A stretch of 64,000 nucleotides of DNA from Candidatus Aenigmatarchaeota archaeon (GTDB lineage Archaea; Aenigmatarchaeota; Aenigmatarchaeia; CG10238-14): contig JAHLMM010000001.1 in assembly GCA_018920365.1 (NCBI GenBank), positions 274,165 to 338,164 on the forward strand, in the 5' to 3' direction. Position numbers and translations under genes: made by a program. The notes under the pieces were generated by a model. That model saw only the letters and a list, made by a program, of their open reading frames with translations, searched no databases and was not told the origin of the DNA. Of this stretch, positions 1 through 64,000 are shown piece after piece (position 1 is the first letter of the stretch; the number at the start of each line of letters is the position of its first letter).

Positions 1-6
1 AAATTT

Positions 7-2010
7 TTGCTTGAAACTGAGATTGAGCCTTGCGGATGGATAAATTATGACAGCAATGCAAGAAAAATAGAATCAGATTTTCAACCAAAAATTAAAATAA
101 TGTCGTTTGACATTGAGGTTATAGATGATGAGAATGATGAAAAGATTGTGATGATTTCACTTGCAGACAATTCTGGTTTCAAGAAAATACTATCGTTGAA
201 AAAATCAAAATCATCTTTTGTACAAAGCTTTAACAGCGAAAAAGAGTTGATAGAAAAGTTTGTTGAAATAGTAAATGAAAGAGATCCTGATATTATTTTG
301 ACATATAATGGCGATGCTTTTGATTTTGTCAAGCTTAAAACAAAATCATCAAAACTAAAAATTGGCTTGAACATAGGCAGAAACGGCGAACAAATAAAGT
401 TTGAGAGAAGAGGAAGAGGTTCAGCAGCATTAATTAAAGGCAGAGTTCACATAGACATTTACAATTTTGTTGATCACATACTTTCTAATTCGCTAAAGAC
501 AGAAGTTTTGACATTAGACGAGGTTGCAAAAGAACTTTTGGGAGAGGAGAAGATAAAAATCAGTTGGTCTGAAGTAAAAGAAAAATGGAAAAAAGACGAT
601 ATAGAGCATCTTGTTAAATATTCTCAGAAAGATGCCGAAATAACTTTGGCTTTGGGTGAATATTTGTTACCGCAAATATTTTCTCTTTCAAAAATGGCAT
701 CAAGCTTACCTTTTGACACATCAAGATATTATTATTCTCAACTTGTTGAGCATTTTCTTATGAAGAAATCTGTGCACGACAAGAGGATAATACCAAATAT
801 GCCAAGGTATGATGAAATAAATGAAAGAAAGCAAGTTATGCCTTACACAGGCGCTATAGTGATAGAACCAAAAACAGGTTTGCATGAGAATGTTGCAGTG
901 TTTGATTTTCAGAGCTTGTATCCAAGCATAATTGTAACTCATAATATTTCTCCAGAAACGCTTAATTGCGGACATACTGAATGTAGAAACAGAAACACAA
1001 CGCCAGAAAGCAAAAATTATTATTGTGTTCAGACACGGGGTTTTATTTCAAAACATTTAGAAGAGATAATTCATGAAAGAAGAAGAATAAAAGAAATGAT
1101 AAAAGATGAAAAGAATAAGCAAAAGATTAATCTGCTAAAAAACCAACAATACTCACTAAAAATAATAGCAAATGCAATGTATGGTTACTTTGGCTATCCA
1201 GGATCAAGATGGTATTGCCGAAGCTGTGGCGAGTCATGCGCAGCTTTTGGCCGTTATTATATAACTTTTGTTTTGCAAAGTGCTGCTGAAAATGGCTTTG
1301 ATGTAATATATGCTGACACAGATTCATGTTTTGTTAAGTTAGAGAAAGAAAACGATTTGGAAAAAATATTAAAGTGGAACAAAAAAGTGAATGATGAATT
1401 GCCAGGAATAATAGAATTAGAATATAGAGATTTTTATCCAGCTGGAATTTTTGTTGCAAAAAAAGCTGATGAGAAAGGTGCTAAAAAGAGATATGCACTG
1501 CTTACGAAGGATGCTAAACTTGAAATAAGAGGATTTGAAACAGTTAGAAGAGATTGGTGTGAATTGGCAAAAAAAGTTCAACATGAAGTTTTGAGGATAA
1601 TTCTTGTTGAAAAAAATCTTGACAAAGCGGTAAATTATGTTAAAAACACTATAAAAGAGTTGAATGCAGGAAAAGCAAAAATAGAAGATTTGGCAATAAA
1701 AACACAACTAGTTATGCCTTTATCAGAATACAAGCAAATCGGGCCACATGTCAAAGTTGGAATGAAATTAAAGCAGAAAGGTATAGATGTTGTTGAAGGA
1801 ATGATCTTGCAATATGTCATTACAAAAGGCAAGGGAAGCATTTCTGACAGAGCAGAGCCACTGGAATTTGCGAAAGAAAAAGATTATGATCCTGATTATT
1901 ATGTCAACAATCAAATATTGCCAGCTGCTTTGAGAGTTTTACAAGCGTTTAACATAAACGAAGATTTGTCAATAGACAAGAATAGCAGCTTACACAAGTG
2001 GTTCAAATAG
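7..2010 (+). CDS. polB: Family B DNA polymerase (PolB), 5'-truncated by window edge
   Basis: Exonuclease-to-palm region with the YGDTDS-like motif C 'VIYADTDS', plus KxY-type 'KIIANAMYGYFG'. The ORF runs from window position 7, so the N-terminus lies outside. Confidence 0.9.
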   Translation: MLETEIEPCGWINYDSNARKIESDFQPKIKIMSFDIEVIDDENDEKIVMISLADNSGFKKILSLKKSKSSFVQSFNSEKELIEKFVEIVNERDPDIILTYNGDAFDFVKLKTKSSKLKIGLNIGRNGEQIKFERRGRGSAALIKGRVHIDIYNFVDHILSNSLKTEVLTLDEVAKELLGEEKIKISWSEVKEKWKKDDIEHLVKYSQKDAEITLALGEYLLPQIFSLSKMASSLPFDTSRYYYSQLVEHFLMKKSVHDKRIIPNMPRYDEINERKQVMPYTGAIVIEPKTGLHENVAVFDFQSLYPSIIVTHNISPETLNCGHTECRNRNTTPESKNYYCVQTRGFISKHLEEIIHERRRIKEMIKDEKNKQKINLLKNQQYSLKIIANAMYGYFGYPGSRWYCRSCGESCAAFGRYYITFVLQSAAENGFDVIYADTDSCFVKLEKENDLEKILKWNKKVNDELPGIIELEYRDFYPAGIFVAKKADEKGAKKRYALLTKDAKLEIRGFETVRRDWCELAKKVQHEVLRIILVEKNLDKAVNYVKNTIKELNAGKAKIEDLAIKTQLVMPLSEYKQIGPHVKVGMKLKQKGIDVVEGMILQYVITKGKGSISDRAEPLEFAKEKDYDPDYYVNNQILPAALRVLQAFNINEDLSIDKNSSLHKWFK

Positions 2011-2029
2011 TATTTATTTGTAAAAAACA

Positions 2030-2658
2030 TTAATACTCAACCAAGAAATCTTCGGGCTTTAGCCCGTAGATGAATTGGTTGCCTTCTTCTATTACGAAAT
2101 ATAAAATAAAAAATAGGAGCAGAGCTCCACTCAATAGGAATATGTCTAGCTTTAGCTATAGAGTTCTGCTTACTTAAAGCTTTGCGAGGTGTTGTTATGG
2201 ATCAATTCAATAGCTTTAGCCATAGCATTGGAAATAATATTCACCATCTAGAATGGTGCACTAAATATAGATACAAGATGTTTAGAAAAAAAAGACTGAG
2301 AGAATATTGCAAAGATATTTTGTATATGATAGCTAGACGTCATAAAATAGAAATATTGGAATTAGCAGTGATGGAAGATCATGTGCATGTCATAGCTCAG
2401 TTGCCGCCATATATGTCCCAGTCTAAAGCTGTTCAATTGTTAAAAGGTGCATCGTCTTATGAGCTATTTAGGCTAATACCAAATTATAGATTGAGATATC
2501 CTAAAGGAAGTTTCTGGTCTAAAGGAAATTTCAAGGATACTATTGGCAGAGTGACGATAGAAGTTGCAAAGAAATATGTTCGTGAACAGCAGATGCAATT
2601 AGTTCACTTCACGAAATTAATAGGAAACTGCGGACTTTAGTCCGCAGAGGATGTCATT
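2030..2658 (+). mobile_element. IS200/IS605-family insertion sequence, TnpA-only, copy 1
   Basis: A 629-bp block almost identical to 45357..45985. It has subterminal hairpins 'tcttcgggctttagcccgtaga' (left) and 'ctgcggactttagtccgcag' (right). It encodes a 152-aa HUH Y1 transposase. Confidence 0.8.
2182..2640 (+). CDS. tnpA: IS200-type transposase TnpA (HUH/Y1)
   Basis: 152 aa with an 'HVHVI' HuH motif and the typical IS200 size. It differs from the copy at 45509..45967 by only 2 aa. Confidence 0.8.
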   Translation: MRGVVMDQFNSFSHSIGNNIHHLEWCTKYRYKMFRKKRLREYCKDILYMIARRHKIEILELAVMEDHVHVIAQLPPYMSQSKAVQLLKGASSYELFRLIPNYRLRYPKGSFWSKGNFKDTIGRVTIEVAKKYVREQQMQLVHFTKLIGNCGL

Positions 2659-2667
2659 CCTAATGAT

Positions 2668-3597
2668 ATGTTAAGATATCACAATACTTTTCATAAAGGT
2701 AGACTAGGAGTTACCATAGGTGTCACATATTGGGGGGATAAACCTGATATAAATCAATTTGGTACAGTAAGATTTGATGAAGAAGGCAGAGTGATGGAAT
2801 TTAGAGAAAAATCCCCAGAGCCAGCGTCTTTATATATAAACACAGGAATTGTGATGTTTTCTCCTGAGGTAATTCGGCCTTTGAGAGGAAGTTCTTCAGA
2901 GCTTAAAGATTTAGGTGGCCATGTTATACCTTATCTTTTGCAAAAGGATGTTTCAGTTTGTGCATATGGACATCAAACTAAAGGATTTGAACAAATACGA
3001 GATTGGGTTGATTTTGGGACAGTAGAAGCATATTTGAGGGCAAATGGTAATGTTTTGAAAGGAGTTTACGACTGGTTTGAATTTCAAAATTATGAAAAAT
3101 TGGAAGGAGATAGATACAGTGTTTTAGTTCATAGAAATTCTTTTGAAGCTTTAAAAGAAGCACTGAAAAGTGGCAGAGTTAGTTTGGAAGGCAGATCTAT
3201 TATAGGTTCAGGAATGAATTTAGTCGGTCCTGTATCAATATCTAACGCTGTTATAGGACATAATACAATTATTGGAAACTCAGAAATATCAGGAACTCAA
3301 GAATATCCAACTGTACTACTAGATACATCTACAATAATTAATTCAGAATTACATTCATCAATTGTCGGCTATAGTTCTTGTTTAAATGCAGAGAATAGGA
3401 AATCATCAATGGGCGAATTTTCTGTAATAGGCAACAACATAACAGTTACAAACGCTAGAATTGATCCAAGAGTGAGAGTTGCAGATTCAAGATATACAGA
3501 TTTGATTTTATCAACAAACAAGTATGAAATAGTTTACGCTAGCGATAATCTGATATTTTTTGTTGAAAAACAAAATAATTATAATCCATTTAGATGA
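2668..3597 (+). CDS. NDP-sugar pyrophosphorylase-like protein, central and C-terminal part only, with left-handed beta-helix repeats (N-terminal GxGxR region absent)
   Basis: The middle part resembles sugar nucleotidyltransferases ('FGTVRFDEEGRVMEFREKSPEP'). The C-terminus carries hexapeptide repeats 'IIGSGMNLVGPVSISNAVIGHNTIIGNSEISG'. The ORF starts 10 nt after the IS200 right end. Confidence 0.45.
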   Translation: MLRYHNTFHKGRLGVTIGVTYWGDKPDINQFGTVRFDEEGRVMEFREKSPEPASLYINTGIVMFSPEVIRPLRGSSSELKDLGGHVIPYLLQKDVSVCAYGHQTKGFEQIRDWVDFGTVEAYLRANGNVLKGVYDWFEFQNYEKLEGDRYSVLVHRNSFEALKEALKSGRVSLEGRSIIGSGMNLVGPVSISNAVIGHNTIIGNSEISGTQEYPTVLLDTSTIINSELHSSIVGYSSCLNAENRKSSMGEFSVIGNNITVTNARIDPRVRVADSRYTDLILSTNKYEIVYASDNLIFFVEKQNNYNPFR

Positions 3598-3859
3598 TTG
3601 AAAATTCTTTGAATTCGTTTTTATAATTTTGTTCTCTTGCATCTATTTTATCAACTCTTGCTAAAACAGGCCCTTTGCTAATATAAATCAAAAAATTTTT
3701 TATTTTTTCATCATCACCTTCAGCAATTATTTCAACTCTTCCGTCATTCAAATTCCTTACCCAACCCTTTATACCAAGTTTTTCAGCAACAGTTTTTGTA
3801 AACCATCTAAAATTGACGCCTTGAACACGACCAGAAACAAAAATATGAACGCGCTTCAT
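3590..3859 (-). CDS. acyP: Acylphosphatase
   Basis: 89 aa with 'VSGRVQGVNFRWFT' and 'GWVRNLNDGRVEI' acylphosphatase signatures. Confidence 0.8.
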   Translation of the reverse strand: MKRVHIFVSGRVQGVNFRWFTKTVAEKLGIKGWVRNLNDGRVEIIAEGDDEKIKNFLIYISKGPVLARVDKIDAREQNYKNEFKEFSII

Positions 3860-3994
3860 ATATATTATTTCATTATTTCAATTTTTATCCTTGACCAAAC
3901 GGTCTGAACTGTTTGTTTATCAAGAAAATCAGTTTTTTGTTATAGTTGACTATAACATATTTTTTATTTATTTTCAAGATGATAAACTATTTTT

Positions 3995-4375
3995 ATGAAG
4001 TATGAAAAGGCTTATGACGTCCAGCAAATTATGAAAAAAATTGTTAATGTATTAAATATGCAGAATATAGACATCAACAGAATAGTTTGTATGCGAAGTT
4101 ATGGATCAAAAAGTAAGGCAATAGCAAGAATTTGGAGTTTTCCGAAAATATTTCAAAAAGCACTTGATTGTTCATCATATTATGTAATAGAAGTGATTTC
4201 AGAAAGATTTGACAAATTAAATGAAGATGAAAAGGAAAAGGCAATAATACACGAGCTGATGCACATACCAAAAAGTTTTTCTGGTGGATTGTTGCCGCAC
4301 AAACATCATTCACAAAAAATAAACAGAGAAACTGTGGACAAACTTTATTTAAAGTACAAAATGAAATCTTTATAA
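3995..4375 (+). CDS. Putative zinc metallopeptidase-like protein (HExxH)
   Basis: The motif 'IIHELMHIP' is present. The protein is small (126 aa), so its family is uncertain. Confidence 0.35.
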   Translation: MKYEKAYDVQQIMKKIVNVLNMQNIDINRIVCMRSYGSKSKAIARIWSFPKIFQKALDCSSYYVIEVISERFDKLNEDEKEKAIIHELMHIPKSFSGGLLPHKHHSQKINRETVDKLYLKYKMKSL

Positions 4376-5323
4376 TTGAAGACATGCAAAGTGATTTTTA
4401 TGATAGAATTCTATATCAAAACAATAAAAGATCAGAATTTACAAAAAATAACAGAGTTCAAGCCTGGTTGTTGGATAAATTTGGAAGCGCCTGAAAAACA
4501 TGAAATAGAAGAAATTTCCAAAGATTTGAAAATAGATGAAGTATGGATAAATAGCTGTTTGGATATAGATGAAAAATCAAGAGTTGAAACAGAAAACGGA
4601 AATGTGTTGCTGATAACAAGAATTCCTTACAAAGATGAGGATGAAATAACAACTCTGCCTTTTGGTATAATAATAACAAAAGACTGCTTGCTAACTGTTT
4701 CAAGCTTGGATAATCTTATTCTTCAAGACATAAAAAATGAAAAAATCAAAGTTTATACAACCCAAAGAGTAAGATTTGTCTTGAAGGTATTTGAAAGAAT
4801 AAACAGACATTATGACAAGTTTTTGACTGAATTAAGAAGAAAATCAGAAATGATAGAGGACATGCTGACAACATCTCTAAGCAACAAAGAGATAGAGAAT
4901 TTGCTTAAAATACAGAAAACTTTGATATATTTCAGCAGTGCTGTTGTGGCAAACGAAATAGTATTTGAAAAAGTAAATTCAGGAAAGATTTTGAAACTTT
5001 ATGAGGAAGACAAAGATATAACAGATGAGATTGTCTTGTCAAATAAAGAGATATACGAGGCTATAAAAATAATGAGAGACGTTTTGAGCAACACTTTAGA
5101 CGCATATGCTTCAATAATATCAAATAATTTGAACATAGTCATGAAATTCTTAGCATCTGTCAGCATAATATTAGCATTTCCTGTGATGATAGCATCTTAC
5201 TATGGTATGAACGTAGGCTTGCCGTTTCAAAACGAGCCTTATGCTTTTGGATTAATTTTGCTAATGTCTTTGATATCAGTCATAGGAGTATTTGCACTAT
5301 TCAAGAAAAAGAATTGGCTATAA
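4376..5323 (+). CDS. corA: CorA-family Mg2+/Co2+ transporter
   Basis: C-terminal two TM helices with the signature 'YGMN' loop. The N-terminal part looks like a cytoplasmic funnel domain. Confidence 0.8.
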   Translation: MKTCKVIFMIEFYIKTIKDQNLQKITEFKPGCWINLEAPEKHEIEEISKDLKIDEVWINSCLDIDEKSRVETENGNVLLITRIPYKDEDEITTLPFGIIITKDCLLTVSSLDNLILQDIKNEKIKVYTTQRVRFVLKVFERINRHYDKFLTELRRKSEMIEDMLTTSLSNKEIENLLKIQKTLIYFSSAVVANEIVFEKVNSGKILKLYEEDKDITDEIVLSNKEIYEAIKIMRDVLSNTLDAYASIISNNLNIVMKFLASVSIILAFPVMIASYYGMNVGLPFQNEPYAFGLILLMSLISVIGVFALFKKKNWL

Positions 5324-5352
5324 TTTAATTAATAAAATCATTAATATATTGT

Positions 5353-5835
5353 ATGAAAAAACTAAAGATAGGGTGGTTTTCCTTTACCTGTTGTGAGGAC
5401 TCGACAATAATATTCATAGAATTGATGAATGAGCATTTTAAAGATTGGGAAAAGCTCATAGAATTTAAATACTTCAGAACTTTGAAAAACAATAATTATA
5501 TGACTGATTTGGATGTTGCTTTTGTTGAAGGTGCAATAGCAAATTACAAAGAAGAGGAAATAGTAAAAGAAATAAGAAAAAACTGCAAAAAGCTAGTAGC
5601 AGTTGGGAACTGTGCTTGTGTTGGCAGCCCATCAAATCAAAGGAATTCTTTTGATCAAGAGACAAAACAGGAGATACAGTTTATACTTGACAGGTTTGGT
5701 CATAGAGAAAAGGTGTCACCTGTTTCTGAGATTGTCAAAGTTGATGATAGCATTCCAGGCTGTCCAATGTCAGAGCAATTGTTTTTGGAAAAATTAGAGC
5801 AATATTTCAGAGAGTTTGGTGTTAAAAATGCATAA
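5353..5835 (+). CDS. [NiFe] hydrogenase small subunit, minimal (proximal Fe-S cluster ligands only)
   Basis: Carries the 'FTCCEDS', 'GNCACVG' and 'IPGCPM' Cys motifs typical of the hydrogenase small-subunit N-domain. Its end overlaps the start of the large-subunit gene. Confidence 0.6.
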   Translation: MKKLKIGWFSFTCCEDSTIIFIELMNEHFKDWEKLIEFKYFRTLKNNNYMTDLDVAFVEGAIANYKEEEIVKEIRKNCKKLVAVGNCACVGSPSNQRNSFDQETKQEIQFILDRFGHREKVSPVSEIVKVDDSIPGCPMSEQLFLEKLEQYFREFGVKNA

Positions 5836-7105
5836 GGATTTTGACATAAATATTGATCACATAAGCAAGACAGAAGGTCATGCTGATTTGGAGATAAGAG
5901 TAAGGGAAGGTGTTGTTGAAGACGTTAAATTGAAAATAAGCGAGAACAAGAGATTTTATACACAAGCAATAAGAAACAAAGTTTTCAATGGAGTACCACA
6001 ACTAGTTTCTAGAATATGCGGAACTTGCAGCATAGCACATTTGACTTGCAGCACAGAAGCTGTTGAAAAAGCTTTGAAAATTCAACCATCAGAACAGACA
6101 ATGCTTTTGAGAAAGCTGACAATGTATGGAATGATGATAAGAGATCATGCTATGCATTTGTATTTTTTTGTCATGCCAGACATTTTAAATAAAGATTCTG
6201 TTTTGGAGTTTGATGCTAACGAAAGAAAATGGGTTGAAGACGCCTTTGCTGTTAAAGGAGCTGGCAACAATCTGTCAAAACTAATTGCTGGAAGGGCTGT
6301 ACATGCCACTTATGAACAAATAGGATATTTTTCAAGTATACCAAAAAAAGACGACATAAAAAAAATGATTGAAGAATTAAAATCAGTCAGGCAAAAAACA
6401 ATAGATTTAGTTGATTTTCTTTTCAATTGCAATTTCAATTTTGAAAGAAAGACAAATTTTGTCGCATTGTGCACAAATGATTTTAGCTTTTTGGAAGGAA
6501 AAATAAAAAGCGCTGATGGAAATGTAATTGAAGAAGAAGATTATTGGGATTATTTGAATAGAGTTGTTATACCTTACTCACAAGCAACAGGTTTTACTTT
6601 TCAAGGCAAAGAATATATGGTCGGCGCTTCTGCAAGACTAGCTTTAAACAAGGATGCTTTGCACAAGGAAACAAAAAAAGACCTTTCAAAATACATTAAC
6701 ATATTCCCATCTTACAATGTTTATCATAATAATTTGGCTCAGGCTATTGAAATATTGCATTCAATTGATCATTCTATTGAAATATTGGAAACAGCAGAAT
6801 TCAAAGATGAACCAAGGCCAGAAATAAAAATGAAAGCTGGAAAAGGCATAGGTGTTGTAGAAGCACCAAGGGGAACGCTATATCACATGATTGATTTGGA
6901 TGATAATGGAAAAATAAGATATGGTAATTTTGTGATACCAACAGCGCAAAACCAGATAAAAATGGAGAACGACATAAGAGAGCTAGTACCAAAGATAATT
7001 GATAAAAACAAGCATGAAATACAACATGAAATTGAAAAGTTGATACGGGCATATGACCCTTGTATGAGTTGTGCCAGCCATTTCTTAAAAATAAAATGGA
7101 AATAG
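5816..7105 (+). CDS. [NiFe] hydrogenase large subunit
   Basis: N-terminal 'RICGTCSIAH' (RxCGxCxxxH) and C-terminal 'DPCMSCASH' (DPCxxCxxH) Ni-binding motifs. Confidence 0.85.
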   Translation: MVLKMHKDFDINIDHISKTEGHADLEIRVREGVVEDVKLKISENKRFYTQAIRNKVFNGVPQLVSRICGTCSIAHLTCSTEAVEKALKIQPSEQTMLLRKLTMYGMMIRDHAMHLYFFVMPDILNKDSVLEFDANERKWVEDAFAVKGAGNNLSKLIAGRAVHATYEQIGYFSSIPKKDDIKKMIEELKSVRQKTIDLVDFLFNCNFNFERKTNFVALCTNDFSFLEGKIKSADGNVIEEEDYWDYLNRVVIPYSQATGFTFQGKEYMVGASARLALNKDALHKETKKDLSKYINIFPSYNVYHNNLAQAIEILHSIDHSIEILETAEFKDEPRPEIKMKAGKGIGVVEAPRGTLYHMIDLDDNGKIRYGNFVIPTAQNQIKMENDIRELVPKIIDKNKHEIQHEIEKLIRAYDPCMSCASHFLKIKWK

Positions 7106-7107
7106 AA

Positions 7108-7506
7108 TTATTTTTTGCACAATGAGTTTATCAATTCTGTTACTTGATCTATTGCTTCTTGTTTGTCTATATTAATAGGAACTCCTATTATTGTAACTCT
7201 ATCAATCATATTTGTGTTTTTCATCAGTTTGAGTGTGTATGCCAAATCAAAATCATGCACTGAAAGTATTCTGTTCACTTCCAAAATGTCTATGTTCGTT
7301 ATCAATTCAACTTTGCTTATACCTTCAACTGAATCCAAAATATAGAGGTTTCTTCCTTCTTTTTGCAAATCCTCAACAGCGTCAAATTCCTTGAATTCTA
7401 TATTTGGAAATTTCTTTTGCAAGGTTGTTATTAATGATGGAGGCAAACTATCCTTTCTTACAAGAGGGTTGCCAAAGACTAGAATTTTTGTTATTTTCGT
7501 CATCAA
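7108..7506 (-). CDS. Hydrogenase maturation endopeptidase (HycI/HoxW-like)
   Basis: 132 aa, size and 'ILVFGNPL...' pattern typical of the family. It sits convergent and adjacent to the large-subunit gene. Confidence 0.65.
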   Translation of the reverse strand: MMTKITKILVFGNPLVRKDSLPPSLITTLQKKFPNIEFKEFDAVEDLQKEGRNLYILDSVEGISKVELITNIDILEVNRILSVHDFDLAYTLKLMKNTNMIDRVTIIGVPINIDKQEAIDQVTELINSLCKK

Positions 7507-7582
7507 TAATTATGTTATTTTTAAAATTTATTTTTATTTGATAATCATCAAGTATTAATCTTTAATTCTTTTATTCTTTTCA

Positions 7583-8263
7583 ATGGAAGCTATTATTCTT
7601 GCAGGCGGCAAAGGAAGCAGAATGGAATCTGAATATCCGAAGGCATTAACTCCTATAAAAAATAAAACCATTTTAGATTTGCAATTATATTATCTTTTTT
7701 TACATGGCGTAAAACGTGTAGTATTAGCTTTGGGTTATGGAAGCAGTGATATAATTAATCATGTTTACCGAGAATGGAATATGCAAAACAGAGGATATGA
7801 AATAATTTATTCAGTTGAAAATAACCAAGCAGGTACAGCTGGCGCTTTGAAATTAGCTTTAGAACATTGCAAAGAACCGTATGTGCTTGTGTCGAATTGT
7901 GATGATATAGCTGATATAGATATAGCAAGTTTGTACTCAAGGAAGAGAAACACAATATGTGTTGCCCATCCAAGATTGCCTTTTGGCTTGGTGAGACAAG
8001 GCGATAATGGATATGCTGAATTTGTTGAAAAGCCACGAATTAATAATATTTGGGTAAGTTGTGGATGGTATCTGATTGCTAAACATGAACAAAGATATCT
8101 ACCAGATCAGGGTAGTTTGGAAGAAGATGTATTTCAAGCAAGAAGAGTCAGATTAACTATTTTCGAGCACTATGGTTTTTGGATGCCTATAAATACAAGA
8201 AAGGATGTTGAAGAATTTGAAAAATCTGAATTGCCCAAAATATTCAAAGATTATTTAAGTTGA
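7583..8263 (+). CDS. Sugar-phosphate nucleotidyltransferase
   Basis: N-terminal 'ILAGGKGSRM' GxGxR-type motif of NDP-sugar pyrophosphorylases. Confidence 0.6.
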   Translation: MEAIILAGGKGSRMESEYPKALTPIKNKTILDLQLYYLFLHGVKRVVLALGYGSSDIINHVYREWNMQNRGYEIIYSVENNQAGTAGALKLALEHCKEPYVLVSNCDDIADIDIASLYSRKRNTICVAHPRLPFGLVRQGDNGYAEFVEKPRINNIWVSCGWYLIAKHEQRYLPDQGSLEEDVFQARRVRLTIFEHYGFWMPINTRKDVEEFEKSELPKIFKDYLS

Positions 8264-9647
8264 TGCTTTTTTCGTATTCAGCAAACACAACATTTTTTGC
8301 AAAATTCTTGAATATTTCAGGATGTTGAGTGTGTATTGGAAAAACATTTTTAGGTTTTATTGATTTTATAATTTCCTTTATTTCATTTTCGCTTGCATGT
8401 CCAGAAGCATGAGCATTTTCAAACTTTAATCTAAAATGATTCAACCAATTCATCATTCTATTATAATCTATTGTCTGCTCTTCGTCGTGCGGCTCTGAAG
8501 TAGAATAAATATATGTGCTATTTGCTTCAGGTTTTAAATCAATCAATTCTTTCAAATCGTAATAGTCAAGAAAAACAACAAATTTGTTCTGTTTTTTTCT
8601 GACATCATCAGCTGTTACAGTTTCATAATTTAGAAACTTCCTTTCCCATGTTGCATAATCATTTTCTGTATAAGTTCCCCATGATGCTTTATGTAGATAT
8701 ATCTTCACATCCTTTAATTTAGGTATTTTCAAACCTTTGTCTGCTTGCAATTCTTCCAAAAGATAAGCAAGCTTTGTCGATATTGCTAATTCTCTTCCAT
8801 TTTCTTCACATGCAGCAAAAAAGCTGTTGAATCTGTCAACGTCTTTCATTGGAAAGTTTGCTATTACTAAATTTTTTGTTGACTTTATCGTATCTTTAAC
8901 CTTTTCATAAACTTGATTTTCTGTCATTGTCGTCCTTTCATTTCCAACTCTTGTTCCTTCACAAATCAAATAATCAACACCCTCTGCCTTTTTTACAAAA
9001 TCCCAAGTCATTGAACTTTTGTGTCCATGCAGTCTCAAATCACCTGTATATGCTATCTCTATTCCATCTGCATGTATAACGAAACCATATGCTCCTGGGA
9101 TGCTGTGATCTACATGAACAGGTTCTATCTCAAAATCACCTATTTTTATCTTGTCACCAGTCCTGAATGTTTTGAAAATTCTTTCTATTTTTGGTTTTGT
9201 TGATCTATTTACAAAGTTTTCTTTATAGAAATAGTAATCTGTGTAGAAATTTTGTTGTGATGATTCTTGCAAAGCCTTTAATATTATTTTGCTTGTTTCG
9301 CCGCAGAATATATTCATGTCTTTATGCAACAGAGAAATGTTTGAAGAGTGATCTGCATGAGCATGACTTAAAACAACGCCATCAACTTCAGGTTTGTCAG
9401 AAGTTTTCCTCTTCTCATTCATTAACAAATCATTTCTATATATACCATGTAAGTCAGGTATTATGCCCAAATCAAGATAATCTCCTATGCCATTTGACAC
9501 CCTTGGCTGCAAAAAATCAGAGTAGAACTTACCATATTTTGCAAAGCTTAAGCCAAAATCAAAAAAAATTCTAGTTTTTTTTGTCTCTATCAATATTTTA
9601 TTACCGCCGATTTCATTAACACCGCCGAAAAAGGTGAGTTTTACCAT
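8244..9647 (-). CDS. rnj: Beta-CASP metallo-beta-lactamase ribonuclease (RNase J-like)
   Basis: Starts 'FFGGVNEIGGNKILI' and has an 'HAHADHS' HxHxDH motif. The 467-aa length is typical of archaeal RNase J. Confidence 0.75.
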   Translation of the reverse strand: MVKLTFFGGVNEIGGNKILIETKKTRIFFDFGLSFAKYGKFYSDFLQPRVSNGIGDYLDLGIIPDLHGIYRNDLLMNEKRKTSDKPEVDGVVLSHAHADHSSNISLLHKDMNIFCGETSKIILKALQESSQQNFYTDYYFYKENFVNRSTKPKIERIFKTFRTGDKIKIGDFEIEPVHVDHSIPGAYGFVIHADGIEIAYTGDLRLHGHKSSMTWDFVKKAEGVDYLICEGTRVGNERTTMTENQVYEKVKDTIKSTKNLVIANFPMKDVDRFNSFFAACEENGRELAISTKLAYLLEELQADKGLKIPKLKDVKIYLHKASWGTYTENDYATWERKFLNYETVTADDVRKKQNKFVVFLDYYDLKELIDLKPEANSTYIYSTSEPHDEEQTIDYNRMMNWLNHFRLKFENAHASGHASENEIKEIIKSIKPKNVFPIHTQHPEIFKNFAKNVVFAEYEKSINLNNL

Positions 9648-9668
9648 AAAATTAGATTGTGAAATAAT

Positions 9669-11198
9669 CTAATTATATTTTACTTTCATTATTCTGTCTA
9701 GCCTAAAAGTTTTCAAATTTTTTGAATCATAACATAAGAGACCTTTGTATCTCTTTCCCATATAAACCATTTCGCCGACTTTGACGGGTTTTACAACTCT
9801 TTCTATGACTTGATCATTCTTTTTCAAATAAATTATTTTTATTTGCTTGTCATTTTTTATTGCATTTTCTATCATCAATATTATATCTTCATCCTTCTCA
9901 TTACCATAATTCATCCTTTTCAGTCTTGACACAAAATTGACAATCTTCCAGTCAACCATTACATCTTCCTTTCTTATAGGTTTCTTAAGAACAATTCCAT
10001 TTAAGCTTGTACATCTGCTTAATGCAACATATATTTGTCCATGGGCAAATGCACCGCTGCCAATATCTATTATCACTTTATCAAAAGTTTTTCCTTGACT
10101 TTTGTGTATTGTTATTGCCCACGCAGGTTTTATAGGATATTGAATAAAAGATCCAACAACTCTTGATTCTATTGATTGAGTTGAATCATCAAAAAATATG
10201 TCATATATGTTCCAAGTGTATGGTGTTATTTGAACTATTTTTTTATCTAAAAGCTCAATGCTTATTACATCATTGCCATCTTCGTTTCTTTCTATCTCAA
10301 CTATTTTTCCGATGCTGCCATTAATCCATCTTCCCAAATTGTCATTGTTTATGAGCATGACTTGAGACCCAATTTTTACTGCTAGTTCTTTTTCCAGAGG
10401 TAAATAACTTTCAGGAAAACTTCCTTTAACAATACCTTGATAATAATAAAAATTGCCTTTAATCTTGTCCATGTTTTCTTTGTTTATTTTGTCTGCAATC
10501 TCTTTTGTTGATGTCAAAATTATATAGAAATCATTGCTTTCAGGCTGAAAGTTAGGCAAATATCTCTTATTTATTTCTTTTAGCTGCTCATTTGTCAACG
10601 AATTATTTCTTACAGCATTCAGTATTTCTATGAATTTTTGATCTTTTTGTCTGTATATTTTTTCCAGTTCAACAAATTCAAATTCTAAATTTTCAAAGGC
10701 TTTTGCATCAAAAAAATAATGTGATTTGTAAAAACCCTTGAATATATTTTTTTCAAAATTTTTCACAACAGGCGGTAGTTGATATAAATCACCGAACAAT
10801 ATCATTTGTACTCCACCAAAAGGTTTATTTTTGTCTTTACCATTAATACGCATAAATTTGTCTATGCAATCGAGCAAATCAGCCCTGACCATTGATATTT
10901 CGTCTATCACTATTGCATCCAAATTTCTGTATATTTTAGAGTCTCTTGCTTTTTTCACTTTGCTTACTGTTATGTCAGGCCTAAATTTAAAGAATGAATG
11001 TATTGTGACTCCTTTGACATTTACAGCAGCAACACCGGTTGGCGCTAATACAACTATATTCTTTTTTGTGTTGTTTCTAAAATAGTCTAACAATGTTGAC
11101 TTGCCAGTGCCTGCCCTGCCCGTTATTAAAACATGAATGTCAGAATTTTCCATCAATTCGAACGCTTGCTTGAATTTTTCATTTATTTCGATCTTCAT
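9669..11198 (-). CDS. SF1 DNA helicase, Pif1/RecD-like
   Basis: Walker A 'GRAGTGKST' and DExx-like 'VIDEISMV'. The C-terminal barrel region resembles Pif1/RecD2. Confidence 0.6.
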   Translation of the reverse strand: MKIEINEKFKQAFELMENSDIHVLITGRAGTGKSTLLDYFRNNTKKNIVVLAPTGVAAVNVKGVTIHSFFKFRPDITVSKVKKARDSKIYRNLDAIVIDEISMVRADLLDCIDKFMRINGKDKNKPFGGVQMILFGDLYQLPPVVKNFEKNIFKGFYKSHYFFDAKAFENLEFEFVELEKIYRQKDQKFIEILNAVRNNSLTNEQLKEINKRYLPNFQPESNDFYIILTSTKEIADKINKENMDKIKGNFYYYQGIVKGSFPESYLPLEKELAVKIGSQVMLINNDNLGRWINGSIGKIVEIERNEDGNDVISIELLDKKIVQITPYTWNIYDIFFDDSTQSIESRVVGSFIQYPIKPAWAITIHKSQGKTFDKVIIDIGSGAFAHGQIYVALSRCTSLNGIVLKKPIRKEDVMVDWKIVNFVSRLKRMNYGNEKDEDIILMIENAIKNDKQIKIIYLKKNDQVIERVVKPVKVGEMVYMGKRYKGLLCYDSKNLKTFRLDRIMKVKYN

Positions 11199-11661
11199 TT
11201 AAAATCATCCTTCTGCTTTTAGGCAATATGTTTTCAATCTTTCCATTTTCTCTCAAAACACCACAACCAAAAAAATCGTTTTTATGCCTAACAATCACAA
11301 AATTATTTTCTTCGCAATTTTCACATTTGCAATAAACATCTTTTCCAGCAACATAACCATTTATGTCATCAATCTCAGCTATGTTTTTTGTTGCATCTTT
11401 TCCCAAAAGCATACTTCCTTCAATCGAAAGCTGTATTTTGTTGTTTCTTTTTATCTTACCAAAATACAAACCAATTGAATTCACCCTTTTTATATTTTTT
11501 AATTCAATTTTTGCAAGATTTCTTGAGCAAAGCCAAATTTTTTCATCAGCAGATATTATTACAACATAATCTCTTATTCTAAATTCACAGCCATAATTTT
11601 TTTTAATCAATTGTTCTATTTCTTTTGACTCTTTTGAGTTCAGTATTTTCTTAATTTGCAT
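11179..11661 (-). CDS. PUA/Nip7-like small RNA-binding protein (putative partner of the Nop2/Sun methyltransferase)
   Basis: 160 aa, overlapping the downstream Nop2/Sun gene. Size and genomic position fit archaeal Nip7-like proteins. The assignment is weak. Confidence 0.35.
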   Translation of the reverse strand: MQIKKILNSKESKEIEQLIKKNYGCEFRIRDYVVIISADEKIWLCSRNLAKIELKNIKRVNSIGLYFGKIKRNNKIQLSIEGSMLLGKDATKNIAEIDDINGYVAGKDVYCKCENCEENNFVIVRHKNDFFGCGVLRENGKIENILPKSRRMILNEDRNK

Positions 11662-12539
11662 ATGAAAAACCCCTCTGTCATGTTGTCAAACGGATTTATT
11701 CTAACAGCGTTTTTGACACTTGAATCATATTCTCGCTTTTCAAATACTGTTAAAGAATCTCGAGTTTTGATGTGATTCAATTTTATTTTCTCTGTCTTTA
11801 AATTAAGATTTTTGACAGCAAAATCTATAACTTCTTCATTTTCTTCAGGATCAATCGAACATGTGGAATATACTATAACACCACCTTCATTCAAACATTT
11901 ATATGCCGATTCCAAAAGCTGTTTTTGCAATCTACTTAGTTGATTGACCTTTCCCTGATTCCATGAACTGAAAACATTTGGATTGGAAATGCATGTTCCA
12001 GAAGAGCTGCAAGGAGCATCTAAAAGAATTTTATCAAAACTTACTTGCATGTTATGAATCCACCTACCATCCAAATTTGTTACAATTGCGTTTGCAACAC
12101 CACATTTTTGCAAATTGAATCTAAGAGCTGTTAATCTTTTCATATTAATGTCATTTGCCACTATCAAACCTTTGTTGTTCATTAAAGCCGCCATTTGGGT
12201 TGTTTTTGATCCTGGCGAGGCTGTCATATCTAACACCAATTCATTTTCTTTAGGATCCAAAACAATAGGCGGAATCATGCTTGCAGAATCCTGTATGTAA
12301 TAATACCCCAAAAAGTATTCTATGGTGTTTGTTATGTTTTCATTTGAAACAAAAAAACCATGGTCGCACCAAGGGATTTTTTCTATTTCAAAAAAGTTCA
12401 ACCTTTCAATCAATTCTTTTTTCGAAATTTTCAGCGTATTAACCCTAAAAGATTTTTTTAATTTCACAATTGTATTAAATTTATCAAAGCTTTCAGGATA
12501 AATTGTCCTTATTTTCGCCTCAAGCAATTTAGGAATCAT
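11640..12539 (-). CDS. RNA cytosine-C5 methyltransferase, NOL1/NOP2/Sun family
   Basis: SAM motif 'DMTASPGSKTT', catalytic 'DAPCSSSGT' and 'VYSTCS'. Confidence 0.8.
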   Translation of the reverse strand: MIPKLLEAKIRTIYPESFDKFNTIVKLKKSFRVNTLKISKKELIERLNFFEIEKIPWCDHGFFVSNENITNTIEYFLGYYYIQDSASMIPPIVLDPKENELVLDMTASPGSKTTQMAALMNNKGLIVANDINMKRLTALRFNLQKCGVANAIVTNLDGRWIHNMQVSFDKILLDAPCSSSGTCISNPNVFSSWNQGKVNQLSRLQKQLLESAYKCLNEGGVIVYSTCSIDPEENEEVIDFAVKNLNLKTEKIKLNHIKTRDSLTVFEKREYDSSVKNAVRINPFDNMTEGFFICKLRKY

Positions 12540-12566
12540 AAAGAATGAATTTATTTCACAAATATT

Positions 12567-13817
12567 TTAACTCTTCTTTTTTCTTTTAACCTTTTTCCCA
12601 ATTTTTAACCTCTTCATACTTTTTATGAATGATTTCAAATTTGGTTTTTTAGATACAGGCTTTATGTCATCCATCTTTTTCTGCTCATTCTCATATCCAA
12701 ACCATGGGTATATTTTGTCTCTTGTTGCCGCAAACTTTTCATCAAAAGGTTTTGGTGCATCTATTTTATCTTCTCTGAGCCAAACCGTTCTCTGCGGGAA
12801 TGGAATTCCTATACCCTCTTTATACAACCTTCTGTATATTTTGGTTATTGCTTCCTGATGAGCAGGCCATCTCTTGTCTATGTGATCAACCCAAAACATT
12901 ACTCTAAAGTTCAAAGAGCTTTCTCCCATTGCAAGGAATAAAACTCTTGCCTCCTTTTCCCTATCTATTATTTTCATTGTGTTTATTTCTTCCAAAACAA
13001 TTCTTTTCACATATTCAGGATCAGTGCCATATTCAACAGAAAAATCTATGTTTACCCTTACAGTTGGATCAGGCTGTAATAAATTTTGAATCTTAGCATT
13101 TGCCACTATGCTGTTTGGTATTATTATCATTTCATTGTCAAACGTTTTTATTCTAACAGCTCTGAGGGTTATAGAATAAATTTCACCCATTTCACCAGTG
13201 TCAAGTTTTACAATGTCACCAACTCTTATTGTCTTGTCCATTATCAATGCTATTCCTGCAAATATATTAGACAACGTCTGCTGTAATGCTAATGCAACTG
13301 CTATTCCTGCAATACCGAGGCTTGCAAGTATTGGGGATATTTCAACACCCCATATGCTTAGGGTGTAAAGCAACGCTATTACAATGAATGCAGCCTTCAA
13401 AGAACTGTGCGCAATGTTTAACAGAGTATCATCAACTTTTGTTTCGGTTTTTTCAGATGTCCTTCTACTAATTCTTATAAAAGTGACATCTATGAATGCA
13501 TATATTATGTATGCTATTGATAATGAAAACAATGTAAATATGACATGATTTATTGTTTCCAATGCGCTTTGTGTTAATGAAATCTCTCTTACTGCCAGGA
13601 AGACACTTGAAATAAATATCAGAACATTTATCGGAGTGTTCCATCTTTTTATAATTATGTCATCAACTTCTGTTTTTGTCTTTTCAGAAAATTTTCTGGC
13701 AAAAAACCTTATTGTTACAGCAAATGTTTTGAATATCAAGAGTGATACAAAGAAAATTACAAACGCTCTGATTATTTCGTTGCCTATTAATGGATCAAAA
13801 ATTTGATTCAGCATCAA
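12567..13817 (-). CDS. Mechanosensitive ion channel (MscS family)
   Basis: N-terminal TM helices followed by an MscS beta-domain ('IRVGDIVKLDTGEMGEIYSITLRAVRIKTFDNEMIIIPNS'). Confidence 0.75.
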   Translation of the reverse strand: MMLNQIFDPLIGNEIIRAFVIFFVSLLIFKTFAVTIRFFARKFSEKTKTEVDDIIIKRWNTPINVLIFISSVFLAVREISLTQSALETINHVIFTLFSLSIAYIIYAFIDVTFIRISRRTSEKTETKVDDTLLNIAHSSLKAAFIVIALLYTLSIWGVEISPILASLGIAGIAVALALQQTLSNIFAGIALIMDKTIRVGDIVKLDTGEMGEIYSITLRAVRIKTFDNEMIIIPNSIVANAKIQNLLQPDPTVRVNIDFSVEYGTDPEYVKRIVLEEINTMKIIDREKEARVLFLAMGESSLNFRVMFWVDHIDKRWPAHQEAITKIYRRLYKEGIGIPFPQRTVWLREDKIDAPKPFDEKFAATRDKIYPWFGYENEQKKMDDIKPVSKKPNLKSFIKSMKRLKIGKKVKRKKKS

Positions 13818-13860
13818 TATAATTATTAGGTTACGTGTTTAATAAAATTAATAATTAAAA

Positions 13861-14138
13861 GCAAGAGGCGCGCTCTTGGTGGGAATAGCTTCAACAGCTA
13901 GAGTTTTCTGGTTCTTGTTCTCCACCTTGCTAACTCGCGAGCACAGGAGTGTATGCCTTATGGCTGCTCGGTTCCCCGCCTGACCAGGTTCAACATACAC
14001 ACTGTCCCGGGAGACAAGGCTTCTCAGTTCAAGAACCAGGTCTAGCCGCCAAAGCTAAGCCGCCCTTGAACTTCGATCCCGCCGTATACCGGGTTTGCGG
14101 CAACAGGGTACCGGTAGCACCCCGATCTAGCCTCTTGC
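13861..14138 (-). ncRNA. ffs: Signal recognition particle RNA (7S/SRP RNA)
   Basis: A roughly 55% GC island in an AT-rich genome. The minus strand contains the domain IV helix 8 motif 'GGUCAGGCGGGGAACCGAGCAGCCA' (compare bacterial 'GGUCAGGUCCGGAAGGAAGCAGCCA') with a GGAA tetraloop. A terminal helix (gcaagaggc...gcctcttgc) bounds a roughly 278-nt RNA. Confidence 0.8.
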
Positions 14139-14227
14139 AATTAAAGATTAAGGAAAAGAATTTTAAATATGTTAGTTTTGAGGAATTTATGTTACATTTA
14201 ATTGCTTTAAATTTAAAATAATCTAAG

Positions 14228-14581
14228 ATGGAAATAAGAGAAATTCAAAAAACACAGCTAGAGTTTGACAAAGAATATTTCAAGAAATTTTGGGATATAA
14301 AAAACGAAAAGATTTTCATAGATAGGCTCCAGTATATAGTTGTTGCTTTGGTTGGAGAGATTGGTGAGTATGCAAACATTGTGAAAAAAATTTCCAGAGA
14401 CTATGAGAATTTGAACAGAAACAATTTTCACCAAAAAAGAGAAGAATTGGTTGAAGAGCTTGTCGACTGTTTCATATATTTGATAATAGCTGCAAACCTT
14501 CTCAATATAGACCTTGAAAAGGAGTTTTTGAAAAAGCTTGAAAAAAACAAAAAGAGATTTGAAAAATACAGAGATGCTTGA
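14228..14581 (+). CDS. MazG-like nucleotide pyrophosphohydrolase
   Basis: 117 aa with 'VGEIGEYANIVKK' and 'ELVDCFIYLIIAANLLNIDL', the EExxE/D-type all-alpha NTP-PPase pattern. Confidence 0.5.
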   Translation: MEIREIQKTQLEFDKEYFKKFWDIKNEKIFIDRLQYIVVALVGEIGEYANIVKKISRDYENLNRNNFHQKREELVEELVDCFIYLIIAANLLNIDLEKEFLKKLEKNKKRFEKYRDA

Positions 14582-15318
14582 TTATGAAAAAATACAAACT
14601 GCTGCTTGGTAGAAGGAAATATGTTGTTGATTTATCTAGAGAAAAGTTTAACACACAATTTGGGGAAATAGATTTGAAAAAACTGAAGAAAGCAAAGGTT
14701 GGCGAAAAGATAAAAACTCATAAAGGAGAGGAGTTTACAATAGCAGAGCCATCTTTGATTGATTTGCTTGAAAAAAAAGCCAAGAGGTTACCACAGATAA
14801 TAACACCTCAGGATGCTGCTATGATTTTGGCATATACAGGTTTGGCCAACGATAGCATCATAATTGATGCCGGTGCCGGATCTGGTTTTTTGAGCATATT
14901 TTTAGCTTATTATTGCTGTAAGGGCAAGGTAATATCTTATGAAGTAAATCAAAAATCCGCAAAGATAGCTGAAGAAAACGCAAGATTGATTGGATTGAAA
15001 AATTTGACGATAAAAAACAAGGATATTTTACAAGGAATAGACGAAAGAAATGTTGATGCTGTTACGCTTGATATGAAAGATGCTGAAGAAAATGTGGAAA
15101 ATGCTTACAATGCTTTGAAAAAAGGCGGTTGGTTGATTGTATACTCACCGTATATAGAGCAGGTGAAGCATGTTATTGAAAAAATCGAAAAGATGTTTTT
15201 TACCGAAGTCAGAACAGTGGAATGCATAAAAAGAGAATGGCAAGTAAGCGATTATACAAGACCCAAAACGCTTGGATTGATGCATACAGGATGGCTTACT
15301 TTTGCTAGGAAATTCTGA
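14578..15318 (+). CDS. trmI: tRNA (adenine-N1)-methyltransferase TrmI-like
   Basis: SAM motif 'IIDAGAGSGFLS' and the GCD14/TrmI-like 'GGWLIVYSPYIEQV'. Confidence 0.6.
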   Translation: MIMKKYKLLLGRRKYVVDLSREKFNTQFGEIDLKKLKKAKVGEKIKTHKGEEFTIAEPSLIDLLEKKAKRLPQIITPQDAAMILAYTGLANDSIIIDAGAGSGFLSIFLAYYCCKGKVISYEVNQKSAKIAEENARLIGLKNLTIKNKDILQGIDERNVDAVTLDMKDAEENVENAYNALKKGGWLIVYSPYIEQVKHVIEKIEKMFFTEVRTVECIKREWQVSDYTRPKTLGLMHTGWLTFARKF

Positions 15319-15468
15319 ATATATTTTCATGTCATATAATTAATGAATACACATTTCACAATGCTTCAAATGTATAACATAGATCCTACAAAATTTTAGT
15401 AAGATTGGACAATAAAGGTGATTTGATTTTTTATTAAAAAAGAAATGTAAAAATTATAAAAATCAAAA

Positions 15469-15705
15469 TTATTTTTTGTATTTTTTTCTAACTTTATGAT
15501 AATATATAAATGCGCCGATTATTCCGGTGATGAGAATAACTAACAACCATGATATTTTGACCTTTTCTCTAGAAAATTTTCTTTTGATAACATCAACTAA
15601 CATAAGAATCCAAAAAATTACCAGGCCTATGGCTATTGTATATAATATTAATCTAAATATAAACAAAAATCCATAAATTAATACTACATCAATACCGTAT
15701 GTCAT
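15469..15705 (-). CDS. Small two-TM membrane protein, PLDc_N-like
   Basis: 78 aa with two TM helices and a 'WILMLVDVIKRKF' motif shared with the C-terminus of the adjacent gene. Confidence 0.35.
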   Translation of the reverse strand: MTYGIDVVLIYGFLFIFRLILYTIAIGLVIFWILMLVDVIKRKFSREKVKISWLLVILITGIIGAFIYYHKVRKKYKK

Positions 15706-15709
15706 TTAT

Positions 15710-16390
15710 TCACCAATTTTGATATTGTATATTTTGCTGTTGGTTTTGATATTCTTTTTGTTTTTCCTGTTTCTTCAATTTTCTTCTAACAATAAAGAAG
15801 TACAAAATAGCCCCTAAAAACCCTGTCAATACCATGACAATTATCCATACTGTCTTGTTTTCAAACTGCCTGTTTATCGCATCAATCAGCATCCAAAGCC
15901 AAAATGCACCTAAGACTAAAAGAATTATAAACACAATTAATAGTATTTTCCCAACAAATTCAAACACATATTCTGATCCTAGTTTTTGATGGAAATCAGT
16001 ATCTACAAGCAACCATGAATCTCCGATTTTTTCAAAAATGAAATAGTTTGGCATGCCATTTATACTCCAATCACCACCTTTAGCGGAATAGACGCCATTC
16101 ACCTTTACTTGACTGTTTTCCAAATCTTCGTAAGAACTTATACTTTGTTCAAATTTTATTTTTTGGCCTGCAATATTATTTTCTATTTCACTTCTAAGTT
16201 CAGGTCTTGCATTTGGAGATATTATGCTAAAAATCGAGTCTAAGTCGTTATTGTTTATCGAATTTTCAATTGTAATTATTTGGTTTTGAATCTCTATCTT
16301 ATCAGAATAAGAAATTTGGCCTAAAACTAGTGGAAAAATGAACAGAATTATTTGGAAAATAACAAAATTTCTTGTTTTTGCCATAATCAC
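15710..16390 (-). CDS. Secreted/membrane protein with C-terminal PLDc_N-like two-TM domain
   Basis: Signal/TM N-terminus. The C-terminal 'WLWMLIDAINRQF...AILYFFIVRRK' is paralogous to 15469..15705. Confidence 0.35.
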   Translation of the reverse strand: MIMAKTRNFVIFQIILFIFPLVLGQISYSDKIEIQNQIITIENSINNNDLDSIFSIISPNARPELRSEIENNIAGQKIKFEQSISSYEDLENSQVKVNGVYSAKGGDWSINGMPNYFIFEKIGDSWLLVDTDFHQKLGSEYVFEFVGKILLIVFIILLVLGAFWLWMLIDAINRQFENKTVWIIVMVLTGFLGAILYFFIVRRKLKKQEKQKEYQNQQQNIQYQNW

Positions 16391-16852
16391 ATATTTTTTG
16401 ATTAATATTTATAGTTTTTTATTAATGTTAAATTCAGTTAACATAATTAAAATTTTAACTTGATTAATAAGATTATAAATAATACTGTGATTTTTGGCCC
16501 CATTATAAAAAATTTCCGTTAAAATAAAATTTTAACATGAATACAGTTACATTTCAAGATTCCACAAAAAAATATTAACACAACAGCTTTTTTTGAAATC
16601 TCTATAATATTCAAATATATATAGTTGGAGTAGTTGCGATTGAAGAATTTATCCAAAAAAAATACTTCAATTTAGTTGGAAAACAAAGACAAAACAAGAA
16701 TTAGATATATGATGATATTGCTGACAGAATTTAAAAAAATTATTAGAAAATTAAAATACCAGATTATAACAAGTTTGTATTTATGAAAATTTTATTAATA
16801 ACAGTTAAATTATATCAATTTTATATGAAAATTTGGAAGCCTAAGTAAATCA

Positions 16853-18100
16853 TTATTTTAAGGAGTTCGAGTTTTTTATCGATTTTTTTAATACAAAGAA
16901 TAGAGCTATTGATAGAATTTCAATGCAGACTAATGAAGCTATCATTAAAGTTATGGAAATTTCATACAAATATCCAGAAAAAACGCTGCCAAAGAACAAG
17001 GCTAGACCATATATTACATTAAAAATACCATACCCTGTTCCACGTTTTGATATCGATGTTAAATCAGCAATTGCTGCTTTCATTATTGTTTCGTGTGAAC
17101 CCATCACAACTCCCCAAAAAAATACTGCAATCAATATTAATGCTATATTATAAGAGAATATAAATGGAAGAAGTATAGCAGTAAGTATAGGCACAAAAAA
17201 CAAAATCAATAGTCCTGCGTTTTCATTTTTGTGTTTTATTTTCATATTGTCGTAAATTTTTCCTAATATTATCCCGAATATTGCATCAACACTCATAGCA
17301 ATAGCATATAAAAAAGGTATTTGTGCGTCGGATGCGATGCCATTTATCTTCAAGTGATATCCAACGATTGCAAAGTTAATAAAGCCTACAGTGGTAACAA
17401 ATGCAAAAAACGAGTATACCCAGAAAACTTTTGATATTTTTGAAGATTCTATTTTGTTCTTTGTTTTTTCAAGGTCACTTGGTGTTTTAAACTTGAAAAA
17501 AGTGATTAATAAAATAATTATCAAAATCACAAATGGAAACCAAAGCAGGCTGTAACCACGTTGATAATCTGCCGCTGTTTTTTGTGCGACTCCTAAATAT
17601 ATAAAAAAAAGCGTGAATATCAAAGGTCCGACTGTTGCACCAATCTGATCTATAAACTCAGAGATACCAAAACCAAAACCAGTACCAACCTGTTTGGTTG
17701 CATGAGAAACTAGTGTGTCTCTTGCCGGACTTCTTAATCCTTTACCAATTCTTTCAAGTACAATAAATACTGCTGCAAGTTGCCAATAATTAGATAAAGC
17801 TAGTAATGGTACTGTAATAAGCAAACTATATCCTAAAATTGTGAAAAACCAATGCGCTTTTGCTTTGTCGGAAAAATAACCTGAAAATAAACGGATTGCG
17901 TAACCCAGTAACTCTCCTATACCTACAACTAACCCTATAATTACCGCATTTGCACCGAGTGTATTTAGAAAAGGCCCATTAACACTTCTTGCTCCTTCAT
18001 AAATAATGTCTCCAAGTAAACTTATTATTCCGAAAAGCAATATGAGGATAATTGCCTTTTTCTTGTTTTCATTGAATTTCCCAAAGTGTTTTTTAAACAT
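16853..18100 (-). CDS. MFS transporter
   Basis: About 12 predicted TM segments with MFS-like loop motifs ('GKGLRSPARD'). Confidence 0.65.
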   Translation of the reverse strand: MFKKHFGKFNENKKKAIILILLFGIISLLGDIIYEGARSVNGPFLNTLGANAVIIGLVVGIGELLGYAIRLFSGYFSDKAKAHWFFTILGYSLLITVPLLALSNYWQLAAVFIVLERIGKGLRSPARDTLVSHATKQVGTGFGFGISEFIDQIGATVGPLIFTLFFIYLGVAQKTAADYQRGYSLLWFPFVILIIILLITFFKFKTPSDLEKTKNKIESSKISKVFWVYSFFAFVTTVGFINFAIVGYHLKINGIASDAQIPFLYAIAMSVDAIFGIILGKIYDNMKIKHKNENAGLLILFFVPILTAILLPFIFSYNIALILIAVFFWGVVMGSHETIMKAAIADLTSISKRGTGYGIFNVIYGLALFFGSVFSGYLYEISITLMIASLVCIEILSIALFFVLKKSIKNSNSLK

Positions 18101-18301
18101 AAATCCAATTAGGATTGGTTTGTATTTAAATTTGTTGAACTTGTGGCATTAACAGAAGTTTTCGCTTGCGAAAATTTGGGGAAAATTCGCAGAATTTTCC
18201 CTCTTAATCGCTGTTCAACGACCTAAAAAGGCAAATTCTTGATGAATTTAAGTATGAGTTTAGACGCCAATTTTAAATAAAATGAATAATATAAAAATAT
18301 T

Positions 18302-18475
18302 ATGGGAATGGGTAGCTTTCTTGACAAAATAACCAACACTGCTAAAAAATTTACGGAAAAAATACAAACAGATGTAAAAAGAAGAGAGGAAATAAAAATA
18401 TTGAAAGAGAAATATCTTTCTAGACTTTCTCAAAAAGAATTGATTACTTTATATAAAATGTATTTTAGTGATTAA
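18302..18475 (+). CDS. Small hypothetical protein (57 aa) abutting the downstream gene
   Basis: ATG at 18302 and TAA at 18473-75, immediately followed by the ATG at 18476. It is not in the ORF track because it is under 60 aa. Confidence 0.3.
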   Translation: MGMGSFLDKITNTAKKFTEKIQTDVKRREEIKILKEKYLSRLSQKELITLYKMYFSD

Positions 18476-19195
18476 ATGGTTAAAAGAAAAGATCCATTTG
18501 ATATGGATTTTGATATAGAACCAATAGATCTTTCTTTTCAAAAAAGAAAAGACCCAAATAAAATGTCTAAAGTAGAATTAATACGGGAGTTAGCAAATAA
18601 TATTTCAGAAAAAGATTTATATAAATCTCTTATCAGATTAGGAAAACAAAATATGGCTGAAGAATTTCAAAGTGAAATAGAATTAATTGAGAGAAAATAT
18701 GAGAAACAATTTTCTAATATAGATGGAAAAGAAACTGATATTGGTGATAAAATATTAGACTCTATTACAGATGAAATTATAAAAAATATGAAAGAAATAT
18801 ATAGACTTTCTTTTCATCCAAAGGATGAGATAGATTTTCATCATCAGTTAGAACCTTTTTTAAAGGGAATGATGTCAAATATGGAAAATTCTTTATCCAA
18901 GTTTGGATGGAAGACAAAAGTAGAGAGGGAACATGTACTGCCTTCAAATGAAAGAATAGATTTGTTAATTTCGATAGGGAATCTAAAAATAGGCATAGAA
19001 GTTAAATATGATTTAGATGAAACATCACAATTACAGAGGCTTTTAGGACAAATAGATAGATATTTACCTTATTTAGATATAATAATGATAGTTTCATATA
19101 GACCTTTAAATCAAAAAACATTATTATCTATTAAAAATAAAGAAATTGAGAAAAATAAAAAAATAAGGATATTGACACCCCATAAAATAATATAG
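18476..19195 (+). CDS. Hypothetical protein with PD-(D/E)xK-like motif
   Basis: 'ERIDLLISIGNLKIGIEVKYD' fits a D...ExK nuclease-core pattern. No other recognisable family. Confidence 0.4.
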   Translation: MVKRKDPFDMDFDIEPIDLSFQKRKDPNKMSKVELIRELANNISEKDLYKSLIRLGKQNMAEEFQSEIELIERKYEKQFSNIDGKETDIGDKILDSITDEIIKNMKEIYRLSFHPKDEIDFHHQLEPFLKGMMSNMENSLSKFGWKTKVEREHVLPSNERIDLLISIGNLKIGIEVKYDLDETSQLQRLLGQIDRYLPYLDIIMIVSYRPLNQKTLLSIKNKEIEKNKKIRILTPHKII

Positions 19196-19355
19196 GCGTC
19201 TAAACTCAGATGGATAGGAATTATCTTAAAAAGCTGTTTGGTTTTATAACATCAAGAAAAACTAATCAAGAATGGACACAAAATGCATTGAATTATGGAT
19301 ATGATTTGGAAAAAAGTAAAAAATATAGACAGATAAATATTTATCAAAAATTTTA

Positions 19356-19545
19356 AGGCGCCCGAGTGATTGAAATGAACGTATGCAGATAAACGAAGTT
19401 GCCGAAGGCAATTTTGGTGAGGTTCTGCAAGAGCCGAAACGTTTATCTGCTGTTATACGCCCCGAGCCGATAGGCGAGAGTGCAATGTGGTCGAGGAGCG
19501 AAGCGACGAAGAAGTTGAAAAAGTGCCCCTTAATATTTTTTAAAA
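19356..19545. ncRNA. Candidate structured RNA of unknown class (GC-rich island)
   Basis: About 55% GC against a roughly 30% background, lying between convergent gene ends. There is a perfect 11-bp helix (19385-19395 with 19440-19450) extended by a 5-bp helix (19380-84 with 19455-59). An internal hairpin 19398-19412 reads cUUCGg on the minus strand. Confidence 0.35.
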
Positions 19546-20537
19546 ACTTCATCAAAGTATTTAATTAGATCATTAATTTGTTCTACTTCTGTGATTACAA
19601 TTTCCGTCGGTAAATGGTTTGTATAGTGTCCAATAGACCTAACATCTCTAAATGGTATATTGAAATTTTCTGGCTTAATATCATTAATCTTGGCTTTTGA
19701 ATAATAAACTAAGCTATTTTTCCTAACTACGCACGAGAATATCATGTTATTATTCTTGAAGAAACCTATATAATGCTTCATTGGAGATATTTTTATATTC
19801 TTTGATTTTAGATGATTGAGGAATAAATTGAATATAGAAGATATTTTTTCAGGTTTATTTTTAAGGTGATATTCTAAAGTATATTCTTCTAATTTTAATC
19901 TTTCTTTTGAGGTAAGTATTTCATCTTCTGTTATCTCGCTGTCGCTGAATAATATTAATTCTTCTTTATTTTTAGTGAATAAAGAAACTTCAATTTTTCT
20001 AATTTTAACATTAATTGCTTTTTCAATTTGGGATAACCCTATACTTAATTCGGGTGAAATCCTATCAATAACCAATAGAATCTGTAAATCTTCCATTGAA
20101 TTATCTAATAGTTCATATACCTCTTTCCCAGTATCTTTTTGTAATTTATCAAAAATCTTTTTATTTTTCTTGATTTCGTTATATAGGAAATTCCTAACAG
20201 CGTCTAATTCTTCTACTGAAGCACTTTGGATAAATGAGATAAAGTTCCCTAATTGTGGCAATATATGTTTATCAATACCGTGTTTTTCTAATTCTATTTC
20301 AGTTATATAGAGAGATGGGGTCGTTGGGTTGTCCCAAACAAGAAGAAAACCATCACTAATTGAATGTTTAAAATTCTTAAAACTTTTACTTTTAACCTGT
20401 TTTTCTATTTTAATAAAAAGCGATTTATTAGAAACAATATTCTCATAATTTTTTGAAAATAAATCCGTTAATTCTTCTTCTTTTGAATATTCTTGTTTTG
20501 AATATTTTTCGTTGTTTTTTAATATCGTGTGCTTCAT
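19530..20537 (-). CDS. Hypothetical protein (335 aa), N-terminal PD-(D/E)xK-like motif
   Basis: 'LVWDNPTT...YITEIELEKHG' matches a D-x(n)-ExK pattern. The C-terminus carries an Rx6H-type 'RDVRSIGH'. No confident family assignment. Confidence 0.45.
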   Translation of the reverse strand: MKHTILKNNEKYSKQEYSKEEELTDLFSKNYENIVSNKSLFIKIEKQVKSKSFKNFKHSISDGFLLVWDNPTTPSLYITEIELEKHGIDKHILPQLGNFISFIQSASVEELDAVRNFLYNEIKKNKKIFDKLQKDTGKEVYELLDNSMEDLQILLVIDRISPELSIGLSQIEKAINVKIRKIEVSLFTKNKEELILFSDSEITEDEILTSKERLKLEEYTLEYHLKNKPEKISSIFNLFLNHLKSKNIKISPMKHYIGFFKNNNMIFSCVVRKNSLVYYSKAKINDIKPENFNIPFRDVRSIGHYTNHLPTEIVITEVEQINDLIKYFDEVFKKY

Positions 20538-20719
20538 ATTACAATACTAAATTATCAAGATATATAAATTTTATTAAAAGGAGCACTTTTCAATTGCACA
20601 TAAAAACTATTAAACGAACTTCTTTTAACCTTTAAACTAGCTTCAAATAACGAATAAATTATTTCGTCTTATTCAAAACTTGTACTATAACGAATATTCA
20701 CATAAAAATCAAAAAATTA

Positions 20720-21476
20720 AATTGTTTTTGTGAATAGCAAAAATTACACCATTGTCACCAAACTAATAAAAGAAATAAAACTAAGAAAATATTCGTATAA
20801 AACTGGGAAAAGATATATAGATATTGTCGTTAAATTTCCGAAATCAGGTAAAACATCAAAAGAATTTTTGTTATAAAGTTCAAAAAAGCAGATTCTACTA
20901 TGAGAATGTTCTAAATCAAAAATTTTATAAGAAAATACCATATTTAAAACCAAGATTAAAACTGCCAAAAGTTCTAAGAAAAGAAGACGTAACAAAAATG
21001 ATAGATGTTGTGAAAAATACAAAACATGAGCTATATTATCAGCGCTTTATTATACAGGTTTGCGTTTGAACGTTTGAGCAAAGAAACTTGAGGTGGGATG
21101 ATATAGATTTTCAGAGACATATTTCATATAAAGAAGGCTAAAGGTGACAAAGAATTGTTTTTTAGATGAGAAACTAAAACAATCGCTGAGGAATCTGGGA
21201 ACAAAACAATATGGGCTTGTATTTATCTAATCCAGAGGTGGAAAATATAGCAAAAGAACAATACAAAAAATATTGAAAGATGCTGCGAGAAAAGCAAACA
21301 TTTCAAAGAAAATAATACCAAATTCATTAAGACATTCTTTTGCTACTCATCTTTTAGAAGCAGGAGTTGATATAAGATATATACAGCAGCTTTTAGGACA
21401 TAAAAACCTTCAAACAACTCAAATCTACACTCATGTAGCAAACAAAGACATAAAAAGGCTTGCGAATGCTATTTAA
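20720..21476 (+). pseudogene. Tyrosine recombinase/integrase (XerC/D-like), degraded by multiple frameshifts and stops
   Basis: Integrase-like peptides appear in three different frames: 'ITPLSPN', 'ADSTMRMF', 'LRWDDIDFQ', 'YGLVF'. The ending '[37 protein letters not shown]' carries the R-H-R-Y catalytic region. ORF-track pieces 20824..21069 and 21273..21476 are fragments of it. Confidence 0.65.
21426..21475. repeat. Direct repeat DR1 (integrase 3' end), att-like
   Basis: The 38-nt 'tacactcatgtagcaaacaaagacataaaaaggcttgc' plus about 12 similar nt. It is repeated at 23667..23716. Confidence 0.6.
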
Positions 21477-21517
21477 GTATAAATATTTAAAGTACAATAT
21501 ATACCTTTGGTGACCTT

Positions 21518-21682
21518 ATGAGTATAATTTATTCAATACCTGTAAAACCTATTAAAAATAATGGCGCATTTAAATGCACAATTCCAAAAGAAATAACAGA
21601 TAAAATTGGAATTAAAAAAGATAATAAGATTGTTTGGATTTTATATGATGATGGTAAAATAGAGGTTAAAATAGAGAAGTGA
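21518..21682 (+). CDS. AbrB/SpoVT/MazE-type swapped-hairpin DNA-binding protein (54 aa)
   Basis: 'AFKCTIPKEITDKIGIKKDNKIVWILYDDGKIEVK' is the classic AbrB-fold motif. It lies directly upstream of the methyltransferase and is under 60 aa, so it is absent from the ORF track. Confidence 0.5.
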   Translation: MSIIYSIPVKPIKNNGAFKCTIPKEITDKIGIKKDNKIVWILYDDGKIEVKIEK

Positions 21683-21688
21683 TTAATT

Positions 21689-22504
21689 ATGAAAACATTT
21701 TCAAAGAAAAATGAAATCAACATTAGTAAAATTACTGAAAAGCATATGAAAAATAATAATGTAAAAAAGTGGGAACCGGAGAATTTTGAACTTCAAACAA
21801 CAACAATATGGAGCTTTCCTAAAAGAGGCAATTGGGCAACTCATCGTGGAGACTATAGAGGCAATTGGGCACCAGAAATACCAAGGAACTTGATTTTAAG
21901 ATACTCAAAAAAAGGTGATATAGTTTTAGATCCTTTTGTAGGTTCTGGGACTACTATTATTGAGTGTAAATTGCTTGGAAGAAGAGGTATAGGTATTGAT
22001 ATAAATCCTGATGCGATAAAACTAGCTAAAAAAAGAATTGAATTTTCGAAATTGTTTGATGAACCTCAAGAATTGAGGGTTGGCGATGCAAGAGATTTAA
22101 GTTTTATAAAAAGCAACTCTATTGATTTAATTTGTGCGCATCCACCATATGCAGACGCTATACAATATACAGATGGAATAGAAGGCGATTTATCGTTTAT
22201 TAAAAATGTTGATGAATTTGTTAACGAGATAGGTAAAGTTGCTAAAGAATGTTACAGAGTATTAAAGCCTGGTAAATATTGTGGTGTCTTAATAGGAGAT
22301 ATAAGAAGAAAAAAACGCGTCATCCCTGTTGGATTCAAAGTTATGAACGAGTTTTTAAATGTTGGTTTTAATTTGAAAGAAATTATAATTAAACTTCAAC
22401 ATGAATGCAAAACTACGCCGTTGTGGGAGAAAAAATCTATAGAATATAATTTTTTACTTCTCGCGCATGAATATTTATTTGTTTTTGAAAAGTTAGAAAA
22501 ATGA
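21689..22504 (+). CDS. N6-adenine/N4-cytosine-type methyltransferase (DNA MTase, possibly RNA MTase-like architecture)
   Basis: 'HRGDYRGNWAPEIPRNLILRYSKKGDIVLDPFVGSGTT' (motif X-I) is followed by 'ICAHPPYAD' (motif IV). Confidence 0.6.
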   Translation: MKTFSKKNEINISKITEKHMKNNNVKKWEPENFELQTTTIWSFPKRGNWATHRGDYRGNWAPEIPRNLILRYSKKGDIVLDPFVGSGTTIIECKLLGRRGIGIDINPDAIKLAKKRIEFSKLFDEPQELRVGDARDLSFIKSNSIDLICAHPPYADAIQYTDGIEGDLSFIKNVDEFVNEIGKVAKECYRVLKPGKYCGVLIGDIRRKKRVIPVGFKVMNEFLNVGFNLKEIIIKLQHECKTTPLWEKKSIEYNFLLLAHEYLFVFEKLEK

Positions 22505-22531
22505 TTCGGATCTACATAAATTTCTTTTGAT

Positions 22532-23077
22532 CTACTTAGTAGCATATTTAGTTGGTGGTGGCCAATTGCGAACAGCATTAGTTATAATTTTGTCAATCTC
22601 TTCTTCCCCTGATGCTACCCATCTTATAAACCTCATAAGAAATTCTCTCGGCGGTTCAACTTTTCCCTTTTTACAACCACCAGAACCATAATTGAACTCT
22701 TGCTCTATCATTAAAAGCTGCATATAATACAAATTAACATCTGGGTCATCTAGTTGCATTGGAAATTTTAGTTTTAAGAGTTCATTTGAATATTTTTCTG
22801 GGTCATCACCATCATATACGTTTTCTATAATAGAGAATAATTTCTTTGCATCATCTTCGTTACTCAATCTTTTAAGATACAAATCAAATAATAATCTTAC
22901 GTGCGTTGGTCTAAATTCTTTTCTTTCTGGTATTAGAAGTGAAACAGCAAAATCATGAGGACATATCTTATCAGTTCTTATAGCAAAAATTTTAGTTTTA
23001 TTTTGGCTCGTATAAATTAATTTATGCTCATTTAATTTCATTCCTCTTAATATAGGAAATAAATCTAACATTCTCAT
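22532..23077 (-). CDS. Hypothetical protein, possible small restriction endonuclease partner
   Basis: 181 aa, convergent with the MTase. 'PHD-x9-ERK' could be a PD-(D/E)xK core. The assignment is weak. Confidence 0.3.
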   Translation of the reverse strand: MRMLDLFPILRGMKLNEHKLIYTSQNKTKIFAIRTDKICPHDFAVSLLIPERKEFRPTHVRLLFDLYLKRLSNEDDAKKLFSIIENVYDGDDPEKYSNELLKLKFPMQLDDPDVNLYYMQLLMIEQEFNYGSGGCKKGKVEPPREFLMRFIRWVASGEEEIDKIITNAVRNWPPPTKYATK

Positions 23078-23132
23078 AATTATTATTTCATAAAAAAGAT
23101 TAAATTAATATAACTTTTCATTAAATAATAGT

Positions 23133-23447
23133 ATGCCAGAAAATATTATTTTAGAATGTCCATTTTGTCATAAAAAAACAGTGAACGTTATTTATTATCC
23201 ATCTATTTTACAAGCTTCTACCTCTAGGGCTGCTGGGAGAACAGTGACGAAATACTATAAAACTAAAGAAAAATATGAAGTTTTGTCAGATTGCTCTAAT
23301 TGTGGTAAAAAAATAAAAGAAATACAAAAAGCTTTGGAAGGAGAAAAAAAAGATCCAGATAAGGAAAAGGAAATAATTGAAAGATTAAAAAAACAAGGAT
23401 TGTTTATGGATGAAATAAAACAAAATTATAAGTCTAATAAGAGTTAA
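23133..23447 (+). CDS. Zinc-ribbon protein (CxxC...CxxC) with Lys/Glu-rich tail
   Basis: 'CPFCHKK...CSNCGKK'. Confidence 0.4.
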   Translation: MPENIILECPFCHKKTVNVIYYPSILQASTSRAAGRTVTKYYKTKEKYEVLSDCSNCGKKIKEIQKALEGEKKDPDKEKEIIERLKKQGLFMDEIKQNYKSNKS

Positions 23448-23666
23448 AATTTTCAACGATTTTGATTGTAATTATATATTTTTGAAGAAAATTTAGGTTT
23501 AACATATTATATTAATATTATTTTTTACGAGGTAAAATTTTAAGAAAAATCAAGTCTAGCTCAATATATATTCAACACCTAAGATACGAAAATGTAACTT
23601 ATTCAAGTGATGAATTTGTTGATATAATGGTATTTACTAGCGAAATAAACAAGATGTGTTCAATTA

Positions 23667-23716
23667 TACACTCATGTAGCAAACAAAGACATAAAAAGGC
23701 TTGCAAACGCCATTTA
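23667..23716. repeat. Direct repeat DR2, copy of integrase 3' end
   Basis: 38/38 identity to 21426..21463 and similar flanks. It is an isolated copy about 2.2 kb downstream of the integrase pseudogene. Confidence 0.6.
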
Positions 23717-23792
23717 AAAAATTTTCTAATGAATAGCAACTAAAACTTAAATACCTCAAAATTAGATATTAATCTTATCAGGTGATAAAAAC

Positions 23793-24086
23793 ATGAATCC
23801 ATGGCTGAAAATACTTATAGGTTTGGTTTTGCTTGGATTGCCTCTAGCATTATACGCATATGACATAATGACACCTGGACCAGTGGTTACATTCAATATT
23901 TTAGGTAGAGACATACAACTATCCCCTGTAAGAGCATTTCTAACAGTGCTAGAAGGTACAGTTCCACCATTCTTGGCATTGATCGGCTTGTTCATCGTAT
24001 GGCTAGAACTTGACGAGCTAAGAATAGAAAGGGAATTGAAGCAAGAGGAAGAAGAGGAAGAAAAACCAAAGAAAAAGAAAAAGTAA
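23793..24086 (+). CDS. Small membrane protein with poly-Glu/Lys tail
   Basis: Two TM helices and a C-terminal 'EEEEEEKPKKKKK'. Confidence 0.35.
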   Translation: MNPWLKILIGLVLLGLPLALYAYDIMTPGPVVTFNILGRDIQLSPVRAFLTVLEGTVPPFLALIGLFIVWLELDELRIERELKQEEEEEEKPKKKKK

Positions 24087-24092
24087 GTTGAT

Positions 24093-25124
24093 ATGGGAGT
24101 ACAGATATCTCAACTCTTGCCAAAACAAGAGATAAAAATAGAAGAGCTTGCAGGCAAAAGAATAGCCATAGATGCTTTTAATATAATTTTTCAATTTCTT
24201 TCAATTATTCGACAGAGAGAGACAGGCGAACCTCTTAGAGATAGCAATGGCAGAATAACATCCCATTTGTCTGGTTTGTTTTATAGAAACTTGAGATTTC
24301 TTGAATCTGGATTGAAGCCAATATATGTTTTTGACGGCAAGCCACCTGATTTTAAGAAAAAGACAATAAAAGAAAGAGAGGCTAAAAGAGAAGAGGCTGC
24401 AAAAAAATGGGAACAAGCTATTAAAGAAGGAAGAAAAGAAGATATAATGGTTTATGCACAAGCTTCTTCCAAACTAACAGATGAAATGATCAAGGAAAGC
24501 AAACTGCTTTTGCAATCTTTAGGCATACCTGTCATTCAAGCAGCTTCAGAAGGTGAGGCACAAGCAAGCTTTATGGTTATGAAAGGTGACGCTTTCTCCT
24601 CAGCCAGTCAGGATAGCGACTCGCTGCTTTTCGGTTGTCCACGTCTAGTCAGAAATCTGTCAATATCAGGAAAGAGAAAAATGCCGAGGCAAGAGAAATG
24701 GATTGACGTTAATCCTGAAATGATAGAGTTACATTCAGTCTTGAAAGAATTGAACATAACAAGAGAGCAACTTATATGCATAGGTCTGCTTGTTGGTACT
24801 GATTACAATGATGGCATAAACGGAATAGGACCGAAAAAGGCTTTGGCATTAGTTAAAGAAAAATCAGTCGATCAAATTTTAGCTGAAACAGATTGGAATA
24901 GTGAATATGATATAAATGAAATATTTGATTTTTTTGTCAATCCACACGTGAATAAAGATTATGAAATAAAATTTGGAGAAATTGACAAAGAAGCTGTGAA
25001 GAAAATAATGGTTGATGAGCATGATTTTTCTGAGCAGAGAATAGATAATGCTTTGGATAAAATAATTCAACAAAAGAAAAAAGGATCTCAGTCAAGTTTG
25101 TCAGGCTGGTTTAAGAAATCTTGA
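24093..25124 (+). CDS. fen1: Flap endonuclease 1
   Basis: 'MGVQISQLLP' start, XPG-N and XPG-I motifs, and 'GIGPKKALALVKE' in the H3TH region. Confidence 0.9.
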   Translation: MGVQISQLLPKQEIKIEELAGKRIAIDAFNIIFQFLSIIRQRETGEPLRDSNGRITSHLSGLFYRNLRFLESGLKPIYVFDGKPPDFKKKTIKEREAKREEAAKKWEQAIKEGRKEDIMVYAQASSKLTDEMIKESKLLLQSLGIPVIQAASEGEAQASFMVMKGDAFSSASQDSDSLLFGCPRLVRNLSISGKRKMPRQEKWIDVNPEMIELHSVLKELNITREQLICIGLLVGTDYNDGINGIGPKKALALVKEKSVDQILAETDWNSEYDINEIFDFFVNPHVNKDYEIKFGEIDKEAVKKIMVDEHDFSEQRIDNALDKIIQQKKKGSQSSLSGWFKKS

Positions 25125-25791
25125 ATTTTTTGAAAAACTTATCCAACCCCTTTTGCTCATATTTCTTCACAATTTCCTGAACAGTCTCCCAAGTTGTTCT
25201 TATGTTTTTCGGCATTTTGCCATTATTCTCTTTGGCCAATTTTTCCAGAAATTCTATTGTCTTTTGATCATGGCTGTAGCCAACGCCAAAATCATAGTTG
25301 AATTCTTTTTTCAATTTTTCAATCTTACTATCTCTCTCAACTTTTGCAATTATTGATGCAGCTGAGACAACTGGATAATTTTTGTCAGCATAATTTTCAA
25401 AAACAAATTTTGCTTTTTTTTCATTTTCATCCAATTTTGAAAAGAGAAAATCTCTAAATTTATTGCTGTTAAAGCTTGGCGTGTCTATTATAATCTTATC
25501 AGCAGGCACCATGTTTATTATGTCAGCCATTTTCAAGGCTTCAATCTGATTTAAGTTGATGCCGCTTTTCCTCATAGAATCTATATTGCATGCAGAAACA
25601 CTAAGGACAACAACATTTTCGGCAATCTCATCAATTTTTTTTGCCAATTCCTCTCTTTTTTTAGGCGTTAATTCTTTTGAATCTCTTACCCCAATTTTTT
25701 TTAGTTCATCCTGCCGGCTTTCATCTATTGTCAACCCACAAATAACAAGCGGTCCTATTACAGCACCCCTTCCTGCTTCATCAATACCCAT
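25111..25791 (-). CDS. rnhB: Ribonuclease HII
   Basis: 'MGIDEAGRGAVIGPLVICG' with DEDD residues. Confidence 0.9.
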   Translation of the reverse strand: MGIDEAGRGAVIGPLVICGLTIDESRQDELKKIGVRDSKELTPKKREELAKKIDEIAENVVVLSVSACNIDSMRKSGINLNQIEALKMADIINMVPADKIIIDTPSFNSNKFRDFLFSKLDENEKKAKFVFENYADKNYPVVSAASIIAKVERDSKIEKLKKEFNYDFGVGYSHDQKTIEFLEKLAKENNGKMPKNIRTTWETVQEIVKKYEQKGLDKFFKKFKIS

Positions 25792-25850
25792 TATTTTGAT
25801 AGTATCACCTGAAATTCAATAAAATATATTTTAATTGCTAATAGAAATAC

Positions 25851-26276
25851 ATGCTTGCAGACAATTTAGCTGAAAGACTGAAAAAAGGCGAATTAATAGA
25901 AGAAGCATTATCATCACATGATTGGAAGGACTTTGAAAGGATTGTTGAAGAAATATTTCAATTTCACGGATTTGCTACAAAAAGAAATTTTAGATTCAAG
26001 AATGAAAAGAGATATGAGATTGATATAATAGCTGAGTCAGATTCAGTTGTTTTTTGTGTTGATTGCAAGAGATGGGGTAAGGGAAGATACAAGCATTATG
26101 CGTTGAGAAAAGCAGCTGAAAGGCAAATGGAAAGAGCATCAAAAATAGCTTCTTCAAAACGAACTATACCTTTAATAATAACATTAATGGACGAGCAGAT
26201 GCAAAGTCAGCAAGTATATTTTATTCCCATATGGAAGCTTAACGAATTTCTAAGCTGCTGGGAGATGTATTTTTAA
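25851..26276 (+). CDS. PD-(D/E)xK nuclease, Hjc/Mrr-catalytic-domain-like
   Basis: 'FERIVEEIFQFHGF...EIDIIAE...VFCVDCKRW' matches the restriction-endonuclease-fold core. The 141-aa size fits a Holliday-junction-resolvase-like protein. Confidence 0.45.
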   Translation: MLADNLAERLKKGELIEEALSSHDWKDFERIVEEIFQFHGFATKRNFRFKNEKRYEIDIIAESDSVVFCVDCKRWGKGRYKHYALRKAAERQMERASKIASSKRTIPLIITLMDEQMQSQQVYFIPIWKLNEFLSCWEMYF

Positions 26277-26328
26277 ATGCCTATTTAAATATTTATAAAG
26301 TTTTATATAGTAGAATGGAGGTGTATTA

Positions 26329-26880
26329 ATGACCAAATTCAATATAAAAATAGAAAACATCGTTGCTTCTGCATCGCTAGGCGTTCGCGTGCCGCTTGAA
26401 AAAATGATAAAATATCTTGAAGGTACTGAATACGAGCCTGAGCAATTTCCTGGCTTGGTTTACAGGGTTAAAGATCCTAAGGCTGCGACATTAATCTTCT
26501 CATCAGGCAAAATTGTCTGCACAGGCGCTAGAAGCATTGAAGATGTCAAAAGAGTTGTAAAAAAAGTTATTGATGCAATCAAAAGCGCTGGCATAGGCAA
26601 CCCAACAAAATACACTGTGCAGATAGAAAACATCGTCGCATCAGCAAAGCTAAAATCAACACTTAATCTAGACAAAATAGCATTTGAAGTCGAAGAATCT
26701 GAATACGAGCCTGAGCAATTTCCTGGCTTGGTTTTGAGAATGAGAAACCCTAAAGTGGCTTTCTTGCTTTTCTCATCAGGCAAAATAGTATGCACTGGAG
26801 CAAGAAAAATAAAGGATGTTGAGTCTGCAGTTGAAATGCTGTCAGGAAAGTTGAAAAGCATAGGAGCACTGAATGAATAG
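26329..26880 (+). CDS. tbp: TATA-box binding protein
   Basis: Two direct repeats, each 'ENIVASA...PEQFPGLV...FSSGKIVCTGAR'. Confidence 0.9.
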   Translation: MTKFNIKIENIVASASLGVRVPLEKMIKYLEGTEYEPEQFPGLVYRVKDPKAATLIFSSGKIVCTGARSIEDVKRVVKKVIDAIKSAGIGNPTKYTVQIENIVASAKLKSTLNLDKIAFEVEESEYEPEQFPGLVLRMRNPKVAFLLFSSGKIVCTGARKIKDVESAVEMLSGKLKSIGALNE

Positions 26881-26928
26881 ATTTCATTCCAATAAAACAT
26901 AAGAATATCAACAATAAACAATTAGATT

Positions 26929-28953
26929 ATGGAAAGCAGGGAAATACTAGACGAATTTGTCGATTTTCTGAGAACAAATTATTACAGGGAATTGGCAGAC
27001 GTTTTTTCCAAAGGCGAGAGATCGATATTCATAGATTTTGCTCTGATAGATAAATACAAACCTGATTTAGCCGACTTGCTGCTTGAAAAACCTGAAGATA
27101 CATTGAAACTTTTTGAGGCTGCTGTCGAGCAGATTGATTTGCCTGAAAAGAGAAGCATAAAAATAAGGCTTTTTAATTTGCCTAAGAGCGCTGAAATTAG
27201 GATAAGGAATATAAGGTCAGAGCATTTAGGAAAGCTTTTATGTGTTGACGGCATTGTCAAAAGAGCGTCTGAAATTAGGCCTGAAGTTTCTGAAATAGTT
27301 TTTCAATGTGGCGAGTGCGGGGAGAAAATAGTTGTGCTTCAAACAGAAAAGGAAAAAACTCTTGTCTACCCTTCAATGTGTGATAATTGTAAATCAAAAA
27401 GAGGTTTTAAAGTTCTTGATCAAAAGTTGTATGATGCAAGATGGGTTGCAATCGAAGAGCCTTTTGAGATAACTACAGGTGAAAGGCCGTCAGAAATCAT
27501 GATTTATTTGAAAGAGGATTTGACATCGCCTAAAATGCAGTCAAAAACAGACCCAGGAAACAGAATCAAAGTCATAGGCATCTTGAAAGAATTGCCTAGA
27601 AGGACTTCAAAAGGAGGAAAGACAAGACAGATGGAGATATTGTTGGATGCTAACAATGTTGAATCGACTCAAATAGAATGGGAGGAACTTGTTATAAGCG
27701 AAGAAGAGGAAGCTCAAATAAAAGAGTTGGCAAAAGACCCGAAAATATATGATAAGCTTGTTTCATCTCTTGCTCCAAGCATGTATGGTTTGGATGTTGT
27801 AAAGCTTGCTATTGTTATGCAGTTCTTTGGCGGTGTTCCTAAGATTTTGAAGGATGGTACGAGAATAAGAGGTGATATACACATTCTGCTAGTCGGCGAT
27901 CCGGCTGTTGGTAAAAGTCAGTTGCTTAAGCTAGCTTCACAAATGATGCCTAGAGGTAAGTATGTTTCAGGTAAAGGCGTCACTGGCGCAGGTTTGACGG
28001 CAGCTGTTGTTAAAGATGAGCAGTTTTTAGGCGGATGGGTCTTGGAAGCAGGAGCTCTTGTGCTTGCGAACAATTCTATAATAGCAATAGACGAGTTTGA
28101 TAAAATGGAAAAAAGCGATCAGGTTGCTATGCACGAAGCAATGTCTCTGCAGCAAATATCAATAGCCAAAGCATCTATTGTTGCTACTCTACCTGCAAGG
28201 ACATCTGTTTTAGCTGGTGCTAATCCAAAATTAAGCAGATTTGACCAATACAAGCCAATAGGTGAGCAGGTGGACATACCTGAGACACTGTTAAGCAGGT
28301 TTGATGTCAAATTTGCTTTAAGAGATATACCAAATCCTGAGGTTGATGAAAAGATGATCGACCATCTTTTAATGTCGAGGCATTTCAATGAAGAGGAAAT
28401 GATGCCATTAATCAATTCAGATTTGCTGAAAAAATATGTTGCTTATGCAAAGATGCACTGCAATCCTATAATGACAAAAGAGGCGGCAAAGAAATTGAAG
28501 GATTTTTACATAGAGATGAGGAGCAAGTCATCTATATCAGGCGAGGTACAAGCTGTTGCTATAACAATGAGACAATATGAAGCTTTGGTTAGATTGGCAG
28601 AAGCAAGCGCTCGAGTTCAGTTGAGAGAGTTTGTGACGCCTGAAGATGCTGATCGGGCAATTGAGATAATGAAGTTTTCACTTAGACAGTTTGGTTTTGA
28701 TGAAAAGACAGGCACGTTTGATATTGATAAAGCAGAAGGTGGTGTAAGCAGTGCTCAAAGAAGCAAGATAAAGATTGTAACTGATATAATTGAGGAGCTT
28801 GAAAGAGAGATGCAGTCAAAATCAATACCTATTGACGATCTGAGAAAAAGAGCTCAAGAACAAGGCGTTGGCGATGTTGATAATATAATCAGAAAAATGA
28901 AAGAAGAAGGCATTGTCTTTGAGCCAAAGCACGGATTTATTCAGAGGATTTAG
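26929..28953 (+). CDS. mcm: MCM replicative helicase
   Basis: Zn-finger 'CGEC...CDNC', Walker A 'GDPAVGKSQ', Walker B 'IDEFDKM', and the arginine finger 'SRFD'. Confidence 0.9.
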   Translation: MESREILDEFVDFLRTNYYRELADVFSKGERSIFIDFALIDKYKPDLADLLLEKPEDTLKLFEAAVEQIDLPEKRSIKIRLFNLPKSAEIRIRNIRSEHLGKLLCVDGIVKRASEIRPEVSEIVFQCGECGEKIVVLQTEKEKTLVYPSMCDNCKSKRGFKVLDQKLYDARWVAIEEPFEITTGERPSEIMIYLKEDLTSPKMQSKTDPGNRIKVIGILKELPRRTSKGGKTRQMEILLDANNVESTQIEWEELVISEEEEAQIKELAKDPKIYDKLVSSLAPSMYGLDVVKLAIVMQFFGGVPKILKDGTRIRGDIHILLVGDPAVGKSQLLKLASQMMPRGKYVSGKGVTGAGLTAAVVKDEQFLGGWVLEAGALVLANNSIIAIDEFDKMEKSDQVAMHEAMSLQQISIAKASIVATLPARTSVLAGANPKLSRFDQYKPIGEQVDIPETLLSRFDVKFALRDIPNPEVDEKMIDHLLMSRHFNEEEMMPLINSDLLKKYVAYAKMHCNPIMTKEAAKKLKDFYIEMRSKSSISGEVQAVAITMRQYEALVRLAEASARVQLREFVTPEDADRAIEIMKFSLRQFGFDEKTGTFDIDKAEGGVSSAQRSKIKIVTDIIEELEREMQSKSIPIDDLRKRAQEQGVGDVDNIIRKMKEEGIVFEPKHGFIQRI

Positions 28954-29304
28954 GGACATAGATTTCAGATATAGGTGTTGTGATTAATATATTTTCTTTA
29001 AAAGCAAAAATCATTCTTGCTCCTTTTTCTGGTTCAGAAAGTTGTTTATTTGGATTATTGGGGTCAATGTATCCTTTCAAATTACCGTTATATTGGCTAG
29101 AACCATCATAAATTTCCCCTTCATTTGTTATTAAGTGTGTTTTGTGTTTGTACAACGTAAATGTAAGTTGACATACCAAATATTTTATCAAAAATATTAT
29201 TTAAACTTTTGTATATTTTACTACATAATAGTAATATATTTAACTATAAGCTCAAAACATACCAAAATTGAATTTTTATTAAATTTGCACAGTAATTTAA
29301 TTTT

Positions 29305-29895
29305 ATGATTCTAACAGCTGTGTTTTTGCTACTGCTTTCATTAATTTTCGCTCTATTAGAAATAGAGATTGAAGGAAAATATGGATGGGCAGAAAAAATT
29401 CCTACTTGGCATAAGAAATCGAAAATGTTTTCTTTTTTAGCTAGCAAAAAACCCCTTACAGGTTATCATTTTTTTATGTTGCTATTCCTTTTCATGCTCT
29501 TTCATTTTGTGTTTTTTGTTGGATTAAAATGGTCTTTATCTTTAGAGCTTAGAATAATCTCCTATTTTATTTTATTCCTAGTTATAGAAGATTTTTTATG
29601 GTTTGTTTTTAACCCTTATTATGGATTGAAAAAATTCAAAAAAGACAAGATCTGGTGGCATTATAACAGCAAATGGATCTTTAACTTAATCCCGCTAGAT
29701 TACATAATTGGTATTTTTCTAAGTATTCTGTTAATGTATTTTTCATCTGTTGCTTCAGAGAATTTACAAATTTTGTTTGAATTTTTATATTCTCTTTCAT
29801 TTATTCTTATTCTAATCTTAGCGATTTCAATTTTTTTACCAGCGCCCTACAAAAAATGGTATTATTTTATGAGAAAGAACAACAAAGAGAATTAA
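29305..29895 (+). CDS. Polytopic membrane protein, unknown function
   Basis: Five to six TM helices. No recognisable motif. Confidence 0.4.
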   Translation: MILTAVFLLLLSLIFALLEIEIEGKYGWAEKIPTWHKKSKMFSFLASKKPLTGYHFFMLLFLFMLFHFVFFVGLKWSLSLELRIISYFILFLVIEDFLWFVFNPYYGLKKFKKDKIWWHYNSKWIFNLIPLDYIIGIFLSILLMYFSSVASENLQILFEFLYSLSFILILILAISIFLPAPYKKWYYFMRKNNKEN

Positions 29896-29979
29896 TTTTT
29901 TTATAATATTAAAAAAATTGGCTATGCAATGAAAATACTTCAAATAAATTTAAATCTTCTCAACCCAATAAACTAATTC

Positions 29980-30603
29980 ATGAAAATTGGAATATTTGAC
30001 TGGTTTCTGGATACATTTGGATTAAGAAAGCCAATAAGGCTTGGTATATATGGTAGCGTTAACGTAGGAAAGACAACTCTAGCAAACAAAATAGCACTTG
30101 ATTGGACTGGCGAAGAGATAGGCTCAATTTCAGCAGTCCCACACGAAACAAGATTTGTTCAAAAAAAAGAAAAGGTTGAAATAAAACATGGCGGCAAAAA
30201 AATAACGATAAATTTACTTGACATGCCTGGCTTGGCAACAAAAATAGATTATAGAGATTTCTTGAAATATGGTATAAAGAGAAAGGAAGCAAAAGAGAGG
30301 GCAAAAGAAGCGACCCAAGGTGTTATAGAAGCTATAAAATGGTTGAATAATGTTGACACTGTCCTAGCTGTTATGGATGCAACAAAAGACCCTTTGACAC
30401 AGGTAAATGCTACACTTCTAGGAAATTTGGAGGCCAAAAACATCCCAGTTATAATAGTAATAAACAAGATTGATTTGAAAAACGCAAAGCCAGAAAACAT
30501 AAAGGAAATGTTCTCTCAATACCCATCTGTTGAAGTTTCTGCGTTGACAGGAAAGAATATTGATAAATTGTACGAGATGATTGCAAAATATGCGAGGAGA
30601 TAG
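29980..30603 (+). CDS. Small GTP-binding protein (Era/EngB-like)
   Basis: G1 'GSVNVGKTT', G3 'DMPG', G4 'NKID'. Confidence 0.65.
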   Translation: MKIGIFDWFLDTFGLRKPIRLGIYGSVNVGKTTLANKIALDWTGEEIGSISAVPHETRFVQKKEKVEIKHGGKKITINLLDMPGLATKIDYRDFLKYGIKRKEAKERAKEATQGVIEAIKWLNNVDTVLAVMDATKDPLTQVNATLLGNLEAKNIPVIIVINKIDLKNAKPENIKEMFSQYPSVEVSALTGKNIDKLYEMIAKYARR

Positions 30604-31018
30604 AATGAAAAAAATAAAGATGGACTTTATTTCTTCTGCTTCGCTTAGCGAGAAGGAGCCTGAGAAAAGGATAAACTTTATATTAAACAAGATTAAAGAT
30701 GGTTCTATACTTGTTATAGATGGTGTGTTAAAGCCGGAAGAGGAGATGAATTTGATAAGAGAAACCATGAGAAGGGTTGATGAGGGTTTTCCTGGAATAG
30801 AAGTATGCAGCCTCAAAAAACCTGGAAATTTTCTTACAAATCTGGTTGATAAATTTATGGATAGAAAAGAGGATATACAGAGAATGTTTGGCACATTGAC
30901 TGGCAATCCATCAATAACAACAAACTTGAGGACAGGGCTGACATTCATAGGCCCTGCAAAAGTTATAAAAAAGATAAAGAAAAATCCAGATTCTTTTTCT
31001 GTTTTGGCAGAGGTGTGA
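30581..31018 (+). CDS. Conserved hypothetical protein co-operonic with the GTPase
   Basis: Its start overlaps the end of the GTPase gene. No catalytic motif. The real start may be 'MKKIKMDF' near 30605. Confidence 0.4.
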   Translation: MQNMRGDRMKKIKMDFISSASLSEKEPEKRINFILNKIKDGSILVIDGVLKPEEEMNLIRETMRRVDEGFPGIEVCSLKKPGNFLTNLVDKFMDRKEDIQRMFGTLTGNPSITTNLRTGLTFIGPAKVIKKIKKNPDSFSVLAEV

Positions 31019-31022
31019 TTTT

Positions 31023-31397
31023 ATGTCGCATAAATGTCTTAGATGTGGGAAGCTATATGAAAATGACGATCCTCAAGTCATCAAAGGATGCACATGTGGC
31101 TCTATATTTTTCTTGTTCATAAAAGACAAGTCTGAAATGGAAAAGTTCCAGGAAATAGAAAGGAATTTAAAGCTAAATAGAACAAGTTTGGAAATGGAGT
31201 TGGAAAAGGAATTTATCAAGGCAGCTAATGAAGAGAACAGCTTTGGTGTTGAGACGATAAAAAATCCTATTGACGGTGTTTATGAAATAAATCTTGAAGC
31301 GTTGCTTAACAAACAACCTTTAGTAATTCTAAAGAACGGAAGGACATATATGATACACTTGCCTTCTGTTTTTGAAAAAGTAAAAGAAAGAGATTAA
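31023..31397 (+). CDS. Zn-ribbon protein
   Basis: 'CLRCG...CTCG' near the N-terminus. Third gene of the GTPase trio. Confidence 0.4.
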   Translation: MSHKCLRCGKLYENDDPQVIKGCTCGSIFFLFIKDKSEMEKFQEIERNLKLNRTSLEMELEKEFIKAANEENSFGVETIKNPIDGVYEINLEALLNKQPLVILKNGRTYMIHLPSVFEKVKERD

Positions 31398-31415
31398 CCG
31401 CCTGTTAGCACATTT

Positions 31416-31727
31416 CTAGCTTGTCAATCCATTTTCTGCTGTTATATTTTTTATCATTCCTGCATTAACTGCTTGAAAAACAATAATTGTTTTGTTTTTG
31501 GCTTGATTATAGAATAGCTGGCCTTGATAGCAATAGCACATATTGTCTTTCACAAAAGCATATTCTAGGTTTGCATATTCGCAAAACTGGCTGCAAAGTG
31601 AAACTTGAGTTTTTGGTTGATTTGTAAGCAATCCATGCACGAAATAACCTGCTGCAAAGAACACTATCAACAAAAGAAATCTAGCAACATCCTTTTTTCT
31701 TATTTTTATAAATTCATCTTCAGGCAT
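31416..31727 (-). CDS. Small Cys-rich membrane-anchored/secreted protein
   Basis: An N-terminal TM helix and six Cys ('CSQFCEY...CYCYQG'). Confidence 0.4.
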   Translation of the reverse strand: MPEDEFIKIRKKDVARFLLLIVFFAAGYFVHGLLTNQPKTQVSLCSQFCEYANLEYAFVKDNMCYCYQGQLFYNQAKNKTIIVFQAVNAGMIKNITAENGLTS

Positions 31728-31789
31728 GTAAATTATATAGAAAGTTAATTAAATAAGCTTTTTTATTAAATTTCCTGAATTATTATTTT

Positions 31790-32665
31790 ATGAGAATTTT
31801 TGTTGTATTGCTCATATTATTTGCATTTTTCATAATCATTAATTTAACAAGATCGCAAGAAATTTCTCTTTATTGCTATGTTACCAATTTTTGTGAATAT
31901 ACAGATGTGTTTCATATTTCTGATTTAACAGACGCACATGCAGAGATAAATAGTGAAAATAATTATGAATACAAAGTTTGTTGCAACTTGAACAATGGTT
32001 TTGATTTAAATGTTGTGCAGAGATCTTATGGTGGAATAATTGGGTTTTCTTATACGACAAATGCACATGCCGAGATAGGCAACAAATCAAATTATGAATA
32101 TATGATAGACATGATTCCAGAGCACGGTGATGTGTTCTGCACTTCTGCTTATTCTTGTGATGACTATAATACATGCCTAGTTTCAATATCAGGTGAGACA
32201 GACGCCCACTTAGGAGATTGCGTGACAAACCCATATCAATTGAAGATTTGCTGTTCTTATGGCAGTTTGGATATAAACATAAGCTCAAATGTCACGAGAC
32301 TCGAATATGGCAATGATTTCAAAATATATGGACATGCTACAAAAGCAGGTATACCATTAGAAAATTCTCATGTGAACATAAATGTAAACAATTTTGATTT
32401 TTGTGCAGCAATGACAAATTCAAATGGATATTATGAATGTTCTTTCAAATCACCTAAAAGAATAGGAAAAATAAATATAACAGCAACAATTACAGATGAA
32501 TCTAGTCTTAAAACAAAGTCTGCTTATACACAAATAGATACATATATTTCTTATGGCAGCAAAATTGAAAGGACTGATACAGTCTGTATAGAAAAACCTG
32601 CATTAATACAAAACGAAGATGGAAGTATTGATATAGTTACAGTAAATTTGTGTTTGTGGAAGTGA
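31790..32665 (+). CDS. Secreted Cys-rich protein with three 'AHAE/AHLG' repeats
   Basis: Signal peptide. Repeats are 'TDAHAEINSENNYEYKVCC', 'TNAHAEIGNKSNYEYMID' and 'TDAHLGDCVTNPYQLKICC'. Confidence 0.5.
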   Translation: MRIFVVLLILFAFFIIINLTRSQEISLYCYVTNFCEYTDVFHISDLTDAHAEINSENNYEYKVCCNLNNGFDLNVVQRSYGGIIGFSYTTNAHAEIGNKSNYEYMIDMIPEHGDVFCTSAYSCDDYNTCLVSISGETDAHLGDCVTNPYQLKICCSYGSLDINISSNVTRLEYGNDFKIYGHATKAGIPLENSHVNINVNNFDFCAAMTNSNGYYECSFKSPKRIGKINITATITDESSLKTKSAYTQIDTYISYGSKIERTDTVCIEKPALIQNEDGSIDIVTVNLCLWK

Positions 32666-32669
32666 AAAA

Positions 32670-33926
32670 ATGAATTGGATTGATTTTGCAATTTCTGGCA
32701 CAATATTCTTAGCTTTTATTGTAGTTGTCCTCATTCTAACAATAAATTATTTTTCAAACAAGATTTATGAAATTAGATCAAACGAAATATCCAAAGCATC
32801 AGAATCATATTTATCAAAAATCACAGATCAAGGTGTTAATGATGAGTGGGATTTGAGAAATCAGACTCCTGTTAGCTTTGGCCTTGGAAGAGATGTTTAC
32901 TTTATACCAATATTAGTAAATTCAACAACGAATAAAAGAAGTTACGATGTTTTAAGTATTGACTTGAATTTTGATTATTATTGCTCAAAAAAAATAAACA
33001 TTTCTTCTATACGTGTTTTGAATCAAACCTTTAATGAAGTGAATTATACGCTGATAAACAAAAATTTTTGTGATGACGGTATAAAAAATTCAACCATTGT
33101 GTTTTATGACAAACCAGGAAGTGAAAAAAAATATTTTGTATATTTTTCTCGCGAACCTTTGATTGAAAGAAATTACACACTTGATTATAATATGTCTTTG
33201 TATTTTGACTTTGATAGAGCAGAAAGCAATATAATTATGGATAAAACAGAAAATGGAAATGACGGATTTCTTACATCTGGTTTCCTTGACTATGGGAAGT
33301 TTGGCTATTCTGTAAATTTCAACAAACTTGGAATAATAAACATAAGTGAAAATAAAAATTTGAATTCTAGCATTATAAGCTTAGACTTTTGGGTAAAAAT
33401 TAATGAATATGATGACTCTAAAATAATTGAAAAGGCAAACTCTTATGGACTGAAGCTTGGGCCGGTTGGTCAAAATAATAGAATAATAGGCTATATTGAA
33501 GGTTTGCCAGAAAATTATCAGCCATATACACCTATTTTGAACCTTGATGAATGGTATCATATAGTATTTACTTCTGATGGTCATGTGCATTCAATTTATC
33601 TAAATGGTAATTTAGTGAATTCGACTAACTATGACATATCTTTGCCAACGCAAGAATCGTCAATGTCATTAGGAGGAGATTATAATCAGAATTATCTTTT
33701 TAATGGAAGTATTGATGAATTGAGAGTATACAGACATGTCATAACTAGTCAGGATGTTTTAAATTCAAATTCATCTGCTCCAAACCAAATAACTGTTTTT
33801 CCAGAAATGAATGATGTTATAATTTCATTCAATAAAATGAAATCTTTGAAAAATTTGGACTATGATTTTGTTAAAAAAACTTTTGGAGATAAATATAATT
33901 TTAGAATAGAGGTGTATAAAAATTAA
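32670..33926 (+). CDS. Surface protein with LamG/concanavalin-like domain
   Basis: An N-terminal TM/pilin-like helix. 'YHIVFTSDGHVHSIYLNGNLV...GSIDELRVYRHVITSQDV' is typical of LamG jelly-roll domains. Confidence 0.5.
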   Translation: MNWIDFAISGTIFLAFIVVVLILTINYFSNKIYEIRSNEISKASESYLSKITDQGVNDEWDLRNQTPVSFGLGRDVYFIPILVNSTTNKRSYDVLSIDLNFDYYCSKKINISSIRVLNQTFNEVNYTLINKNFCDDGIKNSTIVFYDKPGSEKKYFVYFSREPLIERNYTLDYNMSLYFDFDRAESNIIMDKTENGNDGFLTSGFLDYGKFGYSVNFNKLGIINISENKNLNSSIISLDFWVKINEYDDSKIIEKANSYGLKLGPVGQNNRIIGYIEGLPENYQPYTPILNLDEWYHIVFTSDGHVHSIYLNGNLVNSTNYDISLPTQESSMSLGGDYNQNYLFNGSIDELRVYRHVITSQDVLNSNSSAPNQITVFPEMNDVIISFNKMKSLKNLDYDFVKKTFGDKYNFRIEVYKN

Positions 33927-33939
33927 AGGACTATCTTTT

Positions 33940-34311
33940 TTGGTTGAGGTTTCAATATCAATTGTAATAATATCATTATTTCTCATAGTTTTTATGAATC
34001 AAAATTATGAAAGTCAAAATAGAATGCAAAAGAACAAAGATGAAGTGTTTTCTGTTTTGTTATCTTTGGAAAGAAAAAATGAATTGAGAGATATAATTTT
34101 TTCAAACAATGTGAATAAAATTAACCAAACTATATCAAGCTCTATTCCAAAGCTAAAAAGGTTTTATCCAGTTATATTTAATAAAACAACAAATGTGACT
34201 GTATTGCCTAATATAAATGATAAAAGAAATGTTGCAGTAATTGAATACTTAATATCAGGCGAGTATGGAAAATATGACCCAAGAATATTAAAAATATTTT
34301 TATGGGATTGA
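33940..34311 (+). CDS. Pilin-like small protein (N-terminal hydrophobic helix)
   Basis: An N-terminal helix 'VSISIVIISLFLIVF'. Part of a same-strand, overlapping gene cluster. Confidence 0.4.
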   Translation: MVEVSISIVIISLFLIVFMNQNYESQNRMQKNKDEVFSVLLSLERKNELRDIIFSNNVNKINQTISSSIPKLKRFYPVIFNKTTNVTVLPNINDKRNVAVIEYLISGEYGKYDPRILKIFLWD

Positions 34312-34312
34312 A

Positions 34313-34906
34313 ATGAAAAAAGGACAATTTTTCATAATATCTGCTGTTGTTGTAGTTTTAATTCTAACATTAATACAGATATCTATAAGAGAATACAATC
34401 AAGGAAGGCAGGGATATGATAAAAGCTATATTTTATATTATTTCAACGAGGTAAAAAGAGAAATACCAACATCATATTTTATTGATGGAAGTGGATCGAT
34501 TGAAAATTTTATTGATTTCAATAGTTTTGTAAGAAAAAGCGTTAATGAAAAAAATTTTTATTATGAATCTTTTTCAATTATTTTGTTTAATATTGACGAA
34601 TCACCAGATAAATTGAATTTGACAGCAGTAAACTTTCTAAAAGGTGATATATACGTCAATTTTACTTTGAATTCTACCCCAGTTCAACAATATGGAATGT
34701 TTGTCAAAAGCAACGATTATAATTCAACTGTTTTTAATGTTGACAGAAATCTTGATTATTATTTGGAATTGCAAGGAGATAGCAATTACACAATAAATTT
34801 GGATTTGAGCAATAAAAACTTGCATATAATTTTTTCAGAAATTCGGATAATCGGAAATAACATAGAGTATATTGATAAAGTCGAAAAACATATATTTTTG
34901 CAATGA
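34313..34906 (+). CDS. Type IV pilin-like protein (class III signal peptide candidate)
   Basis: 'MKKGQFFIISAVVVVLILTLI' has a KG-Q site resembling archaeal prepilin cleavage sites. Confidence 0.45.
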   Translation: MKKGQFFIISAVVVVLILTLIQISIREYNQGRQGYDKSYILYYFNEVKREIPTSYFIDGSGSIENFIDFNSFVRKSVNEKNFYYESFSIILFNIDESPDKLNLTAVNFLKGDIYVNFTLNSTPVQQYGMFVKSNDYNSTVFNVDRNLDYYLELQGDSNYTINLDLSNKNLHIIFSEIRIIGNNIEYIDKVEKHIFLQ

Positions 34907-35376
34907 AAGGATTAAATGAATTTATGACTTTGGGAATTATAGTTTTAATTTCTATAACACTGATAACAATTTCTATCAATTATATAAAACCGATAATAGA
35001 AAGATCTAATGATAATTTTGCTTTAAATGAAGGATTATCTAATCTGATCTTAATAAAAAATACTATAGAAGAAATTTCAAGTGAGAGTCAAGGTTCTTCA
35101 AGAACAATAAAATTAAGGTCATATTATGGCGTTTACATCTTCGATTCTTTGTCTGACACTATAAATTTTACACATGTAAAATCAAGCGACGTTAGTTTTT
35201 ATGGAAATAGAAACGGCATAAATGTAACTACATCTGGAAATGTAATTATGATTTTCACAAAAATAGATAATATAGATATAATGAATAGTCTTGTTTTTAC
35301 AAAAGGTGATAACATATTGAAAATTTCATACGACAGCTTTGACAACGGCTTGGTGAAAATAAATATAACATCATAA
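34903..35376 (+). CDS. Type IV pilin-like protein
   Basis: 'MKGLNEFMTLGIIVLISITLITI', with start/stop overlap to the upstream gene. Confidence 0.45.
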   Translation: MKGLNEFMTLGIIVLISITLITISINYIKPIIERSNDNFALNEGLSNLILIKNTIEEISSESQGSSRTIKLRSYYGVYIFDSLSDTINFTHVKSSDVSFYGNRNGINVTTSGNVIMIFTKIDNIDIMNSLVFTKGDNILKISYDSFDNGLVKINITS

Positions 35377-35420
35377 TTCAATAGAAATTATTAAATAATC
35401 GGTTATACTTATAAGATTTT

Positions 35421-35555
35421 ATGGTTGTTTGGAAAAATATAAAATGCCCGAGATGTGGGAAACCAAATGAAAGAATTTCTTTGAAAAAGAGAAATGGATC
35501 TTGTATGTTTTGCGGATTTAAAATGGCTTCAAATATAAACGGATTTTTAAAGTAA
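35421..35555 (+). CDS. Small Zn-ribbon protein (44 aa)
   Basis: 'KCPRCGK...CMFCGF'. Not in the ORF track (under 60 aa). Confidence 0.3.
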   Translation: MVVWKNIKCPRCGKPNERISLKKRNGSCMFCGFKMASNINGFLK

Positions 35556-35670
35556 TATTATCATTTTTTACCAAAAATTTTAAATAAGATGTTAACAATT
35601 AGTTTTTCTTGATAAAAATGCAATTTGATGACTTTGATGATGAATGGGAATGGGATATGGAAGATGATTT

Positions 35671-35853
35671 CTAGCCAAACATGCTAGAAAAAACATCAGA
35701 AATTTGATTTTGTTCTTTACCATTTTTACAATCTATACACAACCACTCGTTTTTCTTTTTTGACAAACATTTATGGCATCCTATTTTTCCGCACTTGTCA
35801 CATTCTCTCATCTCAGTTGTTATGCTGTTGCAACTAGGACAGTTTAAAGCCAT
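35671..35853 (-). CDS. Small Zn-ribbon protein
   Basis: 'CPSCN...CDKCGKIGCHKC...CIDC'. Confidence 0.35.
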   Translation of the reverse strand: MALNCPSCNSITTEMRECDKCGKIGCHKCLSKKKNEWLCIDCKNGKEQNQISDVFSSMFG

Positions 35854-35886
35854 AAATAAATTATATCAAAACCAATATTAATAAAA

Positions 35887-37290
35887 GTGGCTATGGAAGA
35901 AATAGGATATTCGCAAATAGTAAAGAAAAATGTAGAAAATAGCGTGAAAGAGGGTGCTTTACATTCAGTTAAACTAGGCGCTGGTGAATCTTATATAAAT
36001 GCTTTTGCTATAAAGGTTTTGAATTTTACAAATACGCAAATAGGTCTGTTAACATCGTTACCGCTGTTTCTTGGATATTTTTCGAATATTTTTACATCAA
36101 AGATTATTGATAAATTAAACAGCAGAAAAAAATTGATTGTTATAGGTGCATTTATAAATGCACTTTGCTTTATTCCAATATTCCTAAGTTTTTTCATAAA
36201 AGGCTATGAATTTCCATTTATGTTAGCATCAGTCACTCTATATTTTGTATCAGATCTTATTGTTACACCAGCATGGATAAGTCTGATGGGTGATATAATA
36301 CCAGATAGAATAAAACCAATATTTTTTGGTGAAAGAAATAAAATAAACAACCTTGTGGCTTTTTGCTTCATGCTTATAAGTGGCATTATACTTCACAATG
36401 TTTCTGGCATAAGTCAAATTTACGCATTTGGTATAATATTTTTTATAGCATTCCTCGCAAAGTTAGGATCTTTTTTCATGCATACAAAAATTTATGAACC
36501 AAATTATGTTTCAGATGAATTTGAAAAGTTCAGTATAGGAGATTTCATTAAAAAACTAAAATACACAAAGTTCGGAATATTTGTAATTTACATGTGTGTT
36601 TTTACATTTTCATTCAGAATAGCCGCTCCTTTCTTTTCTGTGTATATGTTCAGAGATCTTAATTTCACTTATTGGCAATTTGCAATAATAACTACTGGTA
36701 ATGCTATAGCAACAATAATTAGCATGCCATGGTGGGGCAAGTATATTGATGAATATGGAAACAAGAAAATTATGTCATTGACAGGATTGCTTATACCATT
36801 CATACCTTTTTTGTGGATGTTATCAGAAAATATAGTTTATTTGTTCATTGTTGAGATATTTTCTGGTTTTGTGTGGGCTGGTTTTAATCTATCAACATTC
36901 AATTTTGTATTTTACTCAACTTCTTCAGAAAAAAGGGCAAGAGCTTACTCATATTACAATATACTTATAGGATTTTCTATAATATCTGGAACTATGTTTG
37001 GTACTTGGCTGCTCAAGTTTGGCTATTTCTTCAAAAGTGAAATATTTATTGTGTTTATTGTTTCTTCAATTGCAAGATTGATAACAAGCTTGTATTTCTT
37101 ACCAAAAATAAAAGAACCACCTAAAAAAGAAATATCAACAATAAAATTGTTTTGGCAAGTTTCTTTTGTTGAAGCAAGAAGATCTTTGCACAATATAAGC
37201 ATATTTAAACGAAAGCCGAAAAAAAGATCTTTTTTTGAAAGACTAGTTGAACAAGTCAATGAAATTGAAAGTGCAGGAGGCAGGATTTGA
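35887..37290 (+). CDS. MFS transporter
   Basis: Twelve TM segments. The 3' end of the ORF reads through into the antisense tRNA gene. Confidence 0.6.
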   Translation: MAMEEIGYSQIVKKNVENSVKEGALHSVKLGAGESYINAFAIKVLNFTNTQIGLLTSLPLFLGYFSNIFTSKIIDKLNSRKKLIVIGAFINALCFIPIFLSFFIKGYEFPFMLASVTLYFVSDLIVTPAWISLMGDIIPDRIKPIFFGERNKINNLVAFCFMLISGIILHNVSGISQIYAFGIIFFIAFLAKLGSFFMHTKIYEPNYVSDEFEKFSIGDFIKKLKYTKFGIFVIYMCVFTFSFRIAAPFFSVYMFRDLNFTYWQFAIITTGNAIATIISMPWWGKYIDEYGNKKIMSLTGLLIPFIPFLWMLSENIVYLFIVEIFSGFVWAGFNLSTFNFVFYSTSSEKRARAYSYYNILIGFSIISGTMFGTWLLKFGYFFKSEIFIVFIVSSIARLITSLYFLPKIKEPPKKEISTIKLFWQVSFVEARRSLHNISIFKRKPKKRSFFERLVEQVNEIESAGGRI

Positions 37291-37357
37291 ACCTGCGTAT
37301 CCACTAAGGAACCAGCTCCTAAGGCTGGCGCCATTGACCAGGCTAGGCGACTCCTGC
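37272..37357 (-). tRNA. tRNA-Leu (anticodon TAG)
   Basis: GCAGGAG acceptor, D-arm GCC/GGC, anticodon stem CCAGC/GCTGG with loop CTTAGGA, long variable arm, T-arm GCAGG-TTCAAAT-CCTGC, and discriminator A. Confidence 0.85.
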
Positions 37358-37384
37358 TTGATATGCTAATAAACAAAAATGAAT

Positions 37385-38326
37385 TTATAATTTAATCTTT
37401 TTCTTTTTAAATTCACTGTGTATTTCCTTTACTAAATCAGATATTATTTCATCTCTTTTTGAAATATCTACGATCCTTATCCACACATCTGCTGTGATTT
37501 TTTCTGATATCATTGATTTGAAGATTACTTTTGGCGTAAATGCATTTATATCAACACCTGAATCAAGAATTTTTGCAAATTTCTCATACAAATAATCTAT
37601 TTTTGGTATTTTCCCTCTTTCAACTATATTCTCTAAAACACTTCTTTTTGATATATTTGGAAGCACAAGTGGGTGTTTTCTGCACACATCAATTATTATT
37701 TTTTCAATTTTTTCAACATCATTTTTTGACGAGAACTCTATTGGGAATGAAACTCTTATAAAACCGCCTTTTGTGTAGTTGAATATATTTCCAGTTATTA
37801 GATTTGCTGTTGGTGCATAGAATATTGATCCATCCATTCTTCTTAAAATTACTCTAAACAATGACATGTCTTTGACTCTTGCTATGCCAGCTTGTGGAAA
37901 GCCAGCGACTTCAACCCAATCACCTATTCTCACAGGCCTTTCTATCATCAAAATTATGCCAGCAATTATATTTTGGAAAGTTTGCTGTGTTGAAAGACCT
38001 ATTATTATTGTTAATATGCCAGCAGCTGTCAAAAGTGATGATAAATTTATTCCAAGAACATTATTGAATATAAAATATATTCCAAAAAAATAGATCATGT
38101 AATTGACAAACCTCGAAGCAACCTTTGACAAATTTCTATTAATTCTATTATCAAGGAATCTCCTCATTAAAAGATAGACGAGATTGCCAAAAAGTATTAT
38201 GATTAGCAAAATGAATATTGATATTATTATGCTTTCTGTAGATATTTTGCCTAGATAGGTTGCTAAATCGCTCATGTAAATAAATTGGTTTTTATTTATT
38301 ATTAAAATTAAATAATTATTATGCAA
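37385..38326 (-). CDS. Mechanosensitive channel, MscS family
   Basis: TM helices followed by 'PVRIGDWVEVAGFPQAGIARVKDMSLFRVILRRMDGSIFYAPTANL'. Confidence 0.7.
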   Translation of the reverse strand: MHNNYLILIINKNQFIYMSDLATYLGKISTESIIISIFILLIIILFGNLVYLLMRRFLDNRINRNLSKVASRFVNYMIYFFGIYFIFNNVLGINLSSLLTAAGILTIIIGLSTQQTFQNIIAGIILMIERPVRIGDWVEVAGFPQAGIARVKDMSLFRVILRRMDGSIFYAPTANLITGNIFNYTKGGFIRVSFPIEFSSKNDVEKIEKIIIDVCRKHPLVLPNISKRSVLENIVERGKIPKIDYLYEKFAKILDSGVDINAFTPKVIFKSMISEKITADVWIRIVDISKRDEIISDLVKEIHSEFKKKKIKL

Positions 38327-38728
38327 TTTGAAATCTTGGCCATAATAAAATTACTGCTTGCCGCATTTCTAGGTGGTATTGTTGGTTTTGAAAGAGAAAA
38401 GATACACAGACCAGCCGGGTTTAGAACTCATATGATAGTTTCTTTATCTTCGTGTTTGATCACAATTGTGAGTATGAACGTTGCAAATTCTGATCCTTTG
38501 AGACTTGCTGCAAATATAATTACTGGTATAGGTTTTATAGGTGCTGGTACAATAATAGCAACTTCTGGTAAAATAGTAGGATTGACAACAGCAACAACCA
38601 TTTTTTCTGTTGCTGGCATAGGCATAGCTGTTGGTGCTGGTTTTTATATTGTATCAATATTTGCTACAATTCTTTTGTTCGTTGTTTTGGAATTAAAGAG
38701 ATTTGAAAGGAATATTCAAAGATTTTGA
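38321..38728 (+). CDS. mgtC: MgtC/SapB family membrane protein
   Basis: 'LLAAFLGGIVGFEREKIHRPAGFRTHMIVSLSSCL' is the MgtC signature. Confidence 0.7.
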   Translation: MQFEILAIIKLLLAAFLGGIVGFEREKIHRPAGFRTHMIVSLSSCLITIVSMNVANSDPLRLAANIITGIGFIGAGTIIATSGKIVGLTTATTIFSVAGIGIAVGAGFYIVSIFATILLFVVLELKRFERNIQRF

Positions 38729-38820
38729 GATTTTTATTTTTTAAAAGGTTAAAAAAAGTTTTTATTATCTTTATTTGCTAAAAGAAGCATTTTTATGTTT
38801 GATAAATAATCTATAAATAC

Positions 38821-39435
38821 TTGCAAGAGTCATTAAAAAACAGGGGTTTAGAAAGATGCAAAGCATACCTAAAGGCACAGAAGGTGCTGCTCATGAATCA
38901 GATAAAAACACTTTTGCTAACAGAGTTTTTGATAGCCATAGGACTAGGTATGCTCGGGCCTTTTTATTCTATATTTATTGAAAAATTGACAAATGACAAT
39001 GCATCTATTGGTTATGCGTATGCTGCTTTTTGGCTTACTGTTGGTATTTTCAGTCCATTTTTAGGAAAGCTATCAGATAAAAAAGACAAGAAAATATTTT
39101 TGTTGATTGGTGGATTTCTAGCATTTATAGTATCAATTTTTTATGGTATTATAACAAGCATTTATCAACTTATAGCAGTTGAAGTATTGAATGGTATTGC
39201 TACTGCTTGCTTTAATCCTGCATATAGATCTTTGACAGCTGAAATGACGACAAAAAGAAAAAGAGGATTTCAATATGGTTTGCTAGATAGTGTTTCATAC
39301 ATAACTTATGGTGTTGCCGCTTTACTAGCAACTCTTGTTTTCAATATATTTGGTTTTACTGCTTTGTTTATATTTTCTGGCATCTTTCAACTAGCATCAA
39401 GTCTAATCATAAGTAGAAAAATAAAATTAAGATAA
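38821..39435 (+). CDS. MFS-like half-transporter (6 TM), possibly truncated
   Basis: Six TM helices only. The likely start is the internal Met near 38896. Confidence 0.35.
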   Translation: MQESLKNRGLERCKAYLKAQKVLLMNQIKTLLLTEFLIAIGLGMLGPFYSIFIEKLTNDNASIGYAYAAFWLTVGIFSPFLGKLSDKKDKKIFLLIGGFLAFIVSIFYGIITSIYQLIAVEVLNGIATACFNPAYRSLTAEMTTKRKRGFQYGLLDSVSYITYGVAALLATLVFNIFGFTALFIFSGIFQLASSLIISRKIKLR

Positions 39436-39439
39436 AAAA

Positions 39440-39742
39440 TCAACCAAACAAACTTGCCAATCCACTAACTGCTTCCTCTGCGCCTTTAGATTTATCCTCT
39501 TCTGGTGCTTTCTTTGTTTCAGCTGCTGGTGCTGATGTGGTTGCTGGTGCAGCTACTGCGACAGGCATTGCTGCTTGTTTTATAACCTCTTCTATGTTAA
39601 CACCATCTAAAGCTGAGACAAGTGCTTTGATTTTTGCATCGTCTGCTGATATACCTGCGCTTTCTATTACTGCTTTTACATTCTTTTCATTGATTTCTTT
39701 TCCTGCTGAGTGAAGCAGCAAAGCAGTGTATATGTATTCCAT
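39440..39742 (-). CDS. rpl12: Ribosomal stalk protein P1 (aP1/L12e)
   Basis: Ala-rich hinge and the C-terminal '[20 protein letters not shown]'. Confidence 0.85.
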
Positions 39743-39756
39743 TGTTTACACCTCCA

Positions 39757-40593
39757 TTAAACATTAACTTTAGATTTTAATACTTTAGCAGCCCTTTCTC
39801 CTTTTTCAAGGAGATCTTCTATTATGCCGCTGTCTAATATTTCAGCTTCAACACCTAATGATTTTGCATTTATAAATGCTTTTTGTATAAGCAGTTTCAC
39901 AGATTCTTTTGTTGGATATGCTATTCCAACTGCCAGATTCAATGCATTTTGATATGCTTTCTGCAAATTGTTTATGTATTCTTGCTCATTAACAGCAAGT
40001 ACAGAACTGTCAAAAACTATACCACCTTCCCATGCAGCTAAAACATTTGCACCCATTTCCATTGGCTGTATTTCAAGTTTTTTCAGCAATGAAGCTAGTT
40101 CAGCTGTTATAACTGTGCCTTGCTTAGCAACAACAGTATCTTTAGAAACATGTATTTTACCTTCTTTTACCATCGCAGGTATTTTGGCACGTTGCAATTC
40201 ACCTATTGCAGGACCCGCTGGAAGTTTTGTAGGGCCTTCTTTGATAATTATATCATATGGTGCTATATCACCTTCTTTCGCAAAAGTTGGTGTTTTGCTT
40301 TTATCAAATAGTTTGTATAGCTTAAATGGATTAGTGTTAGAAAAGACTAGGGCAGGTTTTTTAGGGTCATAATCATAAAGTTTCATCAAATTTTCTATAT
40401 TCAAATTTTGAAATGCTTTTTGAATTATCTTTTTCTTGTACATTTTTATTATAACTTGATTTCTAAGGTCCTTTCTTATTGATTGAAGTTGCTTTGATGG
40501 TAGCTTAAACATGTCTATTATGCCGATTACAGAATACTTTTTGCAGTTTTCTACAATTTCTTTCATTGCATCTAGTTTTTCTTGCTTAACCAT
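39757..40593 (-). CDS. rplP0: Ribosomal protein uL10 (P0)
   Basis: Position between L1 and P1. The N-terminal uL10 domain. Confidence 0.85.
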   Translation of the reverse strand: MVKQEKLDAMKEIVENCKKYSVIGIIDMFKLPSKQLQSIRKDLRNQVIIKMYKKKIIQKAFQNLNIENLMKLYDYDPKKPALVFSNTNPFKLYKLFDKSKTPTFAKEGDIAPYDIIIKEGPTKLPAGPAIGELQRAKIPAMVKEGKIHVSKDTVVAKQGTVITAELASLLKKLEIQPMEMGANVLAAWEGGIVFDSSVLAVNEQEYINNLQKAYQNALNLAVGIAYPTKESVKLLIQKAFINAKSLGVEAEILDSGIIEDLLEKGERAAKVLKSKVNV

Positions 40594-40595
40594 AA

Positions 40596-41207
40596 CTACA
40601 CCTCAAACTTTACAGGCTTGCTCATTGTAAATTTGATGCATACGTTTTTGATATTGCTTTTACCTCTTGGCAATTTCTGAATTAAATGTGTTATGACAGC
40701 ATTTATATTATCTTCAATATCTTGATCATTCATGTTTTCAACACCAACTATTGTTTGAATGCATGGGGCTTTTTTTATTGATATTCTTACACCGCCTTCA
40801 AGAGATTTTAAGAAATTGTTAATGTCGCCTATTATTGGTTTTGGCATCAACCCTCTTGGAGCAAGGTATTTACCTAGATATTTACCTACAATAGGCATTA
40901 ACTTTGGTTCTGAAACAAAAATATCAGTTTCTTTTATCAGTTTCTTTAGTTCTTTCTTGTTTTTTTCAAGATTTTCAATATCAGCTTGTTTTAAAACACG
41001 ATAATTAGTTTTAACATTCTCAGAATGAAATATTGTTATTCTTGTCGGTTTTCCCAATCCTTTGGGAAGTTGAAATATTTCATCAATTTTGCTTTCTGCC
41101 TTGTTTATGTCAATTTCTTTTAAATTAACAACTAGATCAATAGTTTGATTAAACTTTCTTTTTTTAGAATTATTTCTTAATTGCTTTATAGCTTCTTTTA
41201 TATTCAT
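40596..41207 (-). CDS. rpl1: Ribosomal protein uL1
   Basis: L1 fold motifs ('TRITIFHSENVK', 'KLMPIVGKYLGKYLAPRGLMP'). Confidence 0.9.
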   Translation of the reverse strand: MNIKEAIKQLRNNSKKRKFNQTIDLVVNLKEIDINKAESKIDEIFQLPKGLGKPTRITIFHSENVKTNYRVLKQADIENLEKNKKELKKLIKETDIFVSEPKLMPIVGKYLGKYLAPRGLMPKPIIGDINNFLKSLEGGVRISIKKAPCIQTIVGVENMNDQDIEDNINAVITHLIQKLPRGKSNIKNVCIKFTMSKPVKFEV

Positions 41208-41329
41208 TCAAATCCCTCCTGCTCTAGGCAGTGCCAACGGGCTTTTAACAAATTGTAATTTAATGTTTAAAAATCTATTGGTTTATGAAATAGCATTGAT
41301 TTAAAATCTTAAATTTTTTGCTTTGATAT

Positions 41330-42043
41330 ATGGATAGTATTGGCATATTATATAGTTTGTTAGATGGTAAAATTACAGTTAATAAGTATTTTGAAAAATG
41401 GAGTCCACATATTATAGAAAATGTGCGTCATCGCAACCCAAAATGCGGATTTGCATATGATAACCCACCAGATAACATTTTATTAGGGTTATGCGAGATG
41501 CATGCCAATGTATTTTCGAGATATAGGTATTGGGTTAATGATAATATAATTCTCGTTCATCCATTTTATGTATTTTTGACACATTATCATCTTCTCGAAG
41601 ATAAAACTAAAGAAGAGGCAAAAGAATATCTTGAGACAATGTTGGAATTTTTGCAAGAGGCAAACGCATTAGCTAATGTTATATTGCTTGATACAATACA
41701 TCATTATGCAGCTGTTAGCAGTCATTTATTAGAATTAGGGCTTGCTAATTATGTGATTTTTACATTATATGACGATGGTCGTTCATTATATCCTAATTCT
41801 ATAAACATATTAAGCGGCACTCGAGTTTTTTTGGCAGGTGGTTATAACAACAGATGTCTTTTTTCATCCATACGTGATATTTCAGAAGTGCAGTGTGATA
41901 TGTTTGCAATAAAAGGATTGGTTTTGAACTCTCCAAGAGATAATTTAAATACAATTATAGCATCTAGTGTAGTTGGTATAGATCAATCAAGATTAATCAC
42001 TATTGAAGATGTTAAAAAACAAATTCAAGCAAAAGTTTTATAA
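41330..42043 (+). CDS. Hypothetical protein (237 aa)
   Basis: A long ORF with no recognisable motif, embedded between r-protein operons. Confidence 0.45.
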   Translation: MDSIGILYSLLDGKITVNKYFEKWSPHIIENVRHRNPKCGFAYDNPPDNILLGLCEMHANVFSRYRYWVNDNIILVHPFYVFLTHYHLLEDKTKEEAKEYLETMLEFLQEANALANVILLDTIHHYAAVSSHLLELGLANYVIFTLYDDGRSLYPNSINILSGTRVFLAGGYNNRCLFSSIRDISEVQCDMFAIKGLVLNSPRDNLNTIIASSVVGIDQSRLITIEDVKKQIQAKVL

Positions 42044-42101
42044 ATATAAAACATCCTACATCATAAGTAAGATGATTTGATCCGTTTGGAGGTGAAATGA
42101 A

Positions 42102-42443
42102 TTGGCTACAAAAGATTTGGAAAGCAAGGTTTTTCAGGCTTTAGAGCTGGCTAGAAATACTGGTAAGATTAAAAAAGGTACAAATGAGGTTACAAAAGCG
42201 ATTGAAAAATCTCAAGCAAAACTTGTTATAATAGCAGAGGATGTTAATCCAAAAGAGATTACAATGCATTTGCCTATAATATGCAATGAAAAAAAGTGTC
42301 CATATGTTAATGTTTCATCTAAGGAAGAGTTGGGAAGAGCTGTTGGTATAAATGTTCCTACAGCAGCAGCATGTATTGTAGAGCCTGGAGAAGCAAGAGA
42401 AGTTTTAAATGAAGTTTTACAACAATTAAAGAGTGGTGGATAA
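42102..42443 (+). CDS. rpl7ae: Ribosomal protein L7Ae (K-turn binding)
   Basis: '[25 protein letters not shown]...[17 protein letters not shown]'. Confidence 0.85.
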
Positions 42444-42654
42444 ATTGGCTGAAGAAGCTGTGCCTGCAGAAGTTTTAGAATTGATTGGAAGAACAGGTGT
42501 AAGAGGAGTGATGACAGTTAGATGCAGAGTTCTTGAAGGAAAAGACAAAGGAAAGATTTTGACGAGAAATGTCTTTGGTCCAGTAAAGGTAAAAGATATA
42601 TTGATGTTGAGAGAAACTGAAATGGAAGCAGCAGGAAGAATGGAAGGTAGATAA
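42433..42654 (+). CDS. rps28e: Ribosomal protein S28e
   Basis: '[42 protein letters not shown]'. Confidence 0.85.
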
Positions 42655-42656
42655 AA

Positions 42657-42818
42657 GTGAAATGCTCTTTTTGTGGTGAAAAATTAAAACCAGGCACAGG
42701 AAAAATGTATGTGCTCAAGTCAAATGTAGTCAAATATTTCTGCAGCAAGAAATGTGAAAAAAATTGGCACATGGGCAGAGATCCTAAGAAATTGAAATGG
42801 GCAAGACAAAAGGATTAG
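42657..42818 (+). CDS. rpl24e: Ribosomal protein L24e (53 aa, GTG start)
   Basis: '[49 protein letters not shown]' is the TRASH-type zinc ribbon typical of L24e. Under 60 aa, so absent from the ORF track. Confidence 0.75.
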   Translation: [53 protein letters not shown]

Positions 42819-42844
42819 TTTTCAAATTATATTATTTTCTTAAA

Positions 42845-42917
42845 GGGCCGGTAGATCAATGGCTAGATCGCTGTCTCGGCATGGCAGAGGCTCTGGGTTC
42901 AAGTCCCAGCCGGTCCA
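42845..42917 (+). tRNA. tRNA-Ala (anticodon GGC)
   Basis: 73 nt. The G3-U70 Ala identity pair, D-stem GATC/GATC, anticodon stem CTGTC/GGCAG with loop TCGGCAT, and T-arm CTGGG-TTCAAGT-CCCAG. Confidence 0.75.
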
Positions 42918-43005
42918 TGAATTAATTTATTCAAGAAAAAGAACATTATTTAAGGTCAAACAAATAAAAGATTTAAATATTCATTCGTAATTTATGTGAG
43001 TTATT

Positions 43006-43485
43006 ATGAATCCAAAACAAAACGAGCAAATGAGGGGTATAGTAAGAATAGCTGGAGTAGACATGAAAGGAGACAAGAAGATTTATGTTTCTTTGCAAAG
43101 GATTAAAGGTGTTGGCCCTTCTATTGCAAATTCTGTTTGCAAAATAGCAAAGTTGGATAGAAACAAAAAAGTCGGTAGTTTGACTGATGAAGATGTTAAA
43201 AACATAGAAAAGATAATAGCTAGCATAAGCAGCCATGTTCCTGTTTGGATGTTGAATAGAAGAAGTGATCCTGAGACTGGAGAGAATTATCATCTTGTTA
43301 CATCAAATCTCAAGTTTACACATGAAAATGACATAAAGAAAATGATTGAAAGGAGATCATACAAAGGTGTGAGACATGCATTAGGCCTTCCTGTAAGAGG
43401 GCAAAGGACAAGAAGTTCTTTCAGAAAAGGCAAAAGCGTTGGTGTTGTCAGAAAGAAGCAACAACCAGCCAAAAAGAAGGGATAA
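43006..43485 (+). CDS. rps13: Ribosomal protein uS13
   Basis: 'IKGVGPSIANSVC' and a C-terminal basic tail. Confidence 0.9.
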   Translation: MNPKQNEQMRGIVRIAGVDMKGDKKIYVSLQRIKGVGPSIANSVCKIAKLDRNKKVGSLTDEDVKNIEKIIASISSHVPVWMLNRRSDPETGENYHLVTSNLKFTHENDIKKMIERRSYKGVRHALGLPVRGQRTRSSFRKGKSVGVVRKKQQPAKKKG

Positions 43486-43488
43486 GGT

Positions 43489-43983
43489 ATGAGAAAGATA
43501 AAAAAGACATACAGCAAGCCAAGAAAACCATGGGACAGAGCTAGAATAGAGGAAGAAAGGAAGTTAATGAAAAATTATGGGTTGAGAAGAAAGAGAGAGA
43601 TATGGAAGGCGGCTTCATATCTTAGAAATTTCAGACAAAGAGCAAGAGATCTTGCTGCAAGAAAAAATGAGGAAGAGCAGAAAAAACTTTTGGAAAGGTT
43701 GTATAGAATCGGCGTTCTTGAAAAAGGTGCTAGCTTGAATGATGTTTTGGGTTTGACTGTTGAAAATATACTTGAAAGGAGATTGCAAACAATAGTTTAC
43801 AAGAAAGGATTGGCAAACACTTTAAAGCAAGCAAGACAATTGATTGTTCATGGACATATACAAGTTGATGGAAAGAGCACAAGATTTCCTAGTTTTCTAG
43901 TCACAAGAGATGTAGAAGATAAGATCGGCTATTATAAATTTGAGCCAAAAATGAAAATAGGTGGACAAGATGAAGACAGCTAG
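43489..43983 (+). CDS. rps4: Ribosomal protein uS4
   Basis: An S4 domain ('[38 protein letters not shown]'). Confidence 0.9.
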
Positions 43984-44407
43984 AAGGGAAATACAAAAGA
44001 AGACTGAGATTAAAGCAAGCAAAGAAGGAGTTTGGGGTATTGCTTACATTTTTTCTACTGTCAACAGCATCATAGTTCATATAACTGACATAACAGGATC
44101 AGAAACAATTTCAAGATGGAGTGGAGGGATGATAACAAACAAGGATAGAGATCAGGGCAGTCCGTTCTCAGCAATGCAGGCAGCAAGCAAAGCTGCTCAG
44201 GAAGCAATTGAAAAAGGCGTCATAGGTGTTCACGTTAAAGTAAGAGGAAAAGGTGGTCATCACAAAAAAGCTCCAGGTGTTGGCGCACAACCAGCAATTA
44301 GGGCTTTGGTTAGAGCTGGATTAAAAATAGGTTTGATTGAGGATACTACTCCTATACCAACTGATACTACAAAGAGAAAAGGCGGCAGAAGAGGAAGAAG
44401 AGTTTAG
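43961..44407 (+). CDS. rps11: Ribosomal protein uS11
   Basis: '[23 protein letters not shown]' and 'KKAPGVGAQ...'. Confidence 0.9.
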
Positions 44408-44709
44408 TTGAACTTGTAAAGATATTTTTTTATGTCAACTCTTCCATTAATGATTTTTATGCCTTCTTTTTCAAGTAGTTTTATCTTTTCATTTTTTCCT
44501 CTGGCAAAACCACCTATGTTACCATTGCTGTTAACAACTCTATGACAAGGCACATCTTTGTATGGGTTTTTATTGCAAGCAGTTCCAACAGCTCTATAGG
44601 CTTTTGTGTTTAATGCAGAAGCAATTTGTTTGTAAGTCGTTACCTTGCCTTTTGGCACTTTTTTAATCAATAGCCATACCTTTTCTTGAAATCTCATGCA
44701 ACCAACCAA
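44404..44709 (-). CDS. ogt: Methylated-DNA-protein-cysteine methyltransferase (Ogt/MGMT)
   Basis: The active-site 'VPCHRVV' PCHR motif and a helix-turn-wing '[12 protein letters not shown]'. Confidence 0.75.
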
Positions 44710-44756
44710 AATATTTAAATCTTCCTTTCAATTAAAGTTAATAGTTTTGTTGGTGT

Positions 44757-45272
44757 TTGATTATGAAAAATTTGTACAAATCCATGAAACAGACAAGAAA
44801 GAGCAAAGCATACAAGGAAATGCTAAAGCAGAGATTGATTGAATGGAGAAAGCAAGAGAGGTTTGTTAGAGTTGAAAAACCTTCCAAGCCTGATAGGGCA
44901 AGATCGCTTGGTTACAAAGCGAAACAAGGCTTTGTCATTGTAAGGGCAAGGTTGCAAAGAGGTGGCAGAGACAGGCCGCATTATCTGAGGAAAGGAAGAA
45001 AGCCGTCAAAAACAGGTGTGACAAGATATACAAGCAAGCAGTCTTTGCAAGCAATAGTTGAGCAGAGAGTTGCAAGAAAATATCCAAACCTTGAAGTGCT
45101 GAATTCTTATTGGGTTGGACAAGACGGAAGATATGTTTGGTATGAGGTTATAATGGTTGACAAAAATCATCCTGTTGTGAAGAGTGACAAAAACATTAAA
45201 TGGATAGCAGAAAAGCAGCATACCAGAAGGGTTTTTAGAGGATTGACATCGGCTGCGAAAAAGTCAAGATAG
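44757..45272 (+). CDS. rpl15e: Ribosomal protein L15e
   Basis: '[41 protein letters not shown]'. Confidence 0.85.
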
Positions 45273-45356
45273 TTTGATTATGGAATTTTGCTACTATTGC
45301 TATCAGTATATCAGGATATATGTTGTTACTTATATATAGTTAAAAATAGAAATCTT

Positions 45357-45985
45357 TTAATACTCAACCAAGAAATCTTCGGGCTTTAGCCCGTAGATGA
45401 ATTGGTTGCCTTCTTCTATTACGAAATATAAAATAAAAAATAGGAGCAGAGCTCCACTCAATAGGAATATGTCTAGCTTTAGCTATAGAGTTCTGCTTAC
45501 TTAAAGCTTTGCGAGGTGTTGTTATGGATCAATTCAATAGCTTTAGCCATAGCATTGGAAATAATATTCACCATCTAGAATGGTGCACTAAATATAGATA
45601 CAAGATGTTTAGAAAAAAAAGACTGAGAGAATATTGCAAAGATATTTTGTATATGATAGCTAGACGTCATAAAATAGAAATATTGGAATTAGCAGTGATG
45701 GAAGATCATGTGCATATCATAGCTCAATTACCTCCATATATGTCCCAGTCTAAAGCTGTTCAATTGTTAAAAGGTGCATCGTCTTATGAGCTATTTAGGC
45801 TAATACCAAATTATAGATTGAGATATCCTAAAGGAAGTTTTTGGTCTAAAGGAAATTTCAAGGATACTATTGGCAGAGTGACGATAGAAGTTGCAAAGAA
45901 ATATGTTCGTGAACAGCAGATGCAATTAGATCACTTCACGAAATTAATAGGAAACTGCGGACTTTAGTCCGCAGAGGATGTCATT
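45357..45985 (+). mobile_element. IS200/IS605-family insertion sequence, TnpA-only, copy 2
   Basis: A 629-bp near-identical copy of 2030..2658, including both subterminal hairpins. Confidence 0.8.
45509..45967 (+). CDS. tnpA: IS200-type transposase TnpA (HUH/Y1)
   Basis: 150 of 152 aa identical to 2182..2640 (V to I, V to D). Confidence 0.8.
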   Translation: MRGVVMDQFNSFSHSIGNNIHHLEWCTKYRYKMFRKKRLREYCKDILYMIARRHKIEILELAVMEDHVHIIAQLPPYMSQSKAVQLLKGASSYELFRLIPNYRLRYPKGSFWSKGNFKDTIGRVTIEVAKKYVREQQMQLDHFTKLIGNCGL

Positions 45986-46336
45986 AGATTAAAAGGTGAT
46001 ATGAAATGGAATATGAAAAAAAACGTTCAAAAGAAGAATATTTATTACAAGTGCTTGACAATGTTACAAATGAGTTACAATGTAGAGGAATATCAGGAAA
46101 TAAAGGATATTGTTATTTAGCTGGGGCATTAAATACTTATTTTGGTAATAAACCGCCAGTTGATCAAAATGCTGGTTTGAAAAATTGAAGGGAATTTGGC
46201 ATAGTTTAGCAGAATCACCAAAAGAAATATCAAAAAAATTAAGAGCCATGTATCCAAATATTGATGGAATAATTGATTATGAATCTCATGGTGCTTTGTA
46301 GGTTTTTTATTATTTTTTTACCATATTTTTATTGTT

Positions 46337-47047
46337 ATGTACTATGACATGCACGTTCATTCAGCTTTTTCTGAAGGCGAAAGCAGTTTAGAAGAGATAG
46401 CGACTCAAGCAAAGATTCTTGGCTATAGTGGCATATGCTTTGCAGAATATTTCAAAGGCAAGCAAAAGATGCTTGAGCTGAAGGAAGAGATTGCCAAAGT
46501 CAGCGAAAAGGCTAGAATAAAAATATTTTTAGGATTTGAAGCAAGAAACTCAAATGAGCTGAAAAGGCTTGTTGCTTTAAGAAGGGAATATGATGTTCTT
46601 CTTGTAAGAGGTTATGACACAAAGCTGAACAGGCTAGCAGTTGAAACACCTGAAGTTGATATTTTAACGCATCCAGAATATGAAAGAAAGGATTCTGGTT
46701 TGAATCACGTCTTGGTAAAGGAAGCTGCTAAAAATAATGTTGCAATAGAGATCAATTTCAGAAACATCTTGATCAACAACAAACATTCAAGATCAGCTGC
46801 TCTGTCTCACATATCACACAATGTGATGCTTTGCAAAAAATTCAAAGCACCTGTTATAATCTGCTCTGGTGCAATATCTCACTGGCAATTGAGAGATCCA
46901 AAGATAATGATATCATTTGCAAAGCTTGTTGGTTTGGATTTGCATGAAGCAAAGCTATCATTGAGTGAAGTGCCAAAAAGAATAATAAATCAAATATATG
47001 AAAGGAAAAGCAAAAAATGGATAATGCCTGGAGTGAAGGAATTATGA
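46337..47047 (+). CDS. rnp3: RNase P protein subunit Rpp30/Rnp3 (PHP/TIM-barrel)
   Basis: 'YDMHVHS' PHP-like start. Position immediately upstream of Pop5. Confidence 0.7.
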   Translation: MYYDMHVHSAFSEGESSLEEIATQAKILGYSGICFAEYFKGKQKMLELKEEIAKVSEKARIKIFLGFEARNSNELKRLVALRREYDVLLVRGYDTKLNRLAVETPEVDILTHPEYERKDSGLNHVLVKEAAKNNVAIEINFRNILINNKHSRSAALSHISHNVMLCKKFKAPVIICSGAISHWQLRDPKIMISFAKLVGLDLHEAKLSLSEVPKRIINQIYERKSKKWIMPGVKEL

Positions 47048-47382
47048 AGCTAAAGACATTGCCGCCTAGCTTGAGAGAGAAGCATAGATATATAGCAATA
47101 AAAATAATATCAGAATCGCCTGTTGAATATTCTGATTTGGAAAGCGCAATATGGAATACAATGCTTGATTTTCTAGGCGAATATGGGGTTGCAAAGACTG
47201 ATTTTTGGATAATAAAAGAAAGATGGGTTAAAAACGATCAAACTTGTGTCATCAGATGCAATCATTTGTCTGTTCAAGATATTTTAGCCAGCTTAGGTCT
47301 TGTAACTAGGCTAGGTGATATCAGGATTGCTGTGAAGGTGTTGAAAATATCTGGAACATTAAAGGGTTTAAACAAAACGTGA
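47017..47382 (+). CDS. rnp2: RNase P protein subunit Pop5/Rnp2
   Basis: 'LPPSLREKHRYIAIKI' is the Pop5 hallmark. Confidence 0.7.
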   Translation: MDNAWSEGIMKLKTLPPSLREKHRYIAIKIISESPVEYSDLESAIWNTMLDFLGEYGVAKTDFWIIKERWVKNDQTCVIRCNHLSVQDILASLGLVTRLGDIRIAVKVLKISGTLKGLNKT

Positions 47383-47591
47383 AATTATTTATAAATCAGC
47401 TATAGATAAAATTTCTTATATATATTGAATGTATTTGTAAAATTATCAAATAATCATTCAAAATTTTGCAATTTTTTATAAATAGAACGAATATGATTAA
47501 AAATTGAGAACTAAAGCAAAAGCTTAAAAATTCTAAATAATTTAAAAATGAAATACAAATATTATTTTGTTATATTCATGAGGTGATTTGA

Positions 47592-48290
47592 ATGCCGGCT
47601 GTTTTGCCAGAATATATGGGTTATGATAGAACAATTGCAGTTTTCAGTCCTGATGGCAGACTATTTCAGGTAGAATATGCAAAAGAAGCAGTGAAAAAAG
47701 GCACGACTTCTCTTGGGTTGACATTCAAGAATGGGGTTGTTCTAGCTACGATAAAGCAGTCAACAGATCTAGCTGTGCCCAAATCTCTTGAAAAACTTTT
47801 CAAGATTGACGAGCATATAGCAACAGTAGCTTCTGGTTTGCTAGCTGATGCAAGGGTTTTAGTAAGCCAACTAAGAGTTAAAGCCCAAATAAACAGGATA
47901 ACATATGAAGAACCAATAGATGTTTGGTCTTTGGCAAGGACATTGGGCGACAGGATGCAAGTTTCAACACTTTACGCAGGCTTGAGACCATTTGGCGTAT
48001 CATTTTTGATAGGAGGAGTTGACTCTTCAGGACCGCATATAATAGAGTCAGATCCTTCAGGAATGCTTTTCGAATGGCAAGCTTATTCAATCGGCAGAGG
48101 AGCACCAGTTGCAAACAAGTTGTTCAAAGAAAAATACAAACCAGACATGGATGAAAAAACAGCTGTGAAATTTATGATCGATGTAATCAAAAAATCAGAG
48201 AAAATAAAGGATTCAGATTCTATCGAAATCGCAGTAATAAAAGATAGTGTAAAGATATTAACAGAAGAAGAATTGAAAAAGTTGATGTGA
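47592..48290 (+). CDS. psmA: Proteasome alpha subunit
   Basis: 'YDRTIAVFSPDGRLFQVEYA'. Confidence 0.9.
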   Translation: MPAVLPEYMGYDRTIAVFSPDGRLFQVEYAKEAVKKGTTSLGLTFKNGVVLATIKQSTDLAVPKSLEKLFKIDEHIATVASGLLADARVLVSQLRVKAQINRITYEEPIDVWSLARTLGDRMQVSTLYAGLRPFGVSFLIGGVDSSGPHIIESDPSGMLFEWQAYSIGRGAPVANKLFKEKYKPDMDEKTAVKFMIDVIKKSEKIKDSDSIEIAVIKDSVKILTEEELKKLM

Positions 48291-48297
48291 TTCTTGT

Positions 48298-49005
48298 ATG
48301 GTTAGTGTGGACGAAGCAGTTATTTGTAGGTTGAAAAAGGCAGGCATAATATTTGAGATTCTTGTCGATCCCTACAAAGCAGATGATATGAAAAAAGGCA
48401 AACAAGTCGACATAGAAGAAGCAGTTGCTGTTTTAAGTGTTTTTAGGGATGCTAGAAAGGGAGATGCTATATCAACAGAAGAATTACAAAAAGGTTTTGG
48501 CAGCACAAACATAAAGGATATAATCAAAAAAATTATTTTAGAAGGTGAAATTCAGCTTACAACAGAACAAAGAAGAAAAATGATTGATGATAAAAAGACG
48601 CAAATAGCTGAATTGATTGCTCGCCAAGCTGTTAATCCTCAAACAAATCTTCCTCATCCTCCTAGTAGAATAATAAATGCAATGGATCAGGCAGGTGTAC
48701 ATGTAGATCCTTTTGCTGACGCAGAATCACAGGTTGATAAAACTATAAAATCTATTAAAAGTTTATTACCTATAAAACTTCAAAGAGTTGTCATTCAAAT
48801 AACAATACCCGCTCAATTTTCAGGCAGAGCATATGCAGCTGTAAAGAAGCTTGTACCTGAATTTGAGGAAAAATGGCTTGGTGACGGCTCTTTACAAATA
48901 ATAGCAAACATACCGGCTGGCTTGCAGATTGATTTGCTAAAGCACGTCGGGGATATGACTCATGGTAATTTCAAATCAGATATATTAAGAAGAGAGGATG
49001 TATGA
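48298..49005 (+). CDS. sdo1: Ribosome maturation protein SBDS/Sdo1
   Basis: FYSH domain start 'VDEAVICRLKKAGIIFEILVDP'. Confidence 0.85.
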   Translation: MVSVDEAVICRLKKAGIIFEILVDPYKADDMKKGKQVDIEEAVAVLSVFRDARKGDAISTEELQKGFGSTNIKDIIKKIILEGEIQLTTEQRRKMIDDKKTQIAELIARQAVNPQTNLPHPPSRIINAMDQAGVHVDPFADAESQVDKTIKSIKSLLPIKLQRVVIQITIPAQFSGRAYAAVKKLVPEFEEKWLGDGSLQIIANIPAGLQIDLLKHVGDMTHGNFKSDILRREDV

Positions 49006-49676
49006 TGAAGGAAAAAGAAACAGGTGTAAGGGAAATAGCATACCCTGGACAGGTTTTAGGTGATAAAAAAGAGTTTTTGCCTGGTGTAGGCACTTTTGAA
49101 GAGGATGGAAAGATAATCTCAAAATTTCTAGGTATATTGACAAAAAGTGGAAATTATATTTCAGTTGTTCCTTTGGCAGGAGTTTATGTACCAAAACCAG
49201 GTGAACATGTAATAGGCATAATAACAGCTGTTGAAAAAGTTGGATGGGTCGTTGACATAAACTCGCCATGGGAGTCTTTCTTATCTTTATCAGAAGCTGT
49301 TGACGAATTTATTGATGTTAAAAGAGTTATGCTAAACAGATATTATGACGAAGGCGATGTTATTTATGCACAGATAGCCAGTGCAAAGAGAGGTGACGTA
49401 CAGCTAAGCATGAGAGGACCTTCTTGTAAAAAACTTAAAGACGGTGTGCTTGTAAAGATAACACCATCTAAGGTGCCCAGACTAATAGGTAAAGAAGGAA
49501 GTATGATCAATTTGATAAAAGAAAAAACAGGCACAATGATAAGAGTAGGGCAAAACGGCGTTGTTTGGATATCTGGCGAAAAGGTAGATAAGGCAATAGT
49601 TGCTATAAAGAAAATTGATGAAAAATCTCACATTTATGGTTTGACAGATGAAATTACAAAACTATTGAGTGATTAA
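49002..49676 (+). CDS. rrp4: Exosome RNA-binding subunit Rrp4 (S1 + KH)
   Basis: An N-terminal domain, S1 barrel and a KH region with 'GKEGSMI'. Operon position. Confidence 0.8.
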   Translation: MMKEKETGVREIAYPGQVLGDKKEFLPGVGTFEEDGKIISKFLGILTKSGNYISVVPLAGVYVPKPGEHVIGIITAVEKVGWVVDINSPWESFLSLSEAVDEFIDVKRVMLNRYYDEGDVIYAQIASAKRGDVQLSMRGPSCKKLKDGVLVKITPSKVPRLIGKEGSMINLIKEKTGTMIRVGQNGVVWISGEKVDKAIVAIKKIDEKSHIYGLTDEITKLLSD

Positions 49677-50394
49677 AATGGTAAAAATAAAGGGAATTGA
49701 ACTGATAAAGGATGGGAAAAGGCTAGATGGTAGAAAGCCGTTTGAAACAAGAGAAGTTGAAATGAAAGTAGGCATTATACCAAATGCAAATGGATCTGCA
49801 ATGGTTAGGTTTGGCAAGACAACAGCAATAGCAGCTGTTTATGGACCTAGATTGCTTTTGCCTAAGCATTTGCAGGAAATGGACAAAGCCATAATTCAAT
49901 GCAGATACAACATGGCACCGTTTTCTACTGATGAAAGAATTAAACCAGGAACATCAAGAAGAGAGATGGAAATATCAAAAGTTGTCAGACTTGCTTTAGA
50001 GCCAGTTTTATTTTTGGAAAATTATCCTAAAACAACAATAGATGTTTATATTGAAATAATACAAGCAGATGGATCAACCAGAGTAACAAGCGTAAATGCA
50101 GCTTCTTTGGCTTTAGCGGATGCAGGTATACCAATGAAGGATTTGGTTGTTGCATTATCTGGTGGAAAAATTAATGGCCAGCTTATTTTAGATTTAAATG
50201 GCATTGAGGATAACAACTCAGAAGCAGATGTGCCAATGGCTTTTATGCCAAACAAAAAACATATTACACTGCTTCAAATGGATGGAGAATTGAAGCATGA
50301 AGAGATATCAAAATTGATTAATGAAATGTTCAAGGCAGGTGAAATTATTTACAAAAAGCAGATAGAAGCTTTGAAAAATAGATATAGTGAGTGA
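49669..50394 (+). CDS. rrp41: Exosome catalytic subunit Rrp41 (RNase PH-like)
   Basis: 'RLDGRKPFETREVEMKVGIIPNANGSA'. Confidence 0.85.
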   Translation: MIKMVKIKGIELIKDGKRLDGRKPFETREVEMKVGIIPNANGSAMVRFGKTTAIAAVYGPRLLLPKHLQEMDKAIIQCRYNMAPFSTDERIKPGTSRREMEISKVVRLALEPVLFLENYPKTTIDVYIEIIQADGSTRVTSVNAASLALADAGIPMKDLVVALSGGKINGQLILDLNGIEDNNSEADVPMAFMPNKKHITLLQMDGELKHEEISKLINEMFKAGEIIYKKQIEALKNRYSE

Positions 50395-51154
50395 TATGAG
50401 AGCAAATTATATTTTGAAATTGTTGGAAAAGGATGAAAGACTTGACGGAAGAAAACTCGATCAATTTAGACCTATAGTAATCGAGAAAGGAATTATTGAA
50501 AGAGCTGAAGGTTCTGCTAGAGTTAAAATTGGAAAGACAGATATAATTGCTGGTGTGAAAATGGAGATAGAGACACCATTTCCAGATACACCAAACGAAG
50601 GAACGCTAAAAACAAATATAGAGTTTGCGCCAATTGCTCACCCTGACTTTATACCAGGTCCACCATCTGAAGATGCTACTGAAATTGCAAGAGTTGTTGA
50701 CAGAGGTATAAGAGAGTCAAATTCAATTGATTTGGAAAAGTTATGCTTGATAGAAGGCGAAAAGGTATGGGGCGTTTTCATAGATTTGCATGTAATCAAT
50801 CATGACGGCAATTTAATAGACGCTTCATCTTTAGCATCAGTAGCTGCTTTGATGAATACAAAAATACCAAAGTATGAAGACAACAAAATAATAAGAACAG
50901 AATTTATTGGAAAGTTGCCTGTATTGCATACACCGATAAATGTTGTTGTCTCAAAAATACTTGACAAATATATAGTTGATGCAGATAAAGAGGAAGAGGA
51001 AGTTGTTGATGCTTGGTTGAGTGTGGCAACAAGAGAGGATGGATATGTATGTGCAATGCAAAAAGGAGGCAGCAAAGCGTTAAGTTTAAATGATATAGAT
51101 TATATGATTGATTTGTCTTCAAAAAAATCCAAAGAATTGAGGAAACTTTTGTGA
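50387..51154 (+). CDS. rrp42: Exosome subunit Rrp42
   Basis: 'RLDGRKLDQFRPIVIEKGIIERAEGSARV'. Confidence 0.8.
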   Translation: MSDMRANYILKLLEKDERLDGRKLDQFRPIVIEKGIIERAEGSARVKIGKTDIIAGVKMEIETPFPDTPNEGTLKTNIEFAPIAHPDFIPGPPSEDATEIARVVDRGIRESNSIDLEKLCLIEGEKVWGVFIDLHVINHDGNLIDASSLASVAALMNTKIPKYEDNKIIRTEFIGKLPVLHTPINVVVSKILDKYIVDADKEEEEVVDAWLSVATREDGYVCAMQKGGSKALSLNDIDYMIDLSSKKSKELRKLL

Positions 51155-51159
51155 TTAAT

Positions 51160-51324
51160 ATGGGAAGAAAAATATTGAGCAGAAAGTTAAAGCAAATCAA
51201 AGCCGGAAAAGTTAGGCAATCACCAAGATGGGTTGATATAAAGAAATTTGGCATGAAAAGGGCTAGAAACAGAAGAGCAGGCGTCTTCAGAAGAAATTGG
51301 AAGAGGACAAAACTAAAAATATAA
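51160..51324 (+). CDS. rpl39e: Ribosomal protein L39e (54 aa)
   Basis: 'MGRKILSRKLKQIKAGKVRQSPRWVDIKK...RRAGVFRRNWKRTKLKI' fits the L39e pattern (K.L.K..KQNR.P.W...RRNWRRTKLK). Not in the ORF track. Confidence 0.7.
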   Translation: MGRKILSRKLKQIKAGKVRQSPRWVDIKKFGMKRARNRRAGVFRRNWKRTKLKI

Positions 51325-51350
51325 TAGCTTTAAAAATAAAATTTTCTTTT

Positions 51351-52802
51351 ATGGATTGGCAACAATTAGGATTAAAAGTTGGCTTAGAAATCCACTGGGG
51401 TTTGAACACAGAAAAAAAATTGTTTTGCAGTTGCCCAAACACACTTATCAATAGGCAAGCTGACAAATTAATAGAAAGATATTTGCGTCCAGCTGTTGGT
51501 GAGCTTGGCGGTATAGATGAAGCTGCAAAAGCAGAAGCGTTAAAAGGCAAAAAAATTATTTATGAATTTTTTGATGATGCAAATTGTTTAGTAGAAATAG
51601 ATGAAGAACCACCTCATTCACCAAACAAACATGCATTAGAATCGTCTTTTTTAATAGCTGAGATGTTGAATGCAAAAATAGTTGATGAAATCCATGTCAT
51701 GCGAAAAACAATAATTGATGGATCAAATGTTTCTGGTTTTCAGAGAACAATGCTTATTGCAATGGACGGTTTTGTGAAAACATCTTTTGGCAATGTTGGC
51801 ATAAGCAGCATATGTTTGGAAGAAGATTCTTCAAGAATAATTGACTCTAAAAAAAATATATTTAGACTTGACAGACTAGGAATGCCTGAGGTTGAGATAA
51901 CGACGACTCCTGACATACACACACCTGAACAAGCTTTAGAAGCAGCTGAAAAAATAGGAATGATTTTGCTTTCTAGCGGAAAAGTAAAAACAGGTTTGGG
52001 TGTTGTTAGGCAAGATGTAAATGTTTCAATAAAAGATGGAGCAAGAACAGAGATAAAGCATGTTCAACGTTTGAATTGGATACCTTTGGTGATAGAGAAA
52101 GAAGTTGAAAGACAGCTTCAACTAATCAAAAAAGGGGAAAAGATTGAAAATAGCGTTAGAGTGGCAAAAGAAGATGGATCAAATGTTTTTTTAAGACCAA
52201 TTGCTGGATCGGCTAGAATGTATCCAGAAACAGATGTTATGTCCATTCTAGTTGATAAAAAGTTGATTGAAAAAATAAAAAACAATTTACCAGAAACCAT
52301 TGATGTAAAGTTAGAGAAAATGAAAAAAGTTCTGCCAAATGATGTCGCAGAGCAGCTTTCAAAATCAGAAAAATTATTTTTGTTTGAAAAAATTGTTTCA
52401 GAAGTTAAAGCAGACCCAACAATAGTAGCAAGCACACTAGTTTATACTTTGAAGGACATCAAAAGGAAGGGTGTTGATGTTGATAGTATTGAAGATAAGC
52501 AGTTCATTGATTTGTTTAAAATGCTTAAAGACGATAAAATAGCAAAAGAAGCTATACCTCAGATTTTAGAAAAATTAAATGACAAAAAAGTTGAGGATGT
52601 TGTTAGCGAATTAGGCTTGCTAAAGATAACAAGAAAGGAGCTTGAAAAAATAGTTGATGATTTAATAAATGAAAACAGGAATAAAATTGATAAAAACGCT
52701 TATGGCTTGATAATGGGTTTGGTTATGAAAAAAGTTAGAGGCAGAATTGACGGCAGTGTTGTCGATGAAGTTGTAAAAGACAAGCTGAAAAATATGGCTT
52801 GA
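51351..52802 (+). CDS. gatB: Asp/Glu-tRNA amidotransferase subunit (GatB/GatE family)
   Basis: 'GLKVGLEIHWGLNTEKKLFCSCPN', 'ICLEEDSSR' and a C-terminal GatB/YqeY-like helical domain. The ATG at 51351 is in frame with the ORF-track start at 51297, which overlaps L39e. Confidence 0.65.
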   Translation: MDWQQLGLKVGLEIHWGLNTEKKLFCSCPNTLINRQADKLIERYLRPAVGELGGIDEAAKAEALKGKKIIYEFFDDANCLVEIDEEPPHSPNKHALESSFLIAEMLNAKIVDEIHVMRKTIIDGSNVSGFQRTMLIAMDGFVKTSFGNVGISSICLEEDSSRIIDSKKNIFRLDRLGMPEVEITTTPDIHTPEQALEAAEKIGMILLSSGKVKTGLGVVRQDVNVSIKDGARTEIKHVQRLNWIPLVIEKEVERQLQLIKKGEKIENSVRVAKEDGSNVFLRPIAGSARMYPETDVMSILVDKKLIEKIKNNLPETIDVKLEKMKKVLPNDVAEQLSKSEKLFLFEKIVSEVKADPTIVASTLVYTLKDIKRKGVDVDSIEDKQFIDLFKMLKDDKIAKEAIPQILEKLNDKKVEDVVSELGLLKITRKELEKIVDDLINENRNKIDKNAYGLIMGLVMKKVRGRIDGSVVDEVVKDKLKNMA

Positions 52803-53306
52803 CTATTTCATTTGATTCTTTAACTCTTTATACATTTTGTATAATTCAGCTGCCCTATATGCAGGAAATATATCCATTATATTGGTAGGATCTAGCAATG
52901 TTAATAATTCATATAACGCAAGTGCACCACCATATTGCCAACCAATTTCTTTTGAATAAGAATATATGTATGGCAATTTTGGAAGAGCTTCTAATATCTC
53001 TGCTATCCTTTCTATCGGCAGACTTAATCCATAAGATACTGCTAAACTTGCTAATTGAGCTGCACTTATAGAAGCATCATATATGTCTAACCTTGTCGCA
53101 TATGTCCATGAGGATTTATGTCTTTCAACAACTTCTCTTATTTTTTCTTCAAAACCAGGATCTTTTTGCAGTTGCTCATAAACAGACGGTATTGATTTCA
53201 AAAGTTCTTCAGGATCTTTGAAAAACAATTCTGTTATGAGATTTGAAATATATGGCTTGCTACTCTTTACTTTATCGCCAATTTTTTTCAAATCTTCAAC
53301 ATTCAT
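52803..53306 (-). CDS. Hypothetical protein (167 aa)
   Basis: An ORF with no recognisable motif. Confidence 0.4.
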   Translation of the reverse strand: MNVEDLKKIGDKVKSSKPYISNLITELFFKDPEELLKSIPSVYEQLQKDPGFEEKIREVVERHKSSWTYATRLDIYDASISAAQLASLAVSYGLSLPIERIAEILEALPKLPYIYSYSKEIGWQYGGALALYELLTLLDPTNIMDIFPAYRAAELYKMYKELKNQMK

Positions 53307-53320
53307 AAAAGATATTTAAA

Positions 53321-53719
53321 ATGCAACATTATAATATTTTTATGAATATTTCTAAAATAAAACTGGAAAATCAAAAAACAGCATCACCTGATGAAAACCT
53401 CTTTCAAGTTTCAAAAAAAATGGGTGTTAGCAAATCAATAATAATTTTAGATGGCAAAAGACCAGTTGGTATATTGACGATGAGAGATATTGTAACCAGA
53501 GCCCTAGTTAAAGGTAAGGATCCAAAGACTACTCTGGTAAAGGATATAATGACAACTCCTGTTTTTTGTGCAAAAGAAGATGATGATATTGAAAAGATTG
53601 CTGCTTTTATGCTTCAAAAAGATTATTTGACAGTTCCTGTTGTAAACAAAAAAGAAGAATATAAAGGTGTATTATCTTTAAGACAGATAATTATGTATAA
53701 AAAATCAAAGCAAAAGTAA
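53321..53719 (+). CDS. CBS-domain protein
   Basis: Two CBS-like motifs ('GILTMRDIVTRAL', 'LTVPVVNKKEEYKGVLSLRQI'). Confidence 0.6.
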   Translation: MQHYNIFMNISKIKLENQKTASPDENLFQVSKKMGVSKSIIILDGKRPVGILTMRDIVTRALVKGKDPKTTLVKDIMTTPVFCAKEDDDIEKIAAFMLQKDYLTVPVVNKKEEYKGVLSLRQIIMYKKSKQK

Positions 53720-53747
53720 TTTCTTTATGTAAAACAAATACAATTTT

Positions 53748-54350
53748 ATGAAGAAAATTTTGTGGGTTTTATTTTTCTTGAATATTGTCGCAGCACAACC
53801 AGCGCAAGATTATGTTAATGCTGTCATTGTACCTTCAATTGTTTTATTCGTCTTTGTTTTTGGTATAATTTCACTTCTAAAATTCCCAAGAATTATATCT
53901 CTACTAGCATCAGCTGCTTTAACAACAGTTGCCTTTATTTTAGGTTTTGTAAAAACGTTTTCATCTGTAACACTGTCTTTAGGTGGTTTGGCTTCAACTG
54001 GTATATACATAGGCATGTTTCTTTTAGGAGCGATGTTAATTTCAAGGCAATCGCCTTCAGCAAACAAAAAGATGGTTAGATATTCTGATGCGAGGAAGAT
54101 GAGCAGGAAACAGATATCGCAAGAAATGAGCAATATAGAAAAAAAGATTGTTCAAATGCAGTCAAAACTAGAATCAGTAAAAATACAAGAGCATAATCTT
54201 GAATTAAAGTTTTCAACTTCAAAATCTCATGAAATTGCAAAAGAGCTTGAAAGAATAAGGAAAATAAAGAATGAATTATCAGATGCAATAGATATGATGA
54301 TTGAAAGAAAGGAGTATTATAAAAAAGCATATAGAGAAGCTACGGCGTAA
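53748..54350 (+). CDS. Membrane protein with C-terminal coiled coil
   Basis: Three to four N-terminal TM helices, then a charged helical tail. Confidence 0.4.
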   Translation: MKKILWVLFFLNIVAAQPAQDYVNAVIVPSIVLFVFVFGIISLLKFPRIISLLASAALTTVAFILGFVKTFSSVTLSLGGLASTGIYIGMFLLGAMLISRQSPSANKKMVRYSDARKMSRKQISQEMSNIEKKIVQMQSKLESVKIQEHNLELKFSTSKSHEIAKELERIRKIKNELSDAIDMMIERKEYYKKAYREATA

Positions 54351-54645
54351 ACATGCTATTGTATTTTGCTGTTTTCCAAAATCTGCTTATTGCTATTAGC
54401 AATATCAAAACACCAAACAATATTACAAGACCAAATGTGCCTAATGATAGGATTTTGTTAATTATTATATATCCGCTTGTTAGGAAGACATATAGGCAAA
54501 TTATTAACGACACAAGAACATTAACACTTTTTGGAAAAAAGTTCATTCTTTGAAGTATATCATACAAAAGGGTAAACAAAATTATGAATGACAACCCAAA
54601 AACAAAAATGGTGTCGCTGTTTAGCAAAGCCTGTATTTGTTGCAT
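54340..54645 (-). CDS. Small membrane protein
   Basis: Three TM helices, 101 aa. Confidence 0.3.
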   Translation of the reverse strand: MQQIQALLNSDTIFVFGLSFIILFTLLYDILQRMNFFPKSVNVLVSLIICLYVFLTSGYIIINKILSLGTFGLVILFGVLILLIAISRFWKTAKYNSMFTP

Positions 54646-54651
54646 AAAAAA

Positions 54652-55623
54652 CTACCTTAAAAGCTGAATTAATTGGTTTATTTTTTCTTCTGCAACTTGA
54701 GGGTTTGTTTGCAAATTATTTTTAGCTTCAATTATTAGATTTTTCCATTGCAGGTTTTGCGCATAATGCTCCATTGTATCAAGTATGTCCAAAGCATGAT
54801 CAAAGTCACCATTTTTTATCATAATCTTTACATCCCTTGCATAATTTTTCATTAGGAATTTGGCTTGCATAGAGCCTCTTGCAATCCCCATAGCATGCTC
54901 AATAGGTCTCCATTTTTCAAAAACTCTGTTTATATATGCTAGCAAGCCTCCAAGAAATATTAGATCCAAAGCCACTAGGGCAATTCCCAATGTACCTATG
55001 CTCAATATTTCAAGCAGATTTGTTACAACAAAACCTCTGTAAGCTATTAGTCCCAAACAATAACCCACTATTTTTTGTGATTGCGGACGTTTTATTACGC
55101 CTGAAGAACTCACAAAGTCATAAAACAATGACATCAATAACAGCAATGGGACGACAACGCCAAAAACCCAGTAGCTTAGGAACGCAAAACCCCCATAGTT
55201 GCCTTTGTATTTATACCCAGTTATTACACACATGATACCTTCTGCTATGTTGTTTGCCCCACCTGTACTGCATTTCACAGTCATTGGTGTTGCTAAAGCT
55301 GCTCTTGATTTCATAACATATGACATTTGAATGATCAGAAAGCCGACTATTATGACACCCAAGCCGATATAGGATAGAGTTTTACCTGTTCTGAGATGAC
55401 TGCCGGCTATGATTATTCCAAATAATATCAGAAATGAACCTATTGCTATAAGCATTATAGAAGTGATGACATTTGTTATATATTCTAACACAAAATCTAT
55501 AAAACCTGGTATTGCTACAGCCGTAACAACCAGAGTAGCGAAAACAATTGTTAAAAGAAAGAATATAGAAATCCAGTCAGCACCTTTTGAACCAAAAACC
55601 ATACTATTATATTCTAAATTCAT
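54652..55623 (-). CDS. Polytopic membrane protein, paralog family member 1 of 4
   Basis: Shares 'SSGVI...AYRGFVVT...IALVALDLIFLGGLLAY' with the three upstream paralogs. It has an extracytoplasmic Cys pair, 'CSTGGANNIAEGIMC'. Confidence 0.55.
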   Translation of the reverse strand: MNLEYNSMVFGSKGADWISIFFLLTIVFATLVVTAVAIPGFIDFVLEYITNVITSIMLIAIGSFLILFGIIIAGSHLRTGKTLSYIGLGVIIVGFLIIQMSYVMKSRAALATPMTVKCSTGGANNIAEGIMCVITGYKYKGNYGGFAFLSYWVFGVVVPLLLLMSLFYDFVSSSGVIKRPQSQKIVGYCLGLIAYRGFVVTNLLEILSIGTLGIALVALDLIFLGGLLAYINRVFEKWRPIEHAMGIARGSMQAKFLMKNYARDVKIMIKNGDFDHALDILDTMEHYAQNLQWKNLIIEAKNNLQTNPQVAEEKINQLIQLLR

Positions 55624-55634
55624 ACTATTATTTT

Positions 55635-56597
55635 TTAGCTTATTTCTGCAATCATTGCGTTTATTGCTTTTATTGCCTCGTTTTTGTCTTTTGCAAGGTT
55701 TAGATTTTCAACCAATGATAAAAACTTTTCAGATTTTCCCTTAGCTTCTAATAAAGTTCTTAAATTCTCTCTTATAGATTCGGCAAACACAATGTTTATT
55801 TGATTTAGAGGCAATTTTTTCAAACCTTCTAATTCCAACTTCACTTTGCTTTTCAACTCGTCTGTTCTTTCCTTTGGCTTTGATAAAAAATATCTTGGAA
55901 GTTTTTTAATTACTAAAAAGAATATCAAAAGGTTTATTATTATTAATCCAGCACCCAAAAGACCAATTGATAAAAGATCTACAAGCCTTGTTATTACAAA
56001 ACCTCTATAAGCGATAAGCGTAAAACAAATTGTTATAATTTCTGCGTATGTACTATTTCCAATAACTCCGGATTTTCCTATAAAATCTTTGAAGATATTG
56101 TAAAGAACTATTATAGGGATTACAAAACCATATATCCAGAATCCATATATTATCAGCAATGTCTCAGTAATATTTGATTGCTTTGATGGCATATAACCTG
56201 TTGTTATGCAGCTTAAAATTTCTATCAGATTACTCGGGTTTTCGCACTTTAACCAAAAGTTTTTCAAACTAAATATTTTACCAGAAGATTTTATTATCTG
56301 CAATTCTTGGTTTATTAATGATATGAAAATAAAAAACAAACAAAAATATGTTATAATTACAAAAAATTTGTTGTGTTCTGGTATGAATTTTGATGCTAAT
56401 AACGATGAAAAAATTCCTAGCACGGCTAAACCAAACAAAAAATAAGAAAACATAAAAGGAATTGAAATTGCCATTTCAAAATTCATATTAGAAAGATAAA
56501 AAAATATGAATGAAAAGACAAAAATTAGCAATATAAATGGTAAAATTATTTGCAAGAATTCTATGATTGTTTTAGTGACTTTATTAATCAATGACAT
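55635..56597 (-). CDS. Polytopic membrane protein, paralog family member 2 of 4
   Basis: 'KSGVIGN...AYRGFVITRLVDLLSIGLLGAG' and the Cys pair 'CENPSNLIEILSC'. Confidence 0.55.
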   Translation of the reverse strand: MSLINKVTKTIIEFLQIILPFILLIFVFSFIFFYLSNMNFEMAISIPFMFSYFLFGLAVLGIFSSLLASKFIPEHNKFFVIITYFCLFFIFISLINQELQIIKSSGKIFSLKNFWLKCENPSNLIEILSCITTGYMPSKQSNITETLLIIYGFWIYGFVIPIIVLYNIFKDFIGKSGVIGNSTYAEIITICFTLIAYRGFVITRLVDLLSIGLLGAGLIIINLLIFFLVIKKLPRYFLSKPKERTDELKSKVKLELEGLKKLPLNQINIVFAESIRENLRTLLEAKGKSEKFLSLVENLNLAKDKNEAIKAINAMIAEIS

Positions 56598-56630
56598 TAT
56601 TTAATAAAATGGTTTTTTAAATTTTAAACA

Positions 56631-57602
56631 TTAGGTTTCTCTAGCAGTTCTACTACTAATATCTCTCTTGACTCTTTCTGCATCACTTTTTGTTTGTGCA
56701 TTAAGTGCATCAGCTTGCAATTTTTTGGCTTCAATTTCGCCTAACAAATATTTTAAAGCACCGTAAAACCTTTCATCATTGAATGCATTTCTCAAACTTT
56801 CCACAGAATTTGCATTTTTCAAAGTTTCAATGACAATTTTACGAAATTGAGAATTAGCTGTTGCAATATCCATTTCATGCTCTATTTCTTGCCATTGTTT
56901 AAATGCTCTCTTCACATAAGCCAAAACTCCACCTAAAAATATGAAGTTTAATGCAATAACAGCTACGCCTGTCGTACCTATGTCAAGAATATATATTAAT
57001 CTAGTTACAATAAACCCTCTGTATGCCATAAAACCTAGGCCAAAACCAATAAATTTCTGATATGTCGGACTTTGTACAACACCTGATGATTCAACTATAT
57101 CAATGAGCAATGAAGTTAATATTGCTAAAGGTATTGTTAATCCAAATATAACAAAACCAAAAATTCCAAACGCGTTCCAAACATTTGACGTCCCTGAATT
57201 TATAGGTTGATGTCCAGTTAATGCGCATGCTAGGTATGAATGCCAACTTTTTGGTGGGTTTGTTCCACAATCTCCCCAAAAATCTGTATTATCATTTATA
57301 AACTTTATATCATCAGACGCTTTTTTGATTATAAAAACTTCAATCACCATTAATAAAAACATTAATCCAACAACACCACCATAAGCAATCCACCTACCTA
57401 CTTTAGGATTATATGGAGCTACCATCATGCCTATGAAAATAAGAAAACCTGAAAATATTATCCCAATTATAGATACGAGTGATGCCTGTAAAACATTCCA
57501 AAAATTCTCCCAACCAAATAAATATCCCAAAGTAACTATTACCGCACCAAATAATAATAATGCTACTACTATCGCTACTATCCACGATGATGTTGAAACC
57601 AT
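56631..57602 (-). CDS. Polytopic membrane protein, paralog family member 3 of 4
   Basis: 'SSGVVQSP...AYRGFIVTRLIYILDIGTTGVAVIALNFIFLGGVLAY' and the Cys pair 'CGTNPPKSWHSYLAC'. Confidence 0.55.
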   Translation of the reverse strand: MVSTSSWIVAIVVALLLFGAVIVTLGYLFGWENFWNVLQASLVSIIGIIFSGFLIFIGMMVAPYNPKVGRWIAYGGVVGLMFLLMVIEVFIIKKASDDIKFINDNTDFWGDCGTNPPKSWHSYLACALTGHQPINSGTSNVWNAFGIFGFVIFGLTIPLAILTSLLIDIVESSGVVQSPTYQKFIGFGLGFMAYRGFIVTRLIYILDIGTTGVAVIALNFIFLGGVLAYVKRAFKQWQEIEHEMDIATANSQFRKIVIETLKNANSVESLRNAFNDERFYGALKYLLGEIEAKKLQADALNAQTKSDAERVKRDISSRTARET

Positions 57603-57636
57603 AATGAATTATTATACACTTTTAAATTAATATTTG

Positions 57637-64000: not shown

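Follow-up and report, generated by a model that had tools for sequence, protein, structure and literature searches.

The window analysed here, a 64,000-nt stretch with a G+C content of 32% from the genome of a Candidatus Aenigmatarchaeota archaeon, opens with the 3' part of a family B DNA polymerase gene, polB (7..2010, forward strand; Pfam DNA_pol_B, 1.1e-72), whose product shares 96% amino acid identity with that of the MAG SKW179 (GCA_026414305.1), the closest genome. This gene ends at 2010 and is followed, after 19–24 nt, by an insertion sequence (IS copy 1; 2035..2658, forward strand) and, directly behind it, by the 3' fragment of a gene for an NDP-sugar synthase (NTP gene; 2659..3597, forward strand). 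A second copy of the same element (IS copy 2; 45362..45985, forward strand) is located between the genes for L15e (44757–45272) and RNase P p30 (46337–47047), as had already been recognized in an earlier reading of this DNA made from its letters alone (hereafter, the sequence-only reading). Each copy contains one transposase gene, namely tnpA of copy 1 (2197..2643), which runs from ATG to TAG and encodes a Y1/HUH transposase of 147 aa (MBU5689822.1), and tnpA of copy 2 (45524–45970; MBU5689884.1), both on the forward strand. Both proteins are encoded on one contig of 394,136 nt, and the elements are already annotated, in the sense that NCBI names both TnpA proteins 'IS200/IS605 family transposase'.

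The two copies can be aligned without gaps over 629 nt (2030–2658 and 45357–45985), with sharp repeat edges on both sides and six substitutions, which are found at 2389, 2400, 2403, 2406, 2514, and 2603 in copy 1. The TnpA proteins differ at two residues, V/I beside the HUH motif and V/D in the C-terminal tail, in accordance with the earlier description of two near-identical copies with two amino acid changes. In the window, each of the end motifs (30 and 33 nt) is present exactly two times, whereas none is expected from shuffled sequences. No tnpB is present in or beside either copy, as judged from the ORFs and the neighbours (polB and the NTP gene for copy 1, L15e and small ORFs for copy 2), and each 624-bp element holds tnpA only, also as previously proposed. 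Four of the six differences between the copies are clustered in 18 nt (2389–2406 versus 45716–45733), and at all four, copy 1 and the SKW179 outgroup have G whereas copy 2 has A or T; the cluster looks like a single multi-base event or a gene-conversion tract rather than a series of independent mutations. Moreover, tnpA of copy 1 and the NTP fragment lie in the same frame, parted by the TAG stop alone.

The TnpA protein matches the Pfam family Y1_Tnp (PF01797) at 1.7e-30 with 106 bits (cutoff 23), and the NCBIfam equivalog NF033573 (transpos_IS200) with 108.5 bits (cutoff 55). Its HUH motif, DHVHVI, aligns with DHIHIL of the TnpA of IS608 (2A6M), while the segment KKYVREQQ aligns with KQYIENQQ of the same protein, which contains Y127, and thereby provides the putative catalytic Tyr. 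The HUH motif and this Tyr are conserved with respect to the solved TnpA structures 2EC2, 2F4F, 2A6M (IS608), and 2XM3 (ISDra2), and both are invariant in seven relatives. The element therefore belongs to the IS200 group of the IS200/IS605 family, as a member with tnpA only and a new one in a DPANN lineage, so that the family assignment made in the sequence-only reading stands. Like other members of the IS200 group, such as IS200 from Salmonella and the Sulfolobus elements of the solved chains 2EC2 and 2F4F (to which the TnpA aligns with E about 1e-16), it is small (624 bp), encodes a lone Y1/HUH TnpA of ~147 aa that passes the NF033573 cutoff, bears subterminal hairpins instead of terminal inverted repeats, and leaves no target duplication. 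Unlike them, it is hosted by Aenigmatarchaeota (DPANN), a new lineage for this group, its end sequence is different, and its left hairpin is surrounded by an extra outer stem.

The left-end structure (2038..2081, forward strand) consists of an outer stem of 7 bp, formed by 2038–2044 with 2075–2081, which encloses a hairpin (2048–2071) whose core (2050–2069) is a 9-bp stem with one T.T mismatch. The right-end hairpin (2628..2647, forward strand) is a perfect 9-bp stem, and the equivalent hairpins of copy 2 are located at 45377–45396 (left) and 45955–45974 (right), on the same strand. Both ends had been described as carrying imperfect subterminal hairpins; these are indeed present at both ends of both copies, but the adjective applies only to the left one. 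The hairpins lie ~13–15 nt inside the left end and 10–11 nt inside the right end, a spacing similar to that of IS608, and a search by eye for the guide/cleavage-site pairing of the IS608 type in this element yielded no convincing assignment. Folded as single-stranded DNA, the left end reaches −13.2 kcal/mol with a z of −5.95 against shuffled sequence, and the right hairpin a z of −4.41. Across 10 family members, the inner left stem is 100% paired, with a G.T/T-A exchange, and the outer left stem exhibits a compensatory G-C/C-G exchange. The TAG stop of tnpA (2641–2643) falls within the right-end hairpin, in its loop. The SKW179 copy (L016:2953–3465) has AA in place of TT in this loop and lacks the tnpA stop, and its ORF exits the element.

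Both copies in the window are directly preceded by TTAAT (2030..2034 for copy 1 and 45357..45361 for copy 2, forward strand). In copy 1, this site, which can also be read as TTAA plus the first base of the IS, belongs to the polB–mscL intergenic region and thus lies outside the mobile element. Mapping of the bases immediately 5' of the left ends, where the sequence-only reading had placed the target, identified TTAAT in 10 of the 11 independent left junctions of the close subfamily, and TTAA in the remaining one, while TTAAT accounts for about 0.3% of the positions in the window. The tip of the IS after TTAAT is variable (ACTC, ATCC, ACCC, ACAC, or AACT). At the opposite end, ...GGATGTCAT is followed among 46 right ends by T in 22, A in 21, G in two, and C in one, and three copies on a single 331-kb contig disagree in this base. 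In this family, the left end is inserted 3' of a specific tetra- or pentanucleotide, with no duplication of the target (PMC5027513). Taken together, the left junctions and the right-end bases therefore indicate an element of 624 bp with a boundary that is ambiguous by one base, i.e., TTAAT/ACTC...GTCATT/ (2035–2658) or TTAA/TACTC...GTCAT/ (2034–2657), where the slashes mark the junctions, and both readings fit the family rule. Hence, the 629 nt previously reported as the element are real as a repeat, but the first 4–5 common bases, TTAA(T), are the target site and do not form part of the IS. The possibility that TTAAT constitutes the first 5 nt of the IS was considered separately and rejected, since it would require losses of 4–5 nt at both empty sites of SKW179 described below, including a frameshift in the NTP gene.

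The target of ISDra2 from Deinococcus radiodurans is TTGAT. Similarly to ISDra2 and IS608, the left end of the present element is located 3' of a specific tetra- or pentanucleotide, here TTAA(T), although the sequence of the target differs; unlike both, this element has no tnpB. The left end of IS608 from Helicobacter pylori inserts 3' of TTAC (PMC5027513). By analogy with the family, the Y1/HUH TnpA would use a single-strand 'peel and paste' transposition with a circular intermediate (PMC5027513), in which TnpA would recognize the subterminal hairpins and insert the left end directly 3' of TTAA(T) with no target duplication. A literature search on IS605 together with TTAAT retrieved nothing relevant. 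On the other hand, TTAAT is under-represented in the window, with 362 occurrences on both strands versus 542 ± 29 in dinucleotide-preserving shuffles. This scarcity probably results from the TAA within the motif in a coding-dense genome, and selection against IS target sites may be a cause as well.

At the right-hand side of copy 1, homology to the NTP gene restarts at 2659, the first base after the IS, which corresponds to residue 138 (PNDMLRYH...) of the 449-aa SKW179 orthologue in tblastn comparisons, and the fragment thus comprises codons 138–449 and the stop. The called ORF (2668–3597; 309 codons) starts at an internal Met. Therefore, the earlier observation of an ORF that begins 10 nt after the IS is correct as to the IS abutting a truncated gene, but the homology begins at 2659 and not at the ATG at 2668. 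This ORF covers only positions 132–243 of the 245 positions of the Pfam NTP_transferase profile, and a complete domain with the N-terminal G-x-G-x-R nucleotide-binding loop is absent from it. Because only this part of the profile is present, the copy in the window is a gene fragment, predicted to derive from a sugar-phosphate nucleotidyltransferase with a C-terminal left-handed beta-helix. The ten full-length orthologues found are 439–467 aa long, with query coverages of 97–100%, none of them shows a short N-terminus, and SKW179, in which the site is empty, has an intact gene (449 aa), which corroborates the truncation that the sequence-only reading had proposed. The two consequences drawn from it fared differently. 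Replacement of the promoter by the IS is moot, since the 3' fragment lacks the nucleotide-binding N-terminus, and loss of the 5' part in association with the insertion is contradicted by the existence of codons 1–137 in the same strain, on an IS-bounded piece of 1.7 kb. In one strain, the element has very recently put an NDP-sugar synthase gene out of function.

In every related Aenigmatarchaeota contig that spans the locus, the gene order is polB, mscL, type II MetAP, NTP (447–451 aa), and acylphosphatase. Shorter related contigs agree with this order as far as they reach, the NTP gene being fragmented in one of them (L007). The MAG that contains this contig, GCA_038999805.1, harbours two versions of the locus (L007 and L005), one intact and the other with polB, NTP, and corA each split, which points to a bin of mixed strains, to a paralogous region in decay, or to a contig rich in errors. 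Compared with the Logan contig L014, the window lacks, between 2034 and 2659, a stretch of 1,700 bp (mscL, type II MetAP, and NTP codons 1–137) plus a second IS copy, and tblastn revealed no match to mscL, MetAP, or the NTP N-terminus elsewhere in the 64-kb window. The MetAP protein of the strain (P0139) is on record only in L014, a contig of 1,753 nt, and in neither MAG. L014 comes from the SRA run SRR27215045, and the same run also yields contig L002, which is 100% identical to positions 2629–6171 of the window. At its left end, L014 carries the final 30 nt of the IS (TGCGGACTTTAGTCCGCAGAGGATGTCATT), to which TCAAC and the start codon of mscL are joined. Next on the contig are mscL (TIGR00220), MetAP (TIGR00501, 311 bits), and, beginning with its ATG, the NTP gene, which runs to codon 137 and TTAAT (...GCCAATTTTAAT); the initial 23 nt of the IS close the contig. 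The assignment of L014 to the strain rests on the sample, the exact complementarity of the junctions, and the uniform divergence of this contig from SKW179, the physical link being at most 30 nt, and all six diagnostic sites are more than 30 nt away from the IS ends present on this contig.

When positions 1–2034 of the window, positions 31–1730 of L014, and the window from 2659 onwards are spliced, the resulting sequence aligns with SKW179 over 5,076 nt without gaps and with 92.6% identity. The spliced NTP gene encodes a protein of 449 aa with 84.6% identity to the SKW179 protein and no gaps, which covers positions 6–243 of 245 of the Pfam profile and carries the loop SAGGLSTRL. The corresponding empty sites of SKW179 read TCAAT/TTATC-ATG(mscL) and AATTTTGAT/CCTAATGAT, and both are one base off TTAAT (TCAAT and TTGAT, respectively). 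Therefore, the junctions of L014 and the empty sites of SKW179 show two separate clean insertions, one after polB (IS-a) and the other after NTP codon 137 (IS-b). As reconstructed from these junctions, IS-a inserted between polB and mscL, and IS-b after codon 137 of the NTP gene, splitting it into a 5' fragment and the 3' fragment found at 2659–3597. Both copies form direct repeats 1,700 bp apart around mscL, MetAP, and the 5' part of the NTP gene, in addition to at least one further IS copy whose right flank is located outside the window. In other words, the IS has cut the NTP gene cleanly, and what the window misses lies between two IS copies. IS copy 1 of the window corresponds to IS-a in its left junction, after polB, and to IS-b in its right junction, inside the NTP gene, and in the six diagnostic sites.

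Another assembly, GCA_038999715.1, shows 100% identity with the window along 11,209 nt and thus represents the same strain. Its contig 5 (43,075 nt) starts inside copy 1 at position 2389 of the window and is expected to end inside copy 2, whereas its contig 1 (L061) matches positions 1–2657 of the window with two mismatches and then runs into an unrelated right flank that is absent from the window. This right flank of a further IS copy (L061:4462–8444) contains a 60-aa membrane-like ORF, a 153-aa ORF, ftsZ on the other strand, and more genes. The polB-side IS is therefore given three different continuations by three assemblies of one strain. Since the 359 nt from 2030 to 2388, 354 of which belong to the element, are identical in all copies, short reads cannot join the left flanks to the right flanks. 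The single IS of the window, with the left flank of IS-a and the right flank of IS-b, thus quite probably reflects a collapse of two copies by the assembler, which would have merged IS-a and IS-b and dropped the short segment between them, and an artefact rather than a biological event is the most likely origin of this structure. The absence of MetAP from both MAGs is as expected if a repeat-bounded piece of less than 2 kb was dropped at binning. As in other cases of repeat collapse in short-read MAGs, the IS is where contigs of this strain end or take different continuations, and the repeat-bounded segment of less than 2 kb is seen only as an orphan contig. Unlike in the usual collapse, however, the junction halves match at base precision, and this allows the true order to be reconstructed without reads.

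If the collapse occurred as proposed, it would explain how a published MAG contig appears devoid of the essential MetAP gene and endowed with a 'truncated' enzyme. One near-identical IS made three assemblies of one strain disagree, and any gene loss, pseudogenisation, or completeness deduced from such junctions in DPANN MAGs would be misleading. The true gene order at this locus is recoverable from an orphan contig of 1.7 kb.

The alternative that best withstands this evidence, albeit an unlikely one, is a real deletion in the source population, by recombination or replication slippage between the direct repeats IS-a and IS-b, with a hybrid IS left behind. The window has precisely the structure of such a recombination product, with the left flank of IS-a and the right flank of IS-b at single-base precision, direct repeats of 624 bp with at least 99% identity and 1.7 kb apart are good substrates for recombination, and the 394-kb contig to which the window belongs runs through two IS copies. 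Moreover, a mixed population would give a de Bruijn graph indistinguishable from that of a collapse. However, this deletion would remove the type II MetAP gene, which is found at this locus in every relative examined and has no other copy in the 64 kb. MetAP is presumably both essential and single-copy in this genome, and its loss is expected to be lethal. In addition, the same clone (100% identity over 11 kb) keeps the segment in another sample, and the other assembly of the strain mis-continues the polB-side IS, which indicates that this node was resolved arbitrarily. A window that is correct as it stands, in the sense that part of a natural DPANN population has lost mscL together with its only MetAP gene by recombination between IS200-type copies 1.7 kb apart, is a rather doubtful proposition. 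If true, it would imply that these cells survive without N-terminal methionine excision of their own, e.g., by an intimate dependence on a host cell.

It has also been considered that the 1.7-kb segment and the flanking IS copies behave as a composite mobile unit that has moved elsewhere, in which case the window would be correct and MetAP would be relocated. L014 is certainly bounded by IS ends on both sides and, as deduced from the transposition mechanism, the left end of IS-a and the right end of IS-b could in principle be mobilized together. Nevertheless, at both the polB and the NTP junction the flanks of L014 match to the base, and the ancestral order is thereby regained with no gap, as corresponds to a segment that is in situ. 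Furthermore, excision of such a unit would take both IS copies and reseal polB-TTAAT to CCTAAT, and the window differs from this outcome, which makes the relocation highly improbable. Equally hard to sustain is the model of the sequence-only reading, namely a single IS insertion with an adjacent one-sided deletion of the 5' part of the gene and the DNA upstream of it. The window on its own does show an IS joined to mid-gene sequence, with the polB stop 19–24 nt to the left, but both junctions have exact partners in L014, as two separate clean insertions would produce, and each left junction is located at the target motif, where a random deletion end-point would not be. Finally, there is hardly any probability that ORF 2668–3597 is a naturally short, independent gene resulting from a natural two-gene split because, despite its ATG and intact frame of 309 codons, it holds only the C-terminal half of the NTP_transferase domain, its homology does not stop at the ATG but reaches upstream as far as the IS boundary, and the ten orthologues mentioned above are all full-length at nearly complete query coverage.

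Beyond the window, the element has relatives and further copies that bear on its recent activity. SKW179 has its own 626-bp copy, 88% identical, at an unrelated site, and a MAG from Lac Pavin carries a copy with 76% identity. A 35-nt motif of the right end was found in 40 JGI or ENA metagenome contigs, mostly at contig ends, as expected because the element is a repeat. An exact search with 35 nt of the left end among the GTDB species representatives, which do not include the genome of the window, gave zero matches. Within the strain, at least four distinct right flanks of the IS can be distinguished, so that the two copies counted in the sequence-only reading are an undercount. At the six variable sites, three haplotypes are observed: GGGG-C-T, which contig L001 ties to the 3' flank of the NTP gene; AAAT-T-A, corresponding to copy 2; and GGGG-T-A, found in L061 and shared at all six sites by the SKW179 outgroup. 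All three occupied sites of this strain are empty in SKW179, which has its copy elsewhere. Taken together, the three haplotypes and the empty sites support recent transposition within this lineage, in line with the recent activity that had been proposed from the similarity of the two copies. These data describe an IS200-type element that is active in Aenigmatarchaeota and has a defined target, TTAA(T); its relatives occur in 40 metagenome contigs, and short MITE-like derivatives exist as well.

These MITE-like derivatives of the IS family are located on metagenome contigs at L027:94–209, L032:1149–1264, L052:940–1150, and L048:10340–10591 (approximate coordinates), and consist of a left and a right end joined, with a total of only 112, 207, or 248 nt and without tnpA. 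The derivatives on L027, L032, and L052 are preceded by TTAAT. On the 1,233-nt contig L043, the left end of the IS is present twice on the minus strand (L043:326 and L043:469), 143 nt apart and each time after TTAAT, and these could be tandem or nested partial copies.

The surroundings of copy 2 differ between the strain and its relative, since L15e and p30 are separated by about 35 nt in SKW179 versus 1,064 nt in the window (84 nt, TTAAT-IS, and 351 nt). Copy 2 is accordingly held by about 440 nt of strain-specific DNA, the left part of which occupies 45273..45356 and the right part 45986..46336, both on the forward strand. The right part contains a 60-aa ORF (46006–46188) that continues in another frame to about 46305, and the ORF and its continuation would amount, when joined, to about 98 aa, apparently frameshifted. 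None of the fetched loci matches these ~440 nt, which hit neither a Pfam nor an NCBIfam family. Their assignment to the IS itself was rejected, as they accompany no other copy.

Some additional repeats were observed in the window. Two direct repeats of 58 nt with 91% identity (21419–21476 and 23660–23717), each of which forms the 3' terminus of an ORF, flank a DNA methyltransferase-like gene (21689–22504) and a 181-aa ORF on the other strand, and this region is possibly a restriction-modification cassette that was inserted into or next to a recombinase gene. A 52-nt stretch at 61490–61541 is 83% identical to 37272–37323, the 3' half of a tRNA-Leu gene (37271–37357, minus strand). ARAGORN called no tRNA at 61490, and this stretch could represent a tRNA fragment or else an archaeal tRNA that is atypical, for instance by containing an intron. 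Lastly, two pairs of direct repeats with 75–76% identity, spaced 273 nt apart at 26332–26819, are consistent with an internal domain duplication in a gene.

Follow-up and report, generated by a model that had tools for sequence, protein, structure and literature searches.

The window, a 64,000-nt stretch of DNA from an Aenigmatarchaeota genome, carries a run of open reading frames between an MFS transporter gene (16853..18100, minus strand; Pfam MFS_1 6e-27) and the FEN-1 gene. All of them were found where the original prediction had placed them, and the decayed recombinase, the integrase-end repeat and the GC-rich element it described are real as well. Everything from MFS to FEN-1 had been called uncharacterised or mobile, but a 97-aa membrane protein (23793..24086, plus strand) is encoded between the island and FEN-1 by a core gene marking the right border of the island, with 100% identity in the closest relative (L005) and 87% in a more distant one (L006). 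In L006 the island is absent altogether, as is the recombinase, and synteny breaks at ~23758. L005 carries different genes at the locus, an intact 261-aa XerA-like recombinase being the sole island protein in common. The gene order thus differs in both relatives examined, and in neither are MFS and FEN-1 adjacent, supporting the proposal that the island was acquired horizontally, varies between strains and is set among core informational genes. GC content is 0.283 in the island against 0.324 in the rest of the window, lower than in all equal-sized segments elsewhere in the window (minimum 0.287). The island had been taken to start at 18302. The stretch that varies against L005 starts at ~16531 and therefore includes the MFS gene, which is absent at the L005 locus. 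In a metagenome locus (L017) an MFS N-terminus, 67% identical to that of the window, borders an array of the structured elements described below, and the MFS gene may for this reason be an older flank and not cargo.

The left-hand module comprises two solitary PD-(D/E)XK nuclease units (57+239 aa; 335 aa), set apart by copies of a structured element. The first unit is the predicted two-gene operon: a 57-aa protein matching no family (18302..18475, plus strand), whose stop codon abuts the ATG of a 239-aa nuclease of the PDDEXK_4 family (18476..19195, plus strand; Pfam PF14281 2.5e-06, 28 bits, above the 22.3 cut-off; PADLOC PDC-S26 4e-06), with D...EVK in residues ~152-167. The operon is bracketed by a 13-bp perfect inverted repeat (18256..19207), GAGTTTAGACGCC at 18256-18268 with its complement at 19195-19207, extending to 21 nt at 90%. 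The second unit is a 335-aa solitary nuclease (19530..20537, minus strand) with an N-terminal PD-(D/E)XK domain and a C-terminal DUF5655/YdhG-like domain, which has been widely transferred between phyla. Both the 239-aa and the 335-aa protein are thus PD-(D/E)XK nucleases.

Two copies of the structured element, each on the plus strand, bracket the 57/239-aa operon. The right-hand copy, E2 (19357..19540; covariance model R1 107.7 bits; fold z = -3.0), is the GC-rich element noted before, with 48% GC against ~28% for the island. It carries a 20-nt motif, CCCGAGTGATTGAAATGAAC, at 19361-19380, and a three-way-junction core closed by an invariant AAC...GTT (to 19460), followed by a 3' extension ending in a T-run. 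The left-hand copy, E1 (18121..18221), is diverged, matching R1 over the full model length with 37.7 bits (E 1e-6); its 3' two-thirds are 86% identical by blastn to an L005 copy (5385-5465), and the similarity stops exactly after the invariant CTGTT. Across copies of this ~105-nt element 93.6% of cells are paired and 23 of 32 pairs show compensatory changes, with none of 500 shuffles as good; no Rfam family matched. Besides the two copies in the window there are three upstream of the L005 recombinase, and same-strand pairs occur in four other loci. All copies of the window and L005 are confined to the island, with none in the other ~57 kb of the window nor in L006, and the window holds no full-length unit. 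In L005 and L031/L033 the conserved 20-nt head is found immediately 5' of recombinase genes, and in L035 it adjoins a remnant.

To the right of this module lies a XerA-like tyrosine recombinase pseudogene (20730..21476, plus strand; Pfam Phage_integrase 1e-20 on the last 67 aa). The blastn comparison showed that window positions 20602-21476 correspond to the intact recombinase region of L005, whose 261-aa product matches NCBIfam recomb_XerA_Arch over its full length with 206.7 bits. Relative to that gene the pseudogene carries five indels (-35, -1, +4, -2 and -5 nt) and one nonsense change (GAA>TAA), demonstrating that the multi-frameshifted recombinase recognised earlier is a true multi-lesion pseudogene. 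The upstream region (20602..20729, plus strand) is conserved with L005, where a copy of the 20-nt motif directly precedes it; the corresponding 20-24 nt of the window have diverged, and the stretch immediately 5' of the pseudogene may be no junction but a site that has diverged.

The end of the pseudogene is duplicated. A 58-nt direct repeat on the plus strand occurs at 21419..21476 (left, attL-like; exact core 21427-21463) and at 23660..23717 (right, attR-like; exact core 23668-23704), with 91% identity and a spacing of 2241; this is the integrase-end repeat reported around the methyltransferase cassette. Its 37-nt exact core is unique in the window, and 100 shuffles gave no such match. The left copy preserves the recombinase reading frame and stop codon and differs from the ancestral allele at three synonymous positions located after the core. 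The 3' part of the right copy is identical to the ancestral L005 sequence and runs on into the conserved flank; upstream of this copy, similarity ends after ~17 nt. Window sequence from 23660 on corresponds to L005 from 9568 on, and since both flanks match L005 on either side, the 2.24 kb between 21476 and 23660 is an insertion. This right-hand segment was thus inserted cleanly into the final 17 codons of the recombinase gene, and the 58-nt repeat regenerates the end of the gene. At the corresponding position in L005 the recombinase gene is intact, its neighbours are entirely different and the cassette is missing. In another Aenigmatarchaeote (L012) the same four-gene cassette lies at another locus, between PIF1 and ELP3, with 80% DNA identity and no flanking repeat. 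No circular or empty-site form of the cassette was observed; a 2263-bp Logan contig ends in the repeat, as is to be expected of a de Bruijn assembly that runs into a 37-nt repeat. We propose that the cassette, which encodes no recombinase, would have arrived as a circle whose attachment site mimicked the last 17 codons of the recombinase gene, and that a crossover inside the 37-bp identical core would have produced both the 58-bp imperfect direct repeat and the regenerated 3' end. Which recombinase acted on the cassette we infer.

Several known systems resemble this arrangement. Islands that target tRNA genes regenerate the tRNA end on integration. As with islands that integrate into tRNA, tmRNA or protein-coding genes at their 3' ends, the insert lies between the copies of an imperfect direct repeat, the crossover falls inside an exact core, and the element supplies a replacement 3' end that leaves the target ORF intact (same amino acids and stop, synonymous changes); here, however, the target is the recombinase gene itself and the insert encodes no recombinase. 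IMEX elements using host Xer at dif likewise lack a recombinase, are flanked by site duplicates and accumulate serially at one locus, and the present insert also lies beside an Xer-family gene, but no dif-like 11-6-11 palindrome was recognised in the 37-bp core and the site lies inside the recombinase ORF. SSV-type archaeal integrases share an attachment core within the recombinase coding sequence (att site in int gene). Their gene, however, is divided by the element into N and C parts; here only the last 17 codons are duplicated, and the recombinase was present at the site before the cassette, as L005 shows.

The inserted module (21477-23659) encodes an AbrB-like regulator, a DNA methyltransferase, a 181-aa protein and a Zn-ribbon protein, and ends in an AT-rich non-coding right arm (23448..23659, 22% GC). 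The 54-aa AbrB/SpoVT-like small DNA-binding protein (21518..21682, plus strand), a candidate controller, lies 6 nt 5' of the methyltransferase gene, with which it would form one operon. The ORF had been correctly placed but its family call is weak, both matches falling below cut-off (Pfam MazE_antitoxin 7.3e-4, 19.9 bits; NCBIfam AbrB 7.5e-5, 22.4 bits); an 83% identical copy occurs in L012, and in L007/L009 an RHH protein stands in its stead. The 271-aa methyltransferase (21689..22504, plus strand) is of the circularly permuted N6/N4 type, with motif I (DPFVGSGTT) before motif IV (HPPY). Pfam N6_N4_Mtase (1.2e-32) and PDB 2zie each matched in two permuted pieces, and PADLOC MTase_II PDLC03376 matched full-length (2.6e-92, 1-249/249). 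Motif IV, HPPY, is not a textbook N6A or N4C signature, which counts against the restriction-modification (R-M) explanation preferred below. In L017 a methyltransferase 57.6% identical to that of the window adjoins a DpnII-family endonuclease. The 104-aa Zn-ribbon protein (23133..23447, plus strand), with two CxxC pairs and a weak winged-helix-like C-terminus, is encoded divergently from the 181-aa gene and has a 69% identical copy in the L012 cassette; it is a possible regulator, one that would probably control the endonuclease.

The 181-aa gene (22532..23077, minus strand) is convergent with the methyltransferase gene and encodes its predicted restriction endonuclease partner. Among 269 homologues, all seven contexts analysed (L001, L012, L007/8, L009, L010, L037 and L038) place the gene next to a DNA methyltransferase, in three gene orientations, with three methyltransferase types and with the small regulator swapped between AbrB and RHH. 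The D12 methyltransferases of L037 and L038 best matched DpnM (2dpm; 1.8e-69 and 6e-63), then E. coli Dam. The R-M character suggested for the cassette is thereby upheld: the methyltransferase is a member of an R-M family, accompanied by a conserved partner gene in the contexts analysed, and not of a housekeeping RNA methyltransferase family. The proposed PD-(D/E)XK-type core (PHD...ERK) of the 181-aa protein was rejected: E51-R52-K53 is variable in the homologues, in which D42, H59, R61, D65, Y67 and K69 are invariant, and the structure model (pLDDT 95) matched no nuclease fold. Identity within the family is 55-90% across phyla, unusually high for restriction enzymes.

The DpnII R-M cassette of Streptococcus pneumoniae consists of dpnM, dpnA and dpnB and targets GATC. 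Both cassettes are compact type II cassettes with an N6/N4-family methyltransferase; 181-aa homologues lie beside DpnM-like D12 methyltransferases (2dpm, E 1e-63 to 1e-69), in L037 between the genes of a DpnM-like and an N6/N4 methyltransferase, and the methyltransferase family of the window also pairs with a true DpnII-family endonuclease (L017). In contrast to DpnII, the cassette of the window has an unrelated 181-aa protein in the position of the endonuclease, one without a DpnII domain or a known fold; its only methyltransferase is the permuted N6/N4 enzyme with its HPPY motif, and it includes AbrB-like and Zn-ribbon accessory genes. Because of the sevenfold linkage, the two DpnM/Dam-like partners and the family pairing with a DpnII endonuclease, we read the cassette as a DpnII-like R-M system with a non-homologous endonuclease. 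From the context of the homologues its target is probably GATC, although this site shows only a mild deficit in the window, with an observed/expected ratio of 0.78 that falls in the middle of the range for palindromes.

Two alternatives bear on this cassette. The 181-aa protein could be an accessory factor, for instance a regulator that binds DNA or a reader of methylation, leaving the methyltransferase effectively orphan or regulatory. No library searched yielded a nuclease domain, motif or fold, the pLDDT-95 model has no PDB match, sequence conservation is very high and the family is small (83 clusters at 50% identity among 1.84 billion representatives). We nevertheless regard an accessory role as rather unlikely, because the gene accompanies the GATC-type methyltransferase of each locus, be it permuted N6/N4, another N6/N4, DpnM-like D12 or two together, while orientation and regulator vary, a pattern expected of a toxic enzyme needing cognate protection, because ~20 invariant polar or charged residues suggest an enzyme, and because in L037 the homologue takes the R.DpnII slot between DpnM-like and DpnA-like genes. 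A restriction endonuclease without a recognisable fold is the likely identity. The 58-nt duplication, for its part, could stem from homologous recombination or gene conversion with a second recombinase copy carrying the cassette downstream, instead of site-specific integration. The 3' end of the left copy is a synonymous variant of the recombinase gene end, and the incoming DNA therefore carried a real recombinase-gene fragment. Yet homologous replacement alone would leave no second 58-nt copy on the far side, similarity 5' of the right copy is gone after ~17 nt, and the differences are clustered outside the 37-bp core, as a crossover within it predicts; we judge this origin improbable.

The structured elements most likely mark earlier insertion junctions, and two more specific roles were weighed. 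One is an integron-like capture platform, with the element attC-like, the motif by the recombinase attI-like and the XerA-like recombinase acting as IntI, which would stockpile cassettes (R-M systems, solitary nucleases, LemA and others) in a one-directional array. As in integrons, including the archaeal integrons of Ghaly et al. 2022 (PMC9668308), a tyrosine recombinase lies beside such an array, same-strand elements 0.6-3 kb apart (window, L005, L014, L017, L030, L034) separate the cassettes, and the motif sits 5' of recombinase genes. The invariant AAC...GTT closes a covarying imperfect hairpin in 18/18 copies; its interior, from a 4-bp hairpin (L023) or an 11-bp stem (L030) up to the three-way junction with inserts to ~60 nt, recalls attC with its variable terminal structure; variation of this kind would hardly be tolerated by a functional RNA. 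The post-GTT sequence differs among copies, often resembling the canonical R' box (GTTATAC, GTTAGGC, GTTAAAC), and 11 nt beyond a minimal copy there is a group II intron insertion, in the manner of IIC-attC introns. Against this, the 261-aa recombinase aligns end to end with XerA and the integron-integrase model matches only as two split pieces, so that the IntI-specific domain is lacking; the R'' box (AATGAAC) and the spacers of 4 nt and 1 nt do not match the RYYYAAC/GTTRRRY consensus with its 5-nt spacing; long extensions and a conserved 20-nt head are part of the sites; a G-U pair conserved on the strand as given (16/18) favours top-strand or RNA folding, not the integron bottom strand; cassettes are multi-gene and in both orientations; AAC to GTT runs towards the recombinase gene, not away; the elements do not accompany cargo genes into other phyla; and their sequence differs from the canonical Aenigmatarchaeota attC (PMC9668308). 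We find this platform doubtful; as far as the left part of the island is concerned, it agrees with the explanation preferred and would make it more precise. Alternatively, and also tentatively, the element could be a non-coding RNA gene of ~180 nt (~350 nt with a 5' extension) serving as an integration target like tRNA or tmRNA genes, its partial copies being integration scars. Consistent with an RNA gene are the strong, strand-specific covariation, the conserved loops YGCARG and ATTTGGG, the fold z-score, TATA-like boxes ~24-27 nt before the conserved start in many loci, T-runs after the 3' extension, and junctions of the 5' part, motif and integrase (L031/L033) or of motif and body (other loci). 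The missing Rfam family, the minimal versions without the whole three-way junction (L023, L030), the confinement to the island and the lack of a full-length unit in the window argue otherwise, as does the fact that an insertion at the motif would break up the 350-nt unit and not rebuild it.

The original prediction had viewed the region as one integrative element, an integrase with its cargo, set down between MFS and FEN-1 and degraded as a unit. A tyrosine recombinase pseudogene does lie within a low-GC, non-syntenic block, and that part of the claim stands. A single element is nonetheless very improbable: the recombinase of L005 is intact in place among different neighbours and without the R-M cassette, the cassette is bounded by repeats of its own and is present by itself elsewhere, and the repeat search of the window found no pair bracketing the whole 5.5 kb. 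The region is a composite of three parts, namely solitary nucleases with repeat copies, the decayed recombinase and the R-M cassette, in which the methyltransferase would shield host DNA and the 181-aa protein would cut incoming unmethylated DNA. Weighing against the explanation preferred here are the missing nuclease fold and the high conservation of the 181-aa protein, the mild GATC deficit, the HPPY motif, the want of a dif-like palindrome in the core and of any circular or empty-site form, the L012 cassette without flanking repeats, and the possibly diverged site 5' of the pseudogene. On balance we favour, with some confidence, a strain-variable defence island that would have grown by serial site-specific insertions beside a XerA-like recombinase gene and become frozen when that gene decayed.

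The ORFs that the original prediction listed between the MFS transporter gene and FEN-1 (island, ~18302-23717) were all found where it placed them. The 57-aa ORF ends directly against the start of the 239-aa ORF, the AbrB-like ORF stops 6 nt 5' of the methyltransferase gene, and the 181-aa ORF converges on the methyltransferase gene and diverges from the Zn-ribbon ORF. GC content is 32% in the AT-rich window as a whole and 0.283 in the island; no segment of equal size elsewhere falls this low (minimum 0.287, mean 0.323). A scan of representative genomes, one set per species, with FEN-1 as query gave two relatives, both Candidatus Aenigmatarchaeota: L005, the closest (FEN-1 95% identical), and L006 (76%). 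The window proteins are also encoded on a contig of assembly GCA_038999715.1.

Comparison with L005 by blastn detected three conserved blocks, at window positions 14603-16530, 20602-21476 (the recombinase region, 85% identity) and 23660-29034 (92% identity). The second and third blocks overlap in L005 by exactly a 58-nt repeat (L005 9568-9625). Since the intact 261-aa recombinase gene of L005 runs straight into the genes for a 97-aa membrane protein and FEN-1, window segment 21477-23659 is an insertion. The L005 locus lacks the MFS, 57-aa, 239-aa, 335-aa, AbrB-like, 181-aa and Zn-ribbon proteins; its island instead encodes a CAP/zf-AN1 protein, a Schlafen-type helicase, a DUF6996/DUF6997 protein with a beta-class N6/N4 methyltransferase, and LemA. 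Within this cargo (L005 3250-7228) the helicase belongs to Schlafen group 3 (653 aa), and the DUF6996/DUF6997 gene is convergent with the methyltransferase gene, the pair being likely another restriction-modification (R-M) system. No recombinase was found in L006, where the 97-aa gene is preceded at its 5' side by genes from window ~44.4-54.2 kb in inverted order, indicating that a rearrangement breakpoint falls at the right edge of the island. The segment from ~23758 to ~44400 is inverted or rearranged relative to L006, one breakpoint lying just beyond the recombinase-end repeat. Gene order thus differs in both relatives, and the island is not conserved core. The view of it as an acquired defence island with an R-M cassette stands, whereas the single degraded element originally proposed gives way to a composite that was assembled at a hot spot beside a recombinase gene.

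Outside the island, a 141-aa Mrr_cat (PD-(D/E)XK) protein is encoded between RNase HII and TBP (25851-26276, + strand); it is kept in both relatives (87% and 54% identity) and therefore belongs to the core. The window also holds an archaeal SRP RNA gene (13862-14137, - strand; Rfam RF01857, 135 bits), ~4-5 kb left of the island, and a 124-nt tRNA match (61490-61613, - strand; Rfam 40.9 bits, no ARAGORN call) that is probably an intron-containing tRNA gene.

The cassette is bounded by the 58-nt repeat, whose copies (21419-21476 and 23660-23717) are 91% identical and 2241 nt apart. Its exact 37-nt core occurs only at these two places in the window, no shuffle gave a match and IMG/VR holds no copy; inspection of the core by eye for a dif-like 11-6-11 palindrome revealed nothing convincing. 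The right copy runs on into L005-identical sequence (GCAAACGCCATTTAAAAAATTTTC...), and upstream of it likeness to the recombinase gene fades after ~17 nt. The left copy continues after the core as GCGAATGCTATTTAA, which still encodes ...LANAI-stop with three synonymous changes and leads straight into the cassette. As read from the two copies, this pattern is what recombination between two similar, non-identical sites leaves behind when the crossover falls within an identical core. A replacement end for the recombinase gene came with the incoming DNA, as happens with tRNA-targeting islands. Integration of SSV-type elements, in contrast, splits int into N- and C-terminal fragments that flank the element; here only the last 58 nt are duplicated, a full-length gene lies left of the cassette and L005 has the cassette-free gene.

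The cassette itself carries no recombinase gene, and we infer that the neighbouring recombinase, then intact, performed the insertion. Another Aenigmatarchaeote (L012) has the same four cassette genes, placed between PIF1 and ELP3, with DNA identity to the window of 80% over 21471-23077 and 73% over 23133-23427 and with neither recombinase nor flanking repeat there; their presence at this separate locus indicates that the cassette is a mobile unit. A 2263-bp Logan contig corresponding to 21434-23696, with ends overlapping in the repeat, was rejected as an excised circle, because its length is that expected for a k=31 unitig between two 37-nt repeat copies. Window position 20602 was likewise dropped as a sharp recombination junction, as the preceding 24 nt look in alignment like a diverged form of the 20-nt motif described below.

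Aligned with its L005 counterpart, the window recombinase gene (20730-21476) has indels of -35, -1, +4, -2 and -5 nt and one GAA>TAA change; it is dead, and no second tyrosine recombinase is encoded within the 64-kb window. The L005 protein (261 aa) aligns to positions 3-261 of the 263-position NCBIfam model recomb_XerA_Arch, scoring 206.7 bits against an equivalog cut-off of 220. The integron-integrase model matches it only as two separate stretches, indicating that it has no IntI-specific domain or insertion.

The 271-aa methyltransferase (21689-22504) matches Pfam N6_N4_Mtase (1.2e-32) in two permuted stretches, T. thermophilus TTHA0409 in two swapped pieces, and PADLOC MTase_II (PDLC03376, 2.6e-92) across the whole model. 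Motif I (DPFVGSGTT) is encoded 5' of motif IV (HPPY), which is of the (D/N/S)PP(Y/F) type with an unusual His. Homologues number more than 7800, many ~60-65% identical, in Firmicutes and other phyla. RNA-methyltransferase models (Trm11/Trm5/RsmD-like) scored far lower, under their cut-offs, and a methyltransferase that shares 57.6% identity with the window enzyme adjoins a DpnII-family endonuclease (PF04556, 5.9e-17) in a metagenome locus (L017). Judged by model scores and gene neighbourhood, the family is linked to R-M and is not one of housekeeping RNA methyltransferases.

No gene adjacent to the methyltransferase gene in the window encodes a recognisable endonuclease domain or fold. The 181-aa protein (22532-23077, - strand) gave no match in Pfam, NCBIfam, PADLOC or PHROGs, nor in plasmids and phages by tblastn, and has no relative in IMG/VR. 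Its 269 homologues, 55-91% identical and all unannotated, come from Aenigmatarchaeota, Nitrososphaerota, Bathyarchaeia, Thermoproteota and Dehalococcoidia. An exhaustive profile search of 1.84 billion representatives shows that the family is small: it gave 83 clusters, all of single-domain members of up to 247 aa, and no fusions; distant relatives carry no Pfam domain. The PHD...ERK nuclease core first suggested for it did not survive alignment, in which E51-R52-K53 is not conserved, and there is no conserved D...(D/E)XK on an alpha-beta-beta-beta-alpha-beta core. Residues that are invariant are D42, H59, R61, D65, Y67, K69, E85, D110 and N115, together with Q120, E125, Q126, N129, R152, W153 and D162. 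We speculate that residues 29-72 or so may form a small beta-beta-alpha-metal site.

A DNA methyltransferase gene adjoins the 181-aa gene in all seven distinct contexts fetched, which cover Aenigmatarchaeota, Nitrososphaerota, Bathyarchaeia, Dehalococcoidales and two metagenome contigs. The partner is the same permuted enzyme, in convergent orientation, in L012; a divergent, 46%-identical methyltransferase preceded by a small RHH protein in L007/L008 and L009; and a convergent, unrelated N6/N4 methyltransferase in L010 (Dehalococcoidales). In L037 the 181-aa gene is flanked by a D12 methyltransferase and a 58%-identical permuted one, and in L038 it adjoins a D12 methyltransferase only. The best match of both D12 enzymes is DpnM from the DpnII system (2dpm; E 1.8e-69 and 6e-63), followed by E. 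coli Dam. DpnM and Dam are GATC adenine methyltransferases, and GATC specificity is suggested by these DpnM/Dam-like and DpnII-family neighbours of the homologues. The observed/expected ratio of GATC in the window (0.78) is unremarkable and, given palindrome statistics, was not taken as evidence. The simplest reading of the gene association is that the cassette is a DpnII-like, probably GATC-specific system with the 181-aa protein as its predicted endonuclease, which probably represents a new endonuclease family.

A small AbrB-like ORF is present as originally described, but its family assignment lies under curated cut-offs. An RHH protein takes its position in other phyla; a different small DNA-binding protein in the same place fits a controller role for the AbrB-like protein. 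The Zn-ribbon protein accompanies the cassette only within Aenigmatarchaeota.

The designation "orphan nuclease-like genes" proved apt for the left-hand part of the island. Both the 239-aa protein (57/239-aa operon, 18302-19195) and the 335-aa protein (19530-20537, - strand) match a PD-(D/E)XK family model or fold, the former above the PDDEXK_4 threshold. Homologues of the 335-aa protein, up to 92% identical, occur in unrelated genomes within defence neighbourhoods, with a type IIG enzyme and SNF2 helicase by an integrase insertion, or with an MjaI R-M system and LemA. The 92%-identical gene (6001-7008 in L039-L042, from an unrelated organism) adjoins the type IIG R-M enzyme and SNF2 helicase genes, directly next to which an additional insert with an integrase is present in some strains; this points to recent inter-phylum transfer of the nuclease. 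The 57/239-aa operon is flanked by a perfect 13-bp inverted repeat (18256-18268 and 19195-19207; 21 nt at 90%), which is unique in the window, with its right arm overlapping the stop codon. We also noted a 48-aa ORF (19210-19356, + strand), a gene in the public annotation (L001 13722-13868), in the space that separates the 239-aa gene from the GC-rich element.

This GC-rich element is the most unexpected part of the island. Window segment 19357-19540 is homologous to L005 5366-5540, with compensatory changes in the stems. Near its start lies a 20-nt head, CCCGAGYGATTGAAATGAAC (window 19361-19380; L005 5370, 7703 and 8693), which we found in 24 metagenome loci (L013-L036) and in no viral contig of IMG/VR. 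What follows 3' of the head varies: a conserved three-way-junction body, unrelated genes, or ~125 nt and then a XerA-like recombinase gene, as at L005 8693, in L031/L033 (a 272-aa gene, 42% identical to that of L005) and, as a remnant, in L035. Many loci have a conserved ~200-nt extension 5' of the head, giving a unit of ~350 nt (for example L005 ~7530-7880); a copy of this extension was sought in the window and not found. The extension often holds three tandem GAGCGNAWYGAA-like boxes.

RNAalifold on nine copies of the element showed compensatory changes in 18 of 32 pairs. A covariance model detected two same-strand copies in the window, 19357-19460 (107.7 bits) and 18121-18221 (37.7 bits, E 1e-6), which flank the 57/239-aa operon, three in L005 (5366, 7697 and 8689) upstream of the integrase gene at 8840, and same-strand pairs in L014, L017, L030 and L034. 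In the 18 copies taken together, paired cells make up 93.6% and double changes occur in 23 of the 32 pairs, in an alignment fitted to the covariance model, which favours these figures; none of 500 shuffles reaches this level, and for slid controls the paired share is 35-48%. In every copy AAC...GTT closes the long stem, and the interior may be as small as a 4-bp hairpin (L023) or consist of junctions that carry large inserts. Sequence 3' of GTT varies among the copies, and the likeness of the window's first copy to L005 stops exactly after CTGTT. Using the same model we found no copies next to cargo genes in other phyla, indicating that the elements belong to the host lineage and not to the cargo. 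Rfam 15 gave no match to the element in the window region at gathering thresholds or E<=1, and on 20 related loci only an unrelated SRP RNA and group II intron. The intron (Rfam RF02003, RF00029) lies at L023 ~861-2857 (- strand), 11 nt 3' of a minimal element copy, with the SRP RNA gene ~0.8 kb away.

The element copies resemble attC-like sites in an integron-like cassette array. They share the imperfect hairpin, the AAC and GTT closure in 18/18 copies and the variable interior of attC-type sites, and at least two sites share a strand and are spaced by less than 4 kb beside an integrase gene, both in the window (18121, 19357) and in L005 (5366, 7697, 8689). The IntI domain, however, is missing from the recombinase, and the canonical RYYYAAC and GTTRRRY with ~5-nt spacers are absent: R'' is AATGAAC, the spacers measure 4 nt and 1 nt, and R' is canonical only in some copies. 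Moreover, a G-U pair falls on the top strand in 16 of the 18 copies, whereas attC folds from the bottom strand. The attC sites described for Aenigmatarchaeota (PMC9668308, Data S9) differ in sequence from this element. Alternatively, the element may be an unknown RNA gene that serves as an integration target, with which its TATA-like boxes, T-runs and fold z-score of -3.0 are consistent. Under either reading, the element copies mark places of island assembly.

Three features of the locus are notable, namely the probable new endonuclease family in a DpnII-like system, a cassette without a recombinase inserted into the 3' end of the recombinase gene itself, and a new structured repeat whose copies are arranged as recombination sites would be in an array. 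In DpnII-like cassettes of archaea and Chloroflexi, R.DpnII may have given way to the 181-aa protein, probably GATC-specific. In Aenigmatarchaeota and relatives, large structured AAC...GTT elements with a 20-nt head may be recombined by a short XerA-type recombinase that lacks the IntI domain and may even accept cassettes into a site in the 3' end of its own gene, giving rise to defence islands. That both halves hold jointly, the 181-aa protein being a new structural class of type II restriction endonuclease and Aenigmatarchaeota having a non-canonical integron-like gene capture, we put forward tentatively and consider rather unlikely.

If the 181-aa protein is an endonuclease, it would add a new fold to the short list of those used by restriction enzymes, in a small, highly conserved enzyme whose specificity (GATC) is directly testable. 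The insertion shows a defence cassette without a recombinase that uses a site inside a recombinase gene and repairs that gene on landing, an integration logic usually not taken into account in delimiting islands. For locating such hot spots in metagenomes, the element and its 20-nt head offer easy markers. The element arrays suggest that DPANN archaea, host-dependent organisms whose genomes are tiny, maintain a locus reserved for the exchange of defence genes, which bears on the evolution of integron-like systems from Xer-type recombinases.

What the first reader, a model, noticed from the sequence alone, without database searches (positions are those of the whole stretch)
19356..19545. GC-rich structured element between two convergent uncharacterised PD-(D/E)xK-like genes: candidate novel ncRNA
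A 170-190-nt stretch at about 55% GC sits in a roughly 30% GC genome, exactly between the 3' ends of 18476..19195 (+) and 19530..20537 (-).

It folds into a long interrupted helix (cgtat-gcagataaacg with cgtttatctgc-tgtt-atacg, 16 bp in total) that encloses smaller hairpins. One of these is a cUUCGg tetraloop when read on the minus strand. There are duplicated 'cgccccgag'-like motifs.

In AT-rich archaea such GC islands are almost always structured RNAs (SRP, RNase P, rRNA, tRNA). This one lacks the universal RNase P CR-I/CR-V sequences and does not match the SRP RNA (found elsewhere) or 5S patterns that I know.

Both flanking proteins carry nuclease-like D...ExK cores, and the whole block lies inside a mobile or defence island. 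An RNA-plus-nuclease module is therefore conceivable.
Basis: seen in the sequence. Interest (0 to 1): 0.7.

Follow-up and report, generated by a model that had tools for sequence, protein, structure and literature searches.

The report
Folded recombination site bounding archaeal gene cassettes
The GC-rich structured stretch is real, but it looks like one copy of a repeated, hairpin-forming DNA recombination site that separates swappable gene cassettes next to a Xer-type recombinase gene in DPANN archaea (an integron-like system without an integron integrase), not a stand-alone RNA gene partnered with the neighbouring nucleases.

Summary
The GC island (19355-19543, peak 56% GC in a 32% GC Aenigmatarchaeota window) and its helices are real, and no Rfam family matches.

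It is not a single-copy RNA gene. It belongs to a repeat family in DPANN archaea: a near-invariant arm CCCGAGyGATTGAAATGAAC, a 4-bp stem AACr/TGTT, a 3-nt bulge, an 11-bp helix, two hairpins and a variable second domain. In 32 copies 93.6% of pair cells are standard pairs and 20 of 25 pairs show compensatory changes. Wobble pairs and C(GNA)G triloops mark the + strand as the folding strand.

Copies lie in same-orientation arrays, separated by 1-3 accessory genes. Arrays end at a simple palindromic site upstream of a XerA-like recombinase gene that lacks the IntI-specific insertion. Sequences left and right of the AAC triplet assort independently, and two related strains carry different cassettes at the same site.

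The window holds a two-cassette array (18137-20641) beside a decayed recombinase gene. Homologues of the 335-aa neighbour elsewhere lack the element.

Best reading (about 0.6): an attC-like, strand-folding recombination site. An RNA role is not excluded (about 0.17). Nothing matching it was found in the literature held here.

The parts
19355..19380 (+). Conserved left arm AAGGCG-CCCGAGTGATTGAAATGAAC. The 20-mer is 19361-19380. It ends in the AAC triplet (19378-19380), where the comparative breakpoints fall. By the cassette logic this arm belongs to the cassette on its left.
   Evidence: An exact-pattern scan found the 20-mer in 9 DPANN MAGs (11 sites) and one CPR MAG among GTDB species genomes, and in 30 metagenome contigs, about 24 of them with family context. 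Copies that stop exactly after GAAC: L018, L034, L038, L040, L049, L052.
19378..19454 (+). Domain 1, the folded core. P1 is AACG/TGTT (19378-81 with 19451-54). The TAT bulge is 19382-84. P2 is the 11-bp helix (19385-95 with 19440-50). The linker AAGT is 19396-99. Hairpin a with a C-GAA-G loop is 19399-19411. The junction TTTTGGTGA is 19412-20. Hairpin b with a U-GCA-A loop is 19421-35. GAAA is 19436-39.
   Evidence: Covariance-model hit of 103.3 bits, E about 1e-23. RNAalifold on a plain MAFFT alignment gives P1 and P2, with 8 of 11 P2 pairs compensatory. On 32 copies 93.6% of cells are paired and 20 of 25 pairs change on both sides; slid controls give 34-47% paired.
19455..19529 (+). Domain 2 (beta type): ATACG-CCCCGAG (a second, degenerate copy of the arm start), GAGAGTGCAATGTGG, and the GTCG..CGAC hairpin with a GCGAAGC core. 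It ends at GTGCCCC, which can pair with AAGGCGC (19355-61) to close the unit. Its role is unknown.
   Evidence: The sequence is conserved in L022:3033, L023, L044, L003/L014 and L032:965. The motif AGTGCAAyGT is shared with the commoner alpha type. Structural support is weak: 6 sequences and 3 compensatory pairs. The closing stem was predicted.
18137..18227 (+). Second, degenerate family copy. It has GAAC plus domain 1 only, with no 20-mer arm and no domain 2. This is the distal end of the array, next to the MFS transporter gene.
   Evidence: Covariance-model hit of 33.6 bits, E about 4e-6, model positions 16-108. It is 86% identical to L013 copy A over 81 nt. The sequence was read.
20591..20641 (.). 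Simple (attI-like) site upstream of the recombinase gene. It consists of a variant arm CAATTGCACATAA, then AAACTATTAAACGAAC, a spacer TTCTTTT, and an imperfect inverted arm. This is where the first cassette joins the conserved flank.
   Evidence: Alignment of W with the related strain L013: near-identity begins exactly at the AAC/AAA triplet, and the arms to its left are different alleles. The same variant arm occurs in L022:3986. A perfect 12-7-12 palindrome follows the arm and a 2-nt spacer in L051 and L054, with a slightly imperfect version in L028.
20730..21476 (+). Decayed XerA-like tyrosine recombinase gene, transcribed away from the array.
   Evidence: tblastn gives 61% identity to the intact 261-aa L013 protein over its whole length. 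The frame-1 translation has 8 internal stops. The intact orthologue scores 206.7 bits on NCBIfam recomb_XerA_Arch (cut-off 220). It aligns end to end with XerA structures 4a8e and 5hxy, but splits against IntI4 where the IntI-specific insertion lies.
19530..20537 (-). Cargo of cassette 1: a 335-aa protein with a weak DUF5655 C-terminus. It appears to carry its own AT-rich upstream region.
   Evidence: The same gene plus 19476-21500 is 95-99% identical in L003, L004 and L014, but is joined there to a different domain 1 and a different left neighbour.
18302..19356 (+). Cargo of cassette 2: ORFs of 57 aa, 239 aa (PD-(D/E)xK, PDDEXK_4) and 48 aa.

Best explanation
**What it is**

The element is a site-specific recombination site of an integron-like cassette array. 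It consists of:
- a conserved arm (CCCGAGyGATTGAAATG);
- a short spacer that starts with the AAC crossover triplet;
- a second arm that is made double-stranded by pairing with an inverted copy 60-110 nt downstream.

When the + strand is single-stranded it folds into P1 (AACr/TGTT), a 3-nt bulge and the 11-bp P2 helix, capped by a three-way junction. This rebuilds a duplex-like core site from one strand, as integron attC bottom strands and the CTX-phi attP(+) hairpin do.

**How it most likely works**

A XerA-family tyrosine recombinase, encoded at the end of the array and pointing away from it, would exchange strands at AAC. The exchange partners would be such folded sites and the simple palindromic site upstream of its own gene. 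This would insert, excise and reshuffle circular cassettes of 1-3 accessory genes.

In this window the array has two cassettes and the recombinase gene is dead. The array is therefore probably frozen unless a recombinase acts in trans.

**Shown here**
- the family and its conserved fold;
- the strand asymmetry;
- breakpoints at AAC;
- array organisation and linkage to the recombinase gene;
- cassette turnover between strains.

**Inferred, not shown**
- that the active form is single-stranded DNA;
- that this recombinase is the enzyme;
- the exact cleavage position;
- any role for domain 2.
For: 1. **Repeat family.** The 20-mer pattern is found in Aenigmat-, Woese-, Pace-, Nano- and Micrarchaeota MAGs and in about 24 metagenome contigs. 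The covariance model finds 32 good copies, with 2-3 per locus in L016, L020, L022, L019, L058, L032, L017, L024 and the window, always in one orientation.
2. **Structure.** 93.6% of cells are paired against 73% in shuffles. 156 cells change on both sides against 47 in shuffles. 20 of 25 pairs are compensatory. Slid partners give 34-47% paired. An independent RNAalifold run on a MAFFT alignment agrees.
3. **Folding strand.** There are 27 G-T wobbles on the + strand against 6 A-C pairs. Among triloop hairpins with stems of at least 3 bp, 61 have GNA loops on the + strand against 7 on the minus strand, and 46 of them are closed by C-G.
4. **Crossover.** Half-sites end exactly at GAAC or start at AAC. 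Among 37 sites, 18 pairs share the left 40 nt but not the right, 3 show the converse, and only 4 share both. The same SET-gene cassette in L017 and L058 loses identity just after GAAC-ATATGCG. W and strain L013 have 85-94% identical flanks, but carry different cassettes from the AAC triplet leftwards.
5. **Recombinase linkage.** A XerA-like gene lies downstream in the same orientation in W, L013/L016, L020, L023 and L052/L057, with fragments in L028 and L059. A simple palindromic site lies between the array and the gene.
6. **Geometry.** The folding strand, the crossover at the 5' AAC of that strand, and a recombinase gene at the far end pointing away all match the integron layout (own knowledge of integron anatomy).
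7. **Cargo.** It is typical cassette cargo: a toxin-antitoxin-like pair, a methyltransferase, a PD-(D/E)xK protein, LemA, SET and cupin proteins.
Against: - There is no experimental or read-level evidence of circular cassettes or of recombination.
- The recombinase lacks the IntI-specific insertion that integron integrases need for attC recombination.
- It may simply be the host's chromosomal XerA, with the arrays gathered at its dif site.
- The site is more elaborate than any attC. It has a 20-25 nt invariant arm, a three-way junction with conserved unpaired bases (AAGT, ATTTGGG, GAA), and a second domain of 70-100 nt. Such features are more usual in functional RNAs.
- Cassette genes point both ways, so the array is not a promoter-driven expression platform.
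- Some boundaries of high identity fall inside the element rather than at AAC. Examples are W against L003/L014 at 19476 and L017 site 1. These need homologous recombination or decay to explain them.
- The covariation counts were made on an alignment fitted to the model.
- The special stability of C(GNA)G loops in DNA is recalled from the literature and was not computed here.
Confidence: 0.6

Rival explanations
1. It is a family of structured non-coding RNAs carried by mobile cassettes, for example a regulatory, guide or maintenance RNA. It would be transcribed from the + strand. In this reading the recombination breakpoints arise because the conserved RNA gene serves as the attachment or homology site.
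For: There is strong covariation in four helices and strand-biased wobble pairs. The three-way junction has conserved unpaired nucleotides and there is a second conserved domain. It is a GC-rich island in an AT-rich genome, like the SRP RNA and tRNAs of this window. T-runs follow domain 2 in many copies. Any transcript crossing the site would adopt the same fold.
Against: No Rfam family matches the window copy or any of 10 family loci. There is no conserved upstream promoter-like sequence: the upstream sequences are either a GC-rich leader or unrelated. Neighbouring genes have no consistent orientation that would allow co-transcription. The 20-mer arm is conserved on its own in half-sites that lack the fold, which an RNA gene does not explain. 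Hairpins are capped by C(GNA)G triloops rather than the GNRA or UNCG tetraloops that dominate structured RNAs (loop preferences from own knowledge). P2 is AT-rich.
Confidence: 0.17
2. The sites are ordinary double-stranded dif-like sites, and the cassettes are elements that exploit the host XerA at the chromosomal dif (IMEX or pdif-module style). The long hairpins would then be incidental, for example terminators or insulators between modules.
For: The recombinase is XerA-like and nearly reaches the NCBIfam XerA cut-off. A 12-7-12 palindrome typical of a duplex core site lies next to its gene. The arm, a 7-nt spacer and the 5' strand of P2 also read as an 11-7-11 duplex core. Tandem accumulation at dif is known for Xer-exploiting elements (own knowledge).
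Against: Duplex binding arms should be conserved in sequence. Here the second arm varies freely but always stays complementary to a distant inverted copy. The wobble and loop asymmetry shows that one strand is under selection. Hairpins a and b keep their pairing while changing length and sequence.
Confidence: 0.13
3. The elements are ends of single-strand transposons of the IS200/IS605 or PATE kind. They would insert 3' of a GAAC target and stack in tandem, mobilised by an HUH/Y1 transposase.
For: The hairpins are strand-specific, insertion occurs immediately 3' of a fixed short sequence, and the arrays are tandem and in one orientation. The window does carry two copies of an IS200-like Y1 transposase gene.
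Against: No Y1 transposase gene lies in any family locus. The ends of the resident IS200 (2030-2658, 45357-45985) have different hairpins and no similarity to the family. The consistent neighbour is a tyrosine recombinase.
Confidence: 0.05

Closest known systems
Integron attC sites and cassette arrays (bacterial, and the archaeal integrons of Ghaly et al. 2022, PMC9668308)
   Same: Imperfect inverted repeats have variable sequence but a conserved fold. AAC and GTT triplets form the outer stem, and bulged bases lie between two paired boxes. One strand is favoured, and the crossover lies at the 5' AAC of that strand. Same-orientation arrays of small accessory-gene cassettes end at a simple site next to a tyrosine recombinase gene that points away.
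   Different: The recombinase is XerA-like and lacks the IntI-specific insertion. The right-hand core is GTTCATT followed by about 18 more invariant bases, not GTTRRRY. The spacer is mostly paired. There is a three-way junction with conserved unpaired bases and an extra domain of 70-100 nt. Cassettes can hold 1-3 genes in either orientation. The published archaeal attCs (Data S9 of that paper) are canonical 70-90 nt sites and look unlike this family.
CTX-phi attP(+) forked hairpin recombined by XerCD at dif, and other Xer-exploiting integrative elements
   Same: A Xer-type recombinase would use a duplex-like site rebuilt by folding one DNA strand. Elements accumulate in tandem at one chromosomal site beside or near the Xer system.
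   Different: The cargo here is 1-3 accessory genes, with no phage or replication genes. The sites are much more conserved and branched. The host is an archaeon with a single XerA-type enzyme. No viral contig carries the arm.
pdif modules of Acinetobacter plasmids (XerC/D)
   Same: Small accessory-gene modules, including toxin-antitoxin genes, are bounded by Xer-type sites and found in different contexts.
   Different: pdif sites are plain 28-bp duplex sites in alternating orientation. Here the sites are 110-250 nt, structured, and all in one orientation.
Hammerhead ribozyme type III (the only Rfam near-match)
   Same: It has the same three-way-junction topology: an outer helix, two hairpins, and tandem G-A next to the second hairpin.
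   Different: The score is 13.7 bits against a gathering score of 48.5. The core reads uUGGnGA instead of CUGAnGA in W and relatives, and no UH cleavage site follows the outer helix.

Membership tests
Integron (strict sense) | An integrase with the IntI-specific additional domain around patch III | tested here: not met
   The TIGR02249 and PRK15417 matches are split. Query residues 167-186 face IntI4 (2a3v) residues 178-242. XerA structures 4a8e and 5hxy align end to end.
Integron (strict sense) | Recombination sites that are imperfect inverted repeats, with conserved AAC/GTT triplets and a conserved fold but variable sequence | tested here: met
   P1 AAC(r)/(T)GTT is invariant in nearly all of 32 copies. 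P2 and both hairpins covary.
Integron (strict sense) | Canonical attC anatomy: R'' RYYYAAC and R' GTTRRRY, an unpaired central spacer, an L box with extrahelical bases, and a length of about 55-140 nt | tested here: inconclusive
   On the top strand R' reads GTTCATT and R'' reads nnYTAAC. The spacer is paired apart from a 3-nt bulge. Domain 1 is 99-170 nt, followed by a second domain. The attC covariance model of IntegronFinder/HattCI could not be run here.
Integron (strict sense) | Same-orientation cassette arrays ending at an attI next to the integrase gene | tested here: met
   Arrays occur in L016, L020, L022 and the window. A recombinase gene lies downstream in 5 independent loci, with fragments in 2 more. 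A simple site lies in between.
Integron (strict sense) | Crossover at G|TT (AA|C on the folded strand) | tested here: met
   This rests on comparative breakpoints only: half-sites, independent assortment, and orthologous-site comparison. The exact phosphodiester bond was not resolved.
Integron (strict sense) | Recombination of the folded bottom strand as single-stranded DNA | not testable with these tools
   Only indirect evidence is available: wobble pairs 27 against 6, and GNA triloops 61 against 7, both favouring one strand.
Integron (strict sense) | Mostly promoterless cassettes co-oriented with a common promoter | tested here: not met
   Cassette genes lie on either strand in W, L020, L022 and L013.
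Xer/dif system with exploiting elements | A XerA/XerCD-type recombinase | tested here: inconclusive
   NCBIfam recomb_XerA_Arch scores 206.7 bits, just below the cut-off of 220. The best solved relatives are XerA. Whether it is the host's dimer-resolution enzyme is unknown.
Xer/dif system with exploiting elements | A duplex site of two roughly 11-bp inverted arms around a 6-8 bp spacer | tested here: met
   CTATTAAGCGAG-ATAAATG-TTCGCTTAATAG lies beside the arm in L051 and L054, with a slightly imperfect version in L028 and a degenerate one in W and L013.
Known structured RNA families (Rfam 15) | A match to a curated covariance model | tested here: not met
   Nothing reaches gathering score in the window or in 10 family loci. 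Only chance-level hits appear at E<=10.
Structured ncRNA in general | A discrete transcript with a promoter and terminator | not testable with these tools
   No expression data are available. No conserved upstream element was seen.
IS200/IS605 ends or PATE | Association with a Y1 (HUH) transposase and similarity to its ends | tested here: not met
   tblastn finds no Y1 gene in any family locus. The resident IS200 ends are unrelated.

The most novel reading that the evidence does not exclude
DPANN archaea carry a previously undescribed integron analogue. It would be run by a plain XerA-type recombinase rather than an IntI, and would use elaborate strand-folding sites of 110-250 nt with an invariant 20-nt arm. 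If so, structure-specific cassette capture either arose independently of bacterial integrons, or this system preserves an intermediate between Xer/dif and integrons. It would also offer a concrete route for the cross-domain gene flow seen in cassette cargo such as the 335-aa gene.
Probability: 0.4. Interest if true: 0.85.

Novelty: new variant of a known kind. Interest (0 to 1): 0.66.

Why it matters
Integrons are the textbook case of recombination sites recognised by shape rather than sequence, and their integrase is thought to derive from Xer recombinases. A cassette system with the same geometry but a XerA-type enzyme, spread over several DPANN phyla, would be a new platform for gene capture in the smallest archaea. 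It would also bear on how integrons evolved.

The recombinase and its sites are short and well defined, so this is directly testable. On the practical side, these GC-rich islands will be mistaken for RNA genes in AT-rich archaeal genomes. The covariance model and the 20-mer give a simple way to annotate them and to delimit cassettes.

Tried and rejected
1. **Known RNA.** Rfam at gathering score and at E<=10, and ARAGORN, gave no hit. RNase P, SRP, 5S and tRNA are rejected. The hammerhead-III near-match lacks the catalytic core.
2. **An RNA coupled to the 335-aa gene** (guide or omega-RNA style). Rejected, because homologues in L005-L012 have no such element downstream.
3. **A single host RNA gene used as the att site of an island.** This was my first idea, from the break at 19476. 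No second copy of the 3' part exists in the window, and the element proved to be a multi-copy array repeat.
4. **A diversity-generating-retroelement template or a retron.** No reverse transcriptase and no template/variable repeat pair were seen in the window or loci. This was not pursued further.
5. **A protein-coding remnant** (61-aa ORF 19383-19568). No family hit, and the compensatory changes argue for base pairing.
6. **Viral or plasmid origin.** The arm and the 3' part have no exact match in IMG/VR. There is no blastn match in PLSDB plasmids or INPHARED phages.
7. **Literature.** The sequence motifs are not found in the relevant literature. Searches on archaeal integrons, Xer and DPANN found only canonical integrons. 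The published archaeal attC examples do not resemble this family.
8. **The six bacterial 20-mer hits.** Hits in Balneolaceae, Arenicellales, Arthrobacter and Paenibacillus lack the fold. They are taken as chance or unrelated matches; about 35 are expected by chance for this pattern (my own estimate).
9. **Domain 2 structure.** The RNAalifold consensus for the beta type is weak, so the structure is left open.

Full report

Yes. The window is 32% GC. Windows of 80 nt at or above 47% GC run from 19355 to 19543, with a peak of 56%.

The stretch ends at the stop codon of the 335-aa gene on the minus strand (19530-20537). It begins just after a 48-aa ORF that follows the 239-aa gene.

Folded as RNA, 19340-19540 gives -57.7 kcal/mol with z = -3.35 on the + strand, and z = -2.76 on the minus strand. 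With DNA parameters z is -2.9 and -3.3.

Rfam finds the SRP RNA and three tRNAs in the window but nothing here. Even at E<=10 the only near hit is a 13.7-bit hammerhead-III match that lacks the catalytic core. ARAGORN finds nothing here.

The organism is a Candidatus Aenigmatarchaeota MAG, GCA_038999715.1.

**2. The element is not tied to its neighbours**

The 335-aa protein has relatives of 55-92% identity in MAGs labelled Spirochaetota, Patescibacteria, Thermosipho and Elusimicrobia, and in several DPANN phyla. In seven loci that carry such relatives, the DNA downstream has no similarity to the element and no GC island.

In three contigs from other samples (L003, L004, L014), window 19476 to about 21500 recurs at 95-99% identity. 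The similarity breaks inside the element. Left of the break there is a different but recognisably related sequence, and a different neighbouring gene. The large helix there is CATTTTACGG/CCGTAAAATG instead of CAGATAAACG/CGTTTATCTG.

**3. It is a repeat family**

A related strain, GCA_026414305.1 (L013 = L016), has 92-94% identical core genes on the MCM side. It has two full copies and one truncated copy upstream of an intact 261-aa tyrosine recombinase gene. All three are in one orientation and are separated by one to three genes.

The copies share CCCGAGyGATTGAAATGAAC. Scanning one genome per GTDB species for CCCGARNGATTGAAATGAAC gave 16 loci. Ten belong to the family:
- four Aenigmatarchaeota;
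- two Woesearchaeota;
- one each of Nano-, Pace- and Micrarchaeota;
- one CPR MAG.

The six bacterial hits have no further similarity. The metagenome collection gave 30 more contigs, about 24 of them with family context. There were no hits in IMG/VR, plasmids or phages.

**4. Anatomy, on the window's + strand**

- An optional GC-rich leader, then AGGCG.
- The 20-mer arm, which ends in AAC.
- P1, AAC(r) paired with TGTT.
- A 3-nt bulge, TAT.
- P2, an 11-13 bp helix.
- AAGT.
- Hairpin a, with a C-GNA-G loop.
- ATTTGGnGA.
- Hairpin b, with a Y-GCA-R loop.
- GAA, then the 3' strands of P2 and P1.
- A second domain of 70-100 nt. It comes in at least two types that share AGTGCAAyGT.

In the window these parts lie at 19355-19380 (arm), 19378-19454 (domain 1) and 19455-19529 (domain 2). 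The end of domain 2 (GTGCCCC) can pair with AAGGCGC at the start, which closes the whole unit.

**5. Is the fold under selection?**

RNAalifold on a plain MAFFT alignment of ten copies recovers P1 and P2, with 8 of 11 P2 pairs compensatory.

I built a covariance model from that alignment with a hand-written structure. It finds 32 good copies in 21 sources. In the window it finds two: 19361-19466 (103 bits) and 18136-18227 (33.6 bits).

On that alignment:
- 93.6% of cells are standard pairs, against 73% in shuffles;
- 20 of 25 pairs change on both sides;
- 156 cells carry double changes, against 47 in shuffles;
- sliding the partners by 1-3 columns drops pairing to 34-47%.

Caveat: this alignment was fitted to the model.

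Domain 2 of the window's type is conserved in sequence, but its structure is only weakly supported.

**6. Which strand, and RNA or DNA?**

Non-Watson-Crick cells are G-T on the + strand 27 times, and A-C (a wobble on the other strand) 6 times.

Among triloop hairpins with stems of at least 3 bp, 61 have GNA loops on the + strand against 7 on the minus strand. Of those, 46 are closed by C-G. The + strand is therefore the one that folds.

C(GNA)G loops such as GCGAAGC are, to my knowledge, the classic extra-stable DNA mini-hairpins, whereas structured RNAs favour GNRA and UNCG tetraloops. This is a lead from memory, not a computation.

**7. Evidence for recombination at AAC**

- Many copies keep the leader and arm but continue with unrelated DNA immediately after GAAC: L018, L034, L038, L040, L049, L052.
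- Others begin at AAC with domain 1 and have unrelated DNA to the left: window 18137, L022:3033, L017:2590, L024:1101.
- Among 37 sites, 18 pairs share the 40 nt on the left (at least 85% identity) but not on the right (at most 50%). Three pairs show the converse, and four share both.
- A SET-domain cassette is 89% identical in L017 and L058, up to and including the next arm and GAAC-ATATGCG. After that the two loci differ.
- At the orthologous site of the window and L013, near-identity starts exactly at the AAC/AAA triplet. To its left the arms are different alleles (CAATTGCACATAA against CGATTGAAATGAAC) and the cassettes are unrelated.

**8. The recombinase and the simple site**

A homologue of the L013 recombinase lies downstream of the sites, in the same orientation, in the window, L013/L016, L020, L023 and L052/L057. 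C-terminal fragments follow the sites in L028 and L059.

Between the array and the gene lies a simple version of the site: the arm, AAC, then a 12-7-12 palindrome CTATTAAGCGAG-ATAAATG-TTCGCTTAATAG. It is perfect in L051 and L054, slightly imperfect in L028, and degenerate in the window (20591-20641) and L013.

The protein scores 206.7 bits on NCBIfam recomb_XerA_Arch (cut-off 220). It aligns end to end with the XerA structures 4a8e and 5hxy. Against IntI4 (2a3v) the alignment splits, and about 45 residues of IntI4 have no counterpart, at the position of the IntI-specific domain.

The window's copy (20730-21476) is a pseudogene.

**9. Reading**

Three features match integron geometry:
- the folding strand;
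- the crossover at the 5' AAC of that strand;
- the recombinase gene at the far end, pointing away.

The window therefore holds a two-cassette array:
- chromosome (MFS gene);
- degenerate site (18137-18227);
- cassette 2 (57-aa, PD-(D/E)xK 239-aa and 48-aa ORFs, plus the arm at 19355-19380);
- site (19378-19529);
- cassette 1 (the 335-aa gene);
- simple site (20591-20641);
- dead recombinase gene.

Other arrays carry typical cassette cargo: DUF4258/DUF2283, a cupin, an HXXEE membrane protein, LemA, a methyltransferase and a SET protein.

I put about 0.6 on a strand-folding recombination site used by the XerA-like enzyme. The rivals:
- a cassette-borne RNA family, 0.17;
- plain duplex dif-like modules with incidental hairpins, 0.13;
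- ends of HUH-type single-strand transposons, 0.05. No Y1 gene lies in any family locus, and the window's own IS200 copies have unrelated ends.

**10. Novelty**

The archaeal integrons already published have IntI-type integrases and canonical 70-90 nt attCs. The example sequences in their Data S9 do not resemble this family.

Text searches for the motifs, and for Xer-linked cassette systems in DPANN or archaea generally, found nothing. I could not run the attC detection tools. It therefore remains possible that some copies were counted in earlier surveys as attC clusters lacking an integrase.

I class the element as a new variant of a known kind.

Noticed in passing
window 21419-21476 and 23660-23717, with 21477-23659 between them: The last 58 nt of the decayed recombinase gene are repeated (91% identity) 2.2 kb downstream. 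The repeats bracket an insertion that is absent from strain L013. The insertion carries a type II DNA methyltransferase (21689-22504), a 181-aa ORF on the opposite strand and a 104-aa ORF. It looks like a small restriction-modification module that integrated using the 3' end of the recombinase gene as its attachment site. In L028 and L059 a family site is likewise followed directly by a recombinase C-terminal fragment.
   Followed up: partly
window 2030-2658 and 45357-45985: Two 629-bp copies, 99% identical, of an IS200-like element encoding a 152-aa Y1 transposase (Pfam Y1_Tnp, E about 1e-30). The ends carry the subterminal hairpins CGGGCTTTAGCCCG and CTGCGGACTTTAGTCCGCAG, which are unrelated to the family studied here.
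   Followed up: yes
window about 62143-62248, minus strand: A 60% GC island that reads as a tRNA gene with an intron. It has the acceptor stem GCACTGG/CCAGTGC and the T arm GCGGGTTCAAATCCCGC. ARAGORN missed it, and so did Rfam at gathering score. In the relaxed Rfam search only the T arm scored, as a tmRNA fragment.
   Followed up: partly
window 61490-61613, minus strand: A tRNA with a 49-nt intron, found by Rfam (40.9 bits) but not by ARAGORN. It shares 83% identity over 52 nt with the tRNA-Leu at 37272-37357.
   Followed up: no
window 19530-20537 and proteins P0001-P0098: The 335-aa cassette gene has relatives of 55-92% identity in MAGs assigned to bacteria (Spirochaetota, Patescibacteria, Thermosipho, Elusimicrobia) and to several DPANN phyla. 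In L005-L008 it lies in an island beside a tRNA gene and a phage-type integrase. It is a horizontally mobile gene of unknown function, crossing domains if the MAG assignments hold.
   Followed up: partly
L016 2754-3004, L039 549-812, L031 254-521, L044 84-358, L048 2088-2306, L035 3218-3471: Many family sites are preceded by a conserved non-coding leader of about 250 nt. The leader itself contains collapsed or degenerate copies of the site (for example GCGAATGAAATGAC-CCGTTAAATCAATGTTAG) and an inverted repeat (GGTGGCAAA / TTTGCCACC) with the end of alpha-type domain 2. The full unit may therefore be larger and more composite than described here.
   Followed up: partly
L024 (contig JBBIUM010000033.1, labelled Candidatus Yanofskybacteria): Two family copies lie on a 7.9-kb contig binned into a CPR bacterium. 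This is either mis-binning of a DPANN contig or real spread of the system beyond archaea.
   Followed up: no
L025, L027, L029 (Arthrobacter / Pseudarthrobacter): The 20-mer CCCGAACGATTGAAATGAAC occurs in three actinobacterial records within a mutually conserved GC-rich context. That context has no similarity to the archaeal family. It is probably an unrelated conserved element.
   Followed up: no

Follow-up and report, generated by a model that had tools for sequence, protein, structure and literature searches.

In the genome of an Aenigmatarchaeota archaeon, the last codons of a tyrosine recombinase gene occur twice, and a four-gene cassette with a DNA methyltransferase lies between the two copies. 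How did this cassette come to be bracketed by the tail of an integrase gene, and did an integrase put it there? The locus was analyzed within a stretch of 64,000 nucleotides (hereafter, the window) and compared with related loci of the same recombinase family.

An insertion bounded by two integrase tails

Repeat finding across the 64-kb window places a 58-nt direct repeat, identical at 53 of 58 positions, at two sites 2241 nt apart (Table 1); the preliminary description had recognized this repeat but put its length at about 50 bp. The family has two copies only, and the exact core of the repeat is 38 nt. The 38-mer occurs exactly twice in the window with three mismatches tolerated, and in 0 of 100 dinucleotide-preserving shuffles. 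With two copies in the window and no match to an exact 29-nt sub-core in the metagenome collection, the repeat is not a generic one, a possibility raised at the outset. The 38-nt repeat interrupts the Logan contigs, which is unavoidable in a graph built with k=31. In both copies the TAA stop codon is the exact right end of the repeat. Copy 1 occupies the end of the integrase pseudogene, as had been noticed, and copy 2 is indeed an orphan: an in-frame stop precedes it, and local alignment detected no recombinase homology further upstream. The 17-letter peptide originally quoted for copy 2, by contrast, belongs to the +1 frame; its own frame gives an 18-letter tail peptide.

Two related Aenigmatarchaeota genomes, L005 and L008, have the site in its empty form. 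Their gene order is MFS/attC array, intact integrase, 75 nt, a 97-aa gene, FEN1, RNase HII, TBP, and MCM. The 80 nt after their integrase stop codon (the 75-nt spacer plus the first 5 nt of the 97-aa gene) match the DNA after copy 2 at 80/80 positions and the DNA after copy 1 at 29/80. Because the intact integrase of both genomes directly adjoins the DNA that in the window is found after copy 2, positions 21477-23717 are an insertion relative to L005 and L008. These genomes thus supply the uninterrupted site that the preliminary description had proposed to look for, with a single tail copy and syntenic flanks. Given a unique repeat and empty syntenic sites, the data bear out the attL/attR-like geometry, with the shared segment within the integrase 3′ end. 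The integrase gene is the target, with its frame rebuilt and not split, and the bracketed element contains no integrase.

The 5 differences between copy 1 and copy 2 comprise three synonymous changes plus an I-to-L replacement, and random substitutions preserve the tail peptide as well as this with P=0.008. Since the differences are mostly synonymous, the copies stem from two functional alleles and not from an in situ duplication. Both variants of the right arm are native tails in relatives, GCGAATGCT in L005 and GCAAACGCC in L008; the right arm of copy 2, GCAAACGCCATTTAA, is the native tail of the L008 integrase, and copy 1 is identical to the tail of the L005 integrase at 56 of 58 positions. 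That both variants are native and that the tail peptide is kept indicates that the insert carried a tail with a history in a functional gene. Judged by its flanks, L005 is the nearest relative, and its tail is of the copy-1 type; either copy may be the native one.

Table 1. Features of the integrase locus and the inserted cassette (positions in the window)
Feature	Position	Strand	Evidence or remark
attC-like site 1, distal array end	18132..18223	+	covariance model R1, 68 bits, E=3e-12
attC-like site 2	19372..19462	+	covariance model R1, 67.7 bits, E=3e-12
attI-like region	20592..20729	+	92% identical to L005 and L008; conservation ends ATAAA/AACTATTAAACG (20604/20605)
XerA-like integron-type tyrosine recombinase pseudogene, insertion target	20730..21476	+	read in three frames; frameshifts, stops
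Repeat copy 1, attL-like integrase tail	21419..21476	+	last 19 codons plus stop of the recombinase frame
Inserted cassette	21477..23659		absent from L005 and L008
54-aa AbrB/MazE-fold protein, candidate cassette controller	21518..21682	+	PF04014, E=7e-4, below the Pfam cut-off
Type II N4/N6 DNA methyltransferase	21689..22504	+	PF01555, E=1e-32; PADLOC MTase_II, E=3e-92
181-aa conserved protein, candidate restriction partner	22532..23077	-	gene neighbourhood only
104-aa zinc-ribbon protein	23133..23447	+	two CxxC pairs in the translation; weak Pfam hits only
Non-coding right end of cassette, ending ...GATGTGTTCA	23448..23659		no ORF
Repeat copy 2, attR-like orphan integrase tail	23660..23717	+	reads the tail peptide in its own frame
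Conserved flank, integrase stop to 97-aa gene	23718..23792		75 nt in the window and in L005

The target recombinase, its integron, and the cassette

Compared with its intact orthologues in L005 and L008, the recombinase gene of the window has deletions of 35, 1, 2, and 5 nt, a 4-nt insertion, and in-frame stops; as a pseudogene, it cannot have acted recently. Its last 67 codons match Pfam PF00589 (E=1e-20), and after reconstruction the protein shares 77% identity with P0001, an intact family member. Among solved structures, those of XerA (5hxy and 4a8e) come closest, and the protein scores 209 bits against NF040815 (XerA_Arch; cut-off 220) and 174 bits against TIGR02249 (cut-off 265). The IntI-specific domain is absent: in the comparison with VchIntIA, query residues 167-185 face chain residues 178-241, with ~45 residues missing. 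The family has ~7,800 members, and the locus scans described here covered 83, 82, or 78 loci. Members from different phyla share 62-75% identity with P0001 and accompany variable arrays, so that the family looks mobile, not like a housekeeping enzyme such as the chromosome-dimer resolvase XerA of the host. A protein-pattern scan of metagenomes was dominated by generic XerC/D genes and recovered one family member, and a scan of viral contigs found none.

The target recombinase doubles as the integrase of a canonical integron on its other side. Upstream of the gene, at 18132-20729, lie an attI-like site and two attC-like sites. At the majority of other loci the attI junction reads xTAAC/AACTATTAAGCGA-N9-TCGCTTAATAG (the slash marking the junction), with the integrase following ~131 nt downstream; 53 of 78 loci have the motif, accompanied in 33 of those by its inverted partner, and the window has a variant at 20604/20605. 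The attC-like matches, 62 in 82 loci, are all on the integrase strand and are structured as R''/L''...L'/R' with conserved AAC/GTT; in this family compensatory changes affect 15 of 25 pairs, with 94% of cells paired versus 78% in shuffles. A reading of the attC strand from its 3-nt bulge would put the integrase beside the distal array end; this was rejected, since 53 loci have an attI junction of the ordinary divergent integron geometry. A third, decayed tail was considered at 18229-18256, after attC site 1, and set aside as a weak lead, since the match is partly attC and the rest may be promoter similarity.

The inserted cassette has no such features. No recombinase homology was detected in 21477-23659, and no attI-arm, L-box, or attC motifs were found in the cassette. 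Run without filters at E≤10, the covariance model gave no attC in 21477-23717, the non-coding right end included, and an Rfam scan of 17500-24500 at E≤1 returned nothing. Nor is that right end significantly similar to the integrase unit. A short attC had been suspected at 23613-23666 from a likeness of AATTTGTTGA... and TGTGTTCAA to the ends of attC site 1; the covariance model did not support it. With no attC in the bracketed cassette, the tail would amount to a second entry point of another kind.

Regarding gene content, the 181-aa protein had been labeled “REase-like”; it is a conserved protein and a candidate partner of the methyltransferase, and the label derives from its gene neighbourhood only. 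The four-gene module recurs in another Aenigmatarchaeota genome (L168), 80% identical over 21471-23427, with the 54-aa gene at the matching position and a 101-aa gene (DNA 73% identical) in place of the zinc-ribbon gene. There it sits between the ELP3 and PIF1 genes, with no integrase nearby and no tail. Judging from this 80% DNA identity at a different place, the four-gene module is mobile on its own.

Orphan tails in other lineages and the origin of the arrangement

Family loci were scanned for orphan tails, the query being in every case the final 11 codons and stop of the locus itself. Such tails occur in three of 83 loci, namely the window, L072, and L086; they share the integrase strand and follow the recombinase gene at a distance of 1-3.8 kb, and the same scan with shuffled tails gave no hits. 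L072 and L086 are distant relatives in which the orphan tails still encode the peptide and stop, around other defence-type cargo: an HTH-nucleotidyltransferase and partner pair (PADLOC PDC-M05A/B) in L072, and a DUF6036 nucleotidyltransferase and other genes in L086, whose integrase is only 41% identical. The 7 nt differences between the L072 tails are four synonymous changes, one TAA-to-TGA change, and two changes within one codon (K to R), with P=3e-4. In the three cases the repeat has its left limit 19, 11-15, and 13 codons from the stop and always ends at the stop codon, and the tail sequences of the three lineages are unrelated to each other. L080 was considered as a second occupied site and rejected, having only a decayed integrase fragment elsewhere. 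Together with the empty site in close relatives, the other defence cassettes in two distant relatives, and thus the recurrence of such cassettes at the integrase tail, point to an undescribed docking site for mobile genes.

We suggest that the insert was a small circular cassette made up of the AbrB-like, Type II methyltransferase, 181-aa partner, and zinc-ribbon genes, which lacked a recombinase and came with a tail of its own, copied from the last ~19 codons of a family integrase. A single reciprocal crossover within the resident integrase tail, with the shared tail (38 identical nt here) as the attachment sequence, would produce the order integrase body, tail, cassette, tail, and old flank. 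The incoming tail would displace the native one and restore the integrase frame to its stop, and one tail would be orphaned beside an unchanged flank. The circular intermediate would have the junction ...GATGTGTTCA-tail-GTATAAAT..., and the empty site would have the integrase tail directly on AAAATTTTCTAATG. In its favor, the target encodes a recombinase with clear signs of activity nearby, an attI-like site and attC arrays in dozens of genomes. Against it stand the small number of loci (3/83) with the orphan-tail pattern, the tail-less copy of the module in L168, the lack of a dif-like dyad in the tails and of integron motifs in the cassette, and the decay of the window integrase. We give this reading as a whole a probability of roughly 0.55. 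Taken by itself, the insertion geometry is probable. Catalysis of the crossover by an integrase is possible but less likely than not, and we put it forward with reserve; the enzyme would have been an active member of the XerA-like integron family working in trans, the window copy being now dead. Because the window integrase is dead, the cassette would be trapped, and it could be lost only through homologous deletion between the repeats.

The identical geometry could also result from host homologous recombination, with the tail as portable homology and the integrase uninvolved. The 38-nt perfect identity between the copies would yield an identical product, the tail has neither an integron-type motif nor a dyad-symmetric core (no dif-like 11-6-11 dyad, at least 8/11, is common to the tails of the window, L005, L008, L072, and L086), and the local integrase is dead. 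In addition, the left limit of the shared segment differs among the cases, a variation that fits homology-guided recombination no less well than a fixed crossover site. We nevertheless consider this explanation unlikely: the homology is short, and host recombination leaves unexplained both why cassettes carry exactly this gene's 3′ end in three lineages and why the target is always the recombinase gene.

A different origin for the orphan would be a second integrase, in tandem integrons of the form array-int1, cassette-attI-int2, from which a deletion left the last 58 nt of int2. A tail that diverged under coding constraint and lies flush with the conserved flank would be accounted for in this way, the integrases of the family normally have their cassettes on the 5′ side, and integrase fragments exist elsewhere (L080). 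However, the DNA upstream of copy 2 has no further remains of an integrase or attI, and neither has that upstream of the L086 copy. The segment 23448-23666 scores 29 against the integrase unit, with shuffles reaching a mean of 27.7 and a maximum of 54, and the alignment upstream of the L086 orphan with the integrase, which has no shuffle control, is short and low-scoring. Three independent deletions would be needed, each ending 36-58 nt before a stop codon; the cargo stop codon in L072 is only 19 nt from the tail; and a tandem full-length pair occurs in 0 of 83 loci. A remnant of this kind is therefore decidedly unlikely.

Bacterial RM units that insert with long target duplication were described by Furuta, Abe and Kobayashi (2010; PMC2853133), and no archaeal case survived their screen. 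Applied to the window, this mechanism would have joined a linear or circular RM unit at the microhomologies TCAA and TTTAA, 58 nt apart, and duplicated the target between them. The locus formally resembles what the screen looks for, an RM-type insert of <20 kb, direct repeats of >30 bp, and a single copy at the empty site, with M identified and R a candidate from neighbourhood only. The cassette ends also resemble such a product: the 10-mer GATGTGTTCA is similar to GTTGTGTTGA, which in L168 directly adjoins the module promoter on the left and stands directly beside TTAAAGTTATAAAT, while the window has GATGTGTTCA at one end of the cassette and TTTAAGTATAAAT at the other, and both ends overlap the repeat limits by 4-5 nt. 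However, a long target duplication should give identical copies, and the copies in the window and in L072 differ, with a strong synonymous bias and a stop-to-stop change; those of the window are allelic. The cargos of L072 and L086 show the pattern too and are not RM systems, the stop codon is the right limit in all three cases, and the target is an integrase gene, which the class definition excludes (PMC2853133). We regard this mechanism as highly improbable. A chance or generic repeat unconnected to the cassette is ruled out by the shuffles, the two copies in the window, and the one copy at the empty sites.

Related systems and meaning

Genomic islands of the lambda/P4 type insert into the 3′ end of a tRNA or protein-coding gene, and their attP carries a replacement 3′ end. 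The window resembles these elements in its direct repeats, in a shared segment that runs to the gene end, in the rebuilt gene, in the orphaned native end, and in the one-copy empty site. It differs in that the insert encodes no integrase and has the recombinase gene itself as its target. IMEX elements and pdif modules are recombinase-less and are bounded by copies of the site of a Xer-family enzyme supplied in trans. A recombinase-less module, site copies at both ends, and a Xer-family enzyme acting in trans are points in common with the reading preferred here, whereas the integrase tails lack an 11-6-11 dif-like dyad and the repeats are direct and part of the recombinase coding sequence.

Archaea also possess suicidal integrases of the SSV type, whose att site is nearer the N-terminal side; on integration the element's own gene is split, which leaves int(N) at one end of the element and int(C) at the other (Badel et al., PMC8371274). 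Like these, the locus has an attachment sequence within an integrase frame in an archaeon. Unlike these, the locus has the last 12-19 codons as its site and its cassette between the gene and an orphan tail, the frame is restored, and the protein is XerA-like, with XerA structures and NF040815 as its best matches, and not of the SSV, pTN3, or pT26-2 group. Integrons have been reported in Archaea by Ghaly et al. (2022; PMC9668308), who list the Aenigmatarchaeota and Nanoarchaeota arrays with 0 IntI. The present family has in common with integrons a recombinase beside an attI-like site and structured attC-like arrays, in dozens of genomes of DPANN and other archaea, and a cargo of small defence or toxin-type modules. 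In contrast to integron cassettes, the bracketed one follows the 3′ end of the gene, lacks an attC, and has repeats of coding sequence as its bounds, and the recombinase is without the IntI-specific domain.

A broader proposal is tentative and, in our estimate, clearly less likely than not to hold in full: the integrase tail (the last 12-19 codons) would be a second attachment site apart from attI and attC, at which the integrase inserts and excises in trans recombinase-less defence cassettes that bring a tail copy with them (an RM unit, a nucleotidyltransferase pair, and others), always rebuilding its own gene, and the same enzyme would run the DPANN attC arrays called integrase-less. If the tail is a true docking site, these archaeal integrons would have two entry points. 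The second would use coding sequence as its attachment site in such a way that the gene survives, the opposite of what happens in the suicidal archaeal integrases, and it would account for the movement of attC-less defence modules among DPANN and other archaea. A XerA-like enzyme without the IntI domain, regarded as the hallmark of integron integrases, yet found beside attI and attC in dozens of genomes, is a candidate recombinase for the arrays reported as integrase-less, and with it the Xer origin of integron integrases becomes testable.

The repeated integrase tail and its uninterrupted counterparts

The repeat search returned a single two-copy direct repeat in the window, 58 nt long with 53 of 58 positions identical, around an exact 38-nt core. 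The preliminary description had reported this core, which indeed occurs exactly twice; its repeats of about 50 bp were right in kind and too short in length. No further copy was found in the 64 kb with 3 mismatches allowed, nor any in 100 shuffles, and these searches exclude a chance origin. Copy 1 closes a tyrosine recombinase reading frame, whose last 67 codons match PF00589 (E=1e-20); relative to intact orthologues, this gene shows deletions of 35, 1, 2, and 5 nt and an insertion of 4 nt, besides in-frame stops. Copy 2 encodes the tail peptide in its own frame, ending in TAA, and no recombinase resemblance was found upstream of it, in keeping with its earlier designation as an orphan. In L080, a locus of another Aenigmatarchaeota genome, positions 9988-10433 hold, in an unrelated context, a degraded C-terminal half of an integrase of this family, 89% identical in DNA to the window pseudogene.

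Features of the integrase region and its cassette (window coordinates)
Feature	Position	Strand or status	Basis
attC-like site 1	18132-18223	integrase strand	structured repeat family
attC-like site 2	19372-19462	integrase strand	structured repeat family
attI-like junction	20604/20605	5′ of recombinase	
Recombinase gene	20730-21476	pseudogene	alignment to intact orthologues
Repeat copy 1 (core)	21419-21476 (21426-21463)		repeat search
Repeat copy 2 (core)	23660-23717 (23667-23704)		repeat search
AbrB/MazE-like protein, 54 aa	cassette		weak match
Type II N4/N6 methyltransferase	cassette		PF01555, E=1e-32; PADLOC MTase_II, E=3e-92
181-aa protein	cassette	opposite strand to other cassette genes	
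Zinc-ribbon protein, 104 aa	cassette		

The Aenigmatarchaeota MAG GCA_038999715.1 includes a contig that is identical to window positions 14093-35124, and the cassette is absent from the locus in two related genomes, L005 (GCA_039001075.1) and L008; the uninterrupted site that the preliminary description had proposed to look for in relatives thus exists, with syntenic flanks. In L005, an MFS transporter and two cassette genes precede an intact 261-aa recombinase, after which come 75 nt, a 97-aa membrane protein, and FEN1, RNase HII, Mrr-like, TBP, and MCM genes; compared with the window, identity is 99% in the left flank and 96% in the right. L008 is organized likewise, at 88-92% identity. The 80 nt past the L005 stop codon match those past copy 2 at 80 of 80 positions, as against 29 of 80 past copy 1, so that the window has 2241 nt more than L005, comprising one tail and the cassette. 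In both genomes 75 nt separate the tail from the following gene. Relative to L008, the change may be a gain in the window or a loss in L008. Simple deletion from the window arrangement cannot have produced L005, unless the crossover lay within the last 6 nt. Public contigs built at k=31 are necessarily interrupted at the repeat.

Right of the core, copy 1 reads GCG AAT GCT ATT TAA and copy 2 GCA AAC GCC ATT TAA, the three differences all being synonymous, while left of it ATC (I) stands opposite TTA (L). Random substitutions would seldom preserve peptide and stop to this degree (P=0.008), and both right-arm variants are native in working genes, the copy-1 type in L005 and the copy-2 type in L008. 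Judged by their codons, the two tails are alleles and not a fresh duplication: the synonymous bias and the native occurrence of both variants imply that the insert brought, or met, a tail that evolved in a different functional integrase gene. Either a crossover in the 38-nt core would make the right arm of copy 2 native (L008-like), or one in the final ATTTAA would make the whole of copy 1 native (L005-like).

An integron on the 5′ side of the recombinase gene

The closest solved structures to the recombinase are archaeal XerA proteins. It scores just below the NCBIfam XerA_Arch cut-off and well below that for integron integrases, lacking ~45 residues of the IntI-specific domain. Despite this XerA-like enzyme, the 5′ side of the gene is an integron of canonical geometry. 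A family of ~90-nt structured repeats, always on the gene's strand, lies upstream, each combining an outer stem with conserved AAC...GTT, an inner stem that covaries (GCGATTAAGAG/CTCTTAATCGC and variants), and a central pair of hairpins; 62 more occur in 82 other loci. Compensatory changes affect 15 of 25 pairs, and 94% of cells are paired, versus 78% in shuffles and 30-49% with partners slid. The motif xTAAC|AACTATTAAGCGA-N9-TCGCTTAATAG lies ~131 nt upstream of the gene in 53 of 78 loci, 33 of these having its inverted partner. Conservation ends exactly at the bar, where the left side resembles the attC outer box; this boundary is an attI-like/cassette junction. No second recombinase was found near the attC-like arrays. 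L087 has a second tyrosine recombinase gene (12042-12818; 31% identical) 6 kb downstream of its family integrase, with an attC-like site beyond it (14788-14879), and may hold a second integron of different type.

The same layout recurs in dozens of MAGs labelled DPANN, Thermoplasmatota, and Methanosarcinales. Archaeal integrons were reported by Ghaly et al. 2022, with attC sites and zero IntI in Aenigmatarchaeota and Nanoarchaeota genomes (PMC9668308). Assembly stops ≤400 nt upstream of the recombinase gene in 28 of 78 loci, and such breaks at the attI/cassette junction are a sign of arrays varying within populations. In the window the junction triplet at 20604 is AAA, versus AAC in almost all other loci, and the attI inverted-arm motif is altered there, as it is in L005 and L008. 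These changes and the dead integrase suggest that the integron of the window lineage is decaying. Its second cassette contains 57-aa and 239-aa PD-(D/E)XK genes bracketed by 21-nt inverted repeats (18255-18275 / 19188-19208; 19/21 complementary, TGAGTTTAGACGCC...), and a similar motif, GAGACGCC, lies 3′ of a 145-aa gene in L005.

The attC-like site at 18136-18215 shares 91% nucleotide identity with L078 and L025, in genomes labelled Aenigmatarchaeota, Woesearchaeota, and Bilamarchaeaceae. The aligned integrases, from MAGs labelled Aenigmatarchaeota, Thermoplasmatales, Pacearchaeota, Woesearchaeota, Nanoarchaeota, and Methermicoccus, share 62-75% identity with P0001, an intact family member. 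Together these identities suggest that the whole platform may have spread recently between phyla.

Orphan tails elsewhere and the origin of the insertion

Eighty loci encoding recombinase relatives, from species-representative genomes, were searched together with L005, L006, and the window (n=83), each with its own last 11 codons and stop and also at the DNA level. Three matches fell outside the gene, versus 0 with shuffled tails; in this small sample, all three lie downstream of the integrase on the same strand. L072 (Nanoarchaeia) has an orphan NKDIKNLARLI* 1 kb downstream of NKDIKNLAKLI*, the 7 differing nt comprising four synonymous changes, one TAA->TGA, and a codon changed at two bases, K->R (P=3e-4). 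Its cargo, a HTH-nucleotidyltransferase gene and partner matching PADLOC candidate system PDC-M05, stops only 19 nt before the orphan tail. In L086, 42 nt of tail recur 3.8 kb downstream at 97.6% identity, and among the genes they bracket are those for a DUF6036 nucleotidyltransferase and a winged-helix protein. This recombinase shares only 41% identity, and its tail is accordingly unrelated in sequence. The shared segment ends on the right at the stop codon in all three cases, while its left limit differs (19, 11-15, and 13 codons). Just past attC site 1, window 18229-18256 (TAAAAAGGC...ATTTAAGTATGAG) is similar to the tail's 3′ half joined to the tail/cassette junction ATTTAAGTATAAAT; a third tail in decay is one possible reading, a promoter of similar sequence the other.

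The complete four-gene module also occurs in L168, another Aenigmatarchaeota genome, at 80% DNA identity between ELP3 and PIF1 genes and with no recombinase nearby, so it moves as a unit. There (~6950-7000, reverse strand) the decamer GTTGTGTTGA lies directly left of the module promoter TTAAAGTTATAAAT, whereas its window counterpart GATGTGTTCA is at the cassette's far right end (23655-23664; left end compared, 21471-21485). This placement at opposite ends hints that the RM module may circularise and be opened at different points.

We favor, with a probability of about 0.55, a model in which a cassette carrying an integrase tail would recombine within the resident tail, which would explain why empty sites exist, why the shared segment ends at the stop codon, why the tails are allelic, and why the pattern recurs. 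That the orphan is instead the remnant of a second integrase gene is unlikely: it would require three independent deletions, all ending in the last 36-58 nt, and the window holds no other trace of such a gene, an alignment in L086 being equally unconvincing. Target duplication, as for bacterial RM units (Furuta et al. 2010, PMC2853133), fits the formal screen in the repeat and the empty site, with the methyltransferase confirmed and the 181-aa protein a candidate restriction partner, and has microhomologies at both cassette ends, but is less probable still, as it predicts identical copies, whereas these differ, and no preferred gene, which the scan contradicts.

The favored tail insertion differs from an integron event in placing the cassette on the 3′ side of the integrase gene, not the 5′ side. 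A covariance model with filters off found no attC in the cassette; no attI-arm or L-box motif was found there, nor a dif-like dyad common to the tails. By these searches, the insertion does not use the known integron sites, and the tail would then be either a separate site for the integrase or a portable homology patch for the host recombination system.
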